DNA of 64,000 nucleotides from Azospirillaceae bacterium. GTDB taxonomy: Bacteria > Pseudomonadota > Alphaproteobacteria > Azospirillales > Azospirillaceae. This document shows, piece after piece, positions 1 through 64,000 of this stretch (positions are counted from its first letter, which is position 1; every line of letters starts with the position of its first letter). A program made the translations under genes and the position numbers. The DNA lies in contig JANQHG010000096.1 in the NCBI GenBank assembly GCA_028277115.1, forward strand, positions 1 to 64,000, read 5' to 3'. Under the pieces are notes generated by a model. It made no database searches. It had not been told where the DNA came from and was given only the letters and a program-made list of their open reading frames with translations.

Positions 1-114
1 TTTTGCTCAAAAGACGACCTTAAGCAGAAGATCGAACGGTTCATCATCTACTTCAACGAGACCCTGGCCAAGCCATTCCGATGGACCGTGAAAGGAAAGT
101 CGCTCGCGGTGTGA
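1..114 (+). mobile_element. 3' fragment of an IS630-family transposase ORF (C-terminus ...FNETLAKPFRWTVKGKSLAV*), truncated at the window edge
   Basis: Frame-1 translation ends with the PF(K/R)WT motif typical of IS630/Tc1-mariner-like bacterial transposase C-termini. It lies about 240 bp upstream of a tRNA pair. Confidence 0.5.
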
Positions 115-352
115 CAAAAATAATACATGTCATCATTTCCGCCGCGGTGTACTAGGGCGCCCCCACCCCCGAAAAAAAACGATCGGCCAGCGCATGCCCC
201 CTTGCCGATGGACGGGCGATCCATGTACTGTCCCGCCCCCTGATCAACAAACCGGAGTGGACGTCGATGGCAAGGGTTTCCTTGGATGCCCGCCCGCGCG
301 GCCAGCATTGCTGCCTGCCGTGTCCGGACGCCGCTTTGGGATCAGGTGCCGG

Positions 353-424
353 CGCCTGTAGCTCAGCGGTAGAGCATCGGACGGCAACGCCGAAGGTCGC
401 AGGTTCGATACCTGTCGGGCGCTT
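353..424 (+). tRNA. tRNA-Cys(GCA)-like, atypical
   Basis: Manual cloverleaf. Acceptor GCGCCUG/CGGGCGC (7 bp, one GU). D-arm GCUC-AGCGGUA-GAGC. Anticodon arm UCGGA-CGGCAAC-GCCGA gives anticodon GCA with A37, but G33 replaces the usual U33 and there is an A31-G39 mismatch. T-arm GCAGG-UUCGAUA-CCUGU. Confidence 0.55.
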
Positions 425-497
425 TTGGGATAGCTCAGCTGGTAGAGCATCGGACTTGTAATCCGAGTGTCGCGGGTTCGACGCCCGCTCCTGTCCA
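425..497 (+). tRNA. tRNA-Thr(UGU)-like, possibly degenerate, directly abutting the upstream tRNA
   Basis: D-arm GCUCAGCUGGUAGAGC. Anticodon arm UCGGA-CUUGUAA-UCCGA (anticodon UGU, U33, A37). T-arm GCGGG-UUCGACG-CCCGC. Only the inner 5 of 7 acceptor pairs form (5' UUUGGGA vs 3' UCCUGUC). There is zero spacer to the previous tRNA. Confidence 0.5.
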
Positions 498-921
498 GGA
501 AGCTTTGAGAGCTTCTCCACCCGAACAAGGTGGCTGCCGACAAACGATCCAAGGTCCCGCGGTGCGGGTGATCGGTGGCACCCCGCGACAGGCCCGACGG
601 GCCCGTCGAGGGCGCATCGGTCAACCGCCGGTCCGGTCACGTCCCGGCCGACGGTGACGGCCAAGCCGCCGGTGTGCCGAAAGGTCGAGGGGGCGTGCCC
701 CTTGCCCGATCCGCGCGCCGGCCGCGACCGCCCACTCCCGACGGCCCGTCGTGGCCGACCGTCGCGGGGCCTTGGATCCCCTTTCGCCGAGGGTGAAGAC
801 CGGAAATCCCATGCAAAGGACATGCGTCGTGACAAAACCGCCCTGATCGAATCACCGAGCCCGGCACATCCGGTCGAACCGCGACCGCCAGCCCGGCTCA
901 AACCAGTTTTGGAGAGATGAG

Positions 922-2070
922 ATGTTGACACGACTGATTGAATTCGTCCTGGGCCGCCGGCGGGTTCTCGTCAAGGAGAACGAGCGCGCGCTCCATCTGT
1001 GGCGGGGACGGCTCCAGGGCATCCTCGGCCCCGGCGAGTATTGGCTCGCCAGTCGGCGCGACAGCCTGGAAATCGAGCGCCACGCGCTCAACCGGATGGT
1101 GTTCGCCTCGGTCTACGAGACCGCGCTGTTCGACCGGCTGCCCGAGGTCGCCGCCGCGCATCTGACGGTGATCCGCGCCGGCAGCGCCGAGATCGCGGTG
1201 GTCGAGCGCGACGGCCGCATCCAGCTGGTGGTGCCGCCCGACACCAAGGTGATCCTGTGGACCGCGGCCGGCCCGTGGACCCACCGGCTGATCGACATCG
1301 CCGGATCGCCCTTGGTCGAGCCGTCGCTGGCGCGCCGACTGGTGCTGGCCAACGCGACCGCCCAGGTGACCCAGGTCAAGGTCGCCGAGGAGCAGGCCGG
1401 CCTGGTCACGATAGACGGCGCGATCGCGCACCGGCTGGGCCCGGGCGTCCACCTGCTGTGGAAGCCCGGTCGGGTGATCGAGCACAGACTTGTCGATCTG
1501 CGCCGCCAGTCGCTCGACGTGTCCGGTCAGGAGCTGTTGACCCGGGACCGGGTCACGATCCGGATTAACGTCACCGCCGAGTACCAGGTCGCCGACCCGG
1601 AGTTGGCGGTGCGGTCGGTCAAGGATTTTGTCGATGTCTTGTATCGGTCGCTCCAGCATGCCTTCCGCTCGTCGCTCGGGGCGATGACGCTCGACCAGAT
1701 CCTCGACCGCAAGGGCGCGGTCGACGCGGCAGCGGTCGACCGGATCAAGACCGAGATGGCGGCGATCGGGGTCACGGTGTTCGAGATCACGCTGAAGGAC
1801 GTCGTGCTGCCCGGCGAGATGCGCGACATCGTCAACAAGGTGGTCGCGGCGGAAAAGGAGGCCGAAGCCAACGTGATCCGCCGCCGGGAGGAGACCAATG
1901 CCACCCGGTCTCTGCTCAACACGGCCAAGGTGATGGCCGAGAACCCGGTGATGCTGCGGCTGAAGGAGCTCGAGGCGCTCGAGACCCTGGCCGGCAAGAT
2001 CGACCGGATCGTCGTCCACAACGGCACCGACGGCCTGTTGAACGGCCTGATCCGCCTGCGCGACGACTGA
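922..2070 (+). CDS. SPFH/band-7 (stomatin/prohibitin-like) domain protein
   Basis: 382-aa ORF. Central SPFH-like region (RDRVTIRINVTAEYQV...EMRDIVNKVVAAEKEAEANVIRRREE) with a coiled-coil tail. RBS GGAGAGA upstream of the ATG. Confidence 0.85.
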   Translation: MLTRLIEFVLGRRRVLVKENERALHLWRGRLQGILGPGEYWLASRRDSLEIERHALNRMVFASVYETALFDRLPEVAAAHLTVIRAGSAEIAVVERDGRIQLVVPPDTKVILWTAAGPWTHRLIDIAGSPLVEPSLARRLVLANATAQVTQVKVAEEQAGLVTIDGAIAHRLGPGVHLLWKPGRVIEHRLVDLRRQSLDVSGQELLTRDRVTIRINVTAEYQVADPELAVRSVKDFVDVLYRSLQHAFRSSLGAMTLDQILDRKGAVDAAAVDRIKTEMAAIGVTVFEITLKDVVLPGEMRDIVNKVVAAEKEAEANVIRRREETNATRSLLNTAKVMAENPVMLRLKELEALETLAGKIDRIVVHNGTDGLLNGLIRLRDD

Positions 2071-2390
2071 GTGCGCGGCCCGACGGGGCGTGCCGACCCG
2101 ATCGGCCGCGCCGGCGCGCCAGATGGCCACCGGCACATCGTTGCGGTTATCGACGGCTTGAGGACGCTGTTCACCAATCCTGTGGGTCGGGGCGATCGGC
2201 CGGCGCGATCGGCCTGTTTGCCCCGAAGGTGGGGGCCGATCGCCCCGACATCGGCGGAGCAGCTTCACGGCAACGTCGATGTCGGGGTACGCTCGGCATT
2301 CCGGTGGTGCGCACGCTGGCGTTCTTCGCCGGCGCGGTCGCCCAGGTCGGCTTGGCCGTGATCATCCTGTCGGCGTGAAGACGAACAAAA

Positions 2391-3116
2391 ATGACCCAAC
2401 CCGTTGAAACGCCCAAGGTCGCGCTGATCACCGGGGTCGGCCCCGGGCTCGGCGACGCGATCTGTCGCCGCTTGGCGCGTGCCGGCTTCGCCGTGGTCGG
2501 GCTTGCGCGCTCCGCCGCGTTCGGCGCCACCTTGAGGGATGCGATCGCGGCCGACGGCGGCACCTACCGCCACATCGCCGCCGACGTCACCGATCCGGCC
2601 GCGGTCGCGGCCGCCGGCGCCGACATCGCGGGCCGCGAGGGCCCGGTCTCGGTCTTGGTCCACAACGCCGCCGCGCTGTTGATCAAGCCGTTTGCCGAGA
2701 CCACGCCTGAGGCGTTCGAACGGATCTGGCGGGTCTCGTGCTTCGGCGCGATGGTCGCGGCGCGCGCGGTGCTGCCGGGGATGGAGGCCGCCGACGCCGG
2801 TGCGATCGTGGTCACCGGCGCGACCGCCGGGGTGCGCGGCGGCGCCGATTTCGCCGCCTTCGCCTCGGCCAAGTTCGCGCTGCGCGGGCTGACCCAAACA
2901 CTCGCCCGCGCGTATGGGCCAAAGGGCATCCACGTCGCCCATGTGATCATCGACGGGCTGATCCTGGGGCCGCAGACCACCCAGCGGTTCAACCCCGACC
3001 CGGCGCGTTGCATCGACCCCGCGGCGATCGCCGACACTTATCTCCATCTGATCGAACAGCCGCCGTCGTGCTGGACTTACGAGCTCGATCTGCGCCCGCA
3101 CAGCGAACGCTTTTGA
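2391..3116 (+). CDS. SDR-family short-chain dehydrogenase/reductase
   Basis: N-terminal TGxxxGxG Rossmann motif (ALITGVGPGLGDAI). Catalytic S...YxxxK region (ASAKFALRG). 241 aa. Confidence 0.85.
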   Translation: MTQPVETPKVALITGVGPGLGDAICRRLARAGFAVVGLARSAAFGATLRDAIAADGGTYRHIAADVTDPAAVAAAGADIAGREGPVSVLVHNAAALLIKPFAETTPEAFERIWRVSCFGAMVAARAVLPGMEAADAGAIVVTGATAGVRGGADFAAFASAKFALRGLTQTLARAYGPKGIHVAHVIIDGLILGPQTTQRFNPDPARCIDPAAIADTYLHLIEQPPSCWTYELDLRPHSERF

Positions 3117-3221
3117 CCCGAAAGGCCGATGCCTTGAGCTCTCAGGCACCATCACCGACCACGCCGACCTGACCCAGGCGGTGGTGGTCGAGGCCGACAG
3201 CGTCGCCTCGGCGCCCTCGCC

Positions 3222-3330
3222 CCTGCCGGGGGCACCCCCTGGTGGGGGGTGTCGGGGGGCAACGCTCCCCGACATTCTGGGGCGAAGCCCCCCAAAAAAA
3301 GGGGGACGGCCGAAGCCGCCCCCACGACAG
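3222..3330. repeat. GC-rich palindromic intergenic repeat, copy A, plus CCCCCC-A7-GGGGG hairpin
   Basis: Shares CCCCTGGTGGGGGGTGTCGGGGGGC(A/G)ACGC with the copy at 15733-15797. Contains several G-run/C-run inverted repeats. Lies between convergent genes. Confidence 0.5.
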
Positions 3331-3357
3331 GTCTGTCGCTCGACCGATCCAGATGGA

Positions 3358-4383
3358 TCAGAAGGAGACAGTGGTACCCAGCATCCAGAGGAAACCGTCG
3401 TCGTTGGTGGTCTCGTCGTCGTACCAGATCACTTCGGTGTAAGCCGTCAGACCCGGCGCAATGGCGTACTCGAGACCGCCACCGACCGCTTCGGTGGTGT
3501 CGTTGTTCGTCGCAACGGAGTCGGTCTGGGCGTACTGAATGCCGACGCCGACCGGGCCGAAGTCGTACTGAGCACCGATGTTCCAGCCGTCGTCGATGCC
3601 GCCGGCTTCGTCCTGGTCGACATAACCGCCGCCGAAGGTGAAACCGGCGTAGCTGAACTGCGCACCAACGTGCCAAGCCAGGAAGTCCTGGCCGGCATTG
3701 TCGAAGCGGGACAGACCGAAACCGAGAGCAACGCCGACGCCGCTGAACTCTCCTTGGTAGTTTGCACCGAACTCGACGAAATCGGTGCTACCAGTCTGCG
3801 TGTTTATGACAACGTTGTCCATTTCACCCGCGTCGCCGCTTTCCGGGGCATACGAGATACCCGCCTGGAAGCCGGAGAACACCGGGGTGTAATAGGTGAT
3901 CTTGGTGCTGTCGCTCGAGTCACCAGCCTTGAACGGGCCGCCACCCTGGTTCGGCGGAACGTTGCCCAAGAACTGGTCGTAGTCGCCGTCGAGCACGCCC
4001 GACGCGACCGCACCCGGGGCATAGACCGCCAGCGCGTCAGCGGCACCGTCCTCGTCACCGAGCTCGAGGGTACCGAAGTTGCCCGAAATGAACAGGTGGG
4101 CTTCGTCGAAACCCGCCGACGAATTGTTGCCGTCAGCGGAGTCGATGTCGATGTCCACACCGTAGCTGATGCCATTGTCGGCAGTCGCCCGGGCGTTGAT
4201 ATAGACCTCGGTGTCGTTACGGAATTCGCGGTTGGTCTCGTTGTTGGCGTCGTTGTCCCAGATGCCGAACTGAATGTCGACGTAACCACCCAGAGTGACC
4301 GTCATCGGCTCGGCCGCGGTCGCCGGCTGGGAGAAGGCGGCCAGAGCCGCAACCGCCGTGCTCGCGAGCAGAATCTTCTTCAT
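3358..4383 (-). CDS. outer-membrane porin (Gram-negative general porin family)
   Basis: Starts at MKKILLASTAVAALAAFSQPATA (signal peptide) with RBS GGAGG 9 nt upstream. Amphipathic beta-strand-rich mature region with a Gly/Asp/Asn/Thr/Tyr-rich periodic pattern. C-terminal Phe (…TTVSF). The longer 467-aa ORF upstream of MKK is Arg-rich junk. Confidence 0.75.
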   Translation of the reverse strand: MKKILLASTAVAALAAFSQPATAAEPMTVTLGGYVDIQFGIWDNDANNETNREFRNDTEVYINARATADNGISYGVDIDIDSADGNNSSAGFDEAHLFISGNFGTLELGDEDGAADALAVYAPGAVASGVLDGDYDQFLGNVPPNQGGGPFKAGDSSDSTKITYYTPVFSGFQAGISYAPESGDAGEMDNVVINTQTGSTDFVEFGANYQGEFSGVGVALGFGLSRFDNAGQDFLAWHVGAQFSYAGFTFGGGYVDQDEAGGIDDGWNIGAQYDFGPVGVGIQYAQTDSVATNNDTTEAVGGGLEYAIAPGLTAYTEVIWYDDETTNDDGFLWMLGTTVSF

Positions 4384-4977
4384 TGCCTTCAACCTCCGAT
4401 TATTTGGGCCCCGTGGCCTTTCGAGATTCCGTCCTCTGACCTCGACGGTCGCGAAAGCGCCACCGAGAGCACCGGAGAACCTGCACCGGTAAATACGCCG
4501 AGGCCGCCGGACGCCGAAAGGACGAAATCGCGATCCGGCAACCAATCCGACCCTCTGTGGCCGTGTCGCAACAAAGCGGTCGGCGGGCGCCCCCCGGCAA
4601 ACACCCGCCTGGGCGCCGCAACCTTGAGGCATTCCGCCGCCTTGACCGCCGAAACGACCGCCGTTGCCACCACGACAAAACTGCATCAGTCCGGGAGGCC
4701 TATCGTTGCGCAAAAACCACGGGACCCGTGGGCCGAGACGACGACGACCCAGAAAATTCATGATTTTTCAAATAGTTATTAAGTTGCGCAACCCCGTGCT
4801 GTGCCCGGCCCACCCGAGGCACCGCCGGCGCGGGCGCGCGCCCCGCCGGCCGTGCCCGAACGCGGGTGCGGGCGCGGGCGACAATCGCGCGACGATAATG
4901 GTAAAGTGTCGTTCGATCCGGGCCCGGGCGCCCGAGATCCCCGCTGCCCGAACGACCACTTGCGTGAAGGTCCGCTC

Positions 4978-6090
4978 ATGAGCGTTCGCCCCTATCGCGA
5001 CATCCACCGCCGCCCGTGCCGTCAGATTTTCGTCGGCCGGGTCCCGGTCGGCGGCGACGCGCCGATCTCGGTGCAATCGATGACCAACACGCTCACCACC
5101 GACGTCGCCGGCACGGTCGAGCAGATCCGCCGGATGGAAGACGCGGGCGCCGACATCGTCCGGGTGTCGTGCCCGGACCAGCCGTCGACCGCCGCCCTGA
5201 AGGAGATCGTCCGCGCGGTCGGGGTGCCGATCGTCGCCGACATCCATTTCCACTACAAACGCGCGATCGAAGCCGCCGAGGCCGGAGCGGCGTGTCTGCG
5301 GATCAACCCGGGCAACATCGGCTCCGACGACCGGGTGCGCGAGGTGGTCAAGGCGGCCAAGGACCATGGCTGCTCGATGCGGATCGGGGTCAATGCCGGG
5401 TCGCTCGAAAATGACCTGCTCGAGAAGTACGGCGAACCGTGCCCCGAGGCGATGGTCGAGTCGGCGCTCGATCACGCCCGCCTGCTCCAGGACAACGACT
5501 TCCACGAGTTCAAGATCAGCGTGAAGGCGTCCGACGTCTTCCTCGCGGTCACCGCCTACAAACAACTGGCCGAGGCCTGCGACTATCCCCTGCATATCGG
5601 GATCACCGAGGCCGGGGGTTTGCGCATCGGCACGGTCAAATCGTCGATCGGGCTCGGCATGCTGATGTGGTCCGGGATCGGCGACACCATCCGGGTGTCC
5701 CTGTCCACCGACCCGGTCGAAGAGGTCCGGGTCGCCTACGACATGCTGAAGGTTTTGGGCCTGCGCCGGCGCGGCGTCACCGTGATCTCGTGCCCGTCGT
5801 GCGCGCGCCAGCAGTTCGACGTGATCGAGACCGTGCGGGTGCTCGAGGAACGGCTCGCCCACATCAGCACGCCCTTGACCGTCTCGGTGATCGGCTGCGT
5901 GGTCAACGGCCCGGGTGAGGCGCGCGAGACCGACATCGGCTTCACCGGCGGCGGCAACCACACCCATCAGGTCTATATCGCGGGCCTGCCCCACCATCGC
6001 CTCAAAGACCAGGACATCGTGGACCATCTGGTCCGTTTGGTCGAACAGAAGGCGGCGGAGATCGAGGAGTCCAAGCCCGCGGCGGCATGA
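4978..6090 (+). CDS. ispG: 4-hydroxy-3-methylbut-2-en-1-yl diphosphate synthase (flavodoxin)
   Basis: Full-length match in character to GcpE/IspG ([24 protein letters not shown]..., C-terminal CPSCARQ 4Fe-4S cysteines). ATG at 4978 (MSVRPY), internal to a longer junk-prefixed ORF. Confidence 0.95.
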
Positions 6091-6148
6091 GGCCGGGATC
6101 GGGGCGCCCGTCCCGACCCGCCCGAACGACGGCCCGTGGCATCACCGA

Positions 6149-6176
6149 GATCGGGGCGCGCGACCGCGCCCCGATC
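6149..6176 (+). terminator. perfect 12-bp stem hairpin (GATCGGGGCGCG-cgac-CGCGCCCCGATC) between ispG and hemA
   Basis: Inverted repeat read directly. No U-tract follows, so it is either a non-canonical terminator or a regulatory hairpin. Confidence 0.35.
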
Positions 6177-6204
6177 GCTCGCCGAAACGCAATGAACGGT
6201 TTCG

Positions 6205-7620
6205 ATGTATGTGATCGTCGGCGCGAACCATCGGTCGTGTGACGGCCGGTTGCGCGATCTTCTCTTCACCGAAGAAATCGAGGTGCCGGTGGTCCTGTCG
6301 CGCCTGCGCGCGGCCGGGTTGGCGGAGGGGTTGTGGCTGTCGACCTGCGACCGAGTCGAGGTGCATCTGGTCCACCCCGACCCGGACGACGCGGTTCGCC
6401 GCGCGATCGAGCTGTTTGCCGCGCGCGCCGGGCTCGAGCCGCCGGCACTGTCGGGCCAAGTCTACAGCCTGGTCGGCGACGCCGCGTGCCGGCATGTCTT
6501 TGCGGTCGCAAGCTCGCTCGACAGCCAAGTGGTCGGCGAACCCCACGTGCTGGGCCAGATCAAAGAGGCGTATCGCGCCGCCAACGCCGCCGGCATGCTC
6601 GGCCAGGAGCTGATCCCGACCCTGCAGGCGGCGTTCGCGACCGCAAAACGGGTGCGCACCGAGACCGCGATCGCCGAACGACCGACCTCGATCGCCGCCG
6701 CCGCGGTCCAGTTGGCGCGCAACGTCCACGGCGACATCGACCGCTGCCGCGGCCTTCTGATCGGCGGCGGCGACATGGGTCTGTTGATGATCGACACCCT
6801 GCGTGCGGCCGGGCTCGGTCGGCTGACCGTGGTGTCGACGCTCGACCGACGGGCCCAGGCGCTGGCACGCCGGCTCGACGGCCATTTCCTGCCGGTCGCC
6901 GAGATCGACACCGCGCTTGCCGGCGCCGACATCGTGGTCTCGGCGGTCGGCTCGGGCCGGCTGTTGTTGACCCCGCCGATGATCCAGCAGGCTTTGCGGG
7001 CGCGCCGCCGCCGGCCGATGTTCCTGATCGACGCGGCGCTGCCGACCGACGTCGCGCCCGAGGTCGGCGCGCTCGACGGCGCATTCGTCTATGATCTGAA
7101 CGATCTCGAGCGGGTCGCGATGAGCGGCCGCGACAGCCGCGAGGCCGCCGCGGTCGCGGCCTGGGCGATCGTCGACCAGGCGGTCGGCGCGTTCCTCGAA
7201 GGCCGGGCGAGCCGCGCCGCGGTGCCGACCGTGATCGCGTTGCGCAGCCATTTCGAATCGGTGCGCACCGCCCTGATGGACCAGCGCCCGGGCCTGAGCG
7301 CCGACGAGGCGACCCGGCTCCTGATCAACCGTTTGCTCCATCGTCCCTCGGCGATGCTGCGCCAGTTTGCGGCGGCGCCCGACCGCGGCACCGGCGGCGC
7401 GGCGGCGGATGCCGACCGGTTGGTGCGCCGGTTGTTCGGTCTGCCGGCGGCCGACGGCTCCGCGCCGGAGCCGGAGGGCGGCGCCGAGTCGGTGGGGGCG
7501 GAGCCCGGCGCCGCGGTCGCCCGCGCCGAGACCCCCTGTGCCGCGGCGCCGGTTGCCGTGGTCGCGGCGTCCGATCAGACGCCGGAACCGGCGGCGGTGG
7601 CGGGCCACGCGACCCGATGA
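6205..7620 (+). CDS. hemA: glutamyl-tRNA reductase
   Basis: HemA signatures (GANHRS..., [13 protein letters not shown]). Classic hemA-prfA-prmC order. Has a C-terminal Ala/Pro-rich extension. Confidence 0.9.
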
Positions 7621-8696
7621 GCGACGGCCTGGGCGAGAAGCTGGACCGGCTGGTGGCGCGCCGGGACGAACTGCGTGACCTGTTGAGCGCGGGCGACGGC
7701 GATGCCGGCGCGTTCGCGCGCTTGTCAAAGGAGTATGCCGAGCTGACCCCGGTCGCCGAGGCGATCGACCGGCTGCGCGGGGTCCGTGCCGAGGTCGCGG
7801 AGCTCGAGGCGATGCTGGCCGACCCGGAGACCGACCACGACATGGCGGCGCTGGCCGACGCCGAGCGCACGAGCCTGACCGATCGGATCGCCGCGCTGGA
7901 ACGCGAGGTCCAGCTGTTGCTGCTGCCCAAGGACGAGGCCGACGACAAAAACGCGATCCTCGAGGTCCGCGCCGGCACCGGCGGCGAAGAGGCGGCCTTG
8001 TTCGCCGCCGCCTTGTTCGAGATGTACCGCCGCTACGCCGCGGTGCGCGGCTGGCGGTTCGAGCCGATGGAGATCAGCGAGACCGGGCTCGGCGGCTTCA
8101 AGGAGGCGACCGCGGCGATCACCGGCCGTTCGGTGTTCGCCCGGCTCAAGTTCGAATCCGGGGTCCATCGGGTTCAACGGGTGCCGCAGACCGAGGCCGG
8201 CGGACGCATCCACACCTCGGCCGCGACCGTCGCGGTGCTGCCCGAGGCCGAAGAGGTCGATGTCCAGATCGACGAAAAAGACTTGCGGATCGACGTGTTC
8301 CGCGCCAGCGGCCCCGGCGGCCAATCGGTCAATACCACCGACAGCGCGGTCCGGATCACCCATCTGCCGACCGGTCTGGTGGTCTGTCAACAAGACGAAA
8401 AGTCCCAACACAAGAACAAGGCAAAGGCCCTACGAATATTAAGGGCACGGCTTTACGACCGCGAACGGATCAGCGCGCATGCCGAACGCGCGGCGGCCCG
8501 CAAGACCCAGGTCGGCAGCGGCGATCGGTCGGAGCGGATTCGCACCTATAACTTCCCGCAAGGCCGGGTGACCGATCACCGGATCAACCTGACACTGTAC
8601 AAGATCGACAAAGTGATGCTGGGCGAAGCGCTGGACGAGCTGGTCGACGCGCTGACCGCCGAGGACGAGGCCGCCCGCCTCGCCGAGGTCGGGTGA
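7617..8696 (+). CDS. prfA: peptide chain release factor 1
   Basis: GGQ motif ([25 protein letters not shown]). ATGA overlap with the hemA stop. Followed by prmC. Confidence 0.95.
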
Positions 8697-9625
8697 CGCC
8701 GCACCCGCCGGGCGACACGACCGGGCCGGTCACACTTGGGGCGCTGGTCGCCGAGGGCGTGCACGCGTTGGCCGCAGCCGGGGTCTCAGCACCGCGCCGG
8801 GACGCCCGGCTGTTGATCGCCGTGGCGCTCGGGCTGCCTGAAAGCACGCTGTTTGCCGACCCGACCCGCGCGGTCGCCGGGCCGCCGGTTGCGGCGGCAC
8901 AGGCCCTGATCGCGCGCCGGGCGGCGCGCGAACCGGTGTCGCGCATCCTGGGCCGGCGCGAGTTCTGGAGCCTCGAGTTTCACTTGGGTCCGGCGACGCT
9001 CGACCCCCGCCGGGACAGCGAGACCGTGGTCGACGCGGCGCTTGCCGCGACCGCAGGCCAAGCGGTGGGCCGGGTGCTCGACCTCGGCACCGGCACCGGG
9101 TGTTTGTTGCTGGCAGTGTTGTCGGAGCGGCCCGGTTACCACGGCGTCGGGGTCGATCTGAGCGCCGAGGCGGCCGCGATGGCGCGGCACAACGCCGCGC
9201 GCCTCGGTTTGACGGCGCGCACCCACTTCGTGGCCGGCGATTGGACCGGGCCGATCGATGCGACCTTCGACATTGTGCTGTGCAATCCACCCTATATCGC
9301 CGAGCCCGAGCTCGACCACCTGGAACCCGAGGTTGCAGCCTTCGACCCCCGGCGCGCGCTTGCTGGCGGCCCGGATGGGCTGTCGGCGTATCGCCGACTA
9401 TCGTCTGAGTTGCATCGGGTGCTGGGGCGCACTGGGGTCGCGCTGTTTGAAATCGGCGACGGCCAAGCCGCGGCGGTCGGGAGGATTTTTCAGGATGCCG
9501 GGTTCGCGGTCGGACCGATCGCAGCGGATTTGGCCGGCCGAGCGCGATGTGTCGCGGTGCGAAACTGCGCCGCAAGCACGGGAAGCGGGAAAAAATGGGT
9601 TGGATTGTCACCGGTTCCTGATTAG
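8693..9625 (+). CDS. prmC: release-factor glutamine N5-methyltransferase PrmC/HemK
   Basis: NPPY motif ([11 protein letters not shown]). SAM-binding [15 protein letters not shown] overlap with the prfA stop. Confidence 0.9.
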
Positions 9626-9835
9626 GGTCGCAAGCGTTGCTCCATCGGCGCCCGGCCGGCCGACCGCCGCCCGCGCTGCCGAAGGGGACCCGCCCCGAAC
9701 ACGGCTGCCGCGGTGGCAAGGGATCACCGCGGTCATGATCCGCGGTCGCCTGTTGGCCCGTGCATTGGGCAGACGTGGCCGGTCGGGTGTGCGGTGCTGA
9801 CGAACTCGGGAACTCCAGCCTAGAGTCGAAGCCGT

Positions 9836-10273
9836 ATGAGACAAGGACCCAATACCAGGCGTTCACGCGGCCGCGGTGGAAACAATGGTGGTCGCCGGCA
9901 GAACATCCCGTTACGGCATCAGACCTTCGACAGCAATGGACCAGATGTCCGCATTCGCGGCAACGCGTTCCAGGTCCACGAGAAATACCTGGCGTTGGCA
10001 CGTGATGCTCAGTCTTCGGGAGACCGAATTGCTGCTGAGAATTACTTCCAACATGCCGAACATTATTTTCGTATTATCAATCAGTTCAACGATATGAACG
10101 GCGACGGCAGTCGCCCGCGTACGGGGCGGTACGACACCAACGGCAACGGCAGCAGCCATCCCCAGGGCAATGGGCACGGCAACGGCCACGGCGGCAACGG
10201 CTTCGGCGGCGATCCGGACGATCACGACGACGATGACGGCATCCCGGAGCCGCGGGTTCAACTGAACGCCTGA
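9836..10273 (+). CDS. DUF4167 domain protein with His/Gly/Asn/Asp-rich C-terminal tail
   Basis: Conserved alphaproteobacterial DUF4167 core (HQTFDSNGPDVRIRGNAFQVHEKYLALARDA...AENYFQHAEHYFRII). Tail is GNGHGNGHGGNGFGGDPDDHDDDDG. Confidence 0.8.
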   Translation: MRQGPNTRRSRGRGGNNGGRRQNIPLRHQTFDSNGPDVRIRGNAFQVHEKYLALARDAQSSGDRIAAENYFQHAEHYFRIINQFNDMNGDGSRPRTGRYDTNGNGSSHPQGNGHGNGHGGNGFGGDPDDHDDDDGIPEPRVQLNA

Positions 10274-10308
10274 TCCGCTGGATCGGTCGGAAAGGGCGGT
10301 TGGGGGTG

Positions 10309-12303
10309 TCACCCCCCACATGACGAAGACGGCGCCGGCGTCACCGTCACCGGATCGCCCCGGGAGATCCGCCCGCCGACCGCGACCCGGGCAAAGACGC
10401 CGAACAGGCAATGATCGAACCCCTGCTGCAACGCCTTCGGGATGTTGAGGTCGCGGGCGCCGGTGACGGGATCGACTGCGGTCGCCGCACAACGTTCGAT
10501 CGGGTCGACCACGACAAGGCGAACCGCGCCGATCGCAAGCGTCGCCCCGACCCATCGGGTCTCCTGCCACGCCGGCAGATTGCTTAGATAAACATTACCG
10601 CGGAAACGCAATGGGTGGACAGGTGCCTTGGTCACCCGCTCTAGGTCGCCGACGCTCGCGAGGTTGATCACCGAGACCAGCTTGTCCGGGCTGTCAGAGA
10701 ACATGACCCCCGGCGCTTCGACGATCTTGGGCACGCCAGGAACATCGCGCGCAAGATAGGCGGCCAGGAACTGCTCAATGACGGCTCGTCCGGTGACCGT
10801 GGTCAAGGACCCGCGCGCGACCGGCCGGCCGTTGCGGCGAATCACCAGGGTCTGGGTGTCGGCGTCATAGCCGGTGTCGAGCGCGGCCAGGCGCTCGGTG
10901 CGTGCGACCACGACGAAGTTGCGCCGTGGCAACCAGCGCGGCGCGAGCGGGTCGAACTCGGACCCGCCGTGGGTGATCGCGAAGCGCCGATCCTCGGGCA
11001 TGCCCTGGTCGGCCGCGAGCGCCACCGTGTCCAGCGGATCGGCGCTCAAGCCTTTGACCGGGTAGCGGTAGAGTTGATCGATGGTCGGCGTCATCGGGTC
11101 AGCTTTGTGCAGCGCCGATGGGCTGTCAATCGCCGCGATCGCGCCCCCGCCGACCGCCGGCTCTCGAATGCGGTCCAACGTCTCGATCAAGCACGCGCTG
11201 ACATAGCCTTGCTGGTCTTCGGTCAGGCCGGGGAAGAACGGCAGGGAGATCGTACCGTCACCCCAATCCCGGCTGACCGGATGGTCGTCGGGCGTGAAGC
11301 CGTAGCGGGTGCGGTAATAGGTCAAGGTCGGCACCGAGCGGTAACTGACGGTGCAGCCGATCCCGGCTTGACCGAGCGCGGCCAGCACGCGGTCGCGCCG
11401 GTGGCCGCCGACATCGACCGCAAACAGGTGCCAGGCGCTGGTGCAGCCCGGCGGCATGGCCGGCAGGCGGAGGTCGGCGCGGGCGGCCAAGGCGTCGCGG
11501 TAGCGCGCGGCCAGCGCCTGGCGCATCGGCAGTCGGTCGCGGATCGTCTCGATCTGCCGGGGCAAAAGGGCGGCGAGCAGGTCCGGCAGGTTGGCCTTGG
11601 TACCGAGCACGGTCATGTCCCAGTGGCGGTAGCGGGCGCCGGCATGGCGATCGGCCGCGCCCGCCGACATGCCATGCAGGCGGGTCATGGCGAGGCGCGC
11701 CGCAAGCTCGGGGTTGTGGGTGACGATCGCCCCGCCCTCGCCGCAGGTGACGTTCTTGGTCGCGTAAAAGGAAAAGATCGCAGCGTCGGAGACCCGGCCC
11801 GGCGGGTGGCCGTCGCGGGTCGCCTCGAACGCGTGGGCGGCGTCCTCGATCACGGCGACCCGGCGCGGCGCGTCCTCGAGGCAGCGAACCAAGGCCGCGA
11901 CGTCGCACAAACGGCCGTACAGATGGACCGGGATCACCGCGGCGGTGCGCGCCGTGACCTTGGGTCGGAGCGTCTGCGGGGTCATCAAAAGGGTGTCGGG
12001 GTCGACGTCGGCGAACACCGGCCGCGCCCCGACCAGTTCGGCGGCATTGGCGGTGGCGATGAAAGTCATGGCCGGGACGATCACCTCGTCGCCCGGTCCG
12101 ACCCCGAGCGCGAGCAGGGTCGCGACCGCGCCGTTGGTCCAGCTGTTGGTCAAGAGCGCGTGGGGCGCATCGAAGAAGGCGGCCAGCTGCGCCTCGACCT
12201 GTCTTGTGAGCGCGCCCGTGGTCAGAAACGGGGTGTCGAGCACGCCGGCGACCGCCGCGGCGTCGGCCGCCGACAAGCCATGGCGGTAGAACGGCACCTG
12301 CAT
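10309..12303 (-). CDS. DegT/DnrJ/EryC1/StrS-family PLP-dependent sugar aminotransferase fused in-frame to a complete MOSC-domain (YcbX-like) protein
   Basis: Residues 1-~380 are DegT-like (PLP-Lys in SFYATKNVTCGEGG). Residues 404-664 begin with their own Met (MTPTIDQLYRYPVKGLS, MOSC_N beta-barrel) and continue through a MOSC domain. There is no stop codon between the two parts. Confidence 0.75.
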   Translation of the reverse strand: MQVPFYRHGLSAADAAAVAGVLDTPFLTTGALTRQVEAQLAAFFDAPHALLTNSWTNGAVATLLALGVGPGDEVIVPAMTFIATANAAELVGARPVFADVDPDTLLMTPQTLRPKVTARTAAVIPVHLYGRLCDVAALVRCLEDAPRRVAVIEDAAHAFEATRDGHPPGRVSDAAIFSFYATKNVTCGEGGAIVTHNPELAARLAMTRLHGMSAGAADRHAGARYRHWDMTVLGTKANLPDLLAALLPRQIETIRDRLPMRQALAARYRDALAARADLRLPAMPPGCTSAWHLFAVDVGGHRRDRVLAALGQAGIGCTVSYRSVPTLTYYRTRYGFTPDDHPVSRDWGDGTISLPFFPGLTEDQQGYVSACLIETLDRIREPAVGGGAIAAIDSPSALHKADPMTPTIDQLYRYPVKGLSADPLDTVALAADQGMPEDRRFAITHGGSEFDPLAPRWLPRRNFVVVARTERLAALDTGYDADTQTLVIRRNGRPVARGSLTTVTGRAVIEQFLAAYLARDVPGVPKIVEAPGVMFSDSPDKLVSVINLASVGDLERVTKAPVHPLRFRGNVYLSNLPAWQETRWVGATLAIGAVRLVVVDPIERCAATAVDPVTGARDLNIPKALQQGFDHCLFGVFARVAVGGRISRGDPVTVTPAPSSSCGG

Positions 12304-12328
12304 CGGATCGGGTCTCCCGCTCTGGGCG

Positions 12329-13765
12329 TCACGACGGTGGCCGACCGCCGGGACGGTAGGGATCGAACCACGCGTCGTCGTCGGTATACCCGTACTGCTT
12401 CAAAAGCGAGAACAGCTGCGGGCAGGCGGTGAACTGGTCGCGGATGCGGGCCGCGTGTTTCGGCTCACGCCAGGCGTCGCGCCGGGACGGGTCGAGCGCG
12501 CGGACCCCGTTCAGGGCGAGCGCGAGCGGCGGCGGCGCGTCGGCCGCCGCGAAGTTGGCAAACCAGTCCCGGTAGCGCAGACCGAACGTCCGGGCGAGCC
12601 GCTCCTGGAGCGCCTCCGGTGCCTTGAGCAGGTCTTCGTAGCGCACCACCATCACCCGCACCCGGTCCGACTTGGCCTGGAGCGTGCGCGCGATCGCGGT
12701 GTGGATCGCGATCACCCCGGGGTTGACGTAGCGGGGCGAACCCTCGGGCGGCACGAAGTATTGATGGTCGTAGCCGATGAAGTAATCGTCGGGGACACTG
12801 CGGTGGATCGAGGTCACGACCGCGCGCAGATCGCGGATCATGATCACGACCTTGAGGTCGAGGTCGGCCGGGGCGTCGGCGATCAGCTCCGGCATCTCGA
12901 AGACGTCGAGCGGGCGTTTGGTCGCGAGATGCGGCGGGCCCTCGGCCAGCGACGGCCGCACCGGCGCCTCGTCGTCGAGGGTGGCGACGTCGAGCAGGCT
13001 TCGGCGCAGCATCTGATAGACGAGCGTGGTGCCGCTGCGCGGATAGCCGGTGACGACCAGGCGCGATCGTCGGTCCGGCGGCGGTCCGGGCAGGCGCGCG
13101 GCGTGGTCGATCCGAAACGCGAGCGTGGTGCGCTCGACCGCCGGTCGCCACATCGCGCCGGTCGCGCTGCGCGGCCCGACCGAATGGCGGCCGCGCCGGT
13201 TCAAAAAGAACGGGCGCTTGATCTTGATGCAGCGATGGTCGAGCCAGACCGACAGATAGTACTTGAAATCCTCGCCGCAGTCCATCTCGGGGTCGAACTT
13301 GATCTGGCGGGCGACCTCGGTGCGCACGAAATGGCCCATCTGCAAGGTCAGATAGGGGTCGTGGGCCAGGAGGTCGCCGAGGCTGGAGAGGGTCGTTGCC
13401 TGGCCCGCACGCAAACGCGGGGCGCCATTCACGCCCATTTCGAAAATCAGGCCCCAGACCGCGTCGTAGGCGCGGTGGAGCCCGGTCATGAAGGAGAACG
13501 CCTGTTCGACCATCAGGTCGTCGGCGTCGAGGAAGAACAGCCAGTCGAAGCCGCGCTCGGCGGCGATCTCGATGCCGGTGTTGCGCCGGTTCGACCGGCC
13601 GTGCCGCGCTTTTGTGTCGTCGAGCGTCAGGACGTCGATGGTCGCGAACGGTCCCGGGTCGGCGGCCGCGGCGGCGGCGACCGATCGGCGCGCCTCCTCG
13701 GCCAAGGTTTGGTGGCCCGGGCCGACCGGGGTGATCACGCAGCAGGACGGGTTCGGGTGCGGCAC
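12329..13765 (-). CDS. glycosyltransferase family 2 domain fused to a PAPS-dependent sulfotransferase domain
   Basis: N-terminal GT2-like region (CCVITPVGPGH...FLDADDLM). C-terminal sulfotransferase 5'-PSB motif (VVTGYPRSGTTLVYQMLRRS) and 3'-PB-like RDLRAVVTS. Start placed at a GTG with RBS GGAGACG; the longer ORF to 14065 has an Arg-rich junk prefix. Confidence 0.7.
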   Translation of the reverse strand: MPHPNPSCCVITPVGPGHQTLAEEARRSVAAAAAADPGPFATIDVLTLDDTKARHGRSNRRNTGIEIAAERGFDWLFFLDADDLMVEQAFSFMTGLHRAYDAVWGLIFEMGVNGAPRLRAGQATTLSSLGDLLAHDPYLTLQMGHFVRTEVARQIKFDPEMDCGEDFKYYLSVWLDHRCIKIKRPFFLNRRGRHSVGPRSATGAMWRPAVERTTLAFRIDHAARLPGPPPDRRSRLVVTGYPRSGTTLVYQMLRRSLLDVATLDDEAPVRPSLAEGPPHLATKRPLDVFEMPELIADAPADLDLKVVIMIRDLRAVVTSIHRSVPDDYFIGYDHQYFVPPEGSPRYVNPGVIAIHTAIARTLQAKSDRVRVMVVRYEDLLKAPEALQERLARTFGLRYRDWFANFAAADAPPPLALALNGVRALDPSRRDAWREPKHAARIRDQFTACPQLFSLLKQYGYTDDDAWFDPYRPGGRPPS

Positions 13766-13859
13766 CGGGCGTCTCCGGGTCGGCGGGCGGCGGCGCGGTG
13801 CCGGCCGCCGGTGCCGCCGCGCCGAACCCGACCGCAGGTGGGGACCGCCGCCCCGGGCT

Positions 13860-14666
13860 TCAGTGGGCGGGGCCGTGGAACACGGCGTCGAGGTCGTCGG
13901 CCTTGAGCGCGGCTGCCATCCATCGAGCGATTTGCTGAACCGAGGCAGCCTGGATCCGCATGCGAATCGGCTCGGGCACCGGCGCCCCGAAGCGTTCCTC
14001 CAAGACATAGAGCAAAGGCGCCGCGCGACCTTTGTCGTACACGGTGCGAAGGAACTCGTTCTCATTGATATCGATTTCGAGGCCCATGGCGGCTGCCTCC
14101 TCTTCTACCACCGCGGCTGCTCTCTTGATCCCGGCCAGGATCATCAACCGGGCCACCGCGTCGCTGCGCTCGTTCTCGTCCAATATGGTAAGCCGGTTCA
14201 AGATGTCGCGCACCCGCGCGCGCATGTCGTCGGTGCGGCACAGAATAGCGAGCACATGGTCGTCGGGCCTGGGGCTGGCGAGCAAGCGGTCGGGGTCCAG
14301 GCTCTCGAAGCTGACCACGGCGAAACGGAAGCTCAGGTTGGGGTGCTCGATGGTGCGCGGCATCGCCGCGGCGACGGCGTCGGTCAGCGCCAGCACGATC
14401 TGGACGATCGGCGCGCCGCCCTTTGCCTCGGCAATCGGGCCGTAATACTCGAGCATCCGCCAGTCCATCCGCAGGTCCGGATCCCCCTGGAGCTCCAGGT
14501 GCAAGACGCGCCGATCGGCCAGATCGGCGATGAAGTCGGGCACGCGTTTGCGGGTCGAAGAGAACTCGGTCGGGGTGATCGTGACTGCGGTGGTCCCGAC
14601 CAACTGGTTGAGCAGCCCCGGCGCGCCGCGCCAGAGCAGGTCCTTCAAGGTGGTGTCATAGATCAT
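13860..14666 (-). CDS. Rpn/YhgA-like PD-(D/E)XK nuclease family putative transposase with DUF4351-like C-terminus
   Basis: MIYDTTLKDLLWRGAPGLLNQL...VLHLELQGDPDLRMDWRMLEYY matches the Rpn-family N-terminal nuclease pattern. C-terminal ...LLYVLEERFGAPVPEPIRMRIQAASVQQIARWMAAAL...LDAVF matches DUF4351. ATG at 14666; the long 478-aa ORF prefix is junk. Confidence 0.7.
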   Translation of the reverse strand: MIYDTTLKDLLWRGAPGLLNQLVGTTAVTITPTEFSSTRKRVPDFIADLADRRVLHLELQGDPDLRMDWRMLEYYGPIAEAKGGAPIVQIVLALTDAVAAAMPRTIEHPNLSFRFAVVSFESLDPDRLLASPRPDDHVLAILCRTDDMRARVRDILNRLTILDENERSDAVARLMILAGIKRAAAVVEEEAAAMGLEIDINENEFLRTVYDKGRAAPLLYVLEERFGAPVPEPIRMRIQAASVQQIARWMAAALKADDLDAVFHGPAH

Positions 14667-14704
14667 CGGGCACGGGTCTCCGGCGGGGCGGCTCGATCGG
14701 GCGG

Positions 14705-15724
14705 TCACAGAACCTTGCCGTCCAAGACCACGTCGCGCAGGGTTTCGTTGGCGTCGATCAGGAAGCGGTACCACTCGACGGTCCTGGTCTTGGGGCCTTC
14801 TTCGACCGTGCCGTCGAAGATCGCCTGGTAGACCTGTCTGATCCCGGCCTCGACGCTGATCGCCGGCTCGAACCCGACCGTTTGGCGCATGCGCTCGGTC
14901 GCGACCGCGTAGCTGCGTTTGTCTGCGTCGTCGGGGGCGATCACGATATCGACCGGGAAGTTGAGCGTCTGGCGGACCAGCATCGCGACCGCCCGGGCGT
15001 TGAGGTTGGCGAGCGCTGCGTTGAAGATGCGGCCGCCGACCCGGTCGGCCGGGGCCGCCAGCAGGGCGATCATGGCGTCCGCGACGTCGCCGACGTGGAT
15101 CAGGGGCCGGACCTGGCGGCCGCCGCCCAGGACGGTGATCCGCCCCTGGGTTGCCGCGGTCAGGACCATCAGGTTGACGATCAGGTCGAACCGCATGCGC
15201 GGCGACACCCCGAACACGGTGCCGTTGCGCTGGGCGACCGCGGTGAAGCCGTCGCCGTCGAGCGCGAGGATCGCCTGTTCCGCCAGGATGTTGCATTTGG
15301 CGTAGGTGCTGACCGGGTTGGTCGGCGCGTCCTCATCGACCGGCTGGCGGCCGCTGCGTCCGTAGGCCGAGCAGGAGCTCGACAGGACGTAGCGCGCGAC
15401 CCCGGCCGACTTGGCCATTTCGGCCAGGCGACGGCGGGCTTCAAAGTTGATCTTGAGGGTCAGCTCCGGCGACAGTTCGCCGCTTGGGTCGTTGGACAGG
15501 GCGGCCAGGTCGCAGACGGCGTCGCAGCCGTGCAGGCGCGCGTGTGGGAGTGTGCGGACATCGCCGCGTTCGAGCCGCAGGCCCGGATGGTCGGCGACCG
15601 GGTCGAGCGGCCCGGTCCCGAAGAAGAAGCGGTCGAACGCGATGACGTCGTGATTTTGATCCAGCAGCTTTGGGACCAACACACTCCCGATGTACCCGCC
15701 GGCCCCGGTGACCAAAACCCTCAT
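14705..15724 (-). CDS. NAD-dependent epimerase/dehydratase (extended SDR; likely nucleotide-sugar dehydratase/epimerase)
   Basis: MRVLVTGAGGYIGS Rossmann motif. YAKCN (YxxxK) catalytic motif. 340 aa. Confidence 0.85.
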   Translation of the reverse strand: MRVLVTGAGGYIGSVLVPKLLDQNHDVIAFDRFFFGTGPLDPVADHPGLRLERGDVRTLPHARLHGCDAVCDLAALSNDPSGELSPELTLKINFEARRRLAEMAKSAGVARYVLSSSCSAYGRSGRQPVDEDAPTNPVSTYAKCNILAEQAILALDGDGFTAVAQRNGTVFGVSPRMRFDLIVNLMVLTAATQGRITVLGGGRQVRPLIHVGDVADAMIALLAAPADRVGGRIFNAALANLNARAVAMLVRQTLNFPVDIVIAPDDADKRSYAVATERMRQTVGFEPAISVEAGIRQVYQAIFDGTVEEGPKTRTVEWYRFLIDANETLRDVVLDGKVL

Positions 15725-15732
15725 GGCGTTTT

Positions 15733-15797
15733 CCCCAAGTTGGGGGGTCCAGGGGGCAACCCCTGGTGGGGGGTGTCGGGGGGCGACGCCCCCTGAC
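15733..15797. repeat. GC-rich palindromic intergenic repeat, copy B
   Basis: GGGGTCCAGGGGGCAACCCCTGGTGGGGGGTGTCGGGGGGCGACGCCCCCTGACC. Shares one half with copy A and the other half with copy C. Contains CAGGGG-GCAA-CCCCTG and GGGGGCG-a-CGCCCCC hairpins. Confidence 0.55.
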
Positions 15798-15798
15798 C

Positions 15799-16851
15799 TC
15801 ACGCGGTGAAGCGCGCCCCTCCCCACTTTTGCGCCTCGTCCAGCAGCCACTCTCGTTCGGCCTCGGCCCGTTCGATCAGTAGGGCGAGCTCCGGCCGCGC
15901 CTTCAGGTTTGCTTTGAGCGCGTTGATCTGCCGGTTGCGGGCGGCGATCCGGAAGCTGAGGTCGAGCACTTGCCAGGCCGGCCTTGGTCCTTCGGTGGGT
16001 TTGCGCTTCTGCGCCGGGCGGGCGTGCAGGCAGGTGATCTTGGCCGCATCGACCCCGAACGCCTGTTCCAGTTGGGCGAGGTCTTGGATTGCGTCGCCTT
16101 TGATCACCGCCGCGTTCGAGATGGCGTCGTCGTGGCGGGTATAGAGCCGCATCGGTTGGGCCGAGGTCAGGACCACCGGTTCGAACTCGACCACCTTGTG
16201 GTAGTGCGACCAGAGTTTGTGGCGGGCGCTGAGCGCGGTGATGCCGGACGACAGGCGGGCCATCACGAACACGCTCATGCTGGCGAAGTCTTCGTCGTGC
16301 GGTTCGGTCGCCAGGCTGGCGAGGTCGAACCAGATGCCGTTCCTGAAGGTGATGACGATGCCGGCGGAGTGGGCGACCAGCCAGGGCCTTTGGTCACGGG
16401 CGGTTTCGAAGGCGGCGCGTTTTTGCCGGGCCAGGCGTTGCACGACTTCGGTGGTTTGGCGGCTCCAGGCGTCGTCGTCGTCGATGATCGAGGTCAGGAC
16501 GTAGGCGGTCGGGTCCTCGACCAGCCCGTGGCCCAAGACGGCATCGATCACGAGGCCGTCGAGCCAGGCCTGGGTGCCCTGTTGCATGGTCACGATGGTG
16601 CGGCGATCGACCTCGAGCAGGCGGGCTTGCGGGGAGATCGCCAGCAGGCGCTCGAGCCGGGTCCGCTGCGGGGTCGGCATGTCGGCGTCGATGCCGATCA
16701 GCCAGTAAAAGCGCCCGTCGGCCTGGCGGCTGATCGAGGGGTGGGTGATCGCTTCGAACAGGTCGAGCTTGCGCTCGAGCCAGGCCGGTTCGGTGACGCC
16801 GATGCCGAACCGGGTCAGGATGATGTGGGGGACCGGATCGTTCTGGCTCAC
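15799..16851 (-). CDS. putative glycosyltransferase (Rhamno_transf / putative rhamnosyltransferase-like family)
   Basis: Protein-like C-terminal 351 aa of a 1023-aa ORF (VSQNDPVPHIILTRFGIGVTEPAWLERKLDLFEAITHPSISRQADGRFYWLIGID...). GTG start overlaps the TGA stop of the upstream formyltransferase (GTGA coupling). Confidence 0.55.
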   Translation of the reverse strand: MSQNDPVPHIILTRFGIGVTEPAWLERKLDLFEAITHPSISRQADGRFYWLIGIDADMPTPQRTRLERLLAISPQARLLEVDRRTIVTMQQGTQAWLDGLVIDAVLGHGLVEDPTAYVLTSIIDDDDAWSRQTTEVVQRLARQKRAAFETARDQRPWLVAHSAGIVITFRNGIWFDLASLATEPHDEDFASMSVFVMARLSSGITALSARHKLWSHYHKVVEFEPVVLTSAQPMRLYTRHDDAISNAAVIKGDAIQDLAQLEQAFGVDAAKITCLHARPAQKRKPTEGPRPAWQVLDLSFRIAARNRQINALKANLKARPELALLIERAEAEREWLLDEAQKWGGARFTA

Positions 16852-17717
16852 GTCAAGCGCCCCCGAAGCCCGGTGGGATGGAACGGGCTGCCGTCGGCGG
16901 TGGTCGCCCGGTCGATCCGAAGCAGGCCGGTGCCGCAGACGACGACGGCGGCGCCGTGGTCGAGCCGCCAGATTTTGCCGGGCTGGCGGAGTTCGAACGC
17001 GAGGTCGGGCAGCGGCGTGGCGGCGTGCACGATGATCTCCTGGTCGCGATAGCGGGTCAAGGCGCCGTGGTAGGGCGGCCCGACGGCGTCGACGAAGCGG
17101 GCGATCGCGGCGGCATGCGCGTGCCAGTCGATCCAGCCGTCGTCGCGGTCGCGCCAGATCGCGTAGGTCGCGGCCGCATCGTCCTGGGGCGTCTCGGTGA
17201 GGTCGGGCCAGGCGGCGGCGAGTTCGCGCGCAAGGTCGGCGGCTTCGCGCGCTTGGCGGTGCAGGGCCTCGGCGATGGTGATCGGGTAGGAAATTTCGAA
17301 GCCGCGCTGCCCGAGCAGGGGTCCTGCGTCGACCGCGGCGGCCGGGCGCAGCGCGCTGACCCCGATCCGGGGTTCGCCCTTGATCAGCGCGGTCACGGTC
17401 GGCGCGAAGCCGCGGTAGCGGGGCAGCAGCGCGTCGTGGATCACGATCACCGAGGGCGCCGGCGCATCGACCAGGTACTGCCAGCCGACCAGGAACAAGA
17501 GATCGAACGCGGCCATGGTGTCGCGGCCGAGCCGGTGTTCGACGGCGAGCGGGATGCCGCGGGCGGCGCACAGATCGCGGATGCGGGCGAAATCGCCGGC
17601 GGCGGCGTCGTCGTCGTCTTGGCGATAGGACACGACGCCGGCAATGCGTGCGGTCTCGACCAGGCGTTCCAGGAACACCCGGCCTTTCAGTCCGACCCCG
17701 GCGACGCCTAAGCGCAT
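16848..17717 (-). CDS. formyltransferase (Fmt-N fold; likely sugar N-formyltransferase)
   Basis: HxALLPRYRG motif (VIVIHDALLPRYRGFAPTVTALIKGE) of N10-formyl-THF-dependent formyltransferases. 290 aa, no tRNA-binding C-domain. ATG at 17717. Confidence 0.8.
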   Translation of the reverse strand: MRLGVAGVGLKGRVFLERLVETARIAGVVSYRQDDDDAAAGDFARIRDLCAARGIPLAVEHRLGRDTMAAFDLLFLVGWQYLVDAPAPSVIVIHDALLPRYRGFAPTVTALIKGEPRIGVSALRPAAAVDAGPLLGQRGFEISYPITIAEALHRQAREAADLARELAAAWPDLTETPQDDAAATYAIWRDRDDGWIDWHAHAAAIARFVDAVGPPYHGALTRYRDQEIIVHAATPLPDLAFELRQPGKIWRLDHGAAVVVCGTGLLRIDRATTADGSPFHPTGLRGRLT

Positions 17718-17898
17718 CGACCACCGATCCTCTCGTGCCCTGCCCCGTCTGGTCGCAACCATACCGGGGATCGGCCCCGGCGCCAACGCGCCGCCCCTTG
17801 CCGCGGCCGGGCGTGGTCGGCGCCCTTGAACCCGCTTGACGCGCCGGCTTGGAACAACATTCTTGAGCCATCTTCCAAAGGGGGCGAGGGGGCGCGGC

Positions 17899-19035
17899 AT
17901 GGTCGGGACGACCGGACGGTTGGCTTATGCGGTTACCCAGACCGCACGGTTGATGTGGTTCACCGGACAATATCTGTTGGCGTTTCGGTTCGCGACGGCG
18001 CGGCGGCGCGCGGCGGAAGCGGCCGCCGCGGCAGCGCCGGCGCCGGCCGGCACGCGTGCCGGCGGCACCGACCGTGCGACCGCACGGTCGCGGCGGCGCC
18101 AGCTGATCGGTGATCTGCACCGGCTGATGGCGCGCGACCTCGACAATATCAAGGCGGGCTATTACGCCCTGCCCTATGACATGTGGGTGCGGCCGGACCG
18201 GCCGATCGCCGATACGGTGCGGTTTCTGCGCGACATGCCGGTGGTCGAGCGGCGGCGGCGCGCCGGTGCGGGCGACGAGGTGCGCCGCCACGCGCCCGCC
18301 GGCTCCGAGGCGCTGCCGGACTATTACCGCCAGAACTTCCACTTCCAGACCGACGGCTACCTCAGCCCCGAGTCGGCCCGGCTCTACGATCACCAGGTCG
18401 AGGTGCTGTTCACCGGCGGCGCCGACGCGATGCGCCGGCAAGCGCTGGTGCCGCTTTACCATTTCCTGCAATCGCGCCGGCAGGGCGCGTGCCGTCTGGT
18501 CGATGTCGCTGCCGGGACCGGCCGGTTCCTGACCTTCGTCAAGGACAACTACCCGCTGCTGCCGGTGACCGCCCTCGACTTGAGCCGCCCCTATCTGGAC
18601 GAGGCGCGGCGGCGTCTGGCACCGTGGGCGCGCACGGTGTCGGTGGTCCGGGGCGCGGCCGAACACCTGCCGTTCGCCGACGCGAGCCAGGACGTGATCA
18701 CCTGCATCTATCTGTTTCACGAGTTGCCGGGCCCGGTCCGGCGCGCGGTCGCGCGCGAATTTGCCCGGGTGCTGGCGCCCGACGGCCGGGTGATCTTCGT
18801 GGACAGCCTGCAGACCGGCGACCGCCCGCCGTTCGACCCGCTGCTCGAACGGTTTCCGCATATGTTCCATGAACCCTATTACCGCGACTACATCGCCGAC
18901 GATCTGGTCGGCCTGTTCGCCGAGGCCGGCCTGGTTCTGAGCGAGACCAGCACCGCGTTTCTGTCCAAGGTGATGGTGCTGACGCGGGACGCGGCGGCGG
19001 CCGGCGCCGTTTCGGACCGCGCGGCGGCGGCGTGA
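17899..19035 (+). CDS. class I SAM-dependent methyltransferase with N-terminal extension
   Basis: Motif I LVDVAAGTGRF and post-I DVITCIYLFHELP. Divergent from the glycan cluster. A TTG at 17836 is an alternative start. Confidence 0.75.
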   Translation: MVGTTGRLAYAVTQTARLMWFTGQYLLAFRFATARRRAAEAAAAAAPAPAGTRAGGTDRATARSRRRQLIGDLHRLMARDLDNIKAGYYALPYDMWVRPDRPIADTVRFLRDMPVVERRRRAGAGDEVRRHAPAGSEALPDYYRQNFHFQTDGYLSPESARLYDHQVEVLFTGGADAMRRQALVPLYHFLQSRRQGACRLVDVAAGTGRFLTFVKDNYPLLPVTALDLSRPYLDEARRRLAPWARTVSVVRGAAEHLPFADASQDVITCIYLFHELPGPVRRAVAREFARVLAPDGRVIFVDSLQTGDRPPFDPLLERFPHMFHEPYYRDYIADDLVGLFAEAGLVLSETSTAFLSKVMVLTRDAAAAGAVSDRAAAA

Positions 19036-19149
19036 CCCGCGGCGCCCGGCTGGCGCGCCGGCTGCGCCAAGTGCGCGACACGATTGCTTATCTGGCAGCC
19101 ACGGGCGCGACCACTGCCTCCTCGAAGCGCCGCGCCGGTGACCGTCGCG

Positions 19150-19533
19150 TCAGGACCTCGCGCCGGCGGCGCCGTCGTCGGGTTTGAGGCCGAGCTCGCG
19201 CAACAACCGGTTGTAGTACCAGATGTTGCCGAGCACCCCGCCGAGCGCGCCGCCGAGCATCACCGCAACCGTGTTCGAGGTGACGAGCGAGGTCAGAATG
19301 CCGCCGACCAGGATGCCGGTCCACAGATGGATCGAATACTCGGTGACCATCCGGTAGACCTCGCCGGCGATGCGGACGTCGAGCTCAAGTGGCGCGACCG
19401 CCCCGGCGTGATGTCCCGGGTCGCTCTCGGCCAGCGCCGGTGTCGCCGCCACCAGCCACCCAACCAAGACTGCCAGAAAGCCCAGTCGTCTGACCACCCC
19501 CGTCTCCCCCGGCTCGGTCCGTCCTCGTCGCAA
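19150..19533 (-). CDS. hypothetical secreted/membrane protein with glycine-zipper TM segment
   Basis: Signal-peptide-like RRLGFLAVLVGWLVAATPALA. GxxxG-rich helix MLGGALGGVLGNIWYYN. An internal GTG (at 19497, RBS GGAGA) is an alternative start. Confidence 0.45.
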   Translation of the reverse strand: MRRGRTEPGETGVVRRLGFLAVLVGWLVAATPALAESDPGHHAGAVAPLELDVRIAGEVYRMVTEYSIHLWTGILVGGILTSLVTSNTVAVMLGGALGGVLGNIWYYNRLLRELGLKPDDGAAGARS

Positions 19534-19612
19534 CTATAAACCCCGCGCCCTGGCGATGGCCAAAGGAAAAGCGGGCGGGCGGGGGTGGCGCGGCCCTCGC
19601 CCGCCCAGCCGG

Positions 19613-20092
19613 TCATCCGCGCGGCGCGATCTGCCAGCGCGCGACCCAGGCGTAGACCACCGCGAACAGGATGTGGCCGACCAGAGCGACCCAGGTGATG
19701 CCGGTGAAGTTGAGGAACGGCGGGTTGCCGGCGACCAGATGGGCCATAATGTAGAGCGCAAAGACCCAGAGCGCGACGCCGTACACCACCGCCGAGACCA
19801 GCCACGGCACCATCGGCAGCGCGCGGCGCACCACCGCGTGCCAGATCATCCACCCGATCGGGTAGGCGACCAAGCCGGCGATGTAGTGGAGCAGATTGCC
19901 ACCCGGGCGATAGGGCTCGCCGAACACGACGCCCCAGGTCTGGGTGGCGAGCGGGACCGGGGCCAGATTGGCAAAGCCGGCGATCGGCGACAGGGCTTGG
20001 CCGAACAGGTCGAACGCGATGGTCGCGGCGGAGCCGGCGATCAACATGGTTGCGATCGCCGACGGGACGTCGGCGGTGTTGTGATTGGACAT
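19613..20092 (-). CDS. hypothetical integral membrane protein (4 predicted TM helices)
   Basis: RBS AGGAGA 7 nt upstream of the ATG. Hydrophobic helical segments throughout. 159 aa. Confidence 0.7.
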   Translation of the reverse strand: MSNHNTADVPSAIATMLIAGSAATIAFDLFGQALSPIAGFANLAPVPLATQTWGVVFGEPYRPGGNLLHYIAGLVAYPIGWMIWHAVVRRALPMVPWLVSAVVYGVALWVFALYIMAHLVAGNPPFLNFTGITWVALVGHILFAVVYAWVARWQIAPRG

Positions 20093-20174
20093 GAAACTGT
20101 TCTCCTGCGAAATGGTTCCCCACTGTCCGTCGGCCGACCCGGTCTGCGGCGCCGGAGTTCGGCCTGCCGGCCGT

Positions 20175-20305
20175 GCGGGGGGCGCTGCCCCCTCGACCCC
20201 CGCCAGGGGGCACGCCCCCCTGGACCCCGACTAATTCGTGGGGTCCAGGGGGCAACCCCTGATCGGGGGGTGAAACCCCCTGACCTGGGGGCGCAGCCCC
20301 CAAAC
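20175..20305. repeat. GC-rich palindromic intergenic repeat, copy C (two tandem units)
   Basis: Contains CAGGGGGCACGCCCCCCTGG, GGGGTCCAGGGGGCAACCCCTG and AACCCCCTGACCTGGGGG, matching copy B motifs. Confidence 0.55.
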
Positions 20306-20508
20306 CTCGGCCGAGACTGGACACACGGCCGGCGATCCGGGGGCGGGCGGCGGCCCACCTCACGGGCGTGTCAACAGACGTGGTCACGCCCGCCGAGCCA
20401 CACGAGAGGCCGATACCAAAAACAGATGCGGGGCCCTTGCGAATCTGGTCTGATAACGGCCTGGATGAACGGAAAGAAAGCTGGACAGAAACCGACGTGC
20501 GGCAACTC

Positions 20509-20646
20509 CCCTTCCGCCGCCCTTAAGGCGGGGGAAGATGGCCGCGTAGCGGCCGGATGGGGGCCGACCGGCACCGCCGTCGGCCCCCTTCTATTCCCCC
20601 CACGTACCGTGGGGGGAAGACTTTCCAATCCCCGCCAACGGCGGGG
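20509..20646 (+). repeat. array of four consecutive strong hairpins in the 5' region of the biotin carboxylase gene
   Basis: Approximate positions. (1) CTTCCGCCGCC-cttaag-GCGGGGGAAG (one mismatch). (2) GGGGGCCGAC-n10-GTCGGCCCCC, 20559-20588. (3) TTCCCCCCACG-tac-CGTGGGGGGAA (perfect 11 bp), 20594-20618. (4) CCCCGCC-aac-GGCGGGG, 20630-20646. Confidence 0.55.
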
Positions 20647-20727
20647 GTGGCCGGGCCGTTTCATCCAGGTCGGGGCGGCCGAAGGCCGGTGGGGAACTAA
20701 CGAAGGGAGGCCTTGAGGGGCGCTGCG

Positions 20728-22737
20728 ATGTTCTCGAAGGTCTTGATTGCCAATCGGGGGGAGATTGCCTGCCGGATCATTCGCACCGCACGGCGGCTCG
20801 GCATCCGCACGGTCGCGGTCTACTCCGAAGCCGACGCCGGCGCGCTGCACGTCGAACAAGCCGACGAGGCCTATCTGATCGGGCCGGCCCCGGCGCGCCA
20901 GAGTTATCTGAACAGTGAGCAGGTTTTGGCGGCTGCCCAACGCTCGGGCGCCGAGGCGATCCACCCGGGCTACGGCTTTTTGTCAGAGAACGCGGTGTTC
21001 GCGCTCGCCTGCCTGCGCGCCGGTCTGATCTGGATCGGGCCGCCGCCGGAGGCGATCCGGCGGATGGGCAGCAAGGGCGACGCCAAACAGGTGATGGTCG
21101 ATGCCGGGGTGCCGGTGGTGCCGGGCTATCATGGTCTCGATCAGCATCCCGAGGTCTTGCTGCAGGCCGCGCGCACGATCGGGTTTCCGGTCTTGATCAA
21201 ACCGTTTGCAGCCGGCGGCGGCAAGGGCATGCGGGTGGTCCGCGACCCCGGCCAGTTCCACGACGCGCTGGCGGCGTCGCGGCGCGAGGCGAGCAGCGGT
21301 TTCGGCGACGACCGGGTGCTGTTGGAAAAATACTTAAACCGCCCGCGCCATGTCGAAATCCAGGTGTTCGCCGACCGCCACGGCCAGTGCGTGTCGTTGT
21401 TCGAGCGCGACTGCTCGATCCAGCGCCGCCATCAAAAGGTGATCGAAGAGGCGCCGGCCCCCGACCTCGACCCGGCGACCCGGCGGCGGATGGGCGCGGT
21501 CGCGGTCCAGGCGGCGCGCGCGATCGACTATGTCGGCGCCGGCACCATCGAGTTCCTGCTCGCCGACACCGGCGAGTTCTACTTTATGGAGATGAACACC
21601 CGGCTCCAGGTCGAACACCCGGTGACCGAGCTGGTGACCGGGCTCGATCTGGTCGAATGGCAGTTCCTGGTCGCGGCCGGCGGCCCGTTGCCGGCGACCG
21701 AGGACGATCTGGCGTTGCGCGGCCATGCGATCGAATGCCGCCTGTATGCCGAGGACCCGGCCAACGAGTTCCTGCCGCAGTCGGGCCGGCTCGACCATTT
21801 GAGCTTCCCGGCGTCGAGCAACCATGTCCGTGTAGACAGCGGCGTGCGCCCGGGCGACCAGATTTCGATCCACTACGACCCGATGATCGCGAAGATCGCG
21901 GTGTGGGACAACGACCGGCCGGCGGCGGTGCGCCGGCTGCGCCAGGCGTTGAACGAGACCCGGGTGGTCGGGCTTGCGACCAACGCCCAGTTCCTGGACG
22001 CGATCGCCGCCCACCCGGCGTTCCAGGCCGGCGACATCAACACCCAGTTCATCGACCGCCACCGCGGTGACCTTCTGCCCGAGCCGGGCCTGGCGTCCGA
22101 CGAAGTCCTGACGCTGGCGACCTTGGGCGTTCTGCTCGACCGGGCCCAACGCACCCGAGCCGAAGCGGCGTTGTCGGCCGACCCGTTCAGCCCGTGGGCG
22201 TTGTCGGACGGCTGGCGGCTCAACGACGTGGCCCACGACCTGATCGCGTTCCGCGACGGCGCGACCGAGCGCCAAGTCCGGGTGATCTACCGGCGCGCGA
22301 GCTATGTGATCGACCTGCTCGACGGCACCCCGGGGGGCGAGCGCGACGCCTGGGGCGAGCTGCTGGCCGACGGCACGCTCGAGGCGGAGATCGCCGGCGT
22401 GCGCCTGCACGCGACCCTGGTGTGGCGCGGCCACGAGGTGACCTTGTTCCACCCGGGCGGCTGCCACCGCCTGGTGTTGGTCGATGTCCTGGCCGAGGCG
22501 GTCGGCCACGAGGTCGCGGCCGGCCACCTGACCGCGCCGATGCCGGGCAAGGTGACCGCGGTGCTGGTCGAGATCGGCACCACGGTCACGGCCGGCCAGC
22601 CGCTCTTGGTGCTTGAGGCGATGAAGATGGAGCACACGATCCGGGCCCCGGCGGCCGGCACGATCGCCGAGTTGCGCTATGGCCCGGGCGACCAAGTCGA
22701 AGACGGGGCGGAGTTGATTGTGTTTGCGGCCGAGTGA
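20728..22737 (+). CDS. biotin-dependent acyl-CoA carboxylase alpha subunit (biotin carboxylase + BCCP; MccA/PccA-like)
   Basis: Biotin carboxylase N-domain (KVLIANRGEIACRIIRTARRLGI). C-terminal biotinyl motif LEAMKMEH. 669 aa. Confidence 0.9.
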   Translation: MFSKVLIANRGEIACRIIRTARRLGIRTVAVYSEADAGALHVEQADEAYLIGPAPARQSYLNSEQVLAAAQRSGAEAIHPGYGFLSENAVFALACLRAGLIWIGPPPEAIRRMGSKGDAKQVMVDAGVPVVPGYHGLDQHPEVLLQAARTIGFPVLIKPFAAGGGKGMRVVRDPGQFHDALAASRREASSGFGDDRVLLEKYLNRPRHVEIQVFADRHGQCVSLFERDCSIQRRHQKVIEEAPAPDLDPATRRRMGAVAVQAARAIDYVGAGTIEFLLADTGEFYFMEMNTRLQVEHPVTELVTGLDLVEWQFLVAAGGPLPATEDDLALRGHAIECRLYAEDPANEFLPQSGRLDHLSFPASSNHVRVDSGVRPGDQISIHYDPMIAKIAVWDNDRPAAVRRLRQALNETRVVGLATNAQFLDAIAAHPAFQAGDINTQFIDRHRGDLLPEPGLASDEVLTLATLGVLLDRAQRTRAEAALSADPFSPWALSDGWRLNDVAHDLIAFRDGATERQVRVIYRRASYVIDLLDGTPGGERDAWGELLADGTLEAEIAGVRLHATLVWRGHEVTLFHPGGCHRLVLVDVLAEAVGHEVAAGHLTAPMPGKVTAVLVEIGTTVTAGQPLLVLEAMKMEHTIRAPAAGTIAELRYGPGDQVEDGAELIVFAAE

Positions 22738-22757
22738 TGCGGTTTCGGGCCGCATCA
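22733..22757 (+). terminator. hairpin GTGATGCGG-tttcggg-CCGCATCAC overlapping and following the carboxylase stop
   Basis: 9-bp perfect stem read directly. No U-tract. Marks the left edge of the low-GC islet. Confidence 0.4.
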
Positions 22758-22811
22758 CGCCGCCGATATCTTCGATCCGGAAAGATCGCGGGCGTCAGAT
22801 AAGGCACGTCC

Positions 22812-23726
22812 ATGGATCAGCTACAACGCTCGATATATACTCTGCGGTTCCAACTCGATTTTCTAAGCAAGCGCGGCACCGAGTTCGAGGACTGGTTCGT
22901 ACGATTGGCCGGGTATGCCTTCGGGGCCGATTTCGAGTCAATTCGCGCCTATGGATCACAGGGCGATCGGAAATGCGACGGACGCCGTTTGAGTGATCGC
23001 ATTATTTTCCAGTGCTACGCGCCACATGGGATGAGTGACGTTCGATTGATCAGCAAAATCAAGGCGGATTTCCACGGCGCCCGGCAACATTGGGGGCAGT
23101 GGATGAAGGCATGGGTGCTTGTGCACAATGATGGGCGCGGCCTGCCGCCGAGGGCCGGTCAGTTTCTTGATCGATTGCGTCTGGCGCACCCCGAGATCAA
23201 GATCGAAACCTGGTCCGAACCGCAGCTGCTGGATTTAGCTCTTGGTCTTGACCAGTCGGGCCTCCACGCCCTGTTCGGCCCTGCACCGTCCATTGCGATT
23301 GTCGATCGGATGGTGATGAACGACTTGGTCCCGGTGATCGACGCCCTTGCGCGGCAGAATGCGGTCCAACGAGACCCGCCCCTCACTCCGCCGACCGTCG
23401 AGAAGCTCTCGCACAACGGTCTTTCCGACGACTGCGCGATGCTCATTCGAATCGGGCGTCGCAAGAGCGGTCTGGTCGAAACCTACCTGTGGCGGTTGCC
23501 GCGGCCCGACCTCGGAGAGCGCATCGCAGATGCCTTTCGCACGCGCTACGCCGAGTTGAAGACGCTCGGCCTTTCGGCCGATGATATTTTCAAGCATCTG
23601 CAAGATTATGCCGGTATGAATGGCGCGCCGGCCCGCCAGGGTGCGGCACTGGCCGTGCTTGCCTATTTCTTCGACTGCTGTGATATCTTCGACGACCCTG
23701 CGGTCGAGGGGGACGATCGACCATGA
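22812..23726 (+). CDS. candidate defense-system effector: N-terminal restriction-endonuclease-fold (Mrr-like PD-(D/E)XK) domain plus C-terminal helical domain
   Basis: FVRLAGYAF...GSQGDRKCDG...IIFQCYAP resembles Mrr_cat (LGY / GDGGIDG / QxK), with Tyr in place of the Lys. ATGA overlap with the next gene. Lower GC than its surroundings. Confidence 0.55.
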   Translation: MDQLQRSIYTLRFQLDFLSKRGTEFEDWFVRLAGYAFGADFESIRAYGSQGDRKCDGRRLSDRIIFQCYAPHGMSDVRLISKIKADFHGARQHWGQWMKAWVLVHNDGRGLPPRAGQFLDRLRLAHPEIKIETWSEPQLLDLALGLDQSGLHALFGPAPSIAIVDRMVMNDLVPVIDALARQNAVQRDPPLTPPTVEKLSHNGLSDDCAMLIRIGRRKSGLVETYLWRLPRPDLGERIADAFRTRYAELKTLGLSADDIFKHLQDYAGMNGAPARQGAALAVLAYFFDCCDIFDDPAVEGDDRP

Positions 23727-23968
23727 TTCTTCCGACCAAGCATGTTCGGCGTGACCGTGCATTGATCGGCGTCGGTGCGGAGGTTCTCCGCCTCTTGGCC
23801 CGCCCGATGACCGTATCGCGGTTGTGGGACGAGGTGCGCGCCCGCCGCCTGAGCCTCGCCCCGCACGCACCGATCACATACCATTGGTTCGTCCTTTCGC
23901 TCGACCTGCTCTTCATGCTGGGTGCGATCGATCTCGACCGCGGATTGGTCCGGAGGCGCTCGGAATGA
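23723..23968 (+). CDS. small helical protein; candidate ABC-3C middle component (LmuC-like)
   Basis: 81 aa. Start and stop both overlap neighbours by ATGA (translational coupling). Position between effector and ABC ATPase matches ABC-3C architecture. Confidence 0.5.
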   Translation: MILPTKHVRRDRALIGVGAEVLRLLARPMTVSRLWDEVRARRLSLAPHAPITYHWFVLSLDLLFMLGAIDLDRGLVRRRSE

Positions 23969-25728
23969 TCCGGCGGATCGGCAGCGACCTCGTGTCCTTC
24001 AAAACCCTGACCTTCCGGCCAGGATTGAACATCCTTCTGGCCGACAAAAGCGAAGGAGCGAGCGATCGGCAATCCCGAAACGGAGCGGGCAAGACCAGCT
24101 TTGTCGAATTGGTCCACTTTTTATTTGGTGCGGATACTGACAAGACCAGTATCTTTCGGTCAGACGCACTGACTGGGTATGTATTCGATGTATCGATTGA
24201 CATTGGTGGTATCAAGCTCACCGCTGCTCGCAGTGGCGCCAAACCAAGTCGCATCTACTTGAATAGCCCGGTTGAACACTGGCCGCACCCTTCGACGATC
24301 GAGCCGCGCTCCGGCCAGATTGGCCTGTCCAACGAGGATTGGAAGGCAAACCTTGGCGCGTTCTGGTTCGGACTTTCAGACACGGCGAGCGACGACCGCG
24401 AGCGTTTTCGACCGTCGTTCCGGTCCATGTTTTCCTACTTCGCCCGGCGCCAGCAAAGTGGCGCGTTCCAAGCGCCGGCTCAGCACGCGGTACGACAGCA
24501 GCCCTGGGATCAACAGGTTTCGATCAGTTACCTGCTCGGCCTCGACTGGACCATCGCGTCTCAATTCCAGGATTTGCGCGGTCGAGAGAAGGTCGCCAAG
24601 GACCTGCGAACGGCGGCACGCAGCGGCGATCTCGGACGATACTTCAGCAAAGCGGCTGACCTGCGCACGCGCCTTGCGATTGCCGAGGATCGGGCCGACC
24701 GTTTGCGACGCGATCTGGAAAAATTCGAGGTCGTGCCGGCGTACAAGGAGCTCGAACGGGAGGCGACCGAGATCACCCGTGAGATCGACGGCTTGAACCA
24801 GGACAATGTCCTTGATGCGGATCTCCGTCGCCAACTGCGGGCGTCGCTCGACGACGAGGCAGCCCCGGACATGGGTGATCTTACCAAGCTTTATGAGGAA
24901 GCCGGGGTGATCTTGCCGCAGTTGCTGCATCGACGCTTCGAAGAGGTCGAACGCTTTCATCGCGCGATCATCAAGAACCGGCGGGCCCACCTCGGCGCGG
25001 AGATTTCGTCCGCCGAAGCGCGCATCGCCGACCGTTACGAACGAATTAGGGAACGCGATCGCCGCCGTCAGCAGATCATGACCATCCTCCAGACCGGCGG
25101 GGCCCTCGAGCACTATAATCAGCTACAAGAAGAAGCGGGCCGCGCCGCGGCCGACGTCGAAGGACTTCGACAAAGATTGGAAGCAGCGGAGAGGATCGAG
25201 AGCACCAAGGCGGAGATTGATATTGTGCGCGCAAATCTGACAAAGAAACTGCGGGATGATATCCATGAACGCAGTGACATTGTTCGAGATGCAGTGCTCA
25301 TGTTCGAGAACCTTTCGGAAGCTCTCTACGAACGAGCAGGGTCGTTGACCATCTCAGAGAGCAATAACGGACCAAAGTTTGAGGTCCATATCGAGGGACA
25401 AAGAAGCAAAGGCATCACAAGCATGCAGGTTTTTTGCTTTGATATGATGTTGACGGAGATCGGACTCCAGCGTAACCATGGACCGGGTTTCTTGATCCAC
25501 GACAGCCACTTGTTCGACGGCGTCGACGAGCGCCAGATTGCCAAAGCACTACAACTGGGCGCCGAACGCGCGGAAGCTGCGGGGTTTCAGTACATCTGCA
25601 CACTCAATTCCGATGCTCTGCCACAGGATGGCTTTCGGCGAGGGTTCGACGTTGCTGACTACGTCATGGATACACGGCTCACCGACGCGACCGACACAGG
25701 CGGCCTGTTCGGCCTGCGATTTGAGTGA
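23965..25728 (+). CDS. ABC-type ATPase with long coiled-coil insert (ABC-3C / Lamassu LmuB-like, DUF2326-like C-terminus)
   Basis: N-terminal FRPGLNILLADKSEGASDRQSRNGAGKTSFVELVHFLFG (Walker A). About 300-aa charged coiled-coil region. C-terminal GFLIHDSHLFDGVDERQ (Walker B/D-loop) and ICTLNSD (H-loop). Confidence 0.7.
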   Translation: MIRRIGSDLVSFKTLTFRPGLNILLADKSEGASDRQSRNGAGKTSFVELVHFLFGADTDKTSIFRSDALTGYVFDVSIDIGGIKLTAARSGAKPSRIYLNSPVEHWPHPSTIEPRSGQIGLSNEDWKANLGAFWFGLSDTASDDRERFRPSFRSMFSYFARRQQSGAFQAPAQHAVRQQPWDQQVSISYLLGLDWTIASQFQDLRGREKVAKDLRTAARSGDLGRYFSKAADLRTRLAIAEDRADRLRRDLEKFEVVPAYKELEREATEITREIDGLNQDNVLDADLRRQLRASLDDEAAPDMGDLTKLYEEAGVILPQLLHRRFEEVERFHRAIIKNRRAHLGAEISSAEARIADRYERIRERDRRRQQIMTILQTGGALEHYNQLQEEAGRAAADVEGLRQRLEAAERIESTKAEIDIVRANLTKKLRDDIHERSDIVRDAVLMFENLSEALYERAGSLTISESNNGPKFEVHIEGQRSKGITSMQVFCFDMMLTEIGLQRNHGPGFLIHDSHLFDGVDERQIAKALQLGAERAEAAGFQYICTLNSDALPQDGFRRGFDVADYVMDTRLTDATDTGGLFGLRFE

Positions 25729-25975
25729 AAGCTTGCCATATCGACGTCCAACAACCCGCCGGTCGGGACCGCCCCGGCCGCCGGCGCTCACCACCCCGGG
25801 TCGGTGCGGGTGCAGCGACCCGGCCCCACCAAGCGCGCCGCGAGCCGCCGTGGGAGATGGATGCCCGCGGCGGATGGGACGGGCCGAACGTCGGTGCCGG
25901 CGACGAGGTGATCGTCGACAGCGTCTTCTCGCTGATCGGGCAGCACGGCCACCAGGCGGTCCCGCCGCCCGGCGA

Positions 25976-27301
25976 TCACGCCGCCTCAGCCCGCCAGCGG
26001 CGCACGGAGAGCGGCTCGACGCGGCCCTTGACCTGGAGCGCCTCGGGCGTGCCGAAGCCGGCGATCTCCTGGTCCGGCAGGAGATCGACGGTCGCGACCA
26101 CCTCGCCCGCGGCGGCGGCGGCGCACAGGCGGGCCGCGGCGTTGACGGTGTCGCCGATGATCGTGAAATCGCGCCGATAGGCCGGGCCGATCGTGCCGGA
26201 GACCACAGGGCCGTCGAACAGACCGATCCCGACCGGCATCAGGTTGCCGGACGCCACCAGCCGCCGTTGGATCGCCAGCGCGGCGTCGAGCGCGCGGCGG
26301 CGGCGGTCCGGGCCGTCGAACCGGGCCAACAGGGCGTCGCCGACCAGCTTGTCGACGTCGCCGCCGTGCTCGCCGACCGCGTCGATCTGCAGCCCCATGA
26401 TCTCGTTCAGCATCCCCATCACCACCTCCGGCGTGTTGTGCTCGCAGTAGGTGGTGAAGCCGCGGATGTCGGTATAGAGCACGGCGCACTGGTTGCGCTG
26501 GCTGGTCGCCTCGCTGCCGGTCGCCGCCCGGACCGCGCGGCTCGCGGTCTGCGAGACCAGCGCCTCGAGCCGCCCCCGGAGCGCCGCGACCAAGGCGGAG
26601 CGGTGATCGAGCGCCCCCTGGGCCCGGCGCACCAGCCGGGTCAAGACCACGACCAGCAGGATCAACAGGACGACGCCAAGCCCGACCAGCGCGAGCCCGC
26701 TCTGCGACAGAAGGCTGTCCAAGCGCTCGGTCGGTTCGTACAACTCAAACACCAGCATCGGGTCATGGTTGGGGTCGCGGTACGGGACATAGAACTCGTA
26801 AAGCGTGGTGCCGTCCGCGCCGGTTTCCGACGACATCTCCGGCTCGTCTTCCGCCACCGTCTCCGCCAGGGTGACGCCGTCGTCGCTTTCGCCGATATCC
26901 TCGTCCTCGGTGCTGAACAAGACGATCCCTTCGGCGGAATAGAGCTTGAGTTCGCCGGTCTGGCGATCGGCACTGGCCGTCAGCAGCGCGGCCAGTCGGC
27001 GCGCCTCGGGCCGCGCCCAGAGCGCTCGAGGATCCTTGGTGGCCAACAGCTCATACCAGAGGTCCGGCGCGGCCGCCCGGGCGATCCGGGCGATCGTCGC
27101 AGCGCGGGTCTGGGCGGCGTCCTTGTGGAGGCCTTCGACGATCGACACCGTCGTGAACCCGATCGCGATCGCAAAGACCGCGATGAACCCCACCAACAAC
27201 GGCAGCACCTGGCGGAGGAATCGCAGCCACAGCGGGAACGCCGCCTCGTAGTCGTCGCTGCCGGCGGGCGCGGCCGCCAGACTGATGTCAGAGGTGGTCA
27301 T
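25976..27301 (-). CDS. membrane-anchored class III adenylate/guanylate cyclase
   Basis: Two TM helices flanking a periplasmic region. Cyclase domain (AVLYTDIRGFTTYCE...VGDALLARF...GPVVSGTIG). ATG at 27301 with GGAG RBS. Confidence 0.85.
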   Translation of the reverse strand: MTTSDISLAAAPAGSDDYEAAFPLWLRFLRQVLPLLVGFIAVFAIAIGFTTVSIVEGLHKDAAQTRAATIARIARAAAPDLWYELLATKDPRALWARPEARRLAALLTASADRQTGELKLYSAEGIVLFSTEDEDIGESDDGVTLAETVAEDEPEMSSETGADGTTLYEFYVPYRDPNHDPMLVFELYEPTERLDSLLSQSGLALVGLGVVLLILLVVVLTRLVRRAQGALDHRSALVAALRGRLEALVSQTASRAVRAATGSEATSQRNQCAVLYTDIRGFTTYCEHNTPEVVMGMLNEIMGLQIDAVGEHGGDVDKLVGDALLARFDGPDRRRRALDAALAIQRRLVASGNLMPVGIGLFDGPVVSGTIGPAYRRDFTIIGDTVNAAARLCAAAAAGEVVATVDLLPDQEIAGFGTPEALQVKGRVEPLSVRRWRAEAA

Positions 27302-27479
27302 GGGCTCCGTCTCCATGGCGAAAGCGGTTCGGCGAGCGGTCGATCCACCGGGGATGTTCCGTGGGCATCGACTGGGCGGGGTCGGCCGCGCCAGTTGGCC
27401 TGAGCGCGCGGCCCGCGTGCAAGCACGACGCAATGACGATCGACGATTCGTCGCGCAGCGGTTGGGTATGCGCCGTTGA

Positions 27480-28727
27480 TCACTGCGGCAGGGTTTTGTT
27501 GGTGGCGACCGCGCGCGCCAGCATGTCGAGCAAAGCCGCGCGGTCGGCCGGAAAGCCGAGATCGGCCCACTGGCGGCGCAGGGCGTCGAGCAGACGGCGC
27601 ACCTCCGGCCCCGGCGGCACGCCGAGCGCGATCACGTCGCGCCCGGTCACCGGAAAGCGCTGGCGGGCCACCAGCCGACCCTCGCCGAGTGCGCGGGCCA
27701 GCGGCTCGGGCCCAAGCTTACGAGTGGCGGCGTCGAGCAGCAGCCGGTCGGCCGCACGGTCCGCCTCGTCCTGCGCGACCAACGCCCGCCGCAACGCCGC
27801 CGGGTCGGCGGTGGCGGACAGCGCCGGGTCCGGTGTCGGCGCCGCGAGCGCGACCAAGCGATCGCGGTCGGCGCGCGACAGCCGCAGCCGCGCTGACGCC
27901 GCTGCGGCGACGGCGGGGTCGGCCGGCAGCAGGGCGGCGAGCCGCGGCACCGCACGCCCGGCGTCGCCGAGCCCGACCGCGCGCTCGAGCGCGACCAGCC
28001 GCGCCAATCGCGCGGTCGCGGTCGCGGCGGGCACCAGATGCGCCATCACCGCGTGGTCGACCATGACCTGCCAGGTCGCCGCCGGTGCGGGCGCGCCGGT
28101 CAGAAGCCGGGTCAGCTCGCTCGCCAGCCGCTGGCCGGACAGCCCCTCGAGCCCGGGCGCGAGCGCCCGGCACGCCGCGAGCGCCGCCGGGTCGCCCGCG
28201 CCCTCGCCGAACCGGGCATGGAAGCGGAAGTAGCGCAGGATGCGCAAATAATCTTCGCTGATCCGGGTCTCCGGGTCGCCGACGAAGCGCACCACCCCGG
28301 CGCACAGATCGGCAAGCCCGCCGAAATAGTCGTAAAGGCGGCGGTCGGCCGGCGCGCACGACATCGCGTTGATGGTGAAATCGCGCCGCGCGGCGTCGGC
28401 CTGCCAGTCGTCGGTGAACGCGACCACGGCATGCCGGCCGTCGGTCGCGAGGTCGCAGCGCAGCGTGGTGATCTCGTAGCGCCGCCCGTCGGCGAGCCCG
28501 GTCACGGTGCCGTGCGCAAGCCCGGTCGGGATCGCCTTGATCCCGGCCTCGGCCAACGCCGCGAGCACCCCTTTGGGCGGCAGCGGGGTCGCGAGATCGA
28601 TGTCATCGACCGGCCGGCCGACCAGGGCATCGCGCACCGAGCCGCCGACGAAGCGCACCGGGGCGCCGGCGGCGGCGAGCGCCGGCATCACCGACGTGGT
28701 CATCCAGGGGGCGCGGGGAAGCTTCAT
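27480..28727 (-). CDS. cca: CCA-adding tRNA nucleotidyltransferase / poly(A) polymerase family protein
   Basis: GGSVRDALVGRPVDDIDLAT (Pol-beta NTase head) and RRDFTINAM motif. 415 aa from ATG 28727 (MKLPRAPW). Confidence 0.85.
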   Translation of the reverse strand: MKLPRAPWMTTSVMPALAAAGAPVRFVGGSVRDALVGRPVDDIDLATPLPPKGVLAALAEAGIKAIPTGLAHGTVTGLADGRRYEITTLRCDLATDGRHAVVAFTDDWQADAARRDFTINAMSCAPADRRLYDYFGGLADLCAGVVRFVGDPETRISEDYLRILRYFRFHARFGEGAGDPAALAACRALAPGLEGLSGQRLASELTRLLTGAPAPAATWQVMVDHAVMAHLVPAATATARLARLVALERAVGLGDAGRAVPRLAALLPADPAVAAAASARLRLSRADRDRLVALAAPTPDPALSATADPAALRRALVAQDEADRAADRLLLDAATRKLGPEPLARALGEGRLVARQRFPVTGRDVIALGVPPGPEVRRLLDALRRQWADLGFPADRAALLDMLARAVATNKTLPQ

Positions 28728-28875
28728 CGGAGCGCGGGCGGCAGCGGCAAGAGGGTGGAACACCCCGGGGTTCGATCGGCCACCGGCCCGCCGCGACCAT
28801 GGCGTCGCAACAAAGGTTGATCCGGCAGGCGAAGCGCCTTGAACGGCTTCGAAACTTTGGCGAGGAGACCGTCCC

Positions 28876-29166
28876 GTGGCAGAGGATACGCCGAAGACCA
28901 CTTTGAGGCTCAATGGAACGCTCTTGCGCATTCCCGATGGACCTTACAACGACACACCACAGTTCACCCCGGAAGACCAGGTCCGAAGGGGAGTCGCGGT
29001 CGGCGTGCTCGCTCTTTATGCCGTGGTGATTCTGAGCGTGATCATGGCAGCCATTTTCGTTTTTGACCAGCTGGAGGCACGCAAAGATCTCATCGCGCTG
29101 ATCATGGGATCGATCGGCCCCGTGGTCGGTTCAATTATCACCTTCTATTTTACAGCCCGCCGCTGA
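28876..29166 (+). CDS. hypothetical small membrane protein (2 TM)
   Basis: 96 aa. Two hydrophobic helices. Lies in a locally lower-GC stretch (28840-29460). Confidence 0.4.
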   Translation: MAEDTPKTTLRLNGTLLRIPDGPYNDTPQFTPEDQVRRGVAVGVLALYAVVILSVIMAAIFVFDQLEARKDLIALIMGSIGPVVGSIITFYFTARR

Positions 29167-29185
29167 TCGCATGAGACTATCTGGC

Positions 29186-29440
29186 TCACCGGTCCGGGCG
29201 CGGTTCGCGTAAGCAGCCGTCCCGGCGGGGGCCGACCAACTCCGTCCCGCTCGACCGTCGGCCGTTGTGGATGACAACTGCGTTGCCCTGCTCCTGCGCC
29301 CTCAAGATCATCTCGTCCGCGGCGATCGCATGGGCGATCGGCTCATCCAAGGGAACGCCGCGGCGCGCGGCGACGTATCGCAACGCCGCCGCCAGGTCCG
29401 GCGCCATTCGGATGGTGATCTCTTCGCCTTCAAGGGTCAT
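29186..29440 (-). CDS. ribbon-helix-helix (CopG/antitoxin-like) domain protein, orphan
   Basis: N-terminal ITIRMAPDLAAALRYVAARRGVPLDEPIAHAI has the RHH beta-strand plus two helices pattern. No cognate toxin gene is adjacent. Confidence 0.45.
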   Translation of the reverse strand: MTLEGEEITIRMAPDLAAALRYVAARRGVPLDEPIAHAIAADEMILRAQEQGNAVVIHNGRRSSGTELVGPRRDGCLREPRPDR

Positions 29441-29715
29441 GAGGCCCTCTCGATCAGGTGACCGACCATCGAAGAAGGTCTTCGCGGCGTTTGAGAATCG
29501 TAAGCCGTTCGGGGAGTCGGTTCAACGGGAACCGAACGGTGTTCGGGCCGCCGGCCCCCGCCCCGGCCCCGGGGTGCGCGAGACGCGCACCCTCCATATG
29601 CACGATCGCGGCACCGGGGTGACGGCGACGGTTCTGGCTCGCGTTCGGCGTTCGGTGTGGCATACTCTGGATAGAGGTCGGGTGCGGTCCGACCGCTAAA
29701 TCTTGAGGTGCCCCG

Positions 29716-32070
29716 ATGACCGACGACCTGGCCGCCGCCGTCGCGCTGCACAAGGCGGGCCGGCTCGAGGAGGCCGAAGCGGCCTATCTCGCGCTGATCG
29801 CGCGCGACCCCGGCAACGCCGACGCGCGCCATATGCTCGGCGGCATCGCCTATCAGCGCGGCGACCTTACGGGCGCCCTCGCCCATTACGACCAGGCCGC
29901 GGCGGGCGGGCTCGGCGATCTCTCCGATGCGCTCCAATTCAACCGCGGCAATGTCCTAAAAGCGCTCGGGCGGCGCGACGAGGCGATCGCAGCGTTCCGG
30001 CGCACGGTCGCGATCAACCAAGACAATCTCCACGCCTGGTACAACCTCGGGCTCCTGCTCCAGGGTGGCGATGATGCCGCCGCGGCGGAGGTCGCCTATC
30101 GCCGGGCGCTGGCACTCGACCCGCGCTACCGGCCGGCGCGCAACAATCTCGCGGTGCTGCTCCACGGCCAGGGCCGGCTCGACGAGGCCGAAGCCCTCTT
30201 GCGCGCCCTGTTCGCCGAGGCGCCCGACGACCCCGACCCCCTGTGCAACCTCGCCAACCTGCTCTACTGGACCGACCGGTTCGGCGAGGCCGAACACTGG
30301 TACGCCCGGGCGTTGACGGTCCGGCCCGACATGCCCGAGGTGTTGCGCCAATCCGCCGACACCCTGAAGCGGCTGGGGCGGCCGGGCGAGGCGGTGGCGC
30401 GCTATCGGGAGTCGCTGGTCCGGGCGCCCGGCAACGCCGCCGCCGTGCACAATCTGGGCGCGGCGCTCAGCGACCTCGACGCGGTCGATGCCGCCGAGGC
30501 GGCATACCGAACCGCCGCCCGGCTCGCCCCCGATGATCCGTCGGCGCCGCGCAACCTCGGCATCCTGCTCCAACGGGTCGGCCGGCGCGACGACGCGGTC
30601 GCCGCCTACACCGAAGCGTTGGCACGGGCCCCGCTCGACGTCGATGCGCGGCTTGGTCTCGCGATCGCCCAGATTCCGGTGGTGCCGGCCGACGACGCCG
30701 AGATCGCCGAGGGGCGCGCCGCCTACCGCCGCCAGCTCGAAGACTTCATCGACGATCTCGAGTTCGCACCGCCCGACGAGTGGCGCGCCGCCGCCACGGC
30801 GGTCGGGGCGATCCAGCCGTTCTATCTCGCCTATCTCGGCGAGGACGAGCGCGCGCTCCAGACGCTCTATGGCGGCATGGTCTGCCGGGTCGCGGCGGCC
30901 GCGGCGGGCGACGCCGCGCCGGAGCCTGAGGCCCCCTGCCCTGCCCCGCCGCCGGTCGGCGCGGTCCGGCCGCGCCCGCGGGTCGGGTTCGTCTCCGGCT
31001 TCTTTCACTGGCACTCGGTGTGGGCGATCCCGCTCCAGGGTTGGGTCGCGCAGCTCGATGCCAGCCGGTTCGAGCTGGTGTGCTACGACACCCAAGCCCG
31101 GCGCGACGGCGCCACCGAGGCCGCCGAAGCGGCCGCCGCGCGCTTCGTCAAGGGCCCGCTGACCATCGCCGAATGGCGCCGGGTGCTTCAGGACGACGCC
31201 TGCGACGTCCTGATCTATCCCGAGCTCGGCATGGACCCGGTGTCGGCCAGGCTCGCCGCCGAGCGGTTCGCGCCGGTCCAGGCAACCGCGCTCGGCCACC
31301 CGCTGACCAGCGGCCGTCCGACCATGGATCTGTTCCTGTCGAGCGCGCTGATGGAGCCGCCCGACGGCGACGCCCACTACACCGAACGCTTGATCCGCCT
31401 GCCCAATCTTGGCGTCCACTACACCCCGCCGTTCGACGTCGCACCGGCCACCAGCCGGTCCGACCTCGGGCTGCCCGAGGACGCGGTGGTCTATTGGTGC
31501 TGCCAGTCGTTGTTCAAATATCTGCCGCGCCACGACGCGGTGTTCCCGGAGATCGCCGCCGCCGTGCCCGCGGCCTGCTTCGTGTTTATCGAAGCACCGT
31601 TCGCCGCGATGACCGCGCGTTTTCGCGCCCGGCTGGAGCGCGCCTTCGCCGCCAAGGGACTGGAGGCCGCGCGGCACATTCGCTTCCTTCCGCGCCTGAC
31701 CTTGCCCGAGTTCGCCGCGGCCGCCGCCGCGTGCGACCTCGCGCTCGACGCGATCGGCTGGTCCGGGTTCAACACCACGCTCGAGACGCTGCAGGCCGGC
31801 GTGCCGGTGATCACGGTCGCCGGGCCGTTGATGCGCAGCCGGCACACCACCGGCGTGCTGACCCTGATCGAGATGACCGACCTGATCGCCCCCGACGTCG
31901 CCGGCTATGTCGCGCTCGCGATCGCGCTCGGCCGCGACCCGGCACGGCGGCAGGCGTTGGCCGACCGGGTGCGCGCCGACCGGGTGCTGGCCGCCCACGA
32001 CCCCGACGCGATCGACGGGCTTGAAACCGTGCTGACCGACGCAGTCGCCGCCGCGCGGCCGGTCGCCTGA
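29716..32070 (+). CDS. TPR-repeat protein with C-terminal GT41-like (O-GlcNAc transferase/SPINDLY-like) glycosyltransferase domain
   Basis: About 10 TPR repeats (AEAAYLALIARDPGNADARHMLG...). C-terminal half has the COG3914 pattern (RPRVGFVSGFF...LIYPELGMDP...). 784 aa. Confidence 0.8.
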   Translation: MTDDLAAAVALHKAGRLEEAEAAYLALIARDPGNADARHMLGGIAYQRGDLTGALAHYDQAAAGGLGDLSDALQFNRGNVLKALGRRDEAIAAFRRTVAINQDNLHAWYNLGLLLQGGDDAAAAEVAYRRALALDPRYRPARNNLAVLLHGQGRLDEAEALLRALFAEAPDDPDPLCNLANLLYWTDRFGEAEHWYARALTVRPDMPEVLRQSADTLKRLGRPGEAVARYRESLVRAPGNAAAVHNLGAALSDLDAVDAAEAAYRTAARLAPDDPSAPRNLGILLQRVGRRDDAVAAYTEALARAPLDVDARLGLAIAQIPVVPADDAEIAEGRAAYRRQLEDFIDDLEFAPPDEWRAAATAVGAIQPFYLAYLGEDERALQTLYGGMVCRVAAAAAGDAAPEPEAPCPAPPPVGAVRPRPRVGFVSGFFHWHSVWAIPLQGWVAQLDASRFELVCYDTQARRDGATEAAEAAAARFVKGPLTIAEWRRVLQDDACDVLIYPELGMDPVSARLAAERFAPVQATALGHPLTSGRPTMDLFLSSALMEPPDGDAHYTERLIRLPNLGVHYTPPFDVAPATSRSDLGLPEDAVVYWCCQSLFKYLPRHDAVFPEIAAAVPAACFVFIEAPFAAMTARFRARLERAFAAKGLEAARHIRFLPRLTLPEFAAAAAACDLALDAIGWSGFNTTLETLQAGVPVITVAGPLMRSRHTTGVLTLIEMTDLIAPDVAGYVALAIALGRDPARRQALADRVRADRVLAAHDPDAIDGLETVLTDAVAAARPVA

Positions 32071-32126
32071 TCGGCACCTCTGCCGATCGCCTCTGCCCCC
32101 CAACCTCGGGTCCGACGAGTGAGGAC

Positions 32127-34088
32127 ATGACGGTCGCCTTCGATCTGTTTTCCGCGCCCGCCAAGCCGGCGACACTGCCGGCCCCCGCCCAGCGGGCGCG
32201 CCCGCAGCCCTGGCCGCAGGTCGGCGCCTCGCCTGCGCCGATCGCCCCGCCGGCAGGGCCGGACGACGCGGCGCCGCCCCTGCTCGGGGTCGGCCGCTCG
32301 GTGACCGGGCGGCGTTGGTGCCAGCGGCCCTATGACGAGCGGCTCGCGCTCGCGCTCGCCCAAGGTCATGGCCTGCCCGAGCTGCTCGGCCGGGTGCTGG
32401 CGGCGCGCGGGATCGGGCTCGGCGAGATCGACGATTTCCTCGCACCGACCCTGCGCGCGCTGATGCCCGACCCGAGCCGGCTCGCCGGCATGGATGCGGC
32501 CGCAGCAAGGATCGCGCGCGCGATCGCCGAGGGCGAGCAGGTCGCGGTGTTCGGCGACTATGACGTCGACGGCGCGACCTCGGCGGCGCTGCTTGCCCGG
32601 TTCCTGCGCGCGGTCGGCACCGAGCCGCGCATCTACATCCCCGACCGGATGACCGAGGGCTACGGCCCGAACCCGACCGCGCTCGCCCGTCTGCACGCCG
32701 AGGGCGCGACGCTCTTGGTCACGGTCGATTGCGGCACGGTCGCGTTCCAGTCGATCGGCGCGGCCGCAGACCTTGGGCTCGACGTGGTGGTGATCGACCA
32801 CCATGAGGCCGAGCCGCAGCTGCCGCCCGCGGTCGCCGTGGTCAACCCGCACCGGCTCGACGACACCTCGGACTGTGGCGGCCTGTGCGCCGCCGGGGTG
32901 ACATTTCTTGCGGTGGTCGCAGTCAACCGCGCCTTGCGCGAGGCCGGCTGGTACCGCGACCGACCGGAGCCTGACCTTAGGCGATGGCTCGACCTGGTCG
33001 CGCTCGGCACCGTGTGCGACGTGGTACCGTTGTCGCGGCTCAACCGCGCCCTGGTCGCCCAAGGGCTGCGGGTGATGGCGCGACGCGGCAACCCCGGGCT
33101 GGCCGCGCTCGCCGACGGCGCCGGGATCAAGGAGATGCCGACTGCCTACCACCTCGGCTTCGTGCTCGGGCCGCGGCTCAACGCCGGCGGCCGGCTCGGC
33201 CGCTCGGAGCTCGGCGCGCGTCTCTTGACCACCGACGACCCGGCCGAGGCGGCGCGTCTCGCAACCGCGCTCGAGGCGTGCAACGCCGAGCGCCGCTCGG
33301 TCGAAAGCGCGGTCCTGACCGCCGCACTCGACGAGGTCGCGGGGGAGGTCGCGGGGGACGAGGCGGCCGCCGGCCTCGTGTTCGTCGCCGGGGCGGACTG
33401 GCACCCCGGGGTCACCGGGCTGGTTGCCTCGCGCCTGGTCCAGCGCTTCCACCGGCCGGCGTGCGTGGTCGCGCTCGACCCCGACGGCACCGGCAAGGGC
33501 TCGGGCCGGTCGATCCCCGGGGTCGATCTCGGCGCCGCGGTGATGGCGGCGCGCCAGGCCGGGCTTCTGACCAGCGGCGGTGGCCACCCGATGGCGGCCG
33601 GCTTCACCGTACCGGGCGACCGGGTGGACACCCTGCACCGCTTCCTCGCCGACCGGATCGCCGAGGGCTTGACCGAGGTTCCGTCGGTCCCGATGCTCGA
33701 GCTCGACGGCGGGCTCTCGGTCCGGGCGGCAACCGTGTCCCTGGTCCAGGGCCTCGGCCGGCTCGAGCCGTTCGGCGCCGGCAATGCCGAGCCGCGGTTC
33801 GCGCTCGCCGACGCCCATCTGGTGCGCGCCGATCGCCTGAACGGCGGTCATGTCCGCTGCGTGATCGGCGGGCTCGGCGGCGGCCGGCTCAAGGGGATCG
33901 CGTTCCGCGCCGCCGACGGCCCGCTCGGCGACGCGCTCCTGGCCGCGGCCGGCCGGCCGCTCCACCTCGCCGGCACCCTCCGGCCGGATCGCTGGCAGGG
34001 CCGCGAGGATGTCCAACTGATCATCGAGGACGCCGCCTTCGTTGCGGCGGGCGGCGGCGGGGGGGCCACGTCATGGAGCAACGATTGA
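32127..34088 (+). CDS. recJ: single-stranded-DNA-specific exonuclease RecJ
   Basis: DHH motifs (VAVFGDYDVDGATS, VTVDCGT, VVIDHHE) and DHHA1 (GGGHPMAAG). Confidence 0.9.
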   Translation: MTVAFDLFSAPAKPATLPAPAQRARPQPWPQVGASPAPIAPPAGPDDAAPPLLGVGRSVTGRRWCQRPYDERLALALAQGHGLPELLGRVLAARGIGLGEIDDFLAPTLRALMPDPSRLAGMDAAAARIARAIAEGEQVAVFGDYDVDGATSAALLARFLRAVGTEPRIYIPDRMTEGYGPNPTALARLHAEGATLLVTVDCGTVAFQSIGAAADLGLDVVVIDHHEAEPQLPPAVAVVNPHRLDDTSDCGGLCAAGVTFLAVVAVNRALREAGWYRDRPEPDLRRWLDLVALGTVCDVVPLSRLNRALVAQGLRVMARRGNPGLAALADGAGIKEMPTAYHLGFVLGPRLNAGGRLGRSELGARLLTTDDPAEAARLATALEACNAERRSVESAVLTAALDEVAGEVAGDEAAAGLVFVAGADWHPGVTGLVASRLVQRFHRPACVVALDPDGTGKGSGRSIPGVDLGAAVMAARQAGLLTSGGGHPMAAGFTVPGDRVDTLHRFLADRIAEGLTEVPSVPMLELDGGLSVRAATVSLVQGLGRLEPFGAGNAEPRFALADAHLVRADRLNGGHVRCVIGGLGGGRLKGIAFRAADGPLGDALLAAAGRPLHLAGTLRPDRWQGREDVQLIIEDAAFVAAGGGGGATSWSND

Positions 34089-34498
34089 GCCTGATCACGC
34101 TCGGGGTCGCGGATGTCGCGGCGAGCCGGCGGTTCTACGAGCGGCTCGGCTGGGTCGCCTCGTCGGCGAGCAACGATCGTATCGCGTTCTTTTCGCTCGG
34201 GCCGGTCGGGCTCTCGCTCTATCAGCGCGACGCGCTCGCCGCCGACGCCGGGGTCGCACCGGCCCCGCCGCCCGCCGGCGCGCCGGTGACCCTTGCCCAC
34301 AATGTCGCGAGCCGGGACGCGGTCGGCCCCTGCCTCGCCGCCGCGGTCGCCGCCGGCGCCACCCTGGTCAAACCGGCGGGCGATGCCGATTGGGGCGGGT
34401 ACCACGGGTACTTCGCCGACCCTGACGGACATTTGTGGGAAGTCGCGTGGAACCCGTTCGTGGCGCTCGACCCCGACGGTGGTTTTCGGCTGCCGTGA
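34073..34498 (+). CDS. VOC-family (glyoxalase/bleomycin-resistance fold) protein
   Basis: 141 aa. MEQRLSLITLGVADVAASRRFYERLGW...GYHGYFADPDGHLWEVAWNP. Overlaps the recJ 3' end by 16 nt in another frame. Confidence 0.8.
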   Translation: MEQRLSLITLGVADVAASRRFYERLGWVASSASNDRIAFFSLGPVGLSLYQRDALAADAGVAPAPPPAGAPVTLAHNVASRDAVGPCLAAAVAAGATLVKPAGDADWGGYHGYFADPDGHLWEVAWNPFVALDPDGGFRLP

Positions 34499-34592
34499 TC
34501 GCTCCGGCTGGTTGCTGGAGTTGCAGCGACCTGGGCGATACCGCTCCGACGGGCATTCCGGGGCGGCAAGAGGTCTGCCAAAAACCTGTTGA

Positions 34593-34627
34593 CCTGCGTC
34601 GATCAACCGCATAATCGCCGGCGGCAA
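34593..34627 (+). promoter_or_regulatory. sigma70-like promoter candidate (TTGACC-15nt-CATAAT) upstream of the P-type ATPase gene
   Basis: Hexamers read directly. Spacer slightly short. Partial dyad TTGAC...GTCGATCAA overlaps the -35. Confidence 0.3.
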
Positions 34628-34691
34628 ACCATGAGCGACCGCGCCGCCGAGGTGGCGGCGACCGCCTGATGACCACCGGAGACTGCCAGCC

Positions 34692-36731
34692 ATGCTAGCC
34701 TTGGGCGCCGTCGCGCTGGCGATCGGTTTGGGGGCCGGTGCCAACGCGTTGTTTTCGGCCACCGAGCCGCGTTCCCGCAAGCCGTCCGGCCGTCAGCTGA
34801 TCGCCCGGCGTCACCGACCCCTGGTGCGGGTCGCGCACCGCCGGGCGGAGCTCGAGGACACCGCCGCCGCCGGTGCCGAGACGGTGCTGGCCAAATCGGT
34901 GCCGCTGGCGGCGCTGGGCGCCACCAGCGCGGTGGCCGGCCTGTTCATCCCGGCACTGGCCCTGCCCTCGGTGTTGGTCACCGGCTATCTGACGGTCCCG
35001 TTCCTGGTCGAGGGCTGGCAGAAGTATCGCCGCAACCGCCATATCATCGATCTGGCGGACGGGGCGATCATCCCGCTCTTGGTCCTGTTGGGCCAGTACC
35101 TCGCCGCCTCCCTGATCCCGCTGGTGATCAGCATCAGCCGCCGGGTGCTGGCGGGCACCTATGACCGGTCGCGGCAGCGGCTGATCAGCGTGTTCGGCGA
35201 CCTGCCCAAGCGGGTCTGGGTGGTGCACGGCGAAAGCGAGATCGAGGTCGATTATCGCGAGGTCAAACCCGGCGATATCGTGGTGATCAATCCCGGGGAA
35301 GTGATCCCGGTCGACGGCGTGATTGTCGCCGGCGACGGCCTGGTCGATCAGCACATGCTCACCGGTGAGTCGGTGCCGGCCGAAAAGACCCTCGGCGACC
35401 GGATGTTCGCCACCACCATGGTGGTGTCCGGACGGTTTCGCGTCCGGGTCGAACGGTCGGGCGGCGCCACCCACGCCAGCGAAATCACCCAGCTGATCCT
35501 CCAAGCGGCCGACCGGCGGCTGCGGGTCCAAGAACGCGGCGAGGCGATCGGCGAACGCAGCCTGCCGTTCATGGTGGCGCTGGCGGCCACGGCCGGGATG
35601 GTCGGCGGCATGGTGCGCGGCATCGCGGTCTATCTGGTCACGCCCGGGTACACCATGCGCCTGTTGGCGCCGCTCGCCCTGCTGCGCGGGTTGCGCCGGG
35701 CGGCGGACGACGGCGTGCTGATCAAGGACGGCCGCAGTCTGGAGCTGTTGCGCGATGTCGACACGGTGGTGTTCGACAAGACCGGGACCTTGACCGACGG
35801 ATCCTTGCGGGTCGCCCATGTGGTGCCCGCCGACGGCTTCGACCAAGCCACCGTTCTGGCGATGGCGGCCGCGGCCGAGGGGCGGCAGTCCCACCCGATC
35901 GCCCATGCCCTGCGCGCCGCGGCGACCGATGCACCCCTGCCCGCGGCCGTGCTCGATGACAGCGAACTCACGGTCGGCCGCGGTGTTCGGGCGCAGGTTG
36001 CCGGGCGACCGGTGCTGGTCGGCAGCCCGGCGTTCCTGACCGAGCAACGGGTGGCCGTGCCGGAGGACGTGCGTCCGATCATCGCGCAACTCGGCGCGTG
36101 CGGGATGACCGCGATCCTGGTCGGGATCGACGGCAAGGTTGCGGGCGTGGTCGCGTTGGACCAGGTGGTCCGACCCGAGGCGGCCGAGACCATCGCGCGC
36201 CTGCGCGAGCGCGGCATGGAAACGGTGATCATCTCCGGCGACGGCGACGCGGCGACCCGACACTTGGCCGAGCTGTGCGGTGTCGATGGGTACCATGCCG
36301 AAACCATGCCGGGCGACAAGGCGCGCCTGATCGAGGAGATGCAACAGGCCGGGCGTAAGGTCTGCTACATCGGCGACGGCATCAACGACGCCGGCGCGCT
36401 GAAACAGGCCAATGTCTCGATCTCGATCCGGGGGGCGACCTCGATCGCGGTCGATACCGCCCAGGTGGTGCTGCTGACCCCCAATTTGAGCCTGGTGAAC
36501 AGCCTTTTGGACGTGTCCGACCGCTACGAGAGCGCCACCGAGTTCGCCGCGCGCCTGGCGATCTGGGTGCCGAGCGCGATCCTGCCTTTGGTGTTCTTCG
36601 GCTACGGCGGTGTGATCCTGGCGCTGGCCGGCCATCAGACCGCGCTGTGGACCGGGCTGGTGCGCATTCTCAACAGCAATAAAATGCCGACGACCACCTC
36701 GGCACGACCGCCGTCCGGCACCGGGGCGTAG
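34692..36731 (+). CDS. P1B-like P-type ATPase with atypical TM-motif (TPG in place of CPC) and no N-terminal metal-binding domain
   Basis: DKTGTLT, MTGESVP and GDGINDAGAL motifs. The region aligned with the CPC metal-coordination motif reads AVYLVTPGYT. Confidence 0.8.
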   Translation: MLALGAVALAIGLGAGANALFSATEPRSRKPSGRQLIARRHRPLVRVAHRRAELEDTAAAGAETVLAKSVPLAALGATSAVAGLFIPALALPSVLVTGYLTVPFLVEGWQKYRRNRHIIDLADGAIIPLLVLLGQYLAASLIPLVISISRRVLAGTYDRSRQRLISVFGDLPKRVWVVHGESEIEVDYREVKPGDIVVINPGEVIPVDGVIVAGDGLVDQHMLTGESVPAEKTLGDRMFATTMVVSGRFRVRVERSGGATHASEITQLILQAADRRLRVQERGEAIGERSLPFMVALAATAGMVGGMVRGIAVYLVTPGYTMRLLAPLALLRGLRRAADDGVLIKDGRSLELLRDVDTVVFDKTGTLTDGSLRVAHVVPADGFDQATVLAMAAAAEGRQSHPIAHALRAAATDAPLPAAVLDDSELTVGRGVRAQVAGRPVLVGSPAFLTEQRVAVPEDVRPIIAQLGACGMTAILVGIDGKVAGVVALDQVVRPEAAETIARLRERGMETVIISGDGDAATRHLAELCGVDGYHAETMPGDKARLIEEMQQAGRKVCYIGDGINDAGALKQANVSISIRGATSIAVDTAQVVLLTPNLSLVNSLLDVSDRYESATEFAARLAIWVPSAILPLVFFGYGGVILALAGHQTALWTGLVRILNSNKMPTTTSARPPSGTGA

Positions 36732-36865
36732 CCCATCCGGCGAGGACGTCGGTCCGGCTCGTCGAGGAAAGGGCGACCGGGCAAAACAGGATAGCCTCCT
36801 TTCGATCAGCATGATCGGCCGTCATGCGCGATCACCCCAAGGGTCACCAACGAGAGGGCGCGATC

Positions 36866-38236
36866 ATGATCCGCGAGGCCCCCGACTACGATGTTGCGGT
36901 TGTCGGCGCCGGTCTCGCCGGTTTGGCGGCGGCGCGCCGGCTGGTCGGCGCCGGCCGCTCGGTCCGCGTCTTCGAAGCCCGTGACCGGGTCGGCGGCCGG
37001 ATTCTCGACCATCGCACCACCCAGGGGCCGATCGTCCCGCTTGGCGCCACCTGGTTCGGTCCGGATGAGCCACGGTTGCCGTCGTTGATGTCGTCCCTCG
37101 GCATCGATCCCGCGCCCCAGTACGAAACAGGAACAGTCACTTTGCGCATTCTGGGCAGGACGATTGTTGCGGCCGACGGCGACTGTGAGCGGGTGTCGGC
37201 GTATCCACTGCCGCGGAGCGCCCTGACACCGAGCTTTCGTGCCCTTTTGGCACGATTTCGCGATCTGACCGAACAGGTGCCGCTGGACAACCCGGCCGGC
37301 CATCCGATGGCCGAGGTCTGGGACCGGATGACGACGGAAGACTGGCTCCGAGACCAAGACGTGCCGGACCAGGACCGCCAGTTGTTTCGCGCGATGGTGC
37401 TGGAGTCCGAGCTGTGGAACGAGACCCGCGAGGTCTCTTTCCTGTTCACCCTGTTTCTGTGGCGATCGCTGGTCAATCTCATGGTCGACGACCGTCGGGT
37501 GAAGGGCGGCACCGCGCAGATCACCGCCCGTCTCGCCGCCGAGCTCGGCGACCGGGTCGAAATGCAGGCGCCGATTACCGCGGTGCAGCAGACCGAGGAC
37601 CGGGTTCGGGTGAACGCCGGTGACCGGACCTGGACCGCCCGGCGGGCAATCGTCGCGATGGCGCCCAGCCTGTGGCCCCGGATCGCGTTCGATCCGCCGC
37701 TGCCGGAGGACCGCCGGGCGATCGCGGCGAGGATGCAGATGGCGAAGGTGATCCGCATCCATGCGGTCTACCCGACGCCGTTCTGGCGCAGCGCTGGTGC
37801 TTCGGGGCTGTCGTTCTCCGACGACGGGCCGCTCTACGGCACCTTCGACATTTCTCCCGAGGACGGCAGCGTCGGTCTTGTGACCGGCTTCATCGCCGGC
37901 CGGCACGCGACCGCCTGGCGGCCCCGGACCGCCGCCGAGCGCGAGGCCGCGGTGCTCTCGCAGCTGGTCGAGCTGTTCGGCCCCGCCGCCGCCGAGCCGA
38001 TCGAGTTCATCGAACACAGCTGGCCGGATGAGGATTGGAGCGGCGGCTGCTATGCCGGTCTGCTGCCGCCGGGTGTCCTGACCGCGCCCGGCGTGGCGTG
38101 GCCGCCGGGCGCACCGCTCGGGCGGGTGCACTTCGCCGGCACCGAAACCTCGCCGAGCTGGTACGGGTCGATGGAAGGTGCGCTCGATTCGGCCGAACGG
38201 GTCGTTGGTGAGGTGCTCACCGGGCTGGGTGGGTGA
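36866..38236 (+). CDS. flavin-containing amine oxidase (FAD-dependent oxidoreductase)
   Basis: DVAVVGAGLAGLAAARRL dinucleotide-binding motif. C-terminal HFAGTETS typical of the amine oxidase family. ATG at 36866 with RBS GAGAGGG. Confidence 0.85.
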   Translation: MIREAPDYDVAVVGAGLAGLAAARRLVGAGRSVRVFEARDRVGGRILDHRTTQGPIVPLGATWFGPDEPRLPSLMSSLGIDPAPQYETGTVTLRILGRTIVAADGDCERVSAYPLPRSALTPSFRALLARFRDLTEQVPLDNPAGHPMAEVWDRMTTEDWLRDQDVPDQDRQLFRAMVLESELWNETREVSFLFTLFLWRSLVNLMVDDRRVKGGTAQITARLAAELGDRVEMQAPITAVQQTEDRVRVNAGDRTWTARRAIVAMAPSLWPRIAFDPPLPEDRRAIAARMQMAKVIRIHAVYPTPFWRSAGASGLSFSDDGPLYGTFDISPEDGSVGLVTGFIAGRHATAWRPRTAAEREAAVLSQLVELFGPAAAEPIEFIEHSWPDEDWSGGCYAGLLPPGVLTAPGVAWPPGAPLGRVHFAGTETSPSWYGSMEGALDSAERVVGEVLTGLGG

Positions 38237-38469
38237 GTCGCCGGCGCCGGAGTTCGGCCTGACGGCCGGCAGTCCTTCTGCCGCCGGGGCGCCCGGGACC
38301 GGCACGTCGGCCAGTCTGCGCACCCTCGCCGAACATCTGTTCGCCAAGGTCTTGCGCCAACGCTGGCAAAAACATAACGAAAAGGTCTTGACCCGGCCGG
38401 TGCTGAGCATCGATGAAGCCCAGGAGATCCGCCCGCCCTTTCCTTTTGCGACCACCCCGGCCGGACCGA

Positions 38470-39050
38470 TCAGCCGGCCGGGTCGTCGGCCGCGCCGGAG
38501 ATCTCGCGGACCGCGGCGACCAGTTCCTCGTTATCGAACGGCTTGAAGAACACCGCGTCGGCGCCGAAGGTCGCGGCAAGGGCGGCCGAGTATTCGATGG
38601 TCGCGCGCCCCGGCGCGCCGCCGGAGATCGCGATCACCGGGATCTCCGGACAATGGACCCGAAGATGTTTGAGCAGGTCGACACCGTCCATGTTTGGCCA
38701 GCGCTCTCGCCCCCTGCGCCGACCCCGCGGGCCCGCAACAGACACGCGACGCCGAGATACACCCCGGGCGGCACCAGAAGACCGAAGACGAAATGGACGG
38801 GCGGATAGTCGAACGACCAATAGGCACGCGCCAACAGGTCGCCCAGGACCACCGCGCCGAGCCAGCTGCGCGGCACCGGCAACAGGCTCGCCATCAACAC
38901 GCCCGCGGGCAGGAACCAGACGCTGACGTTGCGCCCGACCTCAAGCAGTTCGGCCGCCGGCGACAGACCGTAATGAGCAAGACAATAGGCCGCGACGCCC
39001 CCGCCCAAGACCGCGATCCGGCGCAACGGCCCGGCGCCCCGCCCGCTCAC
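38470..39050 (-). pseudogene. frameshifted/truncated gene: N-terminal membrane segment ORF (38634-39050) and C-terminal half of a response-regulator receiver domain (38470-38693)
   Basis: Receiver-like ...MDGVDLLKHLRVHCPEIPVIAISG...ADAVFFKPFDNEELVAAVREI. The N-terminal half with the phospho-Asp is missing. It overlaps, in another frame, the end of a hydrophobic ORF. Confidence 0.35.
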
Positions 39051-39090
39051 GACGGGGCGTTAACTCGCTTCAAGCGTCGAAACTCGCCGA

Positions 39091-39276
39091 TCATACTCGC
39101 CAAGCTTGGGCTGGAGCAAGGTGACCAAAGCCGGCGTTGATCATCGTCAAACTATTGAGTTCATTGCGTACGTCACGCAGCTCGGTTTCGAACCCGTCCA
39201 TTCGGGTCTCCATAACGCCGAAGCGGCGCTGGAGGTCTTTTGGGATTTCGAGGGTGAGATCATGCGGTTCGGACAT
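39091..39276 (-). CDS. hypothetical small charged helical protein (61 aa)
   Basis: Charged heptad-like pattern (LEIPKDLQRRFGVMETRMDGFETELRDVRNELNSL) in a locally lower-GC stretch. No clear RBS. Confidence 0.3.
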   Translation of the reverse strand: MSEPHDLTLEIPKDLQRRFGVMETRMDGFETELRDVRNELNSLTMINAGFGHLAPAQAWRV

Positions 39277-39561
39277 CGGCCGGCCATAAATCTATGCGAT
39301 TGGATTAAGTATGTCGGGCCCATGGCATCGCTGTCAACGCGACCCGGCGACCGCGGCGGCGCGGTGGCGACGCACGCGGGCGACAGGGTTTGAGAGAAGA
39401 CCGGTCGCCGCGCGCTCGGCGACCGCGGGCTCCATTGTGTTGGTAGGGGGATGCTGCTATATCCCTGCCGGTGCTACTTGGGGCGACCGCGGCCGAGCCG
39501 GGCTGCGGGCCGCGCCCGTGGCGGCCCCCGGGGACCCCACGCGCCACTTTGGACGACGCTG

Positions 39562-40326
39562 ATGACGAGACGCCGTCGCATCTATGAGGGCAAGGCAAAG
39601 GTCCTGTTCGAGGGGCCGGAGCCCGGCACCCTGGTGCAGTACTTCAAGGATGATGCGACCGCGTTCAATAACCAAAAGCACGGCATCATCACTGGCAAGG
39701 GCGTCCTCAACAACCGCATCTCCGAATACCTGATGACCCGGCTCGGCGAAATCGGCGTGCCGACCCATTTCGTCCGCCGGCTCAACATGCGCGAGCAGCT
39801 GGTCCGCGAGGTCGAGATCATCCCGATCGAGGTGGTGGTGCGCAACATCGCCGCCGGCTCGCTGACCCGCCGGTTCGCGATCCCCGAGGGGACACCGCTG
39901 CCGCGCTCGATCGTCGAGTATTATTACAAGTCGGACGACCTCAACGACCCGATGGTCGCCGAAGAGCACATCACGGCGTTTGGCTGGGCCTCGCCCCAGG
40001 ACCTGGACGACATGATGTCGCTGGCGCTTCGCGTCAACGATTACCTGACCGGGCTGTTCCTCGGCATCGGGCTCAAGCTCGTCGACTTCAAGCTCGAGTT
40101 CGGCCGCTTGTGGGAAAACGACGAGATGCGGATCGTGGTCGCCGACGAGATCAGCCCGGACAACTGCCGCCTGTGGGACGTCAAGACCAACGAGAAGCTC
40201 GACAAGGACCGGTTCCGCCAGGATCTCGGCCGGGTCGCCGAGGCCTATCAGGAGGTCGCACGCCGGCTCGGCATCCTGCCCGAGGTCGGGCCGACCGACG
40301 TCCGCGGCCCGGTCGCGATCACCTGA
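39562..40326 (+). CDS. purC: phosphoribosylaminoimidazole-succinocarboxamide synthase
   Basis: [12 protein letters not shown]...DFKLEFG SAICAR synthetase signatures. 254 aa. Confidence 0.95.
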
Positions 40327-40376
40327 TCCGGCCGCGGCGCCGCTCGATCCCCAATTGACATGCGACGGATGGCCAG

Positions 40377-40634
40377 ATGAAGGTGCGGGTGGATGTCCGG
40401 CTGCGCGCGGCGGTGCTCGATCCCCAGGGGGCGGCGATTCGCCAGGCGTTGACCGACCTCGGTTTCGACCGGGTCGGCGAGGTCCGCCAGGGCAAGGTGA
40501 TCGAACTCGAGCTCGACGAAACCGATCCGGCCCAGGCCCGCACCACGGTCGAGGAGATGTGCCGACGCCTGCTCGCCAACCCGGTGATCGAGGACTATGC
40601 GATCACCCTCCCATCGACCGACCCGCCGCACTGA
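40377..40634 (+). CDS. purS: phosphoribosylformylglycinamidine synthase subunit PurS
   Basis: 85 aa. MKVRVDVRLRAAVLDPQGAAIRQAL... typical PurS. Confidence 0.9.
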   Translation: MKVRVDVRLRAAVLDPQGAAIRQALTDLGFDRVGEVRQGKVIELELDETDPAQARTTVEEMCRRLLANPVIEDYAITLPSTDPPH

Positions 40635-40653
40635 TCGCGAACTCTTCGGTGTC

Positions 40654-41328
40654 ATGAAGTCTCCGTTCGACGTGTCGGAACCGCTGCCCGGTCCGGTGGT
40701 GACGCTGGAACCGCTGGCACCGGCGCACCGCGACGGCTTGGCCGCGATCGCGACGACGCCCGAGCTCTGGGCCTACATGCCGATCGATGCCGGCACCCCG
40801 GAGGGCTTTGCCGCGATGTTCGACGCAGCGCTCGCCGGCTTGGCCGCACACACCGAGTTTCCCTATGCGGTGCGCCTGACCGACACGGGGTGCTTGGTCG
40901 GGTCGACCCGGTTCCTCAACATTTCGGTCGCCGACGCCGGGCTCGAGATCGGCTGGACCTGGTATGCCCGCGACCACTGGGGCGGTGTGATCAACCCCGC
41001 GGCCAAGCGGGTGTTGATGGGCCACGCGTTCGAGCGGTTGGGGGCCGAACGCGTCGGGTTTCGCTGCGACGCCCGCAACCGGCGCAGCCACCAGGCGATC
41101 CTGCGCCTCGGTGCGGTCGAGGAAGGCGTGCTGCGCCGGCACAAGCGGGTCCAGCACGGGTTCTTGCGCGACACCGTCCAGTTCAGCGTGATCGCCGAAG
41201 AGTGGCCGGCGGTGCGCGACCGCCTCGACGCCCGGCTCGCCGCGGCCGGGGTTGGTGGTCCAGGCACCCAGTCCGATCTCGTCGGGAGAGTGTTGGGATT
41301 GTCACCCCAAACTACGAATCGGTCGTAG
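40654..41328 (+). CDS. GNAT-family N-acetyltransferase (RimJ/RimL-like)
   Basis: Acetyl-CoA-binding-like HAFERLGAERVGFRCDARNRRSHQAILRLGA. ATG at 40654 (MKSPFD). Confidence 0.75.
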   Translation: MKSPFDVSEPLPGPVVTLEPLAPAHRDGLAAIATTPELWAYMPIDAGTPEGFAAMFDAALAGLAAHTEFPYAVRLTDTGCLVGSTRFLNISVADAGLEIGWTWYARDHWGGVINPAAKRVLMGHAFERLGAERVGFRCDARNRRSHQAILRLGAVEEGVLRRHKRVQHGFLRDTVQFSVIAEEWPAVRDRLDARLAAAGVGGPGTQSDLVGRVLGLSPQTTNRS

Positions 41329-41382
41329 GTTGGGTTGAAACCCCAACAGTCCGGCATTTGCCGATCAAGGCGCGAGCCATGT

Positions 41383-41697
41383 TCAAAAATACTGAGCGCG
41401 CACCACCTCGACGTCGGACAGGGTGACGATGCCCGAATAGTTCTCCAAGAGTGCGGCGCAGCTTTCGGTAATGCGCTCGGCGACCGCCGGATCGACCACG
41501 GCGATGATCATCACGTGCTGGTAGACGTCGAGCACCGCCCAGTCGCCGCCGGTGGCGCCACGGTGCTGGCCCTTGCCGGCGACGCTCGGCACCACCGTGT
41601 AGCCGCGGGCGCCGAGACGCTCCAACGTCTCGATCACCGCGCCGGCACGGCTGCGCTCGACCACGATCTCGACCTTCTTCTTGGGATGAAGCGCCAT
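41383..41697 (-). CDS. PII-like signalling protein (SbtB-like)
   Basis: 104 aa from ATG 41697 with RBS AAGGGGAG. KKVEIVVERSRAGAVIETLERLGARGYTVVPSVAGKGQHRG matches the GlnB-like fold. Directly downstream of sbtA. Confidence 0.75.
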   Translation of the reverse strand: MALHPKKKVEIVVERSRAGAVIETLERLGARGYTVVPSVAGKGQHRGATGGDWAVLDVYQHVMIIAVVDPAVAERITESCAALLENYSGIVTLSDVEVVRAQYF

Positions 41698-41738
41698 CGA
41701 GTTGCTCCCCTTGGTTGCTCCCCTTAAAAGAGGCCGGG

Positions 41739-42770
41739 TCAGGCGAAACCGACCAGGCGTGCGCACGCGAAATAGAGCGGGATCCCGACCAGCACATTGA
41801 ACGGGAAGGTGATGACCAAGGACAATGTGACGTAGATGCCCGGGTTGGCCTCCGGCAGCGCCAACCGCATCGCCGCCGGCACCGCGATATAGGATGCGCT
41901 GGCCGCCAGTACCGCGAGCAACGCGGCGCCGCCGAGCGACAGGCCGAGTGCCGCCGCCGCCCCGAGCCCGAACAGCGCGCCGACCGGCGGCATCACCAGC
42001 GCAAACACCACCAACCGCCAGTCGAGCGCGCCGGCACCGCTGAGCCGCCGCGCCGCCAACAGACCCATGTCGAGCAGGAACAGGCAGAGCACGCCGTTGA
42101 ACAGGTCCCGGACCAACGGCGCGACCGCGTCCATCCCGCGCGCGCCCGAGGCGCTGCCGATCAGGAATCCGCCGATCAACAGGACGACGCTGGCGTTCAA
42201 GAAAATCTCGCGCAGGAGTTCGCCCGACAGCCCGAGCCGACCGCCGACCCCGCCCGCACCGCCGTCACTTGCGGCCCTGGCCCCGGCCCCGGATGCGCCG
42301 CCCGCGCGCGCCAGGATCAGGCCCGAGATGATCGCCGGCGTTTCCATGAGCGCCATCATCGCGACCAGGTAGCCTTCGAACGGAATCCCCTGGATCTCCA
42401 GGAATTGGACCGCGGTCACGAAGGTGACGACGCTGACCGAGCCGTAGTGCGCGGCGATTGCGCCGGCGTCGATCCGGTCGATCCGCGCGAATGCGCGCAG
42501 CGCCGCGTACGCGATCGGCGGCATCAGGAAGCTGAGCAGGATCGCCACGAGCAGCGCCGGCACCACCTCGCCCACGCCGGCATCGCCGGTGATCACCGCG
42601 TGGCCGCCCTTAAAGCCGATCGCCAGCATCAGATAGATCGACATGCCGCGGCCGAGGGTCTCGGGGACGTGGAGGTCGGACTTGGCAAGGGCCGCCGCAA
42701 CCCCGAGCGCAAAGCACAGGATCATCGGCGAGGTCAGGTTCATCAGGCCGAGATCGACAATCTCAGACAC
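41739..42770 (-). CDS. sbtA: sodium-dependent bicarbonate transporter family permease (SbtA/DUF897)
   Basis: 343 aa. Two inverted 5-TM-like repeats separated by a Gly/Ala-rich cytoplasmic loop. Confidence 0.8.
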   Translation of the reverse strand: MSEIVDLGLMNLTSPMILCFALGVAAALAKSDLHVPETLGRGMSIYLMLAIGFKGGHAVITGDAGVGEVVPALLVAILLSFLMPPIAYAALRAFARIDRIDAGAIAAHYGSVSVVTFVTAVQFLEIQGIPFEGYLVAMMALMETPAIISGLILARAGGASGAGARAASDGGAGGVGGRLGLSGELLREIFLNASVVLLIGGFLIGSASGARGMDAVAPLVRDLFNGVLCLFLLDMGLLAARRLSGAGALDWRLVVFALVMPPVGALFGLGAAAALGLSLGGAALLAVLAASASYIAVPAAMRLALPEANPGIYVTLSLVITFPFNVLVGIPLYFACARLVGFA

Positions 42771-42843
42771 GGGGGGAGACCATCTCCGCGGGACAACGGG
42801 CGGGATCGACCGGCCGGGCCGGGGTCGACCCCGGCCCGGCCGA

Positions 42844-43581
42844 TCACGGGTCGAGGGGTGGCAAGCGGTACCAGCCGTCGCGTCCCAGCGCCTCGAGCGG
42901 CTGAAAGCGCGCCTTGTACGCCATCTTGCGGCTGGCCGCGATCCAATAGCCGAGATAGACGTGGGACCGCCCGTCGCGCAGGCAACGGTCGACCAGGGCG
43001 AGGATTAAGAAGGTGCCGAGACTGCGCCGATCGGCCTCGGGTTCGAAGAAGCTGTAGACCGCCGAGACGCCGTCGGCGACTCGATCGGTCAGGATCACCC
43101 CGGTCAACCGGCCCTTCGGGTCGCGCGCCTCGAACAGGCAGGTGTCGGCGCGGCCTTCGTCGATCATCGCGCTGAAATCGGCCATGCCCATGCGCGCCAT
43201 GTCGCTGTCGGCATGGCGCGAGCGCTGATAGCGCGAGAACAGGCGATACTGTTCGCTGGTCGCGACCGCCGGCGCCTCGGCGATTGCGAGGTCGGCGTTG
43301 CGCCGCCACACCCGGCGTAGCGACCGCGACGGCTCGAACTCGCCGACGGGGATGCGCACCGGCACGCAGGCCGAACAGGCCGGGCACACCGGCCGGTAGA
43401 CGATATCGTGGCTGCGGCGAAAGCCGGCGCGCGACAGGGTCGAATTGACCTCGGCGGCGAACGGGCCGGCGAGACGGGTGAACAACTTGCGTTCGACCTT
43501 CCCCGCAAGATAGGGGCACGGCATCGGGCCGGACCGATAGAACTGCTGGATCGGTCGGTGCCGGAGCGGGATGACGGACAT
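42844..43581 (-). CDS. bpt: arginyl-tRNA--protein transferase (bacterial Bpt / Ate1-like)
   Basis: CPYLAGKVERKLFT...CPACSACVPVRI... typical Ate1_N/Ate1_C. ATG 43581 with RBS AGGAG. Confidence 0.9.
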   Translation of the reverse strand: MSVIPLRHRPIQQFYRSGPMPCPYLAGKVERKLFTRLAGPFAAEVNSTLSRAGFRRSHDIVYRPVCPACSACVPVRIPVGEFEPSRSLRRVWRRNADLAIAEAPAVATSEQYRLFSRYQRSRHADSDMARMGMADFSAMIDEGRADTCLFEARDPKGRLTGVILTDRVADGVSAVYSFFEPEADRRSLGTFLILALVDRCLRDGRSHVYLGYWIAASRKMAYKARFQPLEALGRDGWYRLPPLDP

Positions 43582-43914
43582 CGTCACTCCTGAGTGGGTC
43601 CGGCCGCGCCGCACGCGCCGAAGGCCGGCGCGTCCTGCATGGGCCGGGTGCTGCACCCGCGGCCCCTTGGACCGCAAGTCACATATCTATCGCATGCCGC
43701 GGCAGACCGCGCCAAATGCGAATCGTCGCTGCAGTGCACCTAAGCGCTGAGCGCATGGCCGCCCCCCAGCGCGCGCGCGTCTCGGGCCCCCGGGGTCGGC
43801 GGGACGCCGACCCTCCGGAATTCCCGCCATTCGGGCTTGACGGGCGACCATCGGCGGCCGAGAACGGGGGCGGTCGCCCACCCCGCCCCCGTTTGCGAAG
43901 CCCCCCTGGCCGCC

Positions 43915-44403
43915 ATGCCGTTCGACCCCCGCCAGTTCCGCGATACGCTTGGTTGCTTCGCCACCGGGGTCACCGTGGTCACGTCCGTCGATGCCGCCGC
44001 GCGGCCGTTCGGGGTCACGGTCAACTCGTTTACCTCGGTGTCGCTCGACCCGCCGTTGATCCTGGTCTGCCTCGGCCTCACCACCATCGGGCTCGATGCG
44101 TTGGGTGCGGATCATCCGTTTGTGGTCAACATCCTCGACGAGTCGGACGAGGCGGTGTCGACCCGCTTTGCCACCCGCGACCGCCAAGCCGACTGGACCG
44201 GGGTCGCGGTCGCGCCCGACGCGTGGCACGGCTGCCCGCGGCTCGCCGGCGGGCTGGCCCACCTCGACTGCCGCCTCAGCCGCCGGATCGATGCCGGCGA
44301 CCATGCGATCCTGCTCGGCGCGGTCGAGGGGTTGGCCCGCCACCCGGATCGCCGCCCACTCCTTTATCTCCGCGGCCGCTACGCCCGATTGGCCGAGACC
44401 TGA
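43915..44403 (+). CDS. flavin reductase family protein (HpaC-like)
   Basis: FRDTLGCFATGVTVVTS...FTSVSLDPPLILVCL motif of flavin reductase-like domain. Confidence 0.8.
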   Translation: MPFDPRQFRDTLGCFATGVTVVTSVDAAARPFGVTVNSFTSVSLDPPLILVCLGLTTIGLDALGADHPFVVNILDESDEAVSTRFATRDRQADWTGVAVAPDAWHGCPRLAGGLAHLDCRLSRRIDAGDHAILLGAVEGLARHPDRRPLLYLRGRYARLAET

Positions 44404-44440
44404 CCGACCCCGCTCGCCCACCATCCGAGGTGACACGCGC

Positions 44441-45523
44441 GTGTCCGAGACCCCTGCCCCACCCCACACCACCTCACCCCGCACCACGCCATCCCACACC
44501 ACCGATGTCGCGATCATCGGCGCCGGTCCGGTCGGTCTGTTTGCGGTGTTCGCCTGCGGCATGCTGCGGCTCCAAGCCCATGTGATCGACGTGCTCGACG
44601 TGGCCGGCGGCCAGTGCTCGGCGCTCTACCCGGAAAAGCCGATCTACGACATCCCCGGCTATCCATCGATTCTGGCCCAGGATCTGGTCGACCGCTTGAG
44701 CGAGCAGGCCCGGCCGTTTGGGGCGACCTTCCACCTCGGCCAGCAGGTCACCGGGCTCGCACGCCGCAGCGACGGGCGCTGGCGGCTCGAGACCGCGGCC
44801 GGCACCGTGATCAACGCCGGTGCAGTGATCATCGCCGCCGGGGTCGGCGCGTTCGGGCCGAACCGGCCGCCGCTCGACGGGCTCGCGGCGTACGAGGGCC
44901 GCTCGGTGTTCTATCTGGTGCGCCGGCGCCAGGACTTCGCCGGCCGGCGGGTGGTGATCGCGGGCGGCGGCGATTCGGCGGTCGATTGGGCGCTGTCGCT
45001 CGCCGAGGTTGCGGCGTCGGTCCAGCTGGTCCACCGCCGGCCCAAGTTCCGCGCCGCCCCGGACAGCGTCGCCAAGCTCGAAGCGCTCGCGAAATCGGGT
45101 GGGGTCGAGCTGGTGGTGCCCTACCAATTGGCCGGGCTCGAGGGCGCGGACGGCCAACTGTCCGCGGTCCGGGTGGCTGACCTGGACGGCGCCGAGCGGC
45201 GGCTCGACGCCGATGTGCTGCTGCCGTTCTACGGGCTTGCGACCAATCTCGGGCCGATCCTGGGCTGGGGCCTCAACCAGGAGCGCAACCTGATCCCGAT
45301 CGACCCGACCACCGCGGCGACCAACCTGCCCGGCGTGTTCGCGGTCGGCGACATCGCGAGCTACCCGCACAAGCTGAAGCTGATCCTGACCGGCTTTGCC
45401 GAGGCGTCGCAGGCCGCCCACGCGATCTTCCCGATCGTCCGCCCGGGCGAGGCCCTGCACTTCGAGCATTCGACCACCAAGGGCGTGCCCGGGCGCGCCG
45501 GGGCGACCCCGGCCGCACCATGA
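44441..45523 (+). CDS. ferredoxin--NADP+ reductase, thioredoxin-reductase-like type
   Basis: DVAIIGAGPVGLFA FAD motif, second dinucleotide motif VVIAGGGDSAVDWA. GTG start with RBS GAGGTGA. Confidence 0.8.
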   Translation: MSETPAPPHTTSPRTTPSHTTDVAIIGAGPVGLFAVFACGMLRLQAHVIDVLDVAGGQCSALYPEKPIYDIPGYPSILAQDLVDRLSEQARPFGATFHLGQQVTGLARRSDGRWRLETAAGTVINAGAVIIAAGVGAFGPNRPPLDGLAAYEGRSVFYLVRRRQDFAGRRVVIAGGGDSAVDWALSLAEVAASVQLVHRRPKFRAAPDSVAKLEALAKSGGVELVVPYQLAGLEGADGQLSAVRVADLDGAERRLDADVLLPFYGLATNLGPILGWGLNQERNLIPIDPTTAATNLPGVFAVGDIASYPHKLKLILTGFAEASQAAHAIFPIVRPGEALHFEHSTTKGVPGRAGATPAAP

Positions 45524-46596
45524 CGGCGCTGGTGCCGCTGGCGCTTGCGCTGGTCAACCTTGCGCTGGCGGCCGCGCTTGCGGCGGCGCTGATCGTCGCG
45601 ATCGGCGCCGACCCGGTGGTCGCGTTCGATCTCTTGTGGTTCGGCGCGTTCGGCTATGGCGAGGCGGTCGGCTACACCCTGACCTATGCCACCAGCTTCG
45701 TGTTCGCCGGGCTCGCGGTCGCGATCGCGCGTCACGCCGGGCTGTTCAACATCGGCGGCGAGGGCCAGGCGATCCTGGGCGGGCTCGGGGTCGGGCTGGT
45801 CGCGCTCGCGCTCGACGACTGGCCGTGGCCGGTGGTCGCGGCCGCCGCCGTCGCGACGGGTGCGGCGTTCGGCGCGGCCTGGGCGTGGCTGCCCGGCTGG
45901 CTGCAGGCGCGGCGCGGCGCCCATGTCGTGATCACCACGATCATGGCCAACCAGATCGCCGCCGCCTTGATGACCTGGCTGATGGTCGATGTTCTGATCG
46001 CGCCGCATGGCCAGGCCCCGGAAAGCCGGGTGTTCGCCGCCGGGTCGTGGCTGCCGTCGGTCGCCGAGGTCCTGGCGCCCCTCGGGCTCGAGGTGGCGCC
46101 GAGCCCGCTCAACCTGTCGGCGGTGCTGGCGCTGGCGATGGCGGCCGCGGCGTGGGCGTTGATCTATCGCACGCCGCGCGGGTTCGAGCTGCGCGCGGTC
46201 GGCGCCAATGCCGAGGCGGCGCGCCGCGCCGGGATCGACCCCGGCGGCGTGGTGGTGCGGGCGATGGTGCTCTCCGGCGCCTGCGCCGGGCTGGTCGGGG
46301 TCAACGAGATTTTGGGCGTCCACCACCGCCTGTTGCTCGGCTTCACCGGCGGGGTCGGCTTTGTCGGGGTCGCGGTCGCGATGATCGGGCGCAACCACCC
46401 GCTCGGCGTCGTACTGGCGGCCCTGTTGTTCGGTGCGCTTGTCCAGGGCGGCTCGGAATTGGCGTTCGAGTACCGCGCGCTCGACCGCGACTTCGTGATC
46501 ATCCTGCAGGGCTTGGTGATCTTCCTGGCCGGCGGGCTCGAGGGTCTGGTACGCCCGTGGCTGGCCCGGCGCGCGCGCCGCCGCGCCACGGCCTGA
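45520..46596 (+). CDS. ABC transporter permease (simple-sugar/nucleoside YufP-like family)
   Basis: Multi-TM permease. No ATPase or binding-protein gene is adjacent. Confidence 0.8.
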   Translation: MTALVPLALALVNLALAAALAAALIVAIGADPVVAFDLLWFGAFGYGEAVGYTLTYATSFVFAGLAVAIARHAGLFNIGGEGQAILGGLGVGLVALALDDWPWPVVAAAAVATGAAFGAAWAWLPGWLQARRGAHVVITTIMANQIAAALMTWLMVDVLIAPHGQAPESRVFAAGSWLPSVAEVLAPLGLEVAPSPLNLSAVLALAMAAAAWALIYRTPRGFELRAVGANAEAARRAGIDPGGVVVRAMVLSGACAGLVGVNEILGVHHRLLLGFTGGVGFVGVAVAMIGRNHPLGVVLAALLFGALVQGGSELAFEYRALDRDFVIILQGLVIFLAGGLEGLVRPWLARRARRRATA

Positions 46597-46616
46597 CCGT
46601 CGGGGCGGGCGCGGCC

Positions 46617-47558
46617 ATGCACGACCTCCTCACCCTGGACGCCGGGATCGCGCTCGCCGCGGCGTCGCTGCGCCTGGCGACCCCGCTGGTGCTGGCCGCG
46701 CTGGGCGGGCTGTTGGCCGAGCGCGCGGGCATCGTCGATCTCGGGCTCGAGGGCAAGATGCTGATCGCGACGTTCGCAGCCGCCGCGGTTGCCGCGGTCA
46801 CCGGCGACCCGTGGCTCGGCCTCTTGGCGGCGATCCTGGCGGCGCAGCTGTGGGCGCTCGCCCACGGGCTGGCCAGCATCACGGTCGGCGGCAACCAGGT
46901 GGTCTCCGGCATCGCGCTCAACATCCTGGCGGTCGGGGTCACCGGCACCCTGTCGGTCGCCTGGTTCGACCTCGGCGGCCGCACCCCGACGCTGGCGCGC
47001 GACGCGCGGCTGCCGGTGGCGCCGTGGCCCGACCCGGACGCCGGCGGCCTGGCCGCCCTGATCGGCGGCCACTCCCTCTTAGTCTATGTCGCACTCGCGG
47101 CGGTGCCGCTGATCGCCTGGGGTCTTGGCCGGACCCGGCCGGGCCTGCGCCTGCGCGCGGTCGGCGAGAACCCGGACGCGGTCGATGCGGCGGGCGTGTC
47201 GGTCGTGCGGGTGCGCTATCTGGCCCTCCTGCTCGGCGGTGCCATGTGCGGCCTCGCCGGCGCGCACCTGTCGATCGGCCAGGGCGCCGGGTTCTTGCGC
47301 CTGATGACCGCGGGGTCCGGCTATCTCGCGGTCGCGGCGGTGATCTTCGGGCGCTGGAAGCCCGGTCTGACCTTGGTCGGCTGCCTGGTGTTCGCGGTCG
47401 CCGACGCCTTGCAGCTGCGGCTCCAGGGCACGATCCCGGTGCCGGCACCGCTGATCCAGGCCCTGCCTTACCTGGTCACGGTGATGGTGCTCGCCGGGCT
47501 CGGCGGGCGGATCGGCCAGCCGTCGGCGCTCGGCCAGGCGTGGCGCCGTGGCGGGTAG
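46617..47558 (+). CDS. ABC transporter permease (YufQ-like, second subunit)
   Basis: 313 aa. Multi-TM. ATG at 46617 inside a longer junk-prefixed ORF. Confidence 0.8.
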   Translation: MHDLLTLDAGIALAAASLRLATPLVLAALGGLLAERAGIVDLGLEGKMLIATFAAAAVAAVTGDPWLGLLAAILAAQLWALAHGLASITVGGNQVVSGIALNILAVGVTGTLSVAWFDLGGRTPTLARDARLPVAPWPDPDAGGLAALIGGHSLLVYVALAAVPLIAWGLGRTRPGLRLRAVGENPDAVDAAGVSVVRVRYLALLLGGAMCGLAGAHLSIGQGAGFLRLMTAGSGYLAVAAVIFGRWKPGLTLVGCLVFAVADALQLRLQGTIPVPAPLIQALPYLVTVMVLAGLGGRIGQPSALGQAWRRGG

Positions 47559-48501
47559 CCCGCCGCGCCACGGTGGCGGACACCTCCTGCTCGGGATCGC
47601 CCTTGCGGTCGCCGGCTTCGGCCTGTTCGCGGCGTCGGACGCGCTGGTCAAGTCGCTCCGGCCCGCGATCCCGGTGGCGCAGATCGTGGCGATCATTGCC
47701 GCGGTCGCGCTCGCCGTCTCGGTCACAGTCGCGGCGCTGACCGGCGGGCTCGGCCAGCTCCGCACCGACCGCCGGGCGCTCCACCTGCTGCGCGGCACGA
47801 TCACCTCGTCGATCGCCTACACCGCGTTCTTCGCGCTCGGCCGCCTGCCGCTCGCCGAGTTCTATGCGATCGTGTTTTCGGCCCCCTTGATCGTCGCGCT
47901 GTTATCGCCGCTCTTGCTCGGCGAGGCGGTCGGGCTGCGGCGCTGGCTGGTCACCCTGGTCGGCTTTTCCGGCATTTTGATCATCGTGCGCCCGGGCGGC
48001 GCCCCGCTCGGCGCCGGCACCCTGGCGGCGTTCGGCACCGCGCTGTCGTTCGGGCTCGCGATGATGATCACGCGGCGGATGGGCCCACGCGAGCCGGCGG
48101 TGTGCTACGCCGCCCACGCGCACGCCGTCGCGCTGATGATCAGCCTGGTCCAGCTGCCGGTCGTGTTCGTGCCGATGCCGCCGGCCGCGCTCGCGATCAA
48201 CGTCACGGCCGGCCTCGCCGCGGCCTGCGCGGTGTTGTGCGTCACCTGGTCGTTCCGGACCACGCCGTCGTCGATCGTGGCGCCGTTCCAATACACCCAG
48301 ATGGTCTGGGGCGTCCTGATCGGCCTGTTCGCGTTCGGCGAGTGGCCGGCCCAGCATGTCTGGCTCGGCGCCGTCGTGATCGTTGCGAGCGGCCTCTATC
48401 TCCTGATCCACGACACCCGGCAGCGGCGCGCCACGTCGGTACACGGCAGGAGCGGGTCGGGGCGCGGGCTGCTCTGCGGTCGATCGGGAGAACCCCGATG
48501 A
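47548..48501 (+). CDS. EamA/DMT-family transporter
   Basis: 10-TM pattern with two EamA repeats. GTG start overlaps the previous stop. Confidence 0.8.
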   Translation: MAGSPPRHGGGHLLLGIALAVAGFGLFAASDALVKSLRPAIPVAQIVAIIAAVALAVSVTVAALTGGLGQLRTDRRALHLLRGTITSSIAYTAFFALGRLPLAEFYAIVFSAPLIVALLSPLLLGEAVGLRRWLVTLVGFSGILIIVRPGGAPLGAGTLAAFGTALSFGLAMMITRRMGPREPAVCYAAHAHAVALMISLVQLPVVFVPMPPAALAINVTAGLAAACAVLCVTWSFRTTPSSIVAPFQYTQMVWGVLIGLFAFGEWPAQHVWLGAVVIVASGLYLLIHDTRQRRATSVHGRSGSGRGLLCGRSGEPR

Positions 48502-48709
48502 CCGCCGATGTTGGGGCGATCGGCCACAGCCCGCGGGGCAAACCGGCATCCCGTGCCGGCCGATCGCCCCAACGATTCGTAATCGTTGGGATGTAAACCG
48601 CAAAGCGCGGTGAAGATGCAACGTCGGTGTCGACGCCGGTCTGGGCAGGAGCTATAGTATCGGATCGACACCGACATCAAGTCGATGCATCGGCGGCCGG
48701 AGATCTCCA

Positions 48710-49321
48710 GTGAGCGACATCGCCGAGGTGCAGTCCCTCTACGACCGGATTTGCGGTCTGCCGGACATGGTGGTCGGCGAAATCCTTGACGGAGAGCTGG
48801 TGGTGAGCCCGCGGCCGGTGCCGCGGCACGCGCAGGTGCTGATCACCCTGGCCGGGTGGTTCGCCACCTCGGGCCTGCTCGACCGGTCGTCGCGATCCGG
48901 GTGGGTGGTTTGGCCCGAGGTGGAGCTGCACCTGGGCGATCACGTGATCGTCCCCGATCTCTCCGGTTGGCGTCTCACCCGGTTGCCGGCGCCCGATTGG
49001 TCGCGCCATCCGAGCTTGGCGCCGGACTGGGTTTGCGAAATACTGTCGCCGTCCACGGCGCGGATCGACCGCGGCATCAAGCTCGATCTCTATCACCGGT
49101 TTCAGGTCTCCCACTGCTGGTTGATCGACCCGATCCAGCGGCACCTCGACTGCCTGGCGCGCGGCGCGGCTGCCGCCGTTCGACCAAGCCGAGCTTCGGC
49201 TCGAGACTCTGTGGGGCTGGTCGCCGCACGCCTGAACCGGAGGACCGGGCGGTTGCCGCGCGCGTCGGGATCGGTCACGCTCGACCGGTTGGAGAGACCG
49301 AGACCGGAGACTTGCCGATGA
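48710..49321 (+). CDS. Uma2-family (DUF820) putative endonuclease, C-terminus possibly frameshifted
   Basis: GELVVSPRP...VPDLSGW...LAPDWVCEILSPST...KLDLY...HCWLIDP matches Uma2. The last ~60 aa are low-complexity and non-homologous-looking. Confidence 0.65.
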   Translation: MSDIAEVQSLYDRICGLPDMVVGEILDGELVVSPRPVPRHAQVLITLAGWFATSGLLDRSSRSGWVVWPEVELHLGDHVIVPDLSGWRLTRLPAPDWSRHPSLAPDWVCEILSPSTARIDRGIKLDLYHRFQVSHCWLIDPIQRHLDCLARGAAAAVRPSRASARDSVGLVAARLNRRTGRLPRASGSVTLDRLERPRPETCR

Positions 49322-50262
49322 CGAAGATGCCGAGAGTGTCTTGCCTGATCGCCGCGACGCTGGCGGTCGCTTTGGGATCGGCGGCGCGCGCCGATCAGCC
49401 AGGCCTGTGGGGCGTCTACCAGACCGTGTTCAAGGACGCCAAATACATCGATCTCACCCACGCCTTCGAACCGGACCAGGCGGTGTGGCCGGGGTTCGGC
49501 CAGGCCGTCTTCGAACCGGCGCGCGCCGGTCGGCGGATCGAGGGCTTTGTCGAGGTCGGCGACGCGTTCACTTATGAACAGCACGGCTTTGTCGCCACCG
49601 CCTATGCGCTGCCGACCGATCAGTACGGGACCCAGCTCGACCCGCCGGCGCACTGGGACGACCGCGGCGCGACGATCAGCGACCTGCCGGCGACCTACGC
49701 AATCCGGCCGCTGGTGGTGATCAACATCGCCGACCAGGTCGCCGACGACCCGGGCTATCATCTCGCCGTCGACGACGTGCTGGCCTGGGAGGCCGACCAC
49801 GGCCGGGTGCCCGCCGGGTCGGTGGTGATGGTGCGCTCGGACTGGCACAAGCGCTGGCGTGAGACCGAGCGGTTCAACCAAAAGCCGTTCCCCGGGGTCG
49901 GGCTCGACGCGCTCAAGTTCCTGCATCTGGAGCGCGCGATCCTGTTCCACGGCCACGAGCCGCTCGACACCGACACCACCCCGACGCTTGAGGGCGAGTA
50001 TTGGTTGATGCACAACCATTTCGCCCAGGCCGAAGGGGTCGCCAACCTCGACCTGGTGCCCGAGGCCGGGGCGTTGATCGTGATCGGGTTCGCAAAGCCG
50101 CTCGGCGGCACCGGCGGCTATGCCCGCTATGTCGCGGTCGCGCCGCCCGAGTGGCCGCACGGCGTCTCGGTGACCGAGGTGCCGGGCGCGCCGCTGCCGG
50201 TCCAGCCGCACCGGTTGAAGCGCGACGCCCGCGGCGTGATGCGCCCGACCCCGGTCGAGTAA
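49318..50262 (+). CDS. periplasmic cyclase-family protein (kynurenine formamidase-like fold)
   Basis: Signal peptide MTKMPRVSCLIAATLAVALGSAARA. Putative cyclase motifs (HxGTHxD-like ...HGHEPLDTDT). RBS GGAGA. Confidence 0.8.
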   Translation: MTKMPRVSCLIAATLAVALGSAARADQPGLWGVYQTVFKDAKYIDLTHAFEPDQAVWPGFGQAVFEPARAGRRIEGFVEVGDAFTYEQHGFVATAYALPTDQYGTQLDPPAHWDDRGATISDLPATYAIRPLVVINIADQVADDPGYHLAVDDVLAWEADHGRVPAGSVVMVRSDWHKRWRETERFNQKPFPGVGLDALKFLHLERAILFHGHEPLDTDTTPTLEGEYWLMHNHFAQAEGVANLDLVPEAGALIVIGFAKPLGGTGGYARYVAVAPPEWPHGVSVTEVPGAPLPVQPHRLKRDARGVMRPTPVE

Positions 50263-50307
50263 CGCCCGCCGGTCGGGTGACACCGCCCACCGCCGCGCCG
50301 GCGCGGG

Positions 50308-51093
50308 TCAGGCCGGACACACGACCGCGCCGGCGTGGCGGGTGAGCGCGGCCAGGGTCGACAGGATCACCAGATACGAGGTCCGCGCGTTGGCGGTCGG
50401 GACGTTGGCCTGGACCAGCGAGAGCCGGCCGAACGCGCCCTCGGCCTCGAGCTCGACCGTGTTGCGGCTGACCGCGGGGTCGGCGACCACCCGGACCCGC
50501 ACCGCCTCGAAGCCCGGCCCGGCGAGCGCCAGCGCCGCCGCGATGTTGGCGTTCTTCGGAAAGCGCCGCGCGATCTCGCGCGCCGTGCCCTCGGCCAGCA
50601 CGGTCTCGGCCGTCACCGCGGCGGCCTCGGGCGGCGGCAGCAAGGCCGCCGGCGGCTTGCGCTGGGTCAAGACCACCCGGTCGATCCGGTCCATCGTCGC
50701 CGCCGCGATCGCGTCGAGGCCGGCGATCGCGCCGCTCGGGCAGATCAGCCGGCTGCCGCCGGCGCGCGCCGCCGCGTGCGCGGCGTCGTACAGGGTCGGG
50801 TCGGTGAACGCCGAGACCGACAGCGCCATCAGCGACACCCCGCGGCCGAGCACCGTGGTCGCGACCGCGGCCAACACCTCGGCGCCCGCGGCCTCGACCA
50901 CCAGCCCCGGCGGGGCGGCAAGCAGATCGTCGAGCCGCGGCGACCACGCGACGCCGGCCGGCAGCGCCTCGGGACACCGCCGGGTCATCACCGCACCGAG
51001 CGACACCCCGGGCACCCGGCCCGCGACCACCGCCTCGCCGACCGCACGGCCGATCGTGCCATAGCCGATCAGCCCCAGTTCGAGCGTGTCCAA
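50308..51093 (-). CDS. L-aspartate dehydrogenase (NadX-like)
   Basis: LGLIGYGTIG N-terminal motif. AspDH C-domain. 261 aa. Confidence 0.85.
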   Translation of the reverse strand: MDTLELGLIGYGTIGRAVGEAVVAGRVPGVSLGAVMTRRCPEALPAGVAWSPRLDDLLAAPPGLVVEAAGAEVLAAVATTVLGRGVSLMALSVSAFTDPTLYDAAHAAARAGGSRLICPSGAIAGLDAIAAATMDRIDRVVLTQRKPPAALLPPPEAAAVTAETVLAEGTAREIARRFPKNANIAAALALAGPGFEAVRVRVVADPAVSRNTVELEAEGAFGRLSLVQANVPTANARTSYLVILSTLAALTRHAGAVVCPA

Positions 51094-51266
51094 GCGCGTT
51101 GCTCCCCGAACCCGACCAATGCCCGGCGTTACCGCCGGCCCCCAAACCGTAGCACGGCAGGCACGCGCCCCGCGTGCCTGCCGTGCCGCCGCCGCGAGAC
51201 GGTGCGGTGAGCGGGCAACGGTGCAGGCGGCGCCGACCGGCCTGCACGCTTTGGCGCGTGCACACC

Positions 51267-54200
51267 CTACCTCGAGGCCCCGCCCACCCCGGCGTCGGTC
51301 GCGGGTTCGGCGCCGACCCCGAGGTGCCGCTCCAGCTCGGCCAGAACCAAACCGAACCGCGACCGCACCGCGGCCAGGCGCGCCTGCACCGTCTCGGCCG
51401 GCGTCCCGTCCTCGGTCGTCTCGAGCGCATACGCCCGGTCGGCCAACGCGGCCAAGCCGAGCTGCGCCGCCGCGCCCTTCAGGCTATGGGCGCCCGCACG
51501 GATCGGACCGAGCGCCGCCGCGGTCGCCGCCGCGCCCAGGGTGTCGAGGGTCTGCCGGCCGATCACGCCGAAGCGCGCGACCAGCGACCGAAGCTCGGCG
51601 TCCGACAACTCGGCGCGCAATCCGGCCAAAGCCTCGGCGACCTCGGTCGAGGCCGGCGAACAGCGAGCCGGGCCCGCAGCCGGCCCGCAGCCGTTCGGGA
51701 CCAACCGGCCGGTCGCGATCAGACGATCGATCGCCGCGCGCAACACCGCCAGATGGACCGGCTTGGCGATGTGATCGTCCATGCCCTCGGCCAGGCAGCG
51801 GTCGCGGTCGGCGGAAAAGGCGTTGGCGGTCACCGCGACGATCGGGACCCGACTGCGCGGCGGCGGCAGCTCGCGGATCGCCCGGGTGGTCTCGTAGCCG
51901 TCGAGCTCCGGCATCTGGAGGTCCATCAGCACCAAGTCATATGGCAAGGCGCAGACCGCCCGGAACGCCTCGGCGCCGTCGCTCGCGACGTCGGCGTGGT
52001 GGCCAAGCTTCACGACCATCGACTTCAAGACCTGCTGATTGACCGGATTGTCCTCGGCGACCAGGACGCGCAGGCGCGGTCCACCCTCGTCGTCCGCGAC
52101 CGACCCGGCATCGCCGAACCGACCCGGGCCGCCGGTTCCCGACGTTCCGCGGACGCCGGCCGGCCGGGTCAACAGGCTGCGCAGGCAGTTGAACAGGGTC
52201 GAGCGCCGCACCGGCTTCAACAGCCGGGCATCGATCGCGCTGTCGGCCGACGGCAGCTCCTCGGGAAAGGTGAGACCGCTCGAGCTCAAGATCACGATCG
52301 GCACCTCGCGCCCCAGGGGGTCGGCGCGCAACCGCCAGGCGAGCTGGACCCCGGTCTCCCCCGGCATCGCATAGTCGAGCAACAGGATGTCGAACGGCCG
52401 GCCCTCGGCCGCGGCGGCGCGCATCGCGATGAACGCCTGCGAGCCGTTCGACGCCGTGCGCGCGATCATCCGCCAAGCGGTCAGTTGGCGCTCCAGCACG
52501 GTGCGGTTGATCTCGTTGTCGTCGACCACCAGGACGCGCACGGTGCGGTCGGGCACCGGCATGTCGCCCTCGGCTGCCCGGGTCAATTCGGGCCGCCGGC
52601 GCAGCGGCACCGCAAAGGTGAACCGGCTGCCGATCCCGCGGGTGCTCTCGGCCCGGATCGTGCCACCCATCATCTCGACCAGCCGACGGCAAATCGCAAG
52701 CCCGAGCCCGGTGCCGCCATAGCGCCGTGACCGCGCGCTGTCGAGTTGGGTGAAATGCGAAAACAGGCGCGGCATGTCCTCCGCTGCAATACCGATCCCG
52801 GTGTCCGACACCACGAAGTCGATCCAGTTGGTCCGCCCGTTGGCGTCGCCCAGCGTCACCTCGACCGAGATCGTCCCCTGGTGGGTGAACTTGATCGCGT
52901 TGCCGAGCAGGTTGAGCAAAATCTGACGGATCCGCCCGAAGTCGCCAGAGTAATAGCCGTCGGCCTCCGGCGCGACGAACACGGTCAGCTCCAACTCCTT
53001 CTGGTGCGCCCGGCTGGCGACGATGTCGGCGGTGTTTTCGACCAGGGCGGCGAGGTCGAAATCGGTCGTCTCGAGCTCCATCCGCCCCGCCTCGATCTTG
53101 GAGAAATCGAGGATGTCGTTGATCACCGACAACAGGGCCTCGCCCGACTGGCGGACCGTGTCGACCATCATCCGCTGCTCGTCGTCGAGCCGGGTGTCGG
53201 CGAGCAGCCCGGCCATCCCGATCACGCCGTTCAGCGGGGTCCGGATCTCGTGGCTCATCATCGCCAGGAAATCCGACTTGGCGTGGTTGGCCCGTTCGGC
53301 TTCGGTCCGGGCCGCGGCCAGGCGTTTTTCGGTTTCCTTGCGCTCGGAAATGTCGTGGATCTCGGTCAGGCGCGCCGACGCGCCGGCGAACGGGATCCGG
53401 CAGGTCCTAATCTCGATCGGATAGACCGCACCGTCACCGCGGACGCCGCGGGCATCGAACACCACCTGATCGTCGCCGACCGCTATTTCGTCGAACCGCG
53501 TGCGGTCGTCGGGCGCGATCAGATCGCGCACCGACCGGCCGAGCAGCCGGTCGCGTCTGCGCCCGGTGGTGCGTGACAAGGCCGGATTGATCTCGAGAAT
53601 CCGGCCGTCCTCGTCGTGGATCGCGATCGCGGTGAGCGACGCCGAGTGCAACGCCCGAAACCGCGCCTCGCTCTCGGTCAACGCGCGCTCGGCGCGCCGT
53701 TTGGCGCGCAGATTGGCGAGAAACGCGTTGAACGCCCGCGACAAATCGCCGATTTCGTCGCCGCCGTGCTCATCGAGACGCGGCTCGGTCTCGACATCGC
53801 CGGTCCCAAGCGTCTTGAAACTCGCGATCACCTGGCGGATCGGCGCGATCACCCGCCGGCTGACGAACGACATCGCAAGCCCGAGCAGGATCACGCAGAT
53901 CGCCAGGATCAGCCCGGTGATCCAGCCGATCCGTGCGGTCTCGTCGCTGATCACCCGCGCCGGCACCAAGGTCGCGACCCGCCAGCCGCGCCGGGTCGCC
54001 GCGACCGCGACCAGTTGGCGTTCGCCGTCGAGTCGCGCCATCACCGATCCGTCCGGCCGGGCGAGCGCGGCGACCAACGCCGGCGGCGCCGGGGCACCGA
54101 TCCGCGCGGTGTCCGGGTGGTAGACCAGACGGTCGCGGTCATCGACGATCACGAACCGGTCGGTGCCGCCGGTCCCCAGCCAGGTCAGATGGTCGGCAAA

Positions 54201-54833
54201 CCACGACGGCCGCAGGTTGACCACCAGATGGCCGGTGATCCTCTCCTCGATCGCCGCGGCGTCGAACCGCTTGAACGGCTTGGTCACTGCGACCACGGTG
54301 GCGACCGCCGAGCGGGCATTGAAGTTCTCGATGATGCCGAGCCAGGTGGCACTGCCGTGCCGTCCGGGTCGGGCGCTGCGCCCCAGCACCTGGTCGACCA
54401 CCGGCTGGCGCAGCTCCGTCGCGTCGAGGGTGTCGCCGACATGAAAGCTGCCGCCGCCGGCCAGGAAGACGTCGATCGACACCAACCCCTTGATGTTGAG
54501 GTAGTTGTTAAGGACATAGCCGATCTCGGCCGCGACCGACAGCCGTTCGTAGGCGGTGAGCGTCTGGTAATCGACCTCGGTGGTGCGCTGGACCACCTCG
54601 TTGCCGGCGATGCTGCCAACCAGGCTCTCGACCTGGGTCATCTGGAGGTCGAGATAATCGCGTTGGGTCGCGACCACCCGTTCCGCCCCAAGGCGCACCT
54701 GATCCTCGAGCGTGGTGTCGAACAACAGCCATGACCACACCGCCAGCGCGGCCATCGGCACAATGCTGACCAGAACCAGGAAGGCGATCGCCTTGTGCAA
54801 GAGCGATCCGCCCCGGCGGTCGCGGTGCTGCAT
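51267..54833 (-). CDS. hybrid sensor histidine kinase with periplasmic sensor, HAMP, PAS, HisKA-HATPase, two receiver domains and C-terminal Hpt
   Basis: H-box [20 protein letters not shown]. Two REC domains ([11 protein letters not shown]..., [11 protein letters not shown]...[11 protein letters not shown]). Hpt [14 protein letters not shown] at 54833 with RBS GGGGAGA; the GTG at 54908 is an alternative. Confidence 0.9.
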
Positions 54834-54941
54834 GGTCCGAACGTCTCCCCGCGTCTGCTCTGGTACACCACGGCGGAAACAACGACATGGTTTTTTTTGG
54901 TCCGCCACGGTGTACTAATCATCTTATCGTACAGCTTGCCT

Positions 54942-54972
54942 GCGCAAATCCTGACCATGTCAGGATTTGCGC
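54942..54972. promoter_or_regulatory. perfect 14-bp inverted repeat GCGCAAATCCTGAC-cat-GTCAGGATTTGCGC between the binding-protein gene and the hybrid kinase gene
   Basis: Read directly. No flanking U/A tract. An AT-rich promoter-like segment lies immediately adjacent (54911-54940). Confidence 0.5.
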
Positions 54973-55084
54973 CGGGCTGTCCTAGCCGTCGTCGATGACT
55001 GGCACGGTCGATCCTAAAGCTCGGGCACGGGCGGGTCGGGACACCGGTGGACCTGCGGGCCGATGACGGACCGGAACCAGTGTC

Positions 55085-56086
55085 TCAGGGCACCAGGGAC
55101 TCCCGGGTTACCAGCAAGACGTCGAGCATCACGGTCTCGGGGACCGGCTTGCCGGCCAACCGGTCGACCGCATGGGCGATGCCGAGATAGCCCTGGCGGG
55201 CGGCGCGTTGATCGACCGTCGCGACCAGGCGGCCGTCGCGCAGCGCCTCTTCGGCCTCGTCGAGCGCGTCGTAGCCGGCCACCCGGACCCGGGTGCGCCC
55301 TTCGCGCGCCAAGCGCTCGAGCGCGCCGAGCGCCATCATGTCGTTGGCGGCGAACACAAGATCGAGCTCCGGGTGGCGTTCCAGCAAGCGGCCCATCACG
55401 GCGAAGGCTTCGTCGATCTTCCAGTTCGCGGTCTCGCTCGCGATCAGGGTGACGTGCGGCGCTTCGGTGAACGCGCGCACGGCGCCGCGTCGGCGCGCCT
55501 CGGCATTGGCGGCGCTGCGGATCCCCTCCAGGATCACGGCTTCGGCCGGGCCGGTCGCGGTCGCGGCGAGCCGTCGTGCCGACACGTACGCGCCGTGCTC
55601 GTTGTCCACGCTGATGAACGGCACGTCGGTCAGGCCGAGTTTTTCCGCATAGGTCGGGTCGAGCCGGTTGTCGATGTTGATCACCACGATCCCGGCGTCC
55701 TGGGCCTCTTTCAGCGGCGGGATCAGACGGACCGAATCCCCGGGCGAGATCACGATCGCATCGACTTTTTCGTGCACCAGGTCTTCGACGATTACGATCT
55801 GTTGCTCGACCGAGGTTTCCTGGGCCGCGGTGCGCACCACCACGTCGACCCCGAGCGTCGCCGCCGCGGCCCGCGCGCCGGTTTCCATTTTGAGAAAGAA
55901 CGGATTGGTCAGGGTCTTCATCACGAGCGCGATCATCGGCCGCGCCTCGGTCGACTGGTCGCCGGCCGCCGCGCCGTCGCGGGCGGCGTCGTCACACCCG
56001 ACCACGACAGCCGTCAGCAGAAAAAGTGCCGCAATCGCCGCAGGATGCGGTCTCCGGCGCGATCTCGGAAGCGAACGCGGGATCAT
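55085..56086 (-). CDS. periplasmic sugar-binding lipoprotein (RbsB-like type I PBP)
   Basis: Lipobox LTAVVVGC. ALVMKTLTNPFFLKMETGARAAAATLG...VDAIVISPGDS pattern of monosaccharide ABC binding proteins. ATG at 56086 with RBS GAGGGTGGG. Confidence 0.85.
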   Translation of the reverse strand: MIPRSLPRSRRRPHPAAIAALFLLTAVVVGCDDAARDGAAAGDQSTEARPMIALVMKTLTNPFFLKMETGARAAAATLGVDVVVRTAAQETSVEQQIVIVEDLVHEKVDAIVISPGDSVRLIPPLKEAQDAGIVVINIDNRLDPTYAEKLGLTDVPFISVDNEHGAYVSARRLAATATGPAEAVILEGIRSAANAEARRRGAVRAFTEAPHVTLIASETANWKIDEAFAVMGRLLERHPELDLVFAANDMMALGALERLAREGRTRVRVAGYDALDEAEEALRDGRLVATVDQRAARQGYLGIAHAVDRLAGKPVPETVMLDVLLVTRESLVP

Positions 56087-56530
56087 GAACTCAGTACCCA
56101 CCCTCAACCATGGATAAGCGAGTAAACGGGATCACCACGCCACCTGCAATAGGGGCTTTCGTTCGCGCGACACGTGCAAAACGCCGTGTGGCCGGACGGG
56201 TGCGAATCCCGCCCACCCGAGGTCGGCGAGACGCCGACCCGCCGCCCCGCCGGCGACCGCGGGTGTTGGCGCACTGCAACGGTGCCGAGGAAACCGGCAC
56301 GCGGACCCCCAAACCGGCTGGTTTGCCCGGTGGTTGCCTTGTTCCCGCCCCAAGCCGCCCCTAATCCTGCGATGGTTTCCAGGTCGGAGCGACGCGCCTG
56401 CGGACCCGCCCGAGGAGCAACCGAACAACGGACCCGAATGCCGGACGGGATCGGGCCCCGCGGGACGACCGCGGATGTGTTGAGGGGACGGACGCGGGAC
56501 GTCGCGACGCGGGACGAAGGAGGATGTGTG

Positions 56531-57097
56531 GTGAACGGGGTTCGTGTGACCGTTGGTGTCTTGATCGCGCTGCTGTTGGCGGCGCCGGCCGCCGCGGCCG
56601 ACAGCGAGTCGCTGTTCAGTGTCGGGGTCGGCTGGTTCGACGAGGGCGCGATCGACCCGGGGGTCGGGTTTTTCGACGCCTCCGACGATCGCGAGGAGGC
56701 CGTCGATTTCCGGCTCGAGTACCGCTTTGGGACCTCGCTGATCCCGGCGATCGAGCCGTACGCGGCGGTCAGGCCGTGGATCGGCGGCGAAGCGACCTCG
56801 GACGGCGCGCTGTACGGCGTCGGCGGCATCCTGGTCGATGTGCCGCTCGGCCCGTTCGTGTTCACGCCGAGCTTCGGGGCCGGTTTGTATTCGAACGGCT
56901 CCGGCAAGGACCTCGGCTCGCCGGTCGAGTTCCGCACCCAACTCGAGTTCGGCTACGAGTTCGAGAACAAGTCGCGGTTTTCGGTCAGTTACAGCCATAT
57001 CTCCAATGCCGGGATTTCCGACACCAACCCCGGCGCCAACATGCTCTCGGCCTACTATCATTTGCCGGCGAGTTGGTTGTTCGGATCACTTGATTGA
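56531..57097 (+). CDS. PagL-like lipid A deacylase / acyloxyacyl hydrolase family outer-membrane protein
   Basis: Signal peptide. C-terminal ...SYSHISNAGISDTNPGANML motif typical of the PagL family. GTG start with RBS AAGGAGGA. Confidence 0.6.
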   Translation: MNGVRVTVGVLIALLLAAPAAAADSESLFSVGVGWFDEGAIDPGVGFFDASDDREEAVDFRLEYRFGTSLIPAIEPYAAVRPWIGGEATSDGALYGVGGILVDVPLGPFVFTPSFGAGLYSNGSGKDLGSPVEFRTQLEFGYEFENKSRFSVSYSHISNAGISDTNPGANMLSAYYHLPASWLFGSLD

Positions 57098-57143
57098 TCG
57101 GTTCTCGACCGGTCGGCCGATGCGGGCGGCTTGCCGCACCGCC

Positions 57144-57569
57144 TCACGCCTCGCCGCTGGTCCGCCGGCGGTGTAACACCAGCGCGGTTTCGTCGAACAA
57201 GGCGGTCTCCTGACGCCGGCGCGCCTCGGCCTCCCGCCGGCACCGGTCTTCATGGGCCAGTTCGTAGCGCTTCAACTCCTGGAACGCCTCGGCGATCTCG
57301 ACCTCGGCCGCGGCGATCCAGCGCTCGGCGTCGGCGATCGACTGTTCGACCCGGCTGCGCCGCCGCTGGGTCTCCCTGGCGAATGCCACCAAGTGGAGCG
57401 CCGCGTCGGGCAGGCCGTCGGCCACCGCCTGCTCGGCGGCGAGCGCGCTGTCCAGCGCCGTCACCCGATCCTGCAACTGGTCGCGCAAGCCCAGGAGATC
57501 GTTGAGCTTGCGCTGACGTTCTTCGACGCGCTGGCGGTGAAGCCGGATCAGCGGGCGCAGGTCGGTCAT
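57144..57569 (-). CDS. fliJ: flagellar export protein FliJ
   Basis: 141-aa coiled-coil protein immediately after fliI, with a 4-nt overlap. Confidence 0.8.
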
Positions 57570-58900
57570 GGCGCGGGCATCCCCAGGGCATCGGCGAGCA
57601 GTTGGTAACTCGATTTAAGGTCGGCTTGTTCGGATTTGCCTTGGCGCAACACCGCTTCGAGGGCGTCCTGGTAGCGAATCGCCTCATCCACCCGGGCGTC
57701 GCTGCCGGCGCGGTACGCGCCGAGCCGGATCATCTCGGCCATGTCGTCGTAGGTCGATAGCAAACCGCGGGCCCGGCCGACCACCGCGTTCTCGGCCTCG
57801 CTGTTGCATGCCGGCAGGGTCCGCGACACGCTGCGCAGGATGTTGACCGCGGGATAGCGGCCGCGCTCGGCGATTCGACGGTCGAGCACGATGTGACCGT
57901 CCAAGATGCCGCGCACCGCGTCGGCGATCGGCTCGTTGTGGTCGTCGCCCTCGACCAGCACGGTGAACAGGCCGGTGATCGTGCCCTGGTCGGGGCGGCC
58001 CGGCCCGGCGCGCTCGAGCAGTCGCGGCAACTCGGCGAACACGGTCGGCGGATAGCCCTTGGTGGTCGGCGGCTCGCCGGCGGACAGCCCGATCTCGCGC
58101 TGCGCCATCGCAAAGCGGGTGACGCTGTCCATCAGGCACAAGACGTTCTCGCCCTGGTCGCGGAAGTACTCGGCGATCGCGAGCGTCAGATACGCGGCTT
58201 GGCGGCGCATCAACGGCGGCTCGTCCGAGGTCGCGACCACCAACACGCTGCGCGCCAACCCCTCGGCGCCGAGATCCTCGGTGATGAACTCCTGGACCTC
58301 GCGGCCGCGTTCGCCGATCAGGCCGACCACGATCACCGGCGCCTCGGTGAACCGCGCCATCATCGACAACAACACAGATTTGCCGACGCCCGAGCCGGCG
58401 AAGATGCCCATCCGCTGGCCGCGACAGCAGGTCACGAAGCTGTTGATCGCCCGCACCCCAAGGTCGATCTTGCCCCCGACTCGGGCGCGGGTGTGCGCCG
58501 GCGGCGGCTGGGCGCGGATCGCGACCCCGTGCGGCCCGTCCGGCACCGCGCCGCCGCCGTCGACCGGTTCGCCGAGCGCGTTGACCACCCGCCCGAGCCA
58601 GCCGCGGCTCGGGAACACCGCCGGCCGGGCGTCGGCGACCAGCACCTCGGCCGCCAGCCCGACGCCGTCGAGGCTGCCGAGCGGCATCACCAAAGCCCGC
58701 CCGGCGCGGAACCCGACGACCTCGCACGGCACCAGCCGGCCGCCGAGCGCGTGGACCAGGCAGCGCCCGCCGACGCTGAGACAGCGCTCGAGCCCGGTAA
58801 CCTCGACCATCAGCCCGAGCACCCCGGTGACCCGCCCGAACCGGCGGTGGTCGGGCAGTCGCGCCACCTGGTCGATTACGCGGTCGGTCAGTGTCGCCAT
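57566..58900 (-). CDS. fliI: flagellum-specific ATP synthase FliI
   Basis: Walker A GSGVGKS, Walker [14 protein letters not shown] 58900 (MATLTD...) chosen; 58945 is an alternative. Confidence 0.9.
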
Positions 58901-59086
58901 GGCGGTCAAACCTTGACGTGTCGGTCGGATCCCGGCTGCGGCCATCCGACCGCCGAGCGGGCCGCCGGGCGGGCGTCGCGGCGGGAACCCGCGCGACCGC
59001 GGTCGACCGTTGATCGGTGAACCGACCCCCTTGGCTACCCGATGGCGCTTAACAGCCGGTGAAGCGCTCTTGCCGAAGCGACAGTC

Positions 59087-59102
59087 CTAATTTAAACTTA
59101 AC
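59087..59102 (+). promoter_or_regulatory. CtrA-box-like motif CTAA-N7-TTAAC in the fliI/ctrA divergent intergenic region
   Basis: One mismatch to TTAA-N7-TTAAC. A GANTC (GATTC) site lies at about 59222. Confidence 0.3.
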
Positions 59103-59428
59103 GAAGCTGGTCGTCGGCACGTACTGGGCGTGCCTGCGCTGTGCTCGATTTGACGCAAGATCCCGTGACACCGCGGTCGCGCCGATGCGTACGGCGCAGT
59201 CGGTTCGACTTTTGGTTGTGCGATTCTCGGTTAGCGGCGCTATCGTTCGGGGGTCGCAACCCTTGGGACGAGGGTGGGTGACGCGGGACCACCGTGCGTA
59301 ACGCCGGGGATCGGTCCGCCGGTCCCGGCGGTTCGACCCGTTAAGACGCAGGGGAAACGCCGCGTGGTGATGCGCCTTGATCGGGTGCCGTGTTCGAAGA
59401 CGGACCGGGCAACGGGTGGATGGCCGGG

Positions 59429-60148
59429 ATGAGGGTGCTGCTCGTCGAAGATGACTCCTCGATGGCGAAAAGCATCGAGTTGATGTTGAAAAGCGAAGGC
59501 TTTATCGTCGACTCGACCGATCTCGGTGAGGACGGTCTCGAGATCGGCAAACTCTATGACTACGACATCATCCTATTGGACCTGATGCTGCCGGACATCG
59601 ACGGTTATGAGGTTCTGCGCCGCCTGCGCGCCGCCCGCGTCGGCACGCCGATCTTGATCCTGTCCGGATTGACCGAGCTCGATCACAAGATCAAGGGCCT
59701 GGGGTTCGGCGCCGACGATTATCTGACCAAGCCGTTCGACCGTCGCGAGTTGATCGCGCGAATCCAGGCGATCGTGCGCCGGAGCAAAGGGCATTCCGAC
59801 AGCATCATCCGCACCGGTCGTCTGTCCGTCAACCTGGATACCCGCACGGTCGAGGTTGACAACCGCCCGCTCCATTTGACCGGTAAGGAATACGGCATCA
59901 TCGAACTGCTGTCCCTGCGCAAGGGGACCACGCTGACCAAGGAGATGTTTTTGAACCATCTCTACGGCGGCATGGATGAGCCGGAGCTCAAGATCATCGA
60001 TGTCTTCGTCTGCAAGTTGCGCAAAAAGCTGGCGAACGCGACCAACGGCGCCAACTACATCGAAACCGTGTGGGGCCGCGGCTATGTCTTGCGTGACCCT
60101 CCCGACTCGAGCGCCGACGCGACACCGGCGCGCCGGGCCGCCGGCTGA
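59429..60148 (+). CDS. ctrA: cell-cycle response regulator CtrA (OmpR family)
   Basis: [25 protein letters not shown]...[12 protein letters not shown]. Near-identical in character to alphaproteobacterial CtrA. Confidence 0.95.
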
Positions 60149-60180
60149 GCCGGCGCAGGTCGTATCACCCGGACGACCGG

Positions 60181-61656
60181 GTGGGCGGATCGGGCGAAAT
60201 GCTTGAACCGGGCCCGACCGGGGCGTGCGCCCCACTGGACCGCAAGGCTGCGCTGGCGGCGCTCGCGGCCCGATTCGGGGGGCGGCTGTCGACCGCGGCT
60301 GCCGTTCGCGACCAGCACGGCCACGACGAGTCGTGGCATCCGTCCGCACCGCCCGACGCGGTCTTGTTCGCTCGCACGACCGACGAGGTGTCGGCCGCGG
60401 TCGCGATCTGCGCCGCGCACCGCCTGCCGGTGATCGCGTTCGGCACCGGGACCGCGCTCGAAGGCGGGGTATGCGCCGAGACCGGCGGGCTTTCGATCGA
60501 TCTCTCGGGCCTCGACCGTATCGTCCGGGTCAGCACCGCCGATCTCGACTGCACGGTCGAGGCCGGGGTGACCCGCAGCCGGCTGAACAGCCACTTGCGC
60601 GACACCGGGTTGTTCTTTCCGATCGACCCGGGTGCCGACGCCTCGATCGGCGGCATGGCGGCGACCCGGGCGAGCGGGACCAATGCGGTGCGCTACGGCA
60701 CCATGCGAGACACCGTCCTCGGCCTCACCGTGGTGCTGGCCGACGGCCGGGTGATCCGGACCGGCGGCCGGGCCCGCAAATCGGCGGCCGGTTACGATCT
60801 CACCCGCCTGTTCGTCGGCTCGGAAGGCACGCTCGGGCTGATCACCGAGATAACGCTGCGGCTGGCCGGCGTGCCCGAGGCGATCGTGGCCGCGGTGTGC
60901 CCGTTTGCCGGGATCCGCGGCGCGGTCGAAACCGTGATCGAGACCATCCAGGCCGGGGTGCCGGTCGCGCGGATCGAGTTGTTGGACGAGGTCCAGATCG
61001 ACGCGGTCAACCGCTACTCGCGGACCGACCACCGGGTGGCGCCGACCTTGTTCCTCGAGTTCCACGGCTCGCCGGCCGCGGTCGCCGAACAGGCCGAGGC
61101 CGTGGCCGCGGTCGCCGAAGCGCATGGCGGCGGTCCGTTCGCCTGGGCCCGCGCCGCCGAGGAACGGGCGCGCCTGTGGCGGGCGCGGCACGAGGCATAT
61201 TGGGCCGCGATCGCGCTCAGACCCGGCGCCAAGGGTTGGCCGACCGACGTGTGCGTGCCGATCTCCCGGCTCGCCGACTGCATCCTCGAGACCAAGGCCG
61301 ACCTTGCCGCCTCGTCGGTGATCGCGCCGATGGTCGGGCACGTCGGCGACGGCAACTTCCATTTGGTGATCGTGATCGATCCGGCGCGACCGGACGAGCT
61401 CGCCGAGGCGCAGCGGCTCTCGGATCGCTTGGTCCGACGCGCGCTCGCGATGGGCGGCACGTCGAGCGGCGAGCACGGCATCGGCACCGGCAAAGTCGCC
61501 TATCTCGAGGCCGAGCACGGCGATGCGGTCGCGGTGATGGCGTCGATCAAGCGCGCGCTCGACCCGCTCGGCCTGCTCAACCCGGGCAAGGTGTTGCGCG
61601 CGGGCGCGATCGCCCCTGGCGTCAGGGTCGCGCCGCCCCCGGCCGCCGACCGATAA
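60181..61656 (+). CDS. FAD-linked oxidase (D-lactate dehydrogenase/glycolate oxidase GlcD-like)
   Basis: FAD_binding_4 (VIAFGTGTALEGG) and C-terminal FAD-oxidase_C domain. An ATG at 60199 is an alternative start. Confidence 0.85.
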   Translation: MGGSGEMLEPGPTGACAPLDRKAALAALAARFGGRLSTAAAVRDQHGHDESWHPSAPPDAVLFARTTDEVSAAVAICAAHRLPVIAFGTGTALEGGVCAETGGLSIDLSGLDRIVRVSTADLDCTVEAGVTRSRLNSHLRDTGLFFPIDPGADASIGGMAATRASGTNAVRYGTMRDTVLGLTVVLADGRVIRTGGRARKSAAGYDLTRLFVGSEGTLGLITEITLRLAGVPEAIVAAVCPFAGIRGAVETVIETIQAGVPVARIELLDEVQIDAVNRYSRTDHRVAPTLFLEFHGSPAAVAEQAEAVAAVAEAHGGGPFAWARAAEERARLWRARHEAYWAAIALRPGAKGWPTDVCVPISRLADCILETKADLAASSVIAPMVGHVGDGNFHLVIVIDPARPDELAEAQRLSDRLVRRALAMGGTSSGEHGIGTGKVAYLEAEHGDAVAVMASIKRALDPLGLLNPGKVLRAGAIAPGVRVAPPPAADR

Positions 61657-61661
61657 AAAAA

Positions 61662-61695
61662 AGCGGCGCCCGAACTTAGGTCGGGCGCCGGCCGT
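61662..61695. terminator. hairpin GGCGCCCGA-n-TCGGGCGCC preceded by A8 (T8 on the minus strand)
   Basis: Read directly after the oxidase stop. The poly-A/poly-T side suggests a bidirectional or minus-sense intrinsic terminator. Confidence 0.4.
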
Positions 61696-61834
61696 CAGTC
61701 AGCGGTTGGGGGGAACCACAACAGCGCGGTTACGATCGCCCGATCCTTTGCAAAATGCAACCCTCTCGTTTTGCAACTCAGCTGCCTGCCCTGCTGCAAT
61801 GCAGCGTCCCCTCAGCGCCGGAGCGTGATGCCCG

Positions 61835-62317
61835 ATGACCGACACCCCGCACCGGCCGGCGATCACGATCGCCGAGCTCGACGCGATCGCCCGCGACGGC
61901 GTGCCGATCGCCGCCGAGTTCGGCATCGCGGTCGAGGCGCTCGATCCCGGCTCGGCCCGTCTGCGGCTGCCGTACAAGACCGATTTCGTGCGGCCGGGCG
62001 GCACGGTGGCGGGCCCCGTCTTGTTTGCGCTGGCCGATTATGGGCTTTACTGCGCGGTTTTGAGCCTGATCGGCCGGGTCGAGCTCGCGGTGACCACCAG
62101 CATGACGATCAACTTCCTGCGCCGCCCGGCGCCGCGCGCCGTGATCGCCGAGGCCCGCCTGCTCAAGCTCGGCAAACGGCTCGCCTATGGCGAGGTCACC
62201 CTCTACACCGAGGGCGACGACCAGCCGGTCGCCCATGTCACCGGCACCTACTCGATCCCGCCGCACCCGCCGGTCGCCGTCGAGGTGCCGCATCACCGCT
62301 TTTCCGACGACGGTTGA
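61835..62317 (+). CDS. PaaI-family hotdog-fold thioesterase
   Basis: 160 aa. ...ARLLKLGKRLAYGEVTLY... hotdog pattern. Confidence 0.85.
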   Translation: MTDTPHRPAITIAELDAIARDGVPIAAEFGIAVEALDPGSARLRLPYKTDFVRPGGTVAGPVLFALADYGLYCAVLSLIGRVELAVTTSMTINFLRRPAPRAVIAEARLLKLGKRLAYGEVTLYTEGDDQPVAHVTGTYSIPPHPPVAVEVPHHRFSDDG

Positions 62318-62470
62318 CCGTTGACAGCGTGGCGCGCCGGCCATAAAAGACGCTTTTCCCGACCTCCAAACAGGGGCGCGGTCGTTTGAACCTGTCCGCC
62401 GCGGCACGTGGCGGCGTCGTGGAACCGTCACGCGAAAGCAGTGCTGAGGGGCGGTGGAGCAGGATCGGAG

Positions 62471-62935
62471 ATGAAAACCTTCAACCTGACGCCGGCGCAG
62501 ATCGAAAAACGCTGGCTCGTCGTCGATGCCGATGGCCTGGTGCTCGGCCGGTTGGCCAGCCTGTTGGCCAACATCCTGCGCGGCAAACACAAGCCGACCT
62601 ACACCCCGCATCTCGATTGCGGCGACAACGTCATTGTGATTAACGCGGAAAAGGTCCGGCTGACCGGCAACAAAGCGCGCGACTCGATCTTTTACTGGCA
62701 CACCGGCTACCCCGGCGGGATTAAGGGCCTGTCGAAAGGCAAAATCCTGGAAGGCCGGTTCCCGGAGCGGGTGATCATTAAGGCGGTCGAGCGGATGGTA
62801 CCGCGCGGGCCGCTCGGACGCCGGCAGATGCGCAACCTGCGGGTCTACAAAGGACCGGACCATCCCCACCAGGCGCAATCGCCGGAACCGCTCGACATCG
62901 CGAGCCGCAATCCAAAGAACACCAGGAGCGCTTGA
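62471..62935 (+). CDS. rplM: 50S ribosomal protein L13
   Basis: [30 protein letters not shown]... RBS GGAGCAGGATCGGAG. Confidence 0.95.
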
Positions 62936-62940
62936 CCCCG

Positions 62941-63462
62941 ATGGCGACGCAATCGACGACGCTGACCGATTTGAAGGACCTGCGCGATCGCCGCGCCGGC
63001 GCCGCGGCGCCGGTCGCCGCCGACAGTGTGGCGGTCAGCCTGGATGATCCGCTGCCGGAGCCGAAGATCGACCGCCACGGCCGCGCCTATGCGACCGGCC
63101 GGCGCAAGGATGCGGTCGCGCGCGTCTGGATCATGCGCGGCAGCGGCAAGATCACGGTAAACCGCAAGGCGATCGCCGTCTACTTCTCGCGCCCGGTGCT
63201 GCGCATGATCATCGGCCAGCCCTTTGCGATCGCCGACCGGGTCGATCAGTTCGACGTTCTGTGCACGGTCAAGGGCGGCGGGCTGTCCGGTCAGGCGGGC
63301 GCAGTGCGCCACGGCATCTCGCGCGCCTTGACCTATTTCGAGCCCGGTCTGCGCCCGCCGTTGAAGGCCGCGGGCTTTCTCACCCGCGACAGCCGCACGG
63401 TCGAACGCAAGAAGTACGGCCGGGCCAAGGCGCGCCGCAGCTTCCAGTTCTCCAAGCGCTGA
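62941..63462 (+). CDS. rpsI: 30S ribosomal protein S9
   Basis: C-terminal ...[14 protein letters not shown]. rplM-rpsI operon. Confidence 0.95.
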
Positions 63463-63530
63463 TCCGAGCCCCGGGCCTCGGGGCGGGGACGGTCGATCGG
63501 GTCCGTGTCGGGCGCGAAGAGGGGCGTGTC

Positions 63531-64000
63531 ATGTCCGCTGATCAGTCGAAGCTTGGTCGCTCGCAGCTGGGCATCGCGGTTTTGGGCGCGAGCGGTTACA
63601 CCGGGGCGGATTTGGTCCGGCTGTTGGTCCGCCACCCGGCGGCCGAGCTCCGGGTGCTGACCGCCGACCGCCACGCCGGCCGGTCGATCGCAGAGGTGTT
63701 CCCCCATCTCGCGGCCTTCGATTTGCCGGTGCTGACCCGGGTCGAGGACCAGAGCTGGGCCGGGATCGATCTCGTGTTCTGCGCGCTGCCGCACGGCACC
63801 ACGCAGGAGATCATCGCCGCCCTGCCGGGACATCTGCGGGTGGTCGATCTGTCGGCCGATTTCCGCCTGGCCGATCCCGAGGTCTATGCCGCCTGGTACG
63901 GTCATGCCCACCGCGCACCGGCGCTGCAGGCCGACGCGGTCTACGGGTTGACCGAGCTCACCCGGGCGCGGGTCGCGGGCGCCCGGCTGGTCGCCAACCC
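63531..64000 (+). CDS. argC: N-acetyl-gamma-glutamyl-phosphate reductase (5' part; runs off the window)
   Basis: IAVLGASGYTGADLVRLL...VFCALPHG. No stop within the window. Confidence 0.9.
   Translation, partial: MSADQSKLGRSQLGIAVLGASGYTGADLVRLLVRHPAAELRVLTADRHAGRSIAEVFPHLAAFDLPVLTRVEDQSWAGIDLVFCALPHGTTQEIIAALPGHLRVVDLSADFRLADPEVYAAWYGHAHRAPALQADAVYGLTELTRARVAGARLVAN

Follow-up and report, generated by a model that had tools for sequence, protein, structure and literature searches.

Organization of the locus

We found a mosaic island at about 11.1-17.7 kb of the 64-kb stretch of DNA that was analyzed (the window), inside an Azospirillaceae-type housekeeping region and adjoining the MOSC gene. 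Six contiguous minus-strand genes, A to F, were called by GC3 frame analysis and by exact look-up of the predicted products; a protein collection contains exact entries for all six. The genes and their parts are:

10309-12303, minus strand: gene A, 664 aa
11164-12303, minus strand: N-terminal part of A, ArnB-like PLP sugar 4-aminotransferase (DegT family, PF01041), about 380 aa
11095-11163, minus strand: in-frame linker of about 22 codons from the DegT ORF to the MOSC ORF, with no in-frame stop
10309-11094, minus strand: C-terminal part of A, MOSC_N + MOSC module (PF03473 + PF03476)
12329-13765, minus strand: gene B, 478 aa
13091-13765, minus strand: N-terminal domain of B, predicted GT-A (GT2-like) glycosyltransferase whose DADD motif is invariant (structure model and homologues)
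12329-13078, minus strand: C-terminal domain of B, PAPS-type sulfotransferase (PF13469 + PF00685)
13860-14666, minus strand: gene C, 268 aa, weakly Rpn-like (PD-(D/E)XK nuclease/putative transposase family; by tblastn)
14705-15724, minus strand: gene D, 339 aa, atypical extended SDR (PF01370), candidate NDP-4-keto sugar maker
15799-16851, minus strand: gene E, 350 aa, soluble PF11316 ('Rhamno_transf') GT-A-type glycosyltransferase
16848-17717, minus strand: gene F, 289 aa, formyltransferase fold with N and C domains (PF00551 + PF02911), VVxHD family, candidate NDP-4-amino-sugar N-formyltransferase
17836-19035, plus strand: gene G, divergent methyltransferase, start codon uncertain

All of the ORFs are intact, with a GC3 of 0.82-0.90 that is similar to that of neighboring genes. 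The sequence of the cluster is identical or nearly so in assemblies from three sequencing runs. No convincing transmembrane segment was predicted in A to F; the only candidates are two borderline stretches of 19 residues, one in the MOSC module of A and one in C. The ORFs annotated across the window included no acceptor, initiating transferase, flippase, ArnT-like, ArnD-like, ArnE/F-like or PAPS-synthesis gene. A TPR-GT41 protein is encoded 12 kb from the cluster, and the organism has fliI, indicating that flagellar genes are present.

An earlier note on this DNA had proposed a cluster for a formylated, sulfated amino-sugar glycan. Much of its inventory held up: tightly packed genes on one strand for an aminotransferase, a formyltransferase-fold protein, an SDR, two GT-A glycosyltransferases and a PAPS-type sulfotransferase domain, with no Wzx, Wzy or ABC exporter adjoining them. 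The motifs that it quoted are present, and so is the GTGA coupling of the rhamnosyltransferase-like glycosyltransferase to the formyltransferase. Its suggestions about the identity of the sugar and a missing C-terminal domain were not upheld, and the cluster is not co-conserved in its entirety (see below). Its gene list was also incomplete, omitting the MOSC_N + MOSC module of A and the Rpn-like gene C, which sits between D (SDR) and B (GT2-sulfotransferase).

C had no match in Pfam or NCBIfam. By tblastn it is 25-27% identical to annotated Rpn-family proteins over 91% of its length (E 1e-5 to 4e-4), and it is probably a passenger rather than an enzyme of glycan synthesis. The divergent SAM methyltransferase gene that had been noted is G, on the plus strand, which is class I by Pfam (PF13649, 1.7e-18) and has NCBIfam scores that are all far under cut-off. 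The exact ORF starting at 17836 has no entry in the protein collection. Homologues of G are found on Indioceanicola and Microvirga replicons, and a 19-kb Indioceanicola locus (L176) that contains one has none of the other window genes tested. Nothing ties G to the pathway.

An ArnB-like aminotransferase and its SDR partner

The DegT/PLP aminotransferase reported earlier is the N-terminal part of A (PF01041, 1.7e-92). Its best solved match is ArnB (3.3e-68; next family 1e-46), with 234 bits for ArnB and no more than 163 for other solved relatives. NCBIfam scores of A are under every equivalog cut-off, that of ArnB by far. The lysine motif SFYATK can be read in the translation, and there are many stand-alone homologues of about 380 aa that are 55-67% identical to this part of A.

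The C-terminal module of A (PF03473, 2.8e-13; PF03476, 1.8e-6) is 47% identical to stand-alone Azospirillum MOSC proteins, and the Met at the start of stand-alone MOSC homologues corresponds to window position 11094. The gene order ispG-hemA-prfA-prmC-DUF4167-MOSC is common to the window and A. brasilense Sp7 p1, and MOSC adjoined DegT in none of 80 related loci. Three independent Logan assemblies have the same sequence across the fusion junction (11080-11180), so the fusion is real DNA. The module is a backbone housekeeping gene joined to DegT by read-through. Because MOSC belongs to the backbone (prfA-prmC-DUF4167-MOSC, as in Azospirillum), the fusion marks the edge of the island, with the linker as the junction. 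The MOSC module is probably a passenger outside the sugar pathway. Of two unusual fusions that had been claimed, this one thus reduces to read-through into a backbone gene; the other, in B, is genuine and rare.

D, previously described as an NAD-dependent epimerase/dehydratase, matches that family (PF01370, 6e-41). Among solved proteins it is closest to 6vo6 (1e-31), followed at some distance by UXS (9e-18). D has S-C-S at the T-D-E positions of 4,6-dehydratases and YAKCN in place of the canonical SDR YxxxK. The lysine is missing from D and most members of its family, which also lacks TDE/TSE motifs. The absence of this lysine is unexpected for a dehydrogenase. Because the residues of 4,6-dehydratases and of UXS/ArnA decarboxylases are lacking, we infer that D catalyzes plain C4 oxidation of the Cj1427 type.

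DegT and the D-type SDR are conserved as a pair: of 20 related genome loci, 15 have a DegT gene directly upstream of a D homologue (43-54% identity), which makes D the partner of this aminotransferase clade. An ArnC-like GT2 follows the pair in 6 of these 15 loci, and likewise in L087.

A formyltransferase coupled to a soluble glycosyltransferase

F contains the motif HDALLPRYRG and matches both Formyl_trans_N (PF00551) and Formyl_trans_C (PF02911, 1.1e-12). The Fmt/ArnA C-terminal domain is therefore present, contrary to the earlier description of an enzyme with no tRNA domain. As a single sequence F scored 73.7 bits against ArnA-FT and 66 bits against Fmt. With a profile of the F family, the scores were 119.5 for Fmt, 114.9 for ArnA and no more than 55 bits for the sugar formyltransferases WbkC, WlaRD, FdtF and VioF. 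Judged by sequence alone, F is equally close to Fmt and ArnA. Its NCBIfam fmt score is 78.9 bits (cut-off 201.5), and its NCBIfam ArnA score is also far under the equivalog cut-off. H94, D95 and D130 are invariant in the family. The catalytic Asn is replaced by Val throughout, which leaves room for a different donor or a different chemistry.

Among 30 well-flanked metagenomic loci with an F-family gene, a DegT gene was within 3 kb in 26, an ArnC-like GT2 gene in 28 and both in 25, usually in the order GT2-F-DegT or DegT-GT2-F. The proximity to DegT aminotransferases indicates that the family comprises sugar-pathway enzymes and not a housekeeping Fmt. The comparison with WbkC, VioF, FdtF, ArnA and Fmt proposed in the earlier note thus placed ArnA and Fmt closest, with gene context favoring a sugar role.

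A perosamine or Qui4N-type precursor, also raised in that note, is not favored: D has S-C-S and not T-D-E, the dedicated sugar formyltransferases score poorly, and ArnB and ArnA-FT/Fmt are the best solved relatives.

E (PF11316, 4.9e-18) overlaps F by a GTGA start/stop that can be read directly, and is translationally coupled to it. The E-F pair is present in three further assemblies. The motif I-D-x-D-D-x-W (I123, D124, D126, D127 and W129; IDDDDAW in E) does not vary among three sequences, and a word-indexed search with E gave a single distant match. E has no predicted transmembrane segment, in contrast to the two C-terminal transmembrane helices of ArnC-like GT2s.

A rare glycosyltransferase-sulfotransferase fusion

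The GT2 part of B was not called above the Pfam threshold in this protein (E 0.0036), but its homologues match PF00535. An AF2 model of the domain is confident (pLDDT 91.4), and Foldseek matched it to the GT2 enzymes WrtF, TarS, TarP and RmlT at about 1e-7. Based on the homologues and the model, the domain is predicted to be GT-A (GT2-like). D80, D82 and D83 are invariant among 57 homologues. The sulfotransferase domain matches PF13469 (1.4e-9; 38.9 bits, cut-off 27) and PF00685 (2e-5; 24.6 bits, cut-off 22). YPRSGTTL and IRDLRAVVTS are read in B, and the PAPS-binding motifs G-[YF]-[PS]-R-S-G-[TS]-T and R-D-x-R-x-x-x-[TV]-S are kept in aligned full-length homologues.

We found about 7 clusters with the GT2-sulfotransferase architecture. 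It is a genuine, rare architecture and represents a domain swap of the common GT2-FkbM methyltransferase family, whose fusions share the GT-A domain of B.

Co-conservation

The full gene set was found nowhere else in the data searched. DegT, the formyltransferase, the PF11316 glycosyltransferase and the SDR recur together on only one other contig (L094), which has contiguous homologues of DegT (64%), F (59%), E (44%) and D (68%), with the E homologue after that of F. Co-conservation is limited to these four genes. In this comparison of the cluster, only the window has the GT2-sulfotransferase, the Rpn-like gene and the MOSC fusion. The picture from comparative genomics is a mosaic.

A proposed pathway and alternatives

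In this Azospirillum-like bacterium, the island spans 6.6 kb and encodes soluble enzymes only. Most likely they produce a 4-amino sugar bearing a formyl group, transfer it to an acceptor and then add sulfate; the island is a reshuffled relative of the Arn pathway. As a whole, the explanation that we consider best, with about an even chance of being right, is the order D, A, F, E, B. Here we infer every substrate, the order of the steps and the acceptor; what we observed is which domains are present, how the genes are ordered and coupled, that the fusion is real, and the statistics of co-occurrence. D would oxidize C4 of a nucleotide sugar to give the 4-keto form, and the ArnB-like domain of A would transaminate it to an NDP-4-amino sugar. 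F would N-formylate this sugar with N10-formyl-THF, which would pull the unfavorable transamination forward, as in the Arn pathway. E would then move the formamido sugar onto an acceptor. Relatives of both sub-modules have a membrane-anchored, undecaprenyl-phosphate-loading ArnC-like GT2 in the place of E; because a soluble PF11316 enzyme replaces it, here and on the one other contig, the finished glycan may retain its formyl group. B would attach another sugar through its GT-A domain, and its PAPS-dependent domain would sulfate the glycan. No acceptor is encoded at the locus; it would be either a polysaccharide or LPS intermediate made elsewhere or a protein such as flagellin. C and the MOSC module would be passengers.

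It is possible, although unlikely, that the island serves O-glycosylation of a protein such as flagellin, with a short formamido-sugar glycan built and sulfated directly on the protein in the cytoplasm. In Pseudomonas, a homologue of the GT-A domain of B, fused to FkbM, is encoded between fliC and flgL and next to a TPR protein, which is the classical site of the flagellin glycosylation island. The enzymes here are all soluble and lipid-carrier machinery is absent; the flagellar genes and the TPR-GT41 protein mentioned above also fit. However, no flagellin gene adjoins the cluster. The TPR partner usual for B-type enzymes is absent, and the GT41 protein has only generic TPR similarity to it. 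Other GT2-sulfotransferase genes are in mostly polysaccharide-type loci (Poly_export, GT4s, PS_pyruv_trans and acyltransferases), a relative of E is in a KpsC/S-type capsule locus, and the Azospirillum GT2-FkbM homologue is not flagellar.

Decidedly unlikely, in our estimation, is an Arn-like envelope modification with transient formylation, in which E replaces ArnC and loads polyprenyl phosphate with a formylated 4-amino sugar, the genes for deformylase, flippase and GT-C transferase lie elsewhere, and the end product (e.g., on lipid A or LPS core) is unformylated. The closest solved relatives, ArnB and ArnA-FT, are consistent with this, and both sub-modules normally have ArnC-like GT2s as neighbors, in many cases with large Pfam-less proteins, possible membrane transferases, after them. 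In contrast, E has no transmembrane helix where ArnC-like GT2s have two, the annotated ORFs include no ArnD-, ArnT- or ArnE/F-like gene, D does not carry the T-S-E that marks UDP-GlcA decarboxylases, and a GT-sulfotransferase in the same cluster suggests that the glycan is assembled in the cytoplasm.

The unique gene set, the recent shuffling (Rpn-like insertion and read-through into a backbone gene), the formyltransferase without Asn and the SDR without Lys could also indicate a decaying, non-functional mosaic that no longer makes a defined product. We consider this very unlikely. The substitutions are family-wide, conserved over hundreds of clusters, and so do not reflect lineage-specific decay. 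Intact ORFs with a GC3 like that of their neighbors, the retained F-E coupling and the near-identity among the three sequencing runs also argue against it. It is highly improbable that F is a second methionyl-tRNA formyltransferase and the product a non-formylated amino sugar: the slightly higher profile score of Fmt and the Fmt-type C-terminal domain are outweighed by the fmt score far below cut-off, the missing Asn of the N-x-H motif, the DegT and ArnC-like GT2 neighbors and the coupling of F to a glycosyltransferase.

Comparison with known systems

The preferred pathway most resembles the Arn system (PmrHFIJKLM; L-Ara4N on lipid A). In Arn, formylation drives the transamination equilibrium, and the same logic of formylation after 4-transamination would apply here. 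A has an ArnB-like aminotransferase, F resembles ArnA-FT as a formyltransferase with two domains (about 290 aa), and relatives of F are in arnB-arnC-arnA(FT)-like triplets. In contrast to Arn, the SDR is a separate gene without the T-S-E of ArnA-DH/UXS and the YxxxK lysine, F lacks the catalytic Asn, a soluble PF11316 glycosyltransferase takes the place of membrane ArnC, ArnD, ArnT, ArnE and ArnF are missing from the cluster, a GT-sulfotransferase is added, and the NCBIfam ArnB and ArnA scores are far under the equivalog cut-offs.

The best solved relative of D, 6vo6, is what we take to be Cj1427. In the Campylobacter heptose pathway, Cj1427 is a C4 dehydrogenase; no dehydration accompanies its formation of a 4-keto sugar, and alpha-ketoglutarate recycles the enzyme (PMC10680097). 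Cj1427 keeps YxxxK (YGIDK in the alignment), whereas D has YAKCN. By analogy, the tight SDR-aminotransferase gene pair would suit alpha-ketoglutarate coupling. WbpB and WbpE are a dehydrogenase and transaminase coupled in this way.

Dedicated sugar N-formyltransferases (WlaRD, FdtF, VioF, WbkC and Rv3404c) share with F the fold and the proposed N-formylation of an NDP-amino sugar. They differ in profile score (at most 55 bits, compared to about 115-120 for ArnA and Fmt) and have mostly unlike C-terminal regions, where F has the Fmt/ArnA-type PF02911.

B shares with GT2-FkbM fusions ('FkbM family methyltransferase'; Pseudomonas, Azospirillum and others) an N-terminal GT-A domain of about 225 aa (47-55% identity, invariant motifs) and the modular design of a glycosyltransferase followed by a glycan-modifying domain. 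In B the second domain is a PAPS sulfotransferase where those fusions have a methyltransferase, and the TPR partner gene that goes with them in L001, L004 and L005 is absent from this locus. Sinorhizobium NodH and LpsS are stand-alone PAPS-type carbohydrate sulfotransferases with 5'-PSB and 3'-PB motifs. B may be likened to them as a PAPS-type, glycan-acting alphaproteobacterial enzyme, but its sulfotransferase and glycosyltransferase are joined covalently in one protein.

Gene map of the cluster

We found that the cluster described in the earlier note is real. Six contiguous minus-strand genes (A through F) and a divergent gene (G) were recovered from third-position GC frames. The G+C content of the window is ~69%, so raw ORF lists were crowded with spurious frames, and third-position GC analysis was used to choose a single coding frame per segment. 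The genes are as follows.

Genes of the cluster (coordinates, strand, length of product, description)
10309-12303, minus, 664 aa: A, DegT/ArnB-like aminotransferase fused to MOSC
12329-13765, minus, 478 aa, GTG start: B, GT2-like GT-A domain and predicted sulfotransferase
13860-14666, minus, 268 aa: C, weakly Rpn-like ORF
14705-15724, minus, 339 aa: D, extended SDR
15799-16851, minus, 350 aa: E, PF11316 glycosyltransferase
16848-17717, minus, 289 aa: F, formyltransferase-fold protein
17836-19035, plus, 399 aa, start uncertain: G, SAM methyltransferase, divergent from A-F

All six products of A-F had matches with identical boundaries in a public protein collection. Intergenic gaps among the minus-strand genes were 25-94 bp, the GTG start of E overlaps the TGA stop of F (GTGA), and every motif quoted in the earlier note was found in the translations. 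Based on these results we judge the observation to be real. The inventory of genes first proposed holds overall, but it had omitted the Rpn-like ORF C and the MOSC part of A.

No convincing transmembrane segment was found in A-F, only two borderline windows. A scan of the region for promoters and terminators gave background levels only, and when plasmids were searched by megablast the one match was a 600-bp stretch at 74%, which was uninformative.

Edges of the island and the DegT-MOSC fusion

A consists of a DegT domain (PF01041, 1.7e-92) fused to MOSC_N and MOSC domains (Pfam). We compared the left flank of A to Azospirillum brasilense Sp7 plasmid p1 (L175). The order ispG-hemA(GluTR)-prfA-prmC-DUF4167-MOSC is the same there as in 4801-11094 of the window, with identities of 81% for ispG, 79% for prfA and 86% for the DUF4167 gene. 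This common gene order marks MOSC as a backbone gene and puts the source organism within or close to the Azospirillaceae. Azospirillum MOSC proteins that stand alone have 47% identity to the MOSC part of A and start at a Met equivalent to window position 11094. The left edge of the island is the 5' end of the MOSC gene.

The DegT ORF runs on into MOSC through a 22-codon linker. The fusion could have been an artefact of a 1-nt indel: one more G in the G5 homopolymer around 11150 would bring DegT to a TGA stop 20 nt ahead of the MOSC ATG. We rejected this explanation because three assemblies, each made independently from one run (SRR20820733, SRR20820739 and SRR20820740), were identical across the junction; in two of them an ORF was called across it at >594 aa. 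The fusion is real DNA. None of 80 related DegT loci had a MOSC neighbor, and there was no MOSC fusion among the top 120 DegT homologues. There is no reason to tie MOSC to sugar chemistry, and the fusion to a backbone gene is accidental. Separately, two independent Logan contigs from different runs (L179 and L180) both stop at window position 12094, within the DegT gene, which may be a strain-variable point or a population repeat.

On the right, the flank consists of G, two small membrane proteins and then a methylcrotonyl-CoA carboxylase gene. The two predicted membrane proteins (127 aa and 159 aa; 19150-20092, minus strand) lie between G and the carboxylase gene, and the 127-aa protein had a weak, sub-threshold match to a glycine zipper. 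G is a generic class I methyltransferase with weak, RquA/UbiE-like matches in NCBIfam. Homologues of G elsewhere had no other gene of the region nearby; loci of homologues gave no evidence for G as a cluster member.

Two other features of the window were recorded. Two genes with ABC-3C-system domains (CTD10; DUF2326) at 22812-25728 (plus strand) lie in a stretch with a G+C content of 0.60-0.65, compared to ~0.69, and look like an acquired defence-type module. ARAGORN placed tRNA-Cys (351-424) and tRNA-Thr (424-496), overlapping by 1 nt, at 351-496 on the plus strand.

The aminotransferase and its SDR partner

Among solved structures, A matched ArnB best (233.9 bits), and every other family scored 163 bits or less. 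Its score against the NCBIfam ArnB equivalog model was 257.8 bits (cut-off 631), the PseC model scored alike, and A fell under all NCBIfam equivalog cut-offs. By these scores A is predicted to be ArnB-like, yet not an ArnB equivalog. Many stand-alone proteins are related to the DegT domain (55-67% identity). Of 20 genome loci that extended past DegT on its 3' side, 15 had a homologue of D (43-54% identity) directly after it, and in six of those 15 an ArnC-like GT2 came next. In one locus (L087) the order was DegT-SDR-GT2-small ORF-GNAT.

D is an extended SDR (Pfam). Its best solved relative was 6vo6 (1e-31), which we take to be Cj1427 and which ranked above GalE-like epimerases and UXS; a literature search on 6VO6 gave nothing relevant. 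D has the motifs S-C-S, where 4,6-dehydratases have T-D-E and UXS and ArnA have T-S-E, and YAKCN. Most members of its clade (D plus homologues in L007-L032) lack the Lys of YxxxK, having Y-A-[KRE]-x-[NST], and S-C-S is likewise family-wide. The signature of UDP-GlcA C4-oxidative decarboxylases of the ArnA-DH/UXS type (T-S-E plus YxxxK) is absent from D, and the ArnA model matched D solely over the Rossmann N-terminus (E 0.0012). D thus lacks the T-D-E motif of NDP-hexose 4,6-dehydratases, and no other SDR dehydratase was found in or adjoining the cluster. Since no 4,6-dehydratase is present, the perosamine or Qui4N precursor first suggested as one candidate is not supported.

A family of formyltransferases lacking the catalytic Asn

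F has both Formyl_trans_N and Formyl_trans_C (PF02911) domains (Pfam), so the earlier description of a formyltransferase with no tRNA domain was mistaken. It belongs to a family of ~290-aa proteins that comprises 344 or more representative clusters (E < 1e-30). In an alignment of F and 42 members (A1) the consensus was VVxHDSLLPRYRGFAPT; His94 and the downstream Asp130 were invariant, and the catalytic Asn of N-x-H was Val throughout (VVxHD). Thus, the Asn-His-Asp triad of the ArnA formyltransferase is incomplete in F, Asn being replaced by Val. As judged from these motifs, the lack of Lys in D and of Asn in F is family-wide and conserved.

F scored 85.5 bits against the ArnA equivalog model (cut-off 777) and 78.9 bits against the Fmt equivalog TIGR00460 (cut-off 201.5). 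With the family profile, Fmt and ArnA-FT came out about level (119.5 and 114.9 bits, respectively), and WbkC, WlaRD, FdtF and VioF reached 55 bits or less. Because the sequence scores did not separate Fmt from ArnA-FT, the sugar-pathway context of the family was settled by its neighborhood. We examined 30 metagenomic loci in which the F homologue had 1.5 kb or more of sequence on each side. Within 3 kb there was a DegT gene in 26, an ArnC-like GT2 in 28 and both in 25. Gene orders were arnB-arnC-arnA-like, and the ArnC-like GT2s had two C-terminal TM helices. We rejected the possibility that F is an Fmt: it falls below the TIGR00460 cut-off, lacks the Asn, and has DegT and glycosyltransferase neighbors. 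F had no match in plasmids. A literature search on sugar N-formyltransferases together with ArnA gave nothing relevant and, as far as that search showed, the family is uncharacterized.

The glycosyltransferase E and a four-gene core

E matched PF11316 with 65.9 bits (gathering score 23). The name of this family, rhamnosyl transferase, is based on one Sphingomonas enzyme (PMC9145935). The closest homologue of F (60%) is on a 3.9-kb contig (L094) that carries, in order and with identities to the window, DegT (64%), F (59%), a PF11316 glycosyltransferase (44%) and an SDR (68%). There too, the genes for F and the glycosyltransferase overlap by 4 nt, and outside the window the F-E pair was found on this contig alone. 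A word-indexed search gave essentially no further close relatives of E; one distant relative was in a KpsC/S-type capsule locus. Matches to Paracoccus were weak and without annotation.

The GT2-sulfotransferase fusion and ORF C

The C-terminal domain of B matched PF13469 (38.9 bits, cut-off 27) and PF00685 (24.6 bits, cut-off 22), and the 5'-PSB (PxxSGTT-like) and 3'-PB (RDxR...S) motifs are kept in aligned full-length homologues. By domain and motifs it is a predicted PAPS-dependent sulfotransferase. The N-terminal domain (~225 aa) fell under the PF00535 cut-off on this sequence (17.7 vs 23.3 bits). An AF2 model of B made from 57 homologues had a pLDDT of 91.4 and a pTM of 0.89, and Foldseek against the PDB matched the N-terminal domain to the GT2 enzymes WrtF, TarS, TarP and RmlT with a probability of 1.00. 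A DADD motif in this domain is invariant. The top 50 Foldseek matches to B were all GT-A, so the assignment of the sulfotransferase domain comes from Pfam and the motifs.

The N-terminal domain of B is common, and its usual C-terminal partner in Azospirillum, Pseudomonas and others is FkbM or another methyltransferase. Its combination with a sulfotransferase was found in only ~7 clusters. B is a variant of the GT2-FkbM family in which a domain has been swapped. In Pseudomonas, a GT2-FkbM gene adjoins that of a TPR protein and is flanked by fliC and flgL. In two MAGs, the gene after the GT2-sulfotransferase encodes the orthologous TPR protein, and genes of polysaccharide type dominate these loci. 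A TPR protein of ~540-550 aa and a GT2-modifier fusion form a conserved two-gene module (L001, L004 and L005); the C-terminal domain of the TPR protein (~400 aa) is 36% identical between Pseudomonas and the MAGs and has no Pfam match outside the TPR repeats. The window has no orthologue of this TPR partner.

C had no Pfam or NCBIfam match, including in a permissive Pfam search, which also gave nothing useful for small neighboring ORFs. With tblastn, C had weak matches to cyanobacterial Rpn-family nuclease/putative transposase proteins (25-27% identity, 91% coverage, E 1e-5 to 4e-4). A single-sequence AF2 model of C was unusable (pLDDT 44). C is perhaps a selfish passenger and a sign of recent rearrangement.

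The earlier note had implied that the cluster is a unit, and in this it fails. The region is a mosaic: a four-gene core, which one other contig also carries, is combined with a rare GT-sulfotransferase, a passenger (the Rpn-like ORF C) and an accidental fusion to the backbone.

A possible pathway

The general idea of a formylated amino sugar and sulfation, without an exporter, is upheld. We established domain identities and gene arrangements, and infer the following chemistry. D would make an NDP-4-keto sugar by plain C4 oxidation, the most economical reaction for D given that the dehydratase and decarboxylase residues are absent. A would aminate C4 of the keto sugar and F would formylate the resulting amine. 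E, coupled to F, would transfer the formamido sugar, and B would add a sugar and sulfate the glycan with PAPS. As the transaminase partner, A would release alpha-ketoglutarate, which would fit a Cj1427-like recycling of D; Cj1427, which D would resemble in this oxidation, is recycled by alpha-ketoglutarate (PMC10680097).

Since E replaces a membrane ArnC-type enzyme and all of the enzymes are soluble, the acceptor is probably met at the cytoplasmic face. It would be either an intermediate of a polysaccharide or of LPS that is made elsewhere, or a protein, e.g., flagellin. It is conceivable, although we consider it unlikely, that the island is an Arn-type module uncoupled from the lipid carrier, in which the soluble PF11316 glycosyltransferase puts a still-formylated sugar directly on an acceptor in the cytoplasm (flagellin or some other protein, possibly) and the bifunctional GT-sulfotransferase then extends and sulfates it. 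If so, a sulfated formamido glycan would be made with a family of one-polypeptide enzymes that add a sugar and then sulfate. We know of no report of such a glycan in bacteria.

Sulfated glycans are uncommon in bacteria, and most of the enzymes that make them are stand-alone. A GT-sulfotransferase fusion that arose when a widespread GT2-methyltransferase family swapped a domain would offer a compact way to make sulfated sugars and also a genome marker for sulfated surface glycans. Three uncharacterized families came out of this analysis: a large one of ArnA/Fmt-like formyltransferases without the catalytic Asn, nearly always adjoining DegT and an ArnC-like GT2; an SDR clade that lacks the canonical Lys and is partnered with ArnB-like aminotransferases; and a rare variant with a soluble glycosyltransferase in place of the lipid-carrier transferase. 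Together these suggest that Arn-like amino-sugar chemistry is far wider in use, and has a more modular character, than one would expect from the lipid A pathway alone. In practical terms the stakes are modest, and the organism is an uncultured Azospirillaceae-like bacterium.

Comparison with flagellin islands and the Arn pathway

No flagellin genes adjoin the cluster, the flanks of which are housekeeping genes; fliI is 40 kb away. At 57144-60148 are fliI, which encodes a T3SS-type ATPase, a small ORF downstream of it and a gene for a CtrA-like response regulator, and these show that the organism is flagellated. At 29716-32070 (plus strand), 12 kb from the cluster, is a gene for a 784-aa protein with many TPR repeats and a GT41 (O-GlcNAc-transferase-like) domain. 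Its similarity to the TPR partners of B-type enzymes was generic to TPR repeats. A literature search on sulfated flagellin glycans gave nothing relevant.

Four defining features of the Arn pathway are missing from the island: the triad of the ArnA formyltransferase, the decarboxylase signature, a membrane ArnC, and ArnD/ArnT/ArnE/F. There was no ArnC-type membrane GT2, ArnD, ArnT or ArnE/F among the annotated ORFs of the window. The loci of relatives contain membrane ArnC-like GT2s with two TM helices, whereas the window contains the soluble E. The island would work most like a rewired Arn pathway, of which it is not itself a member.
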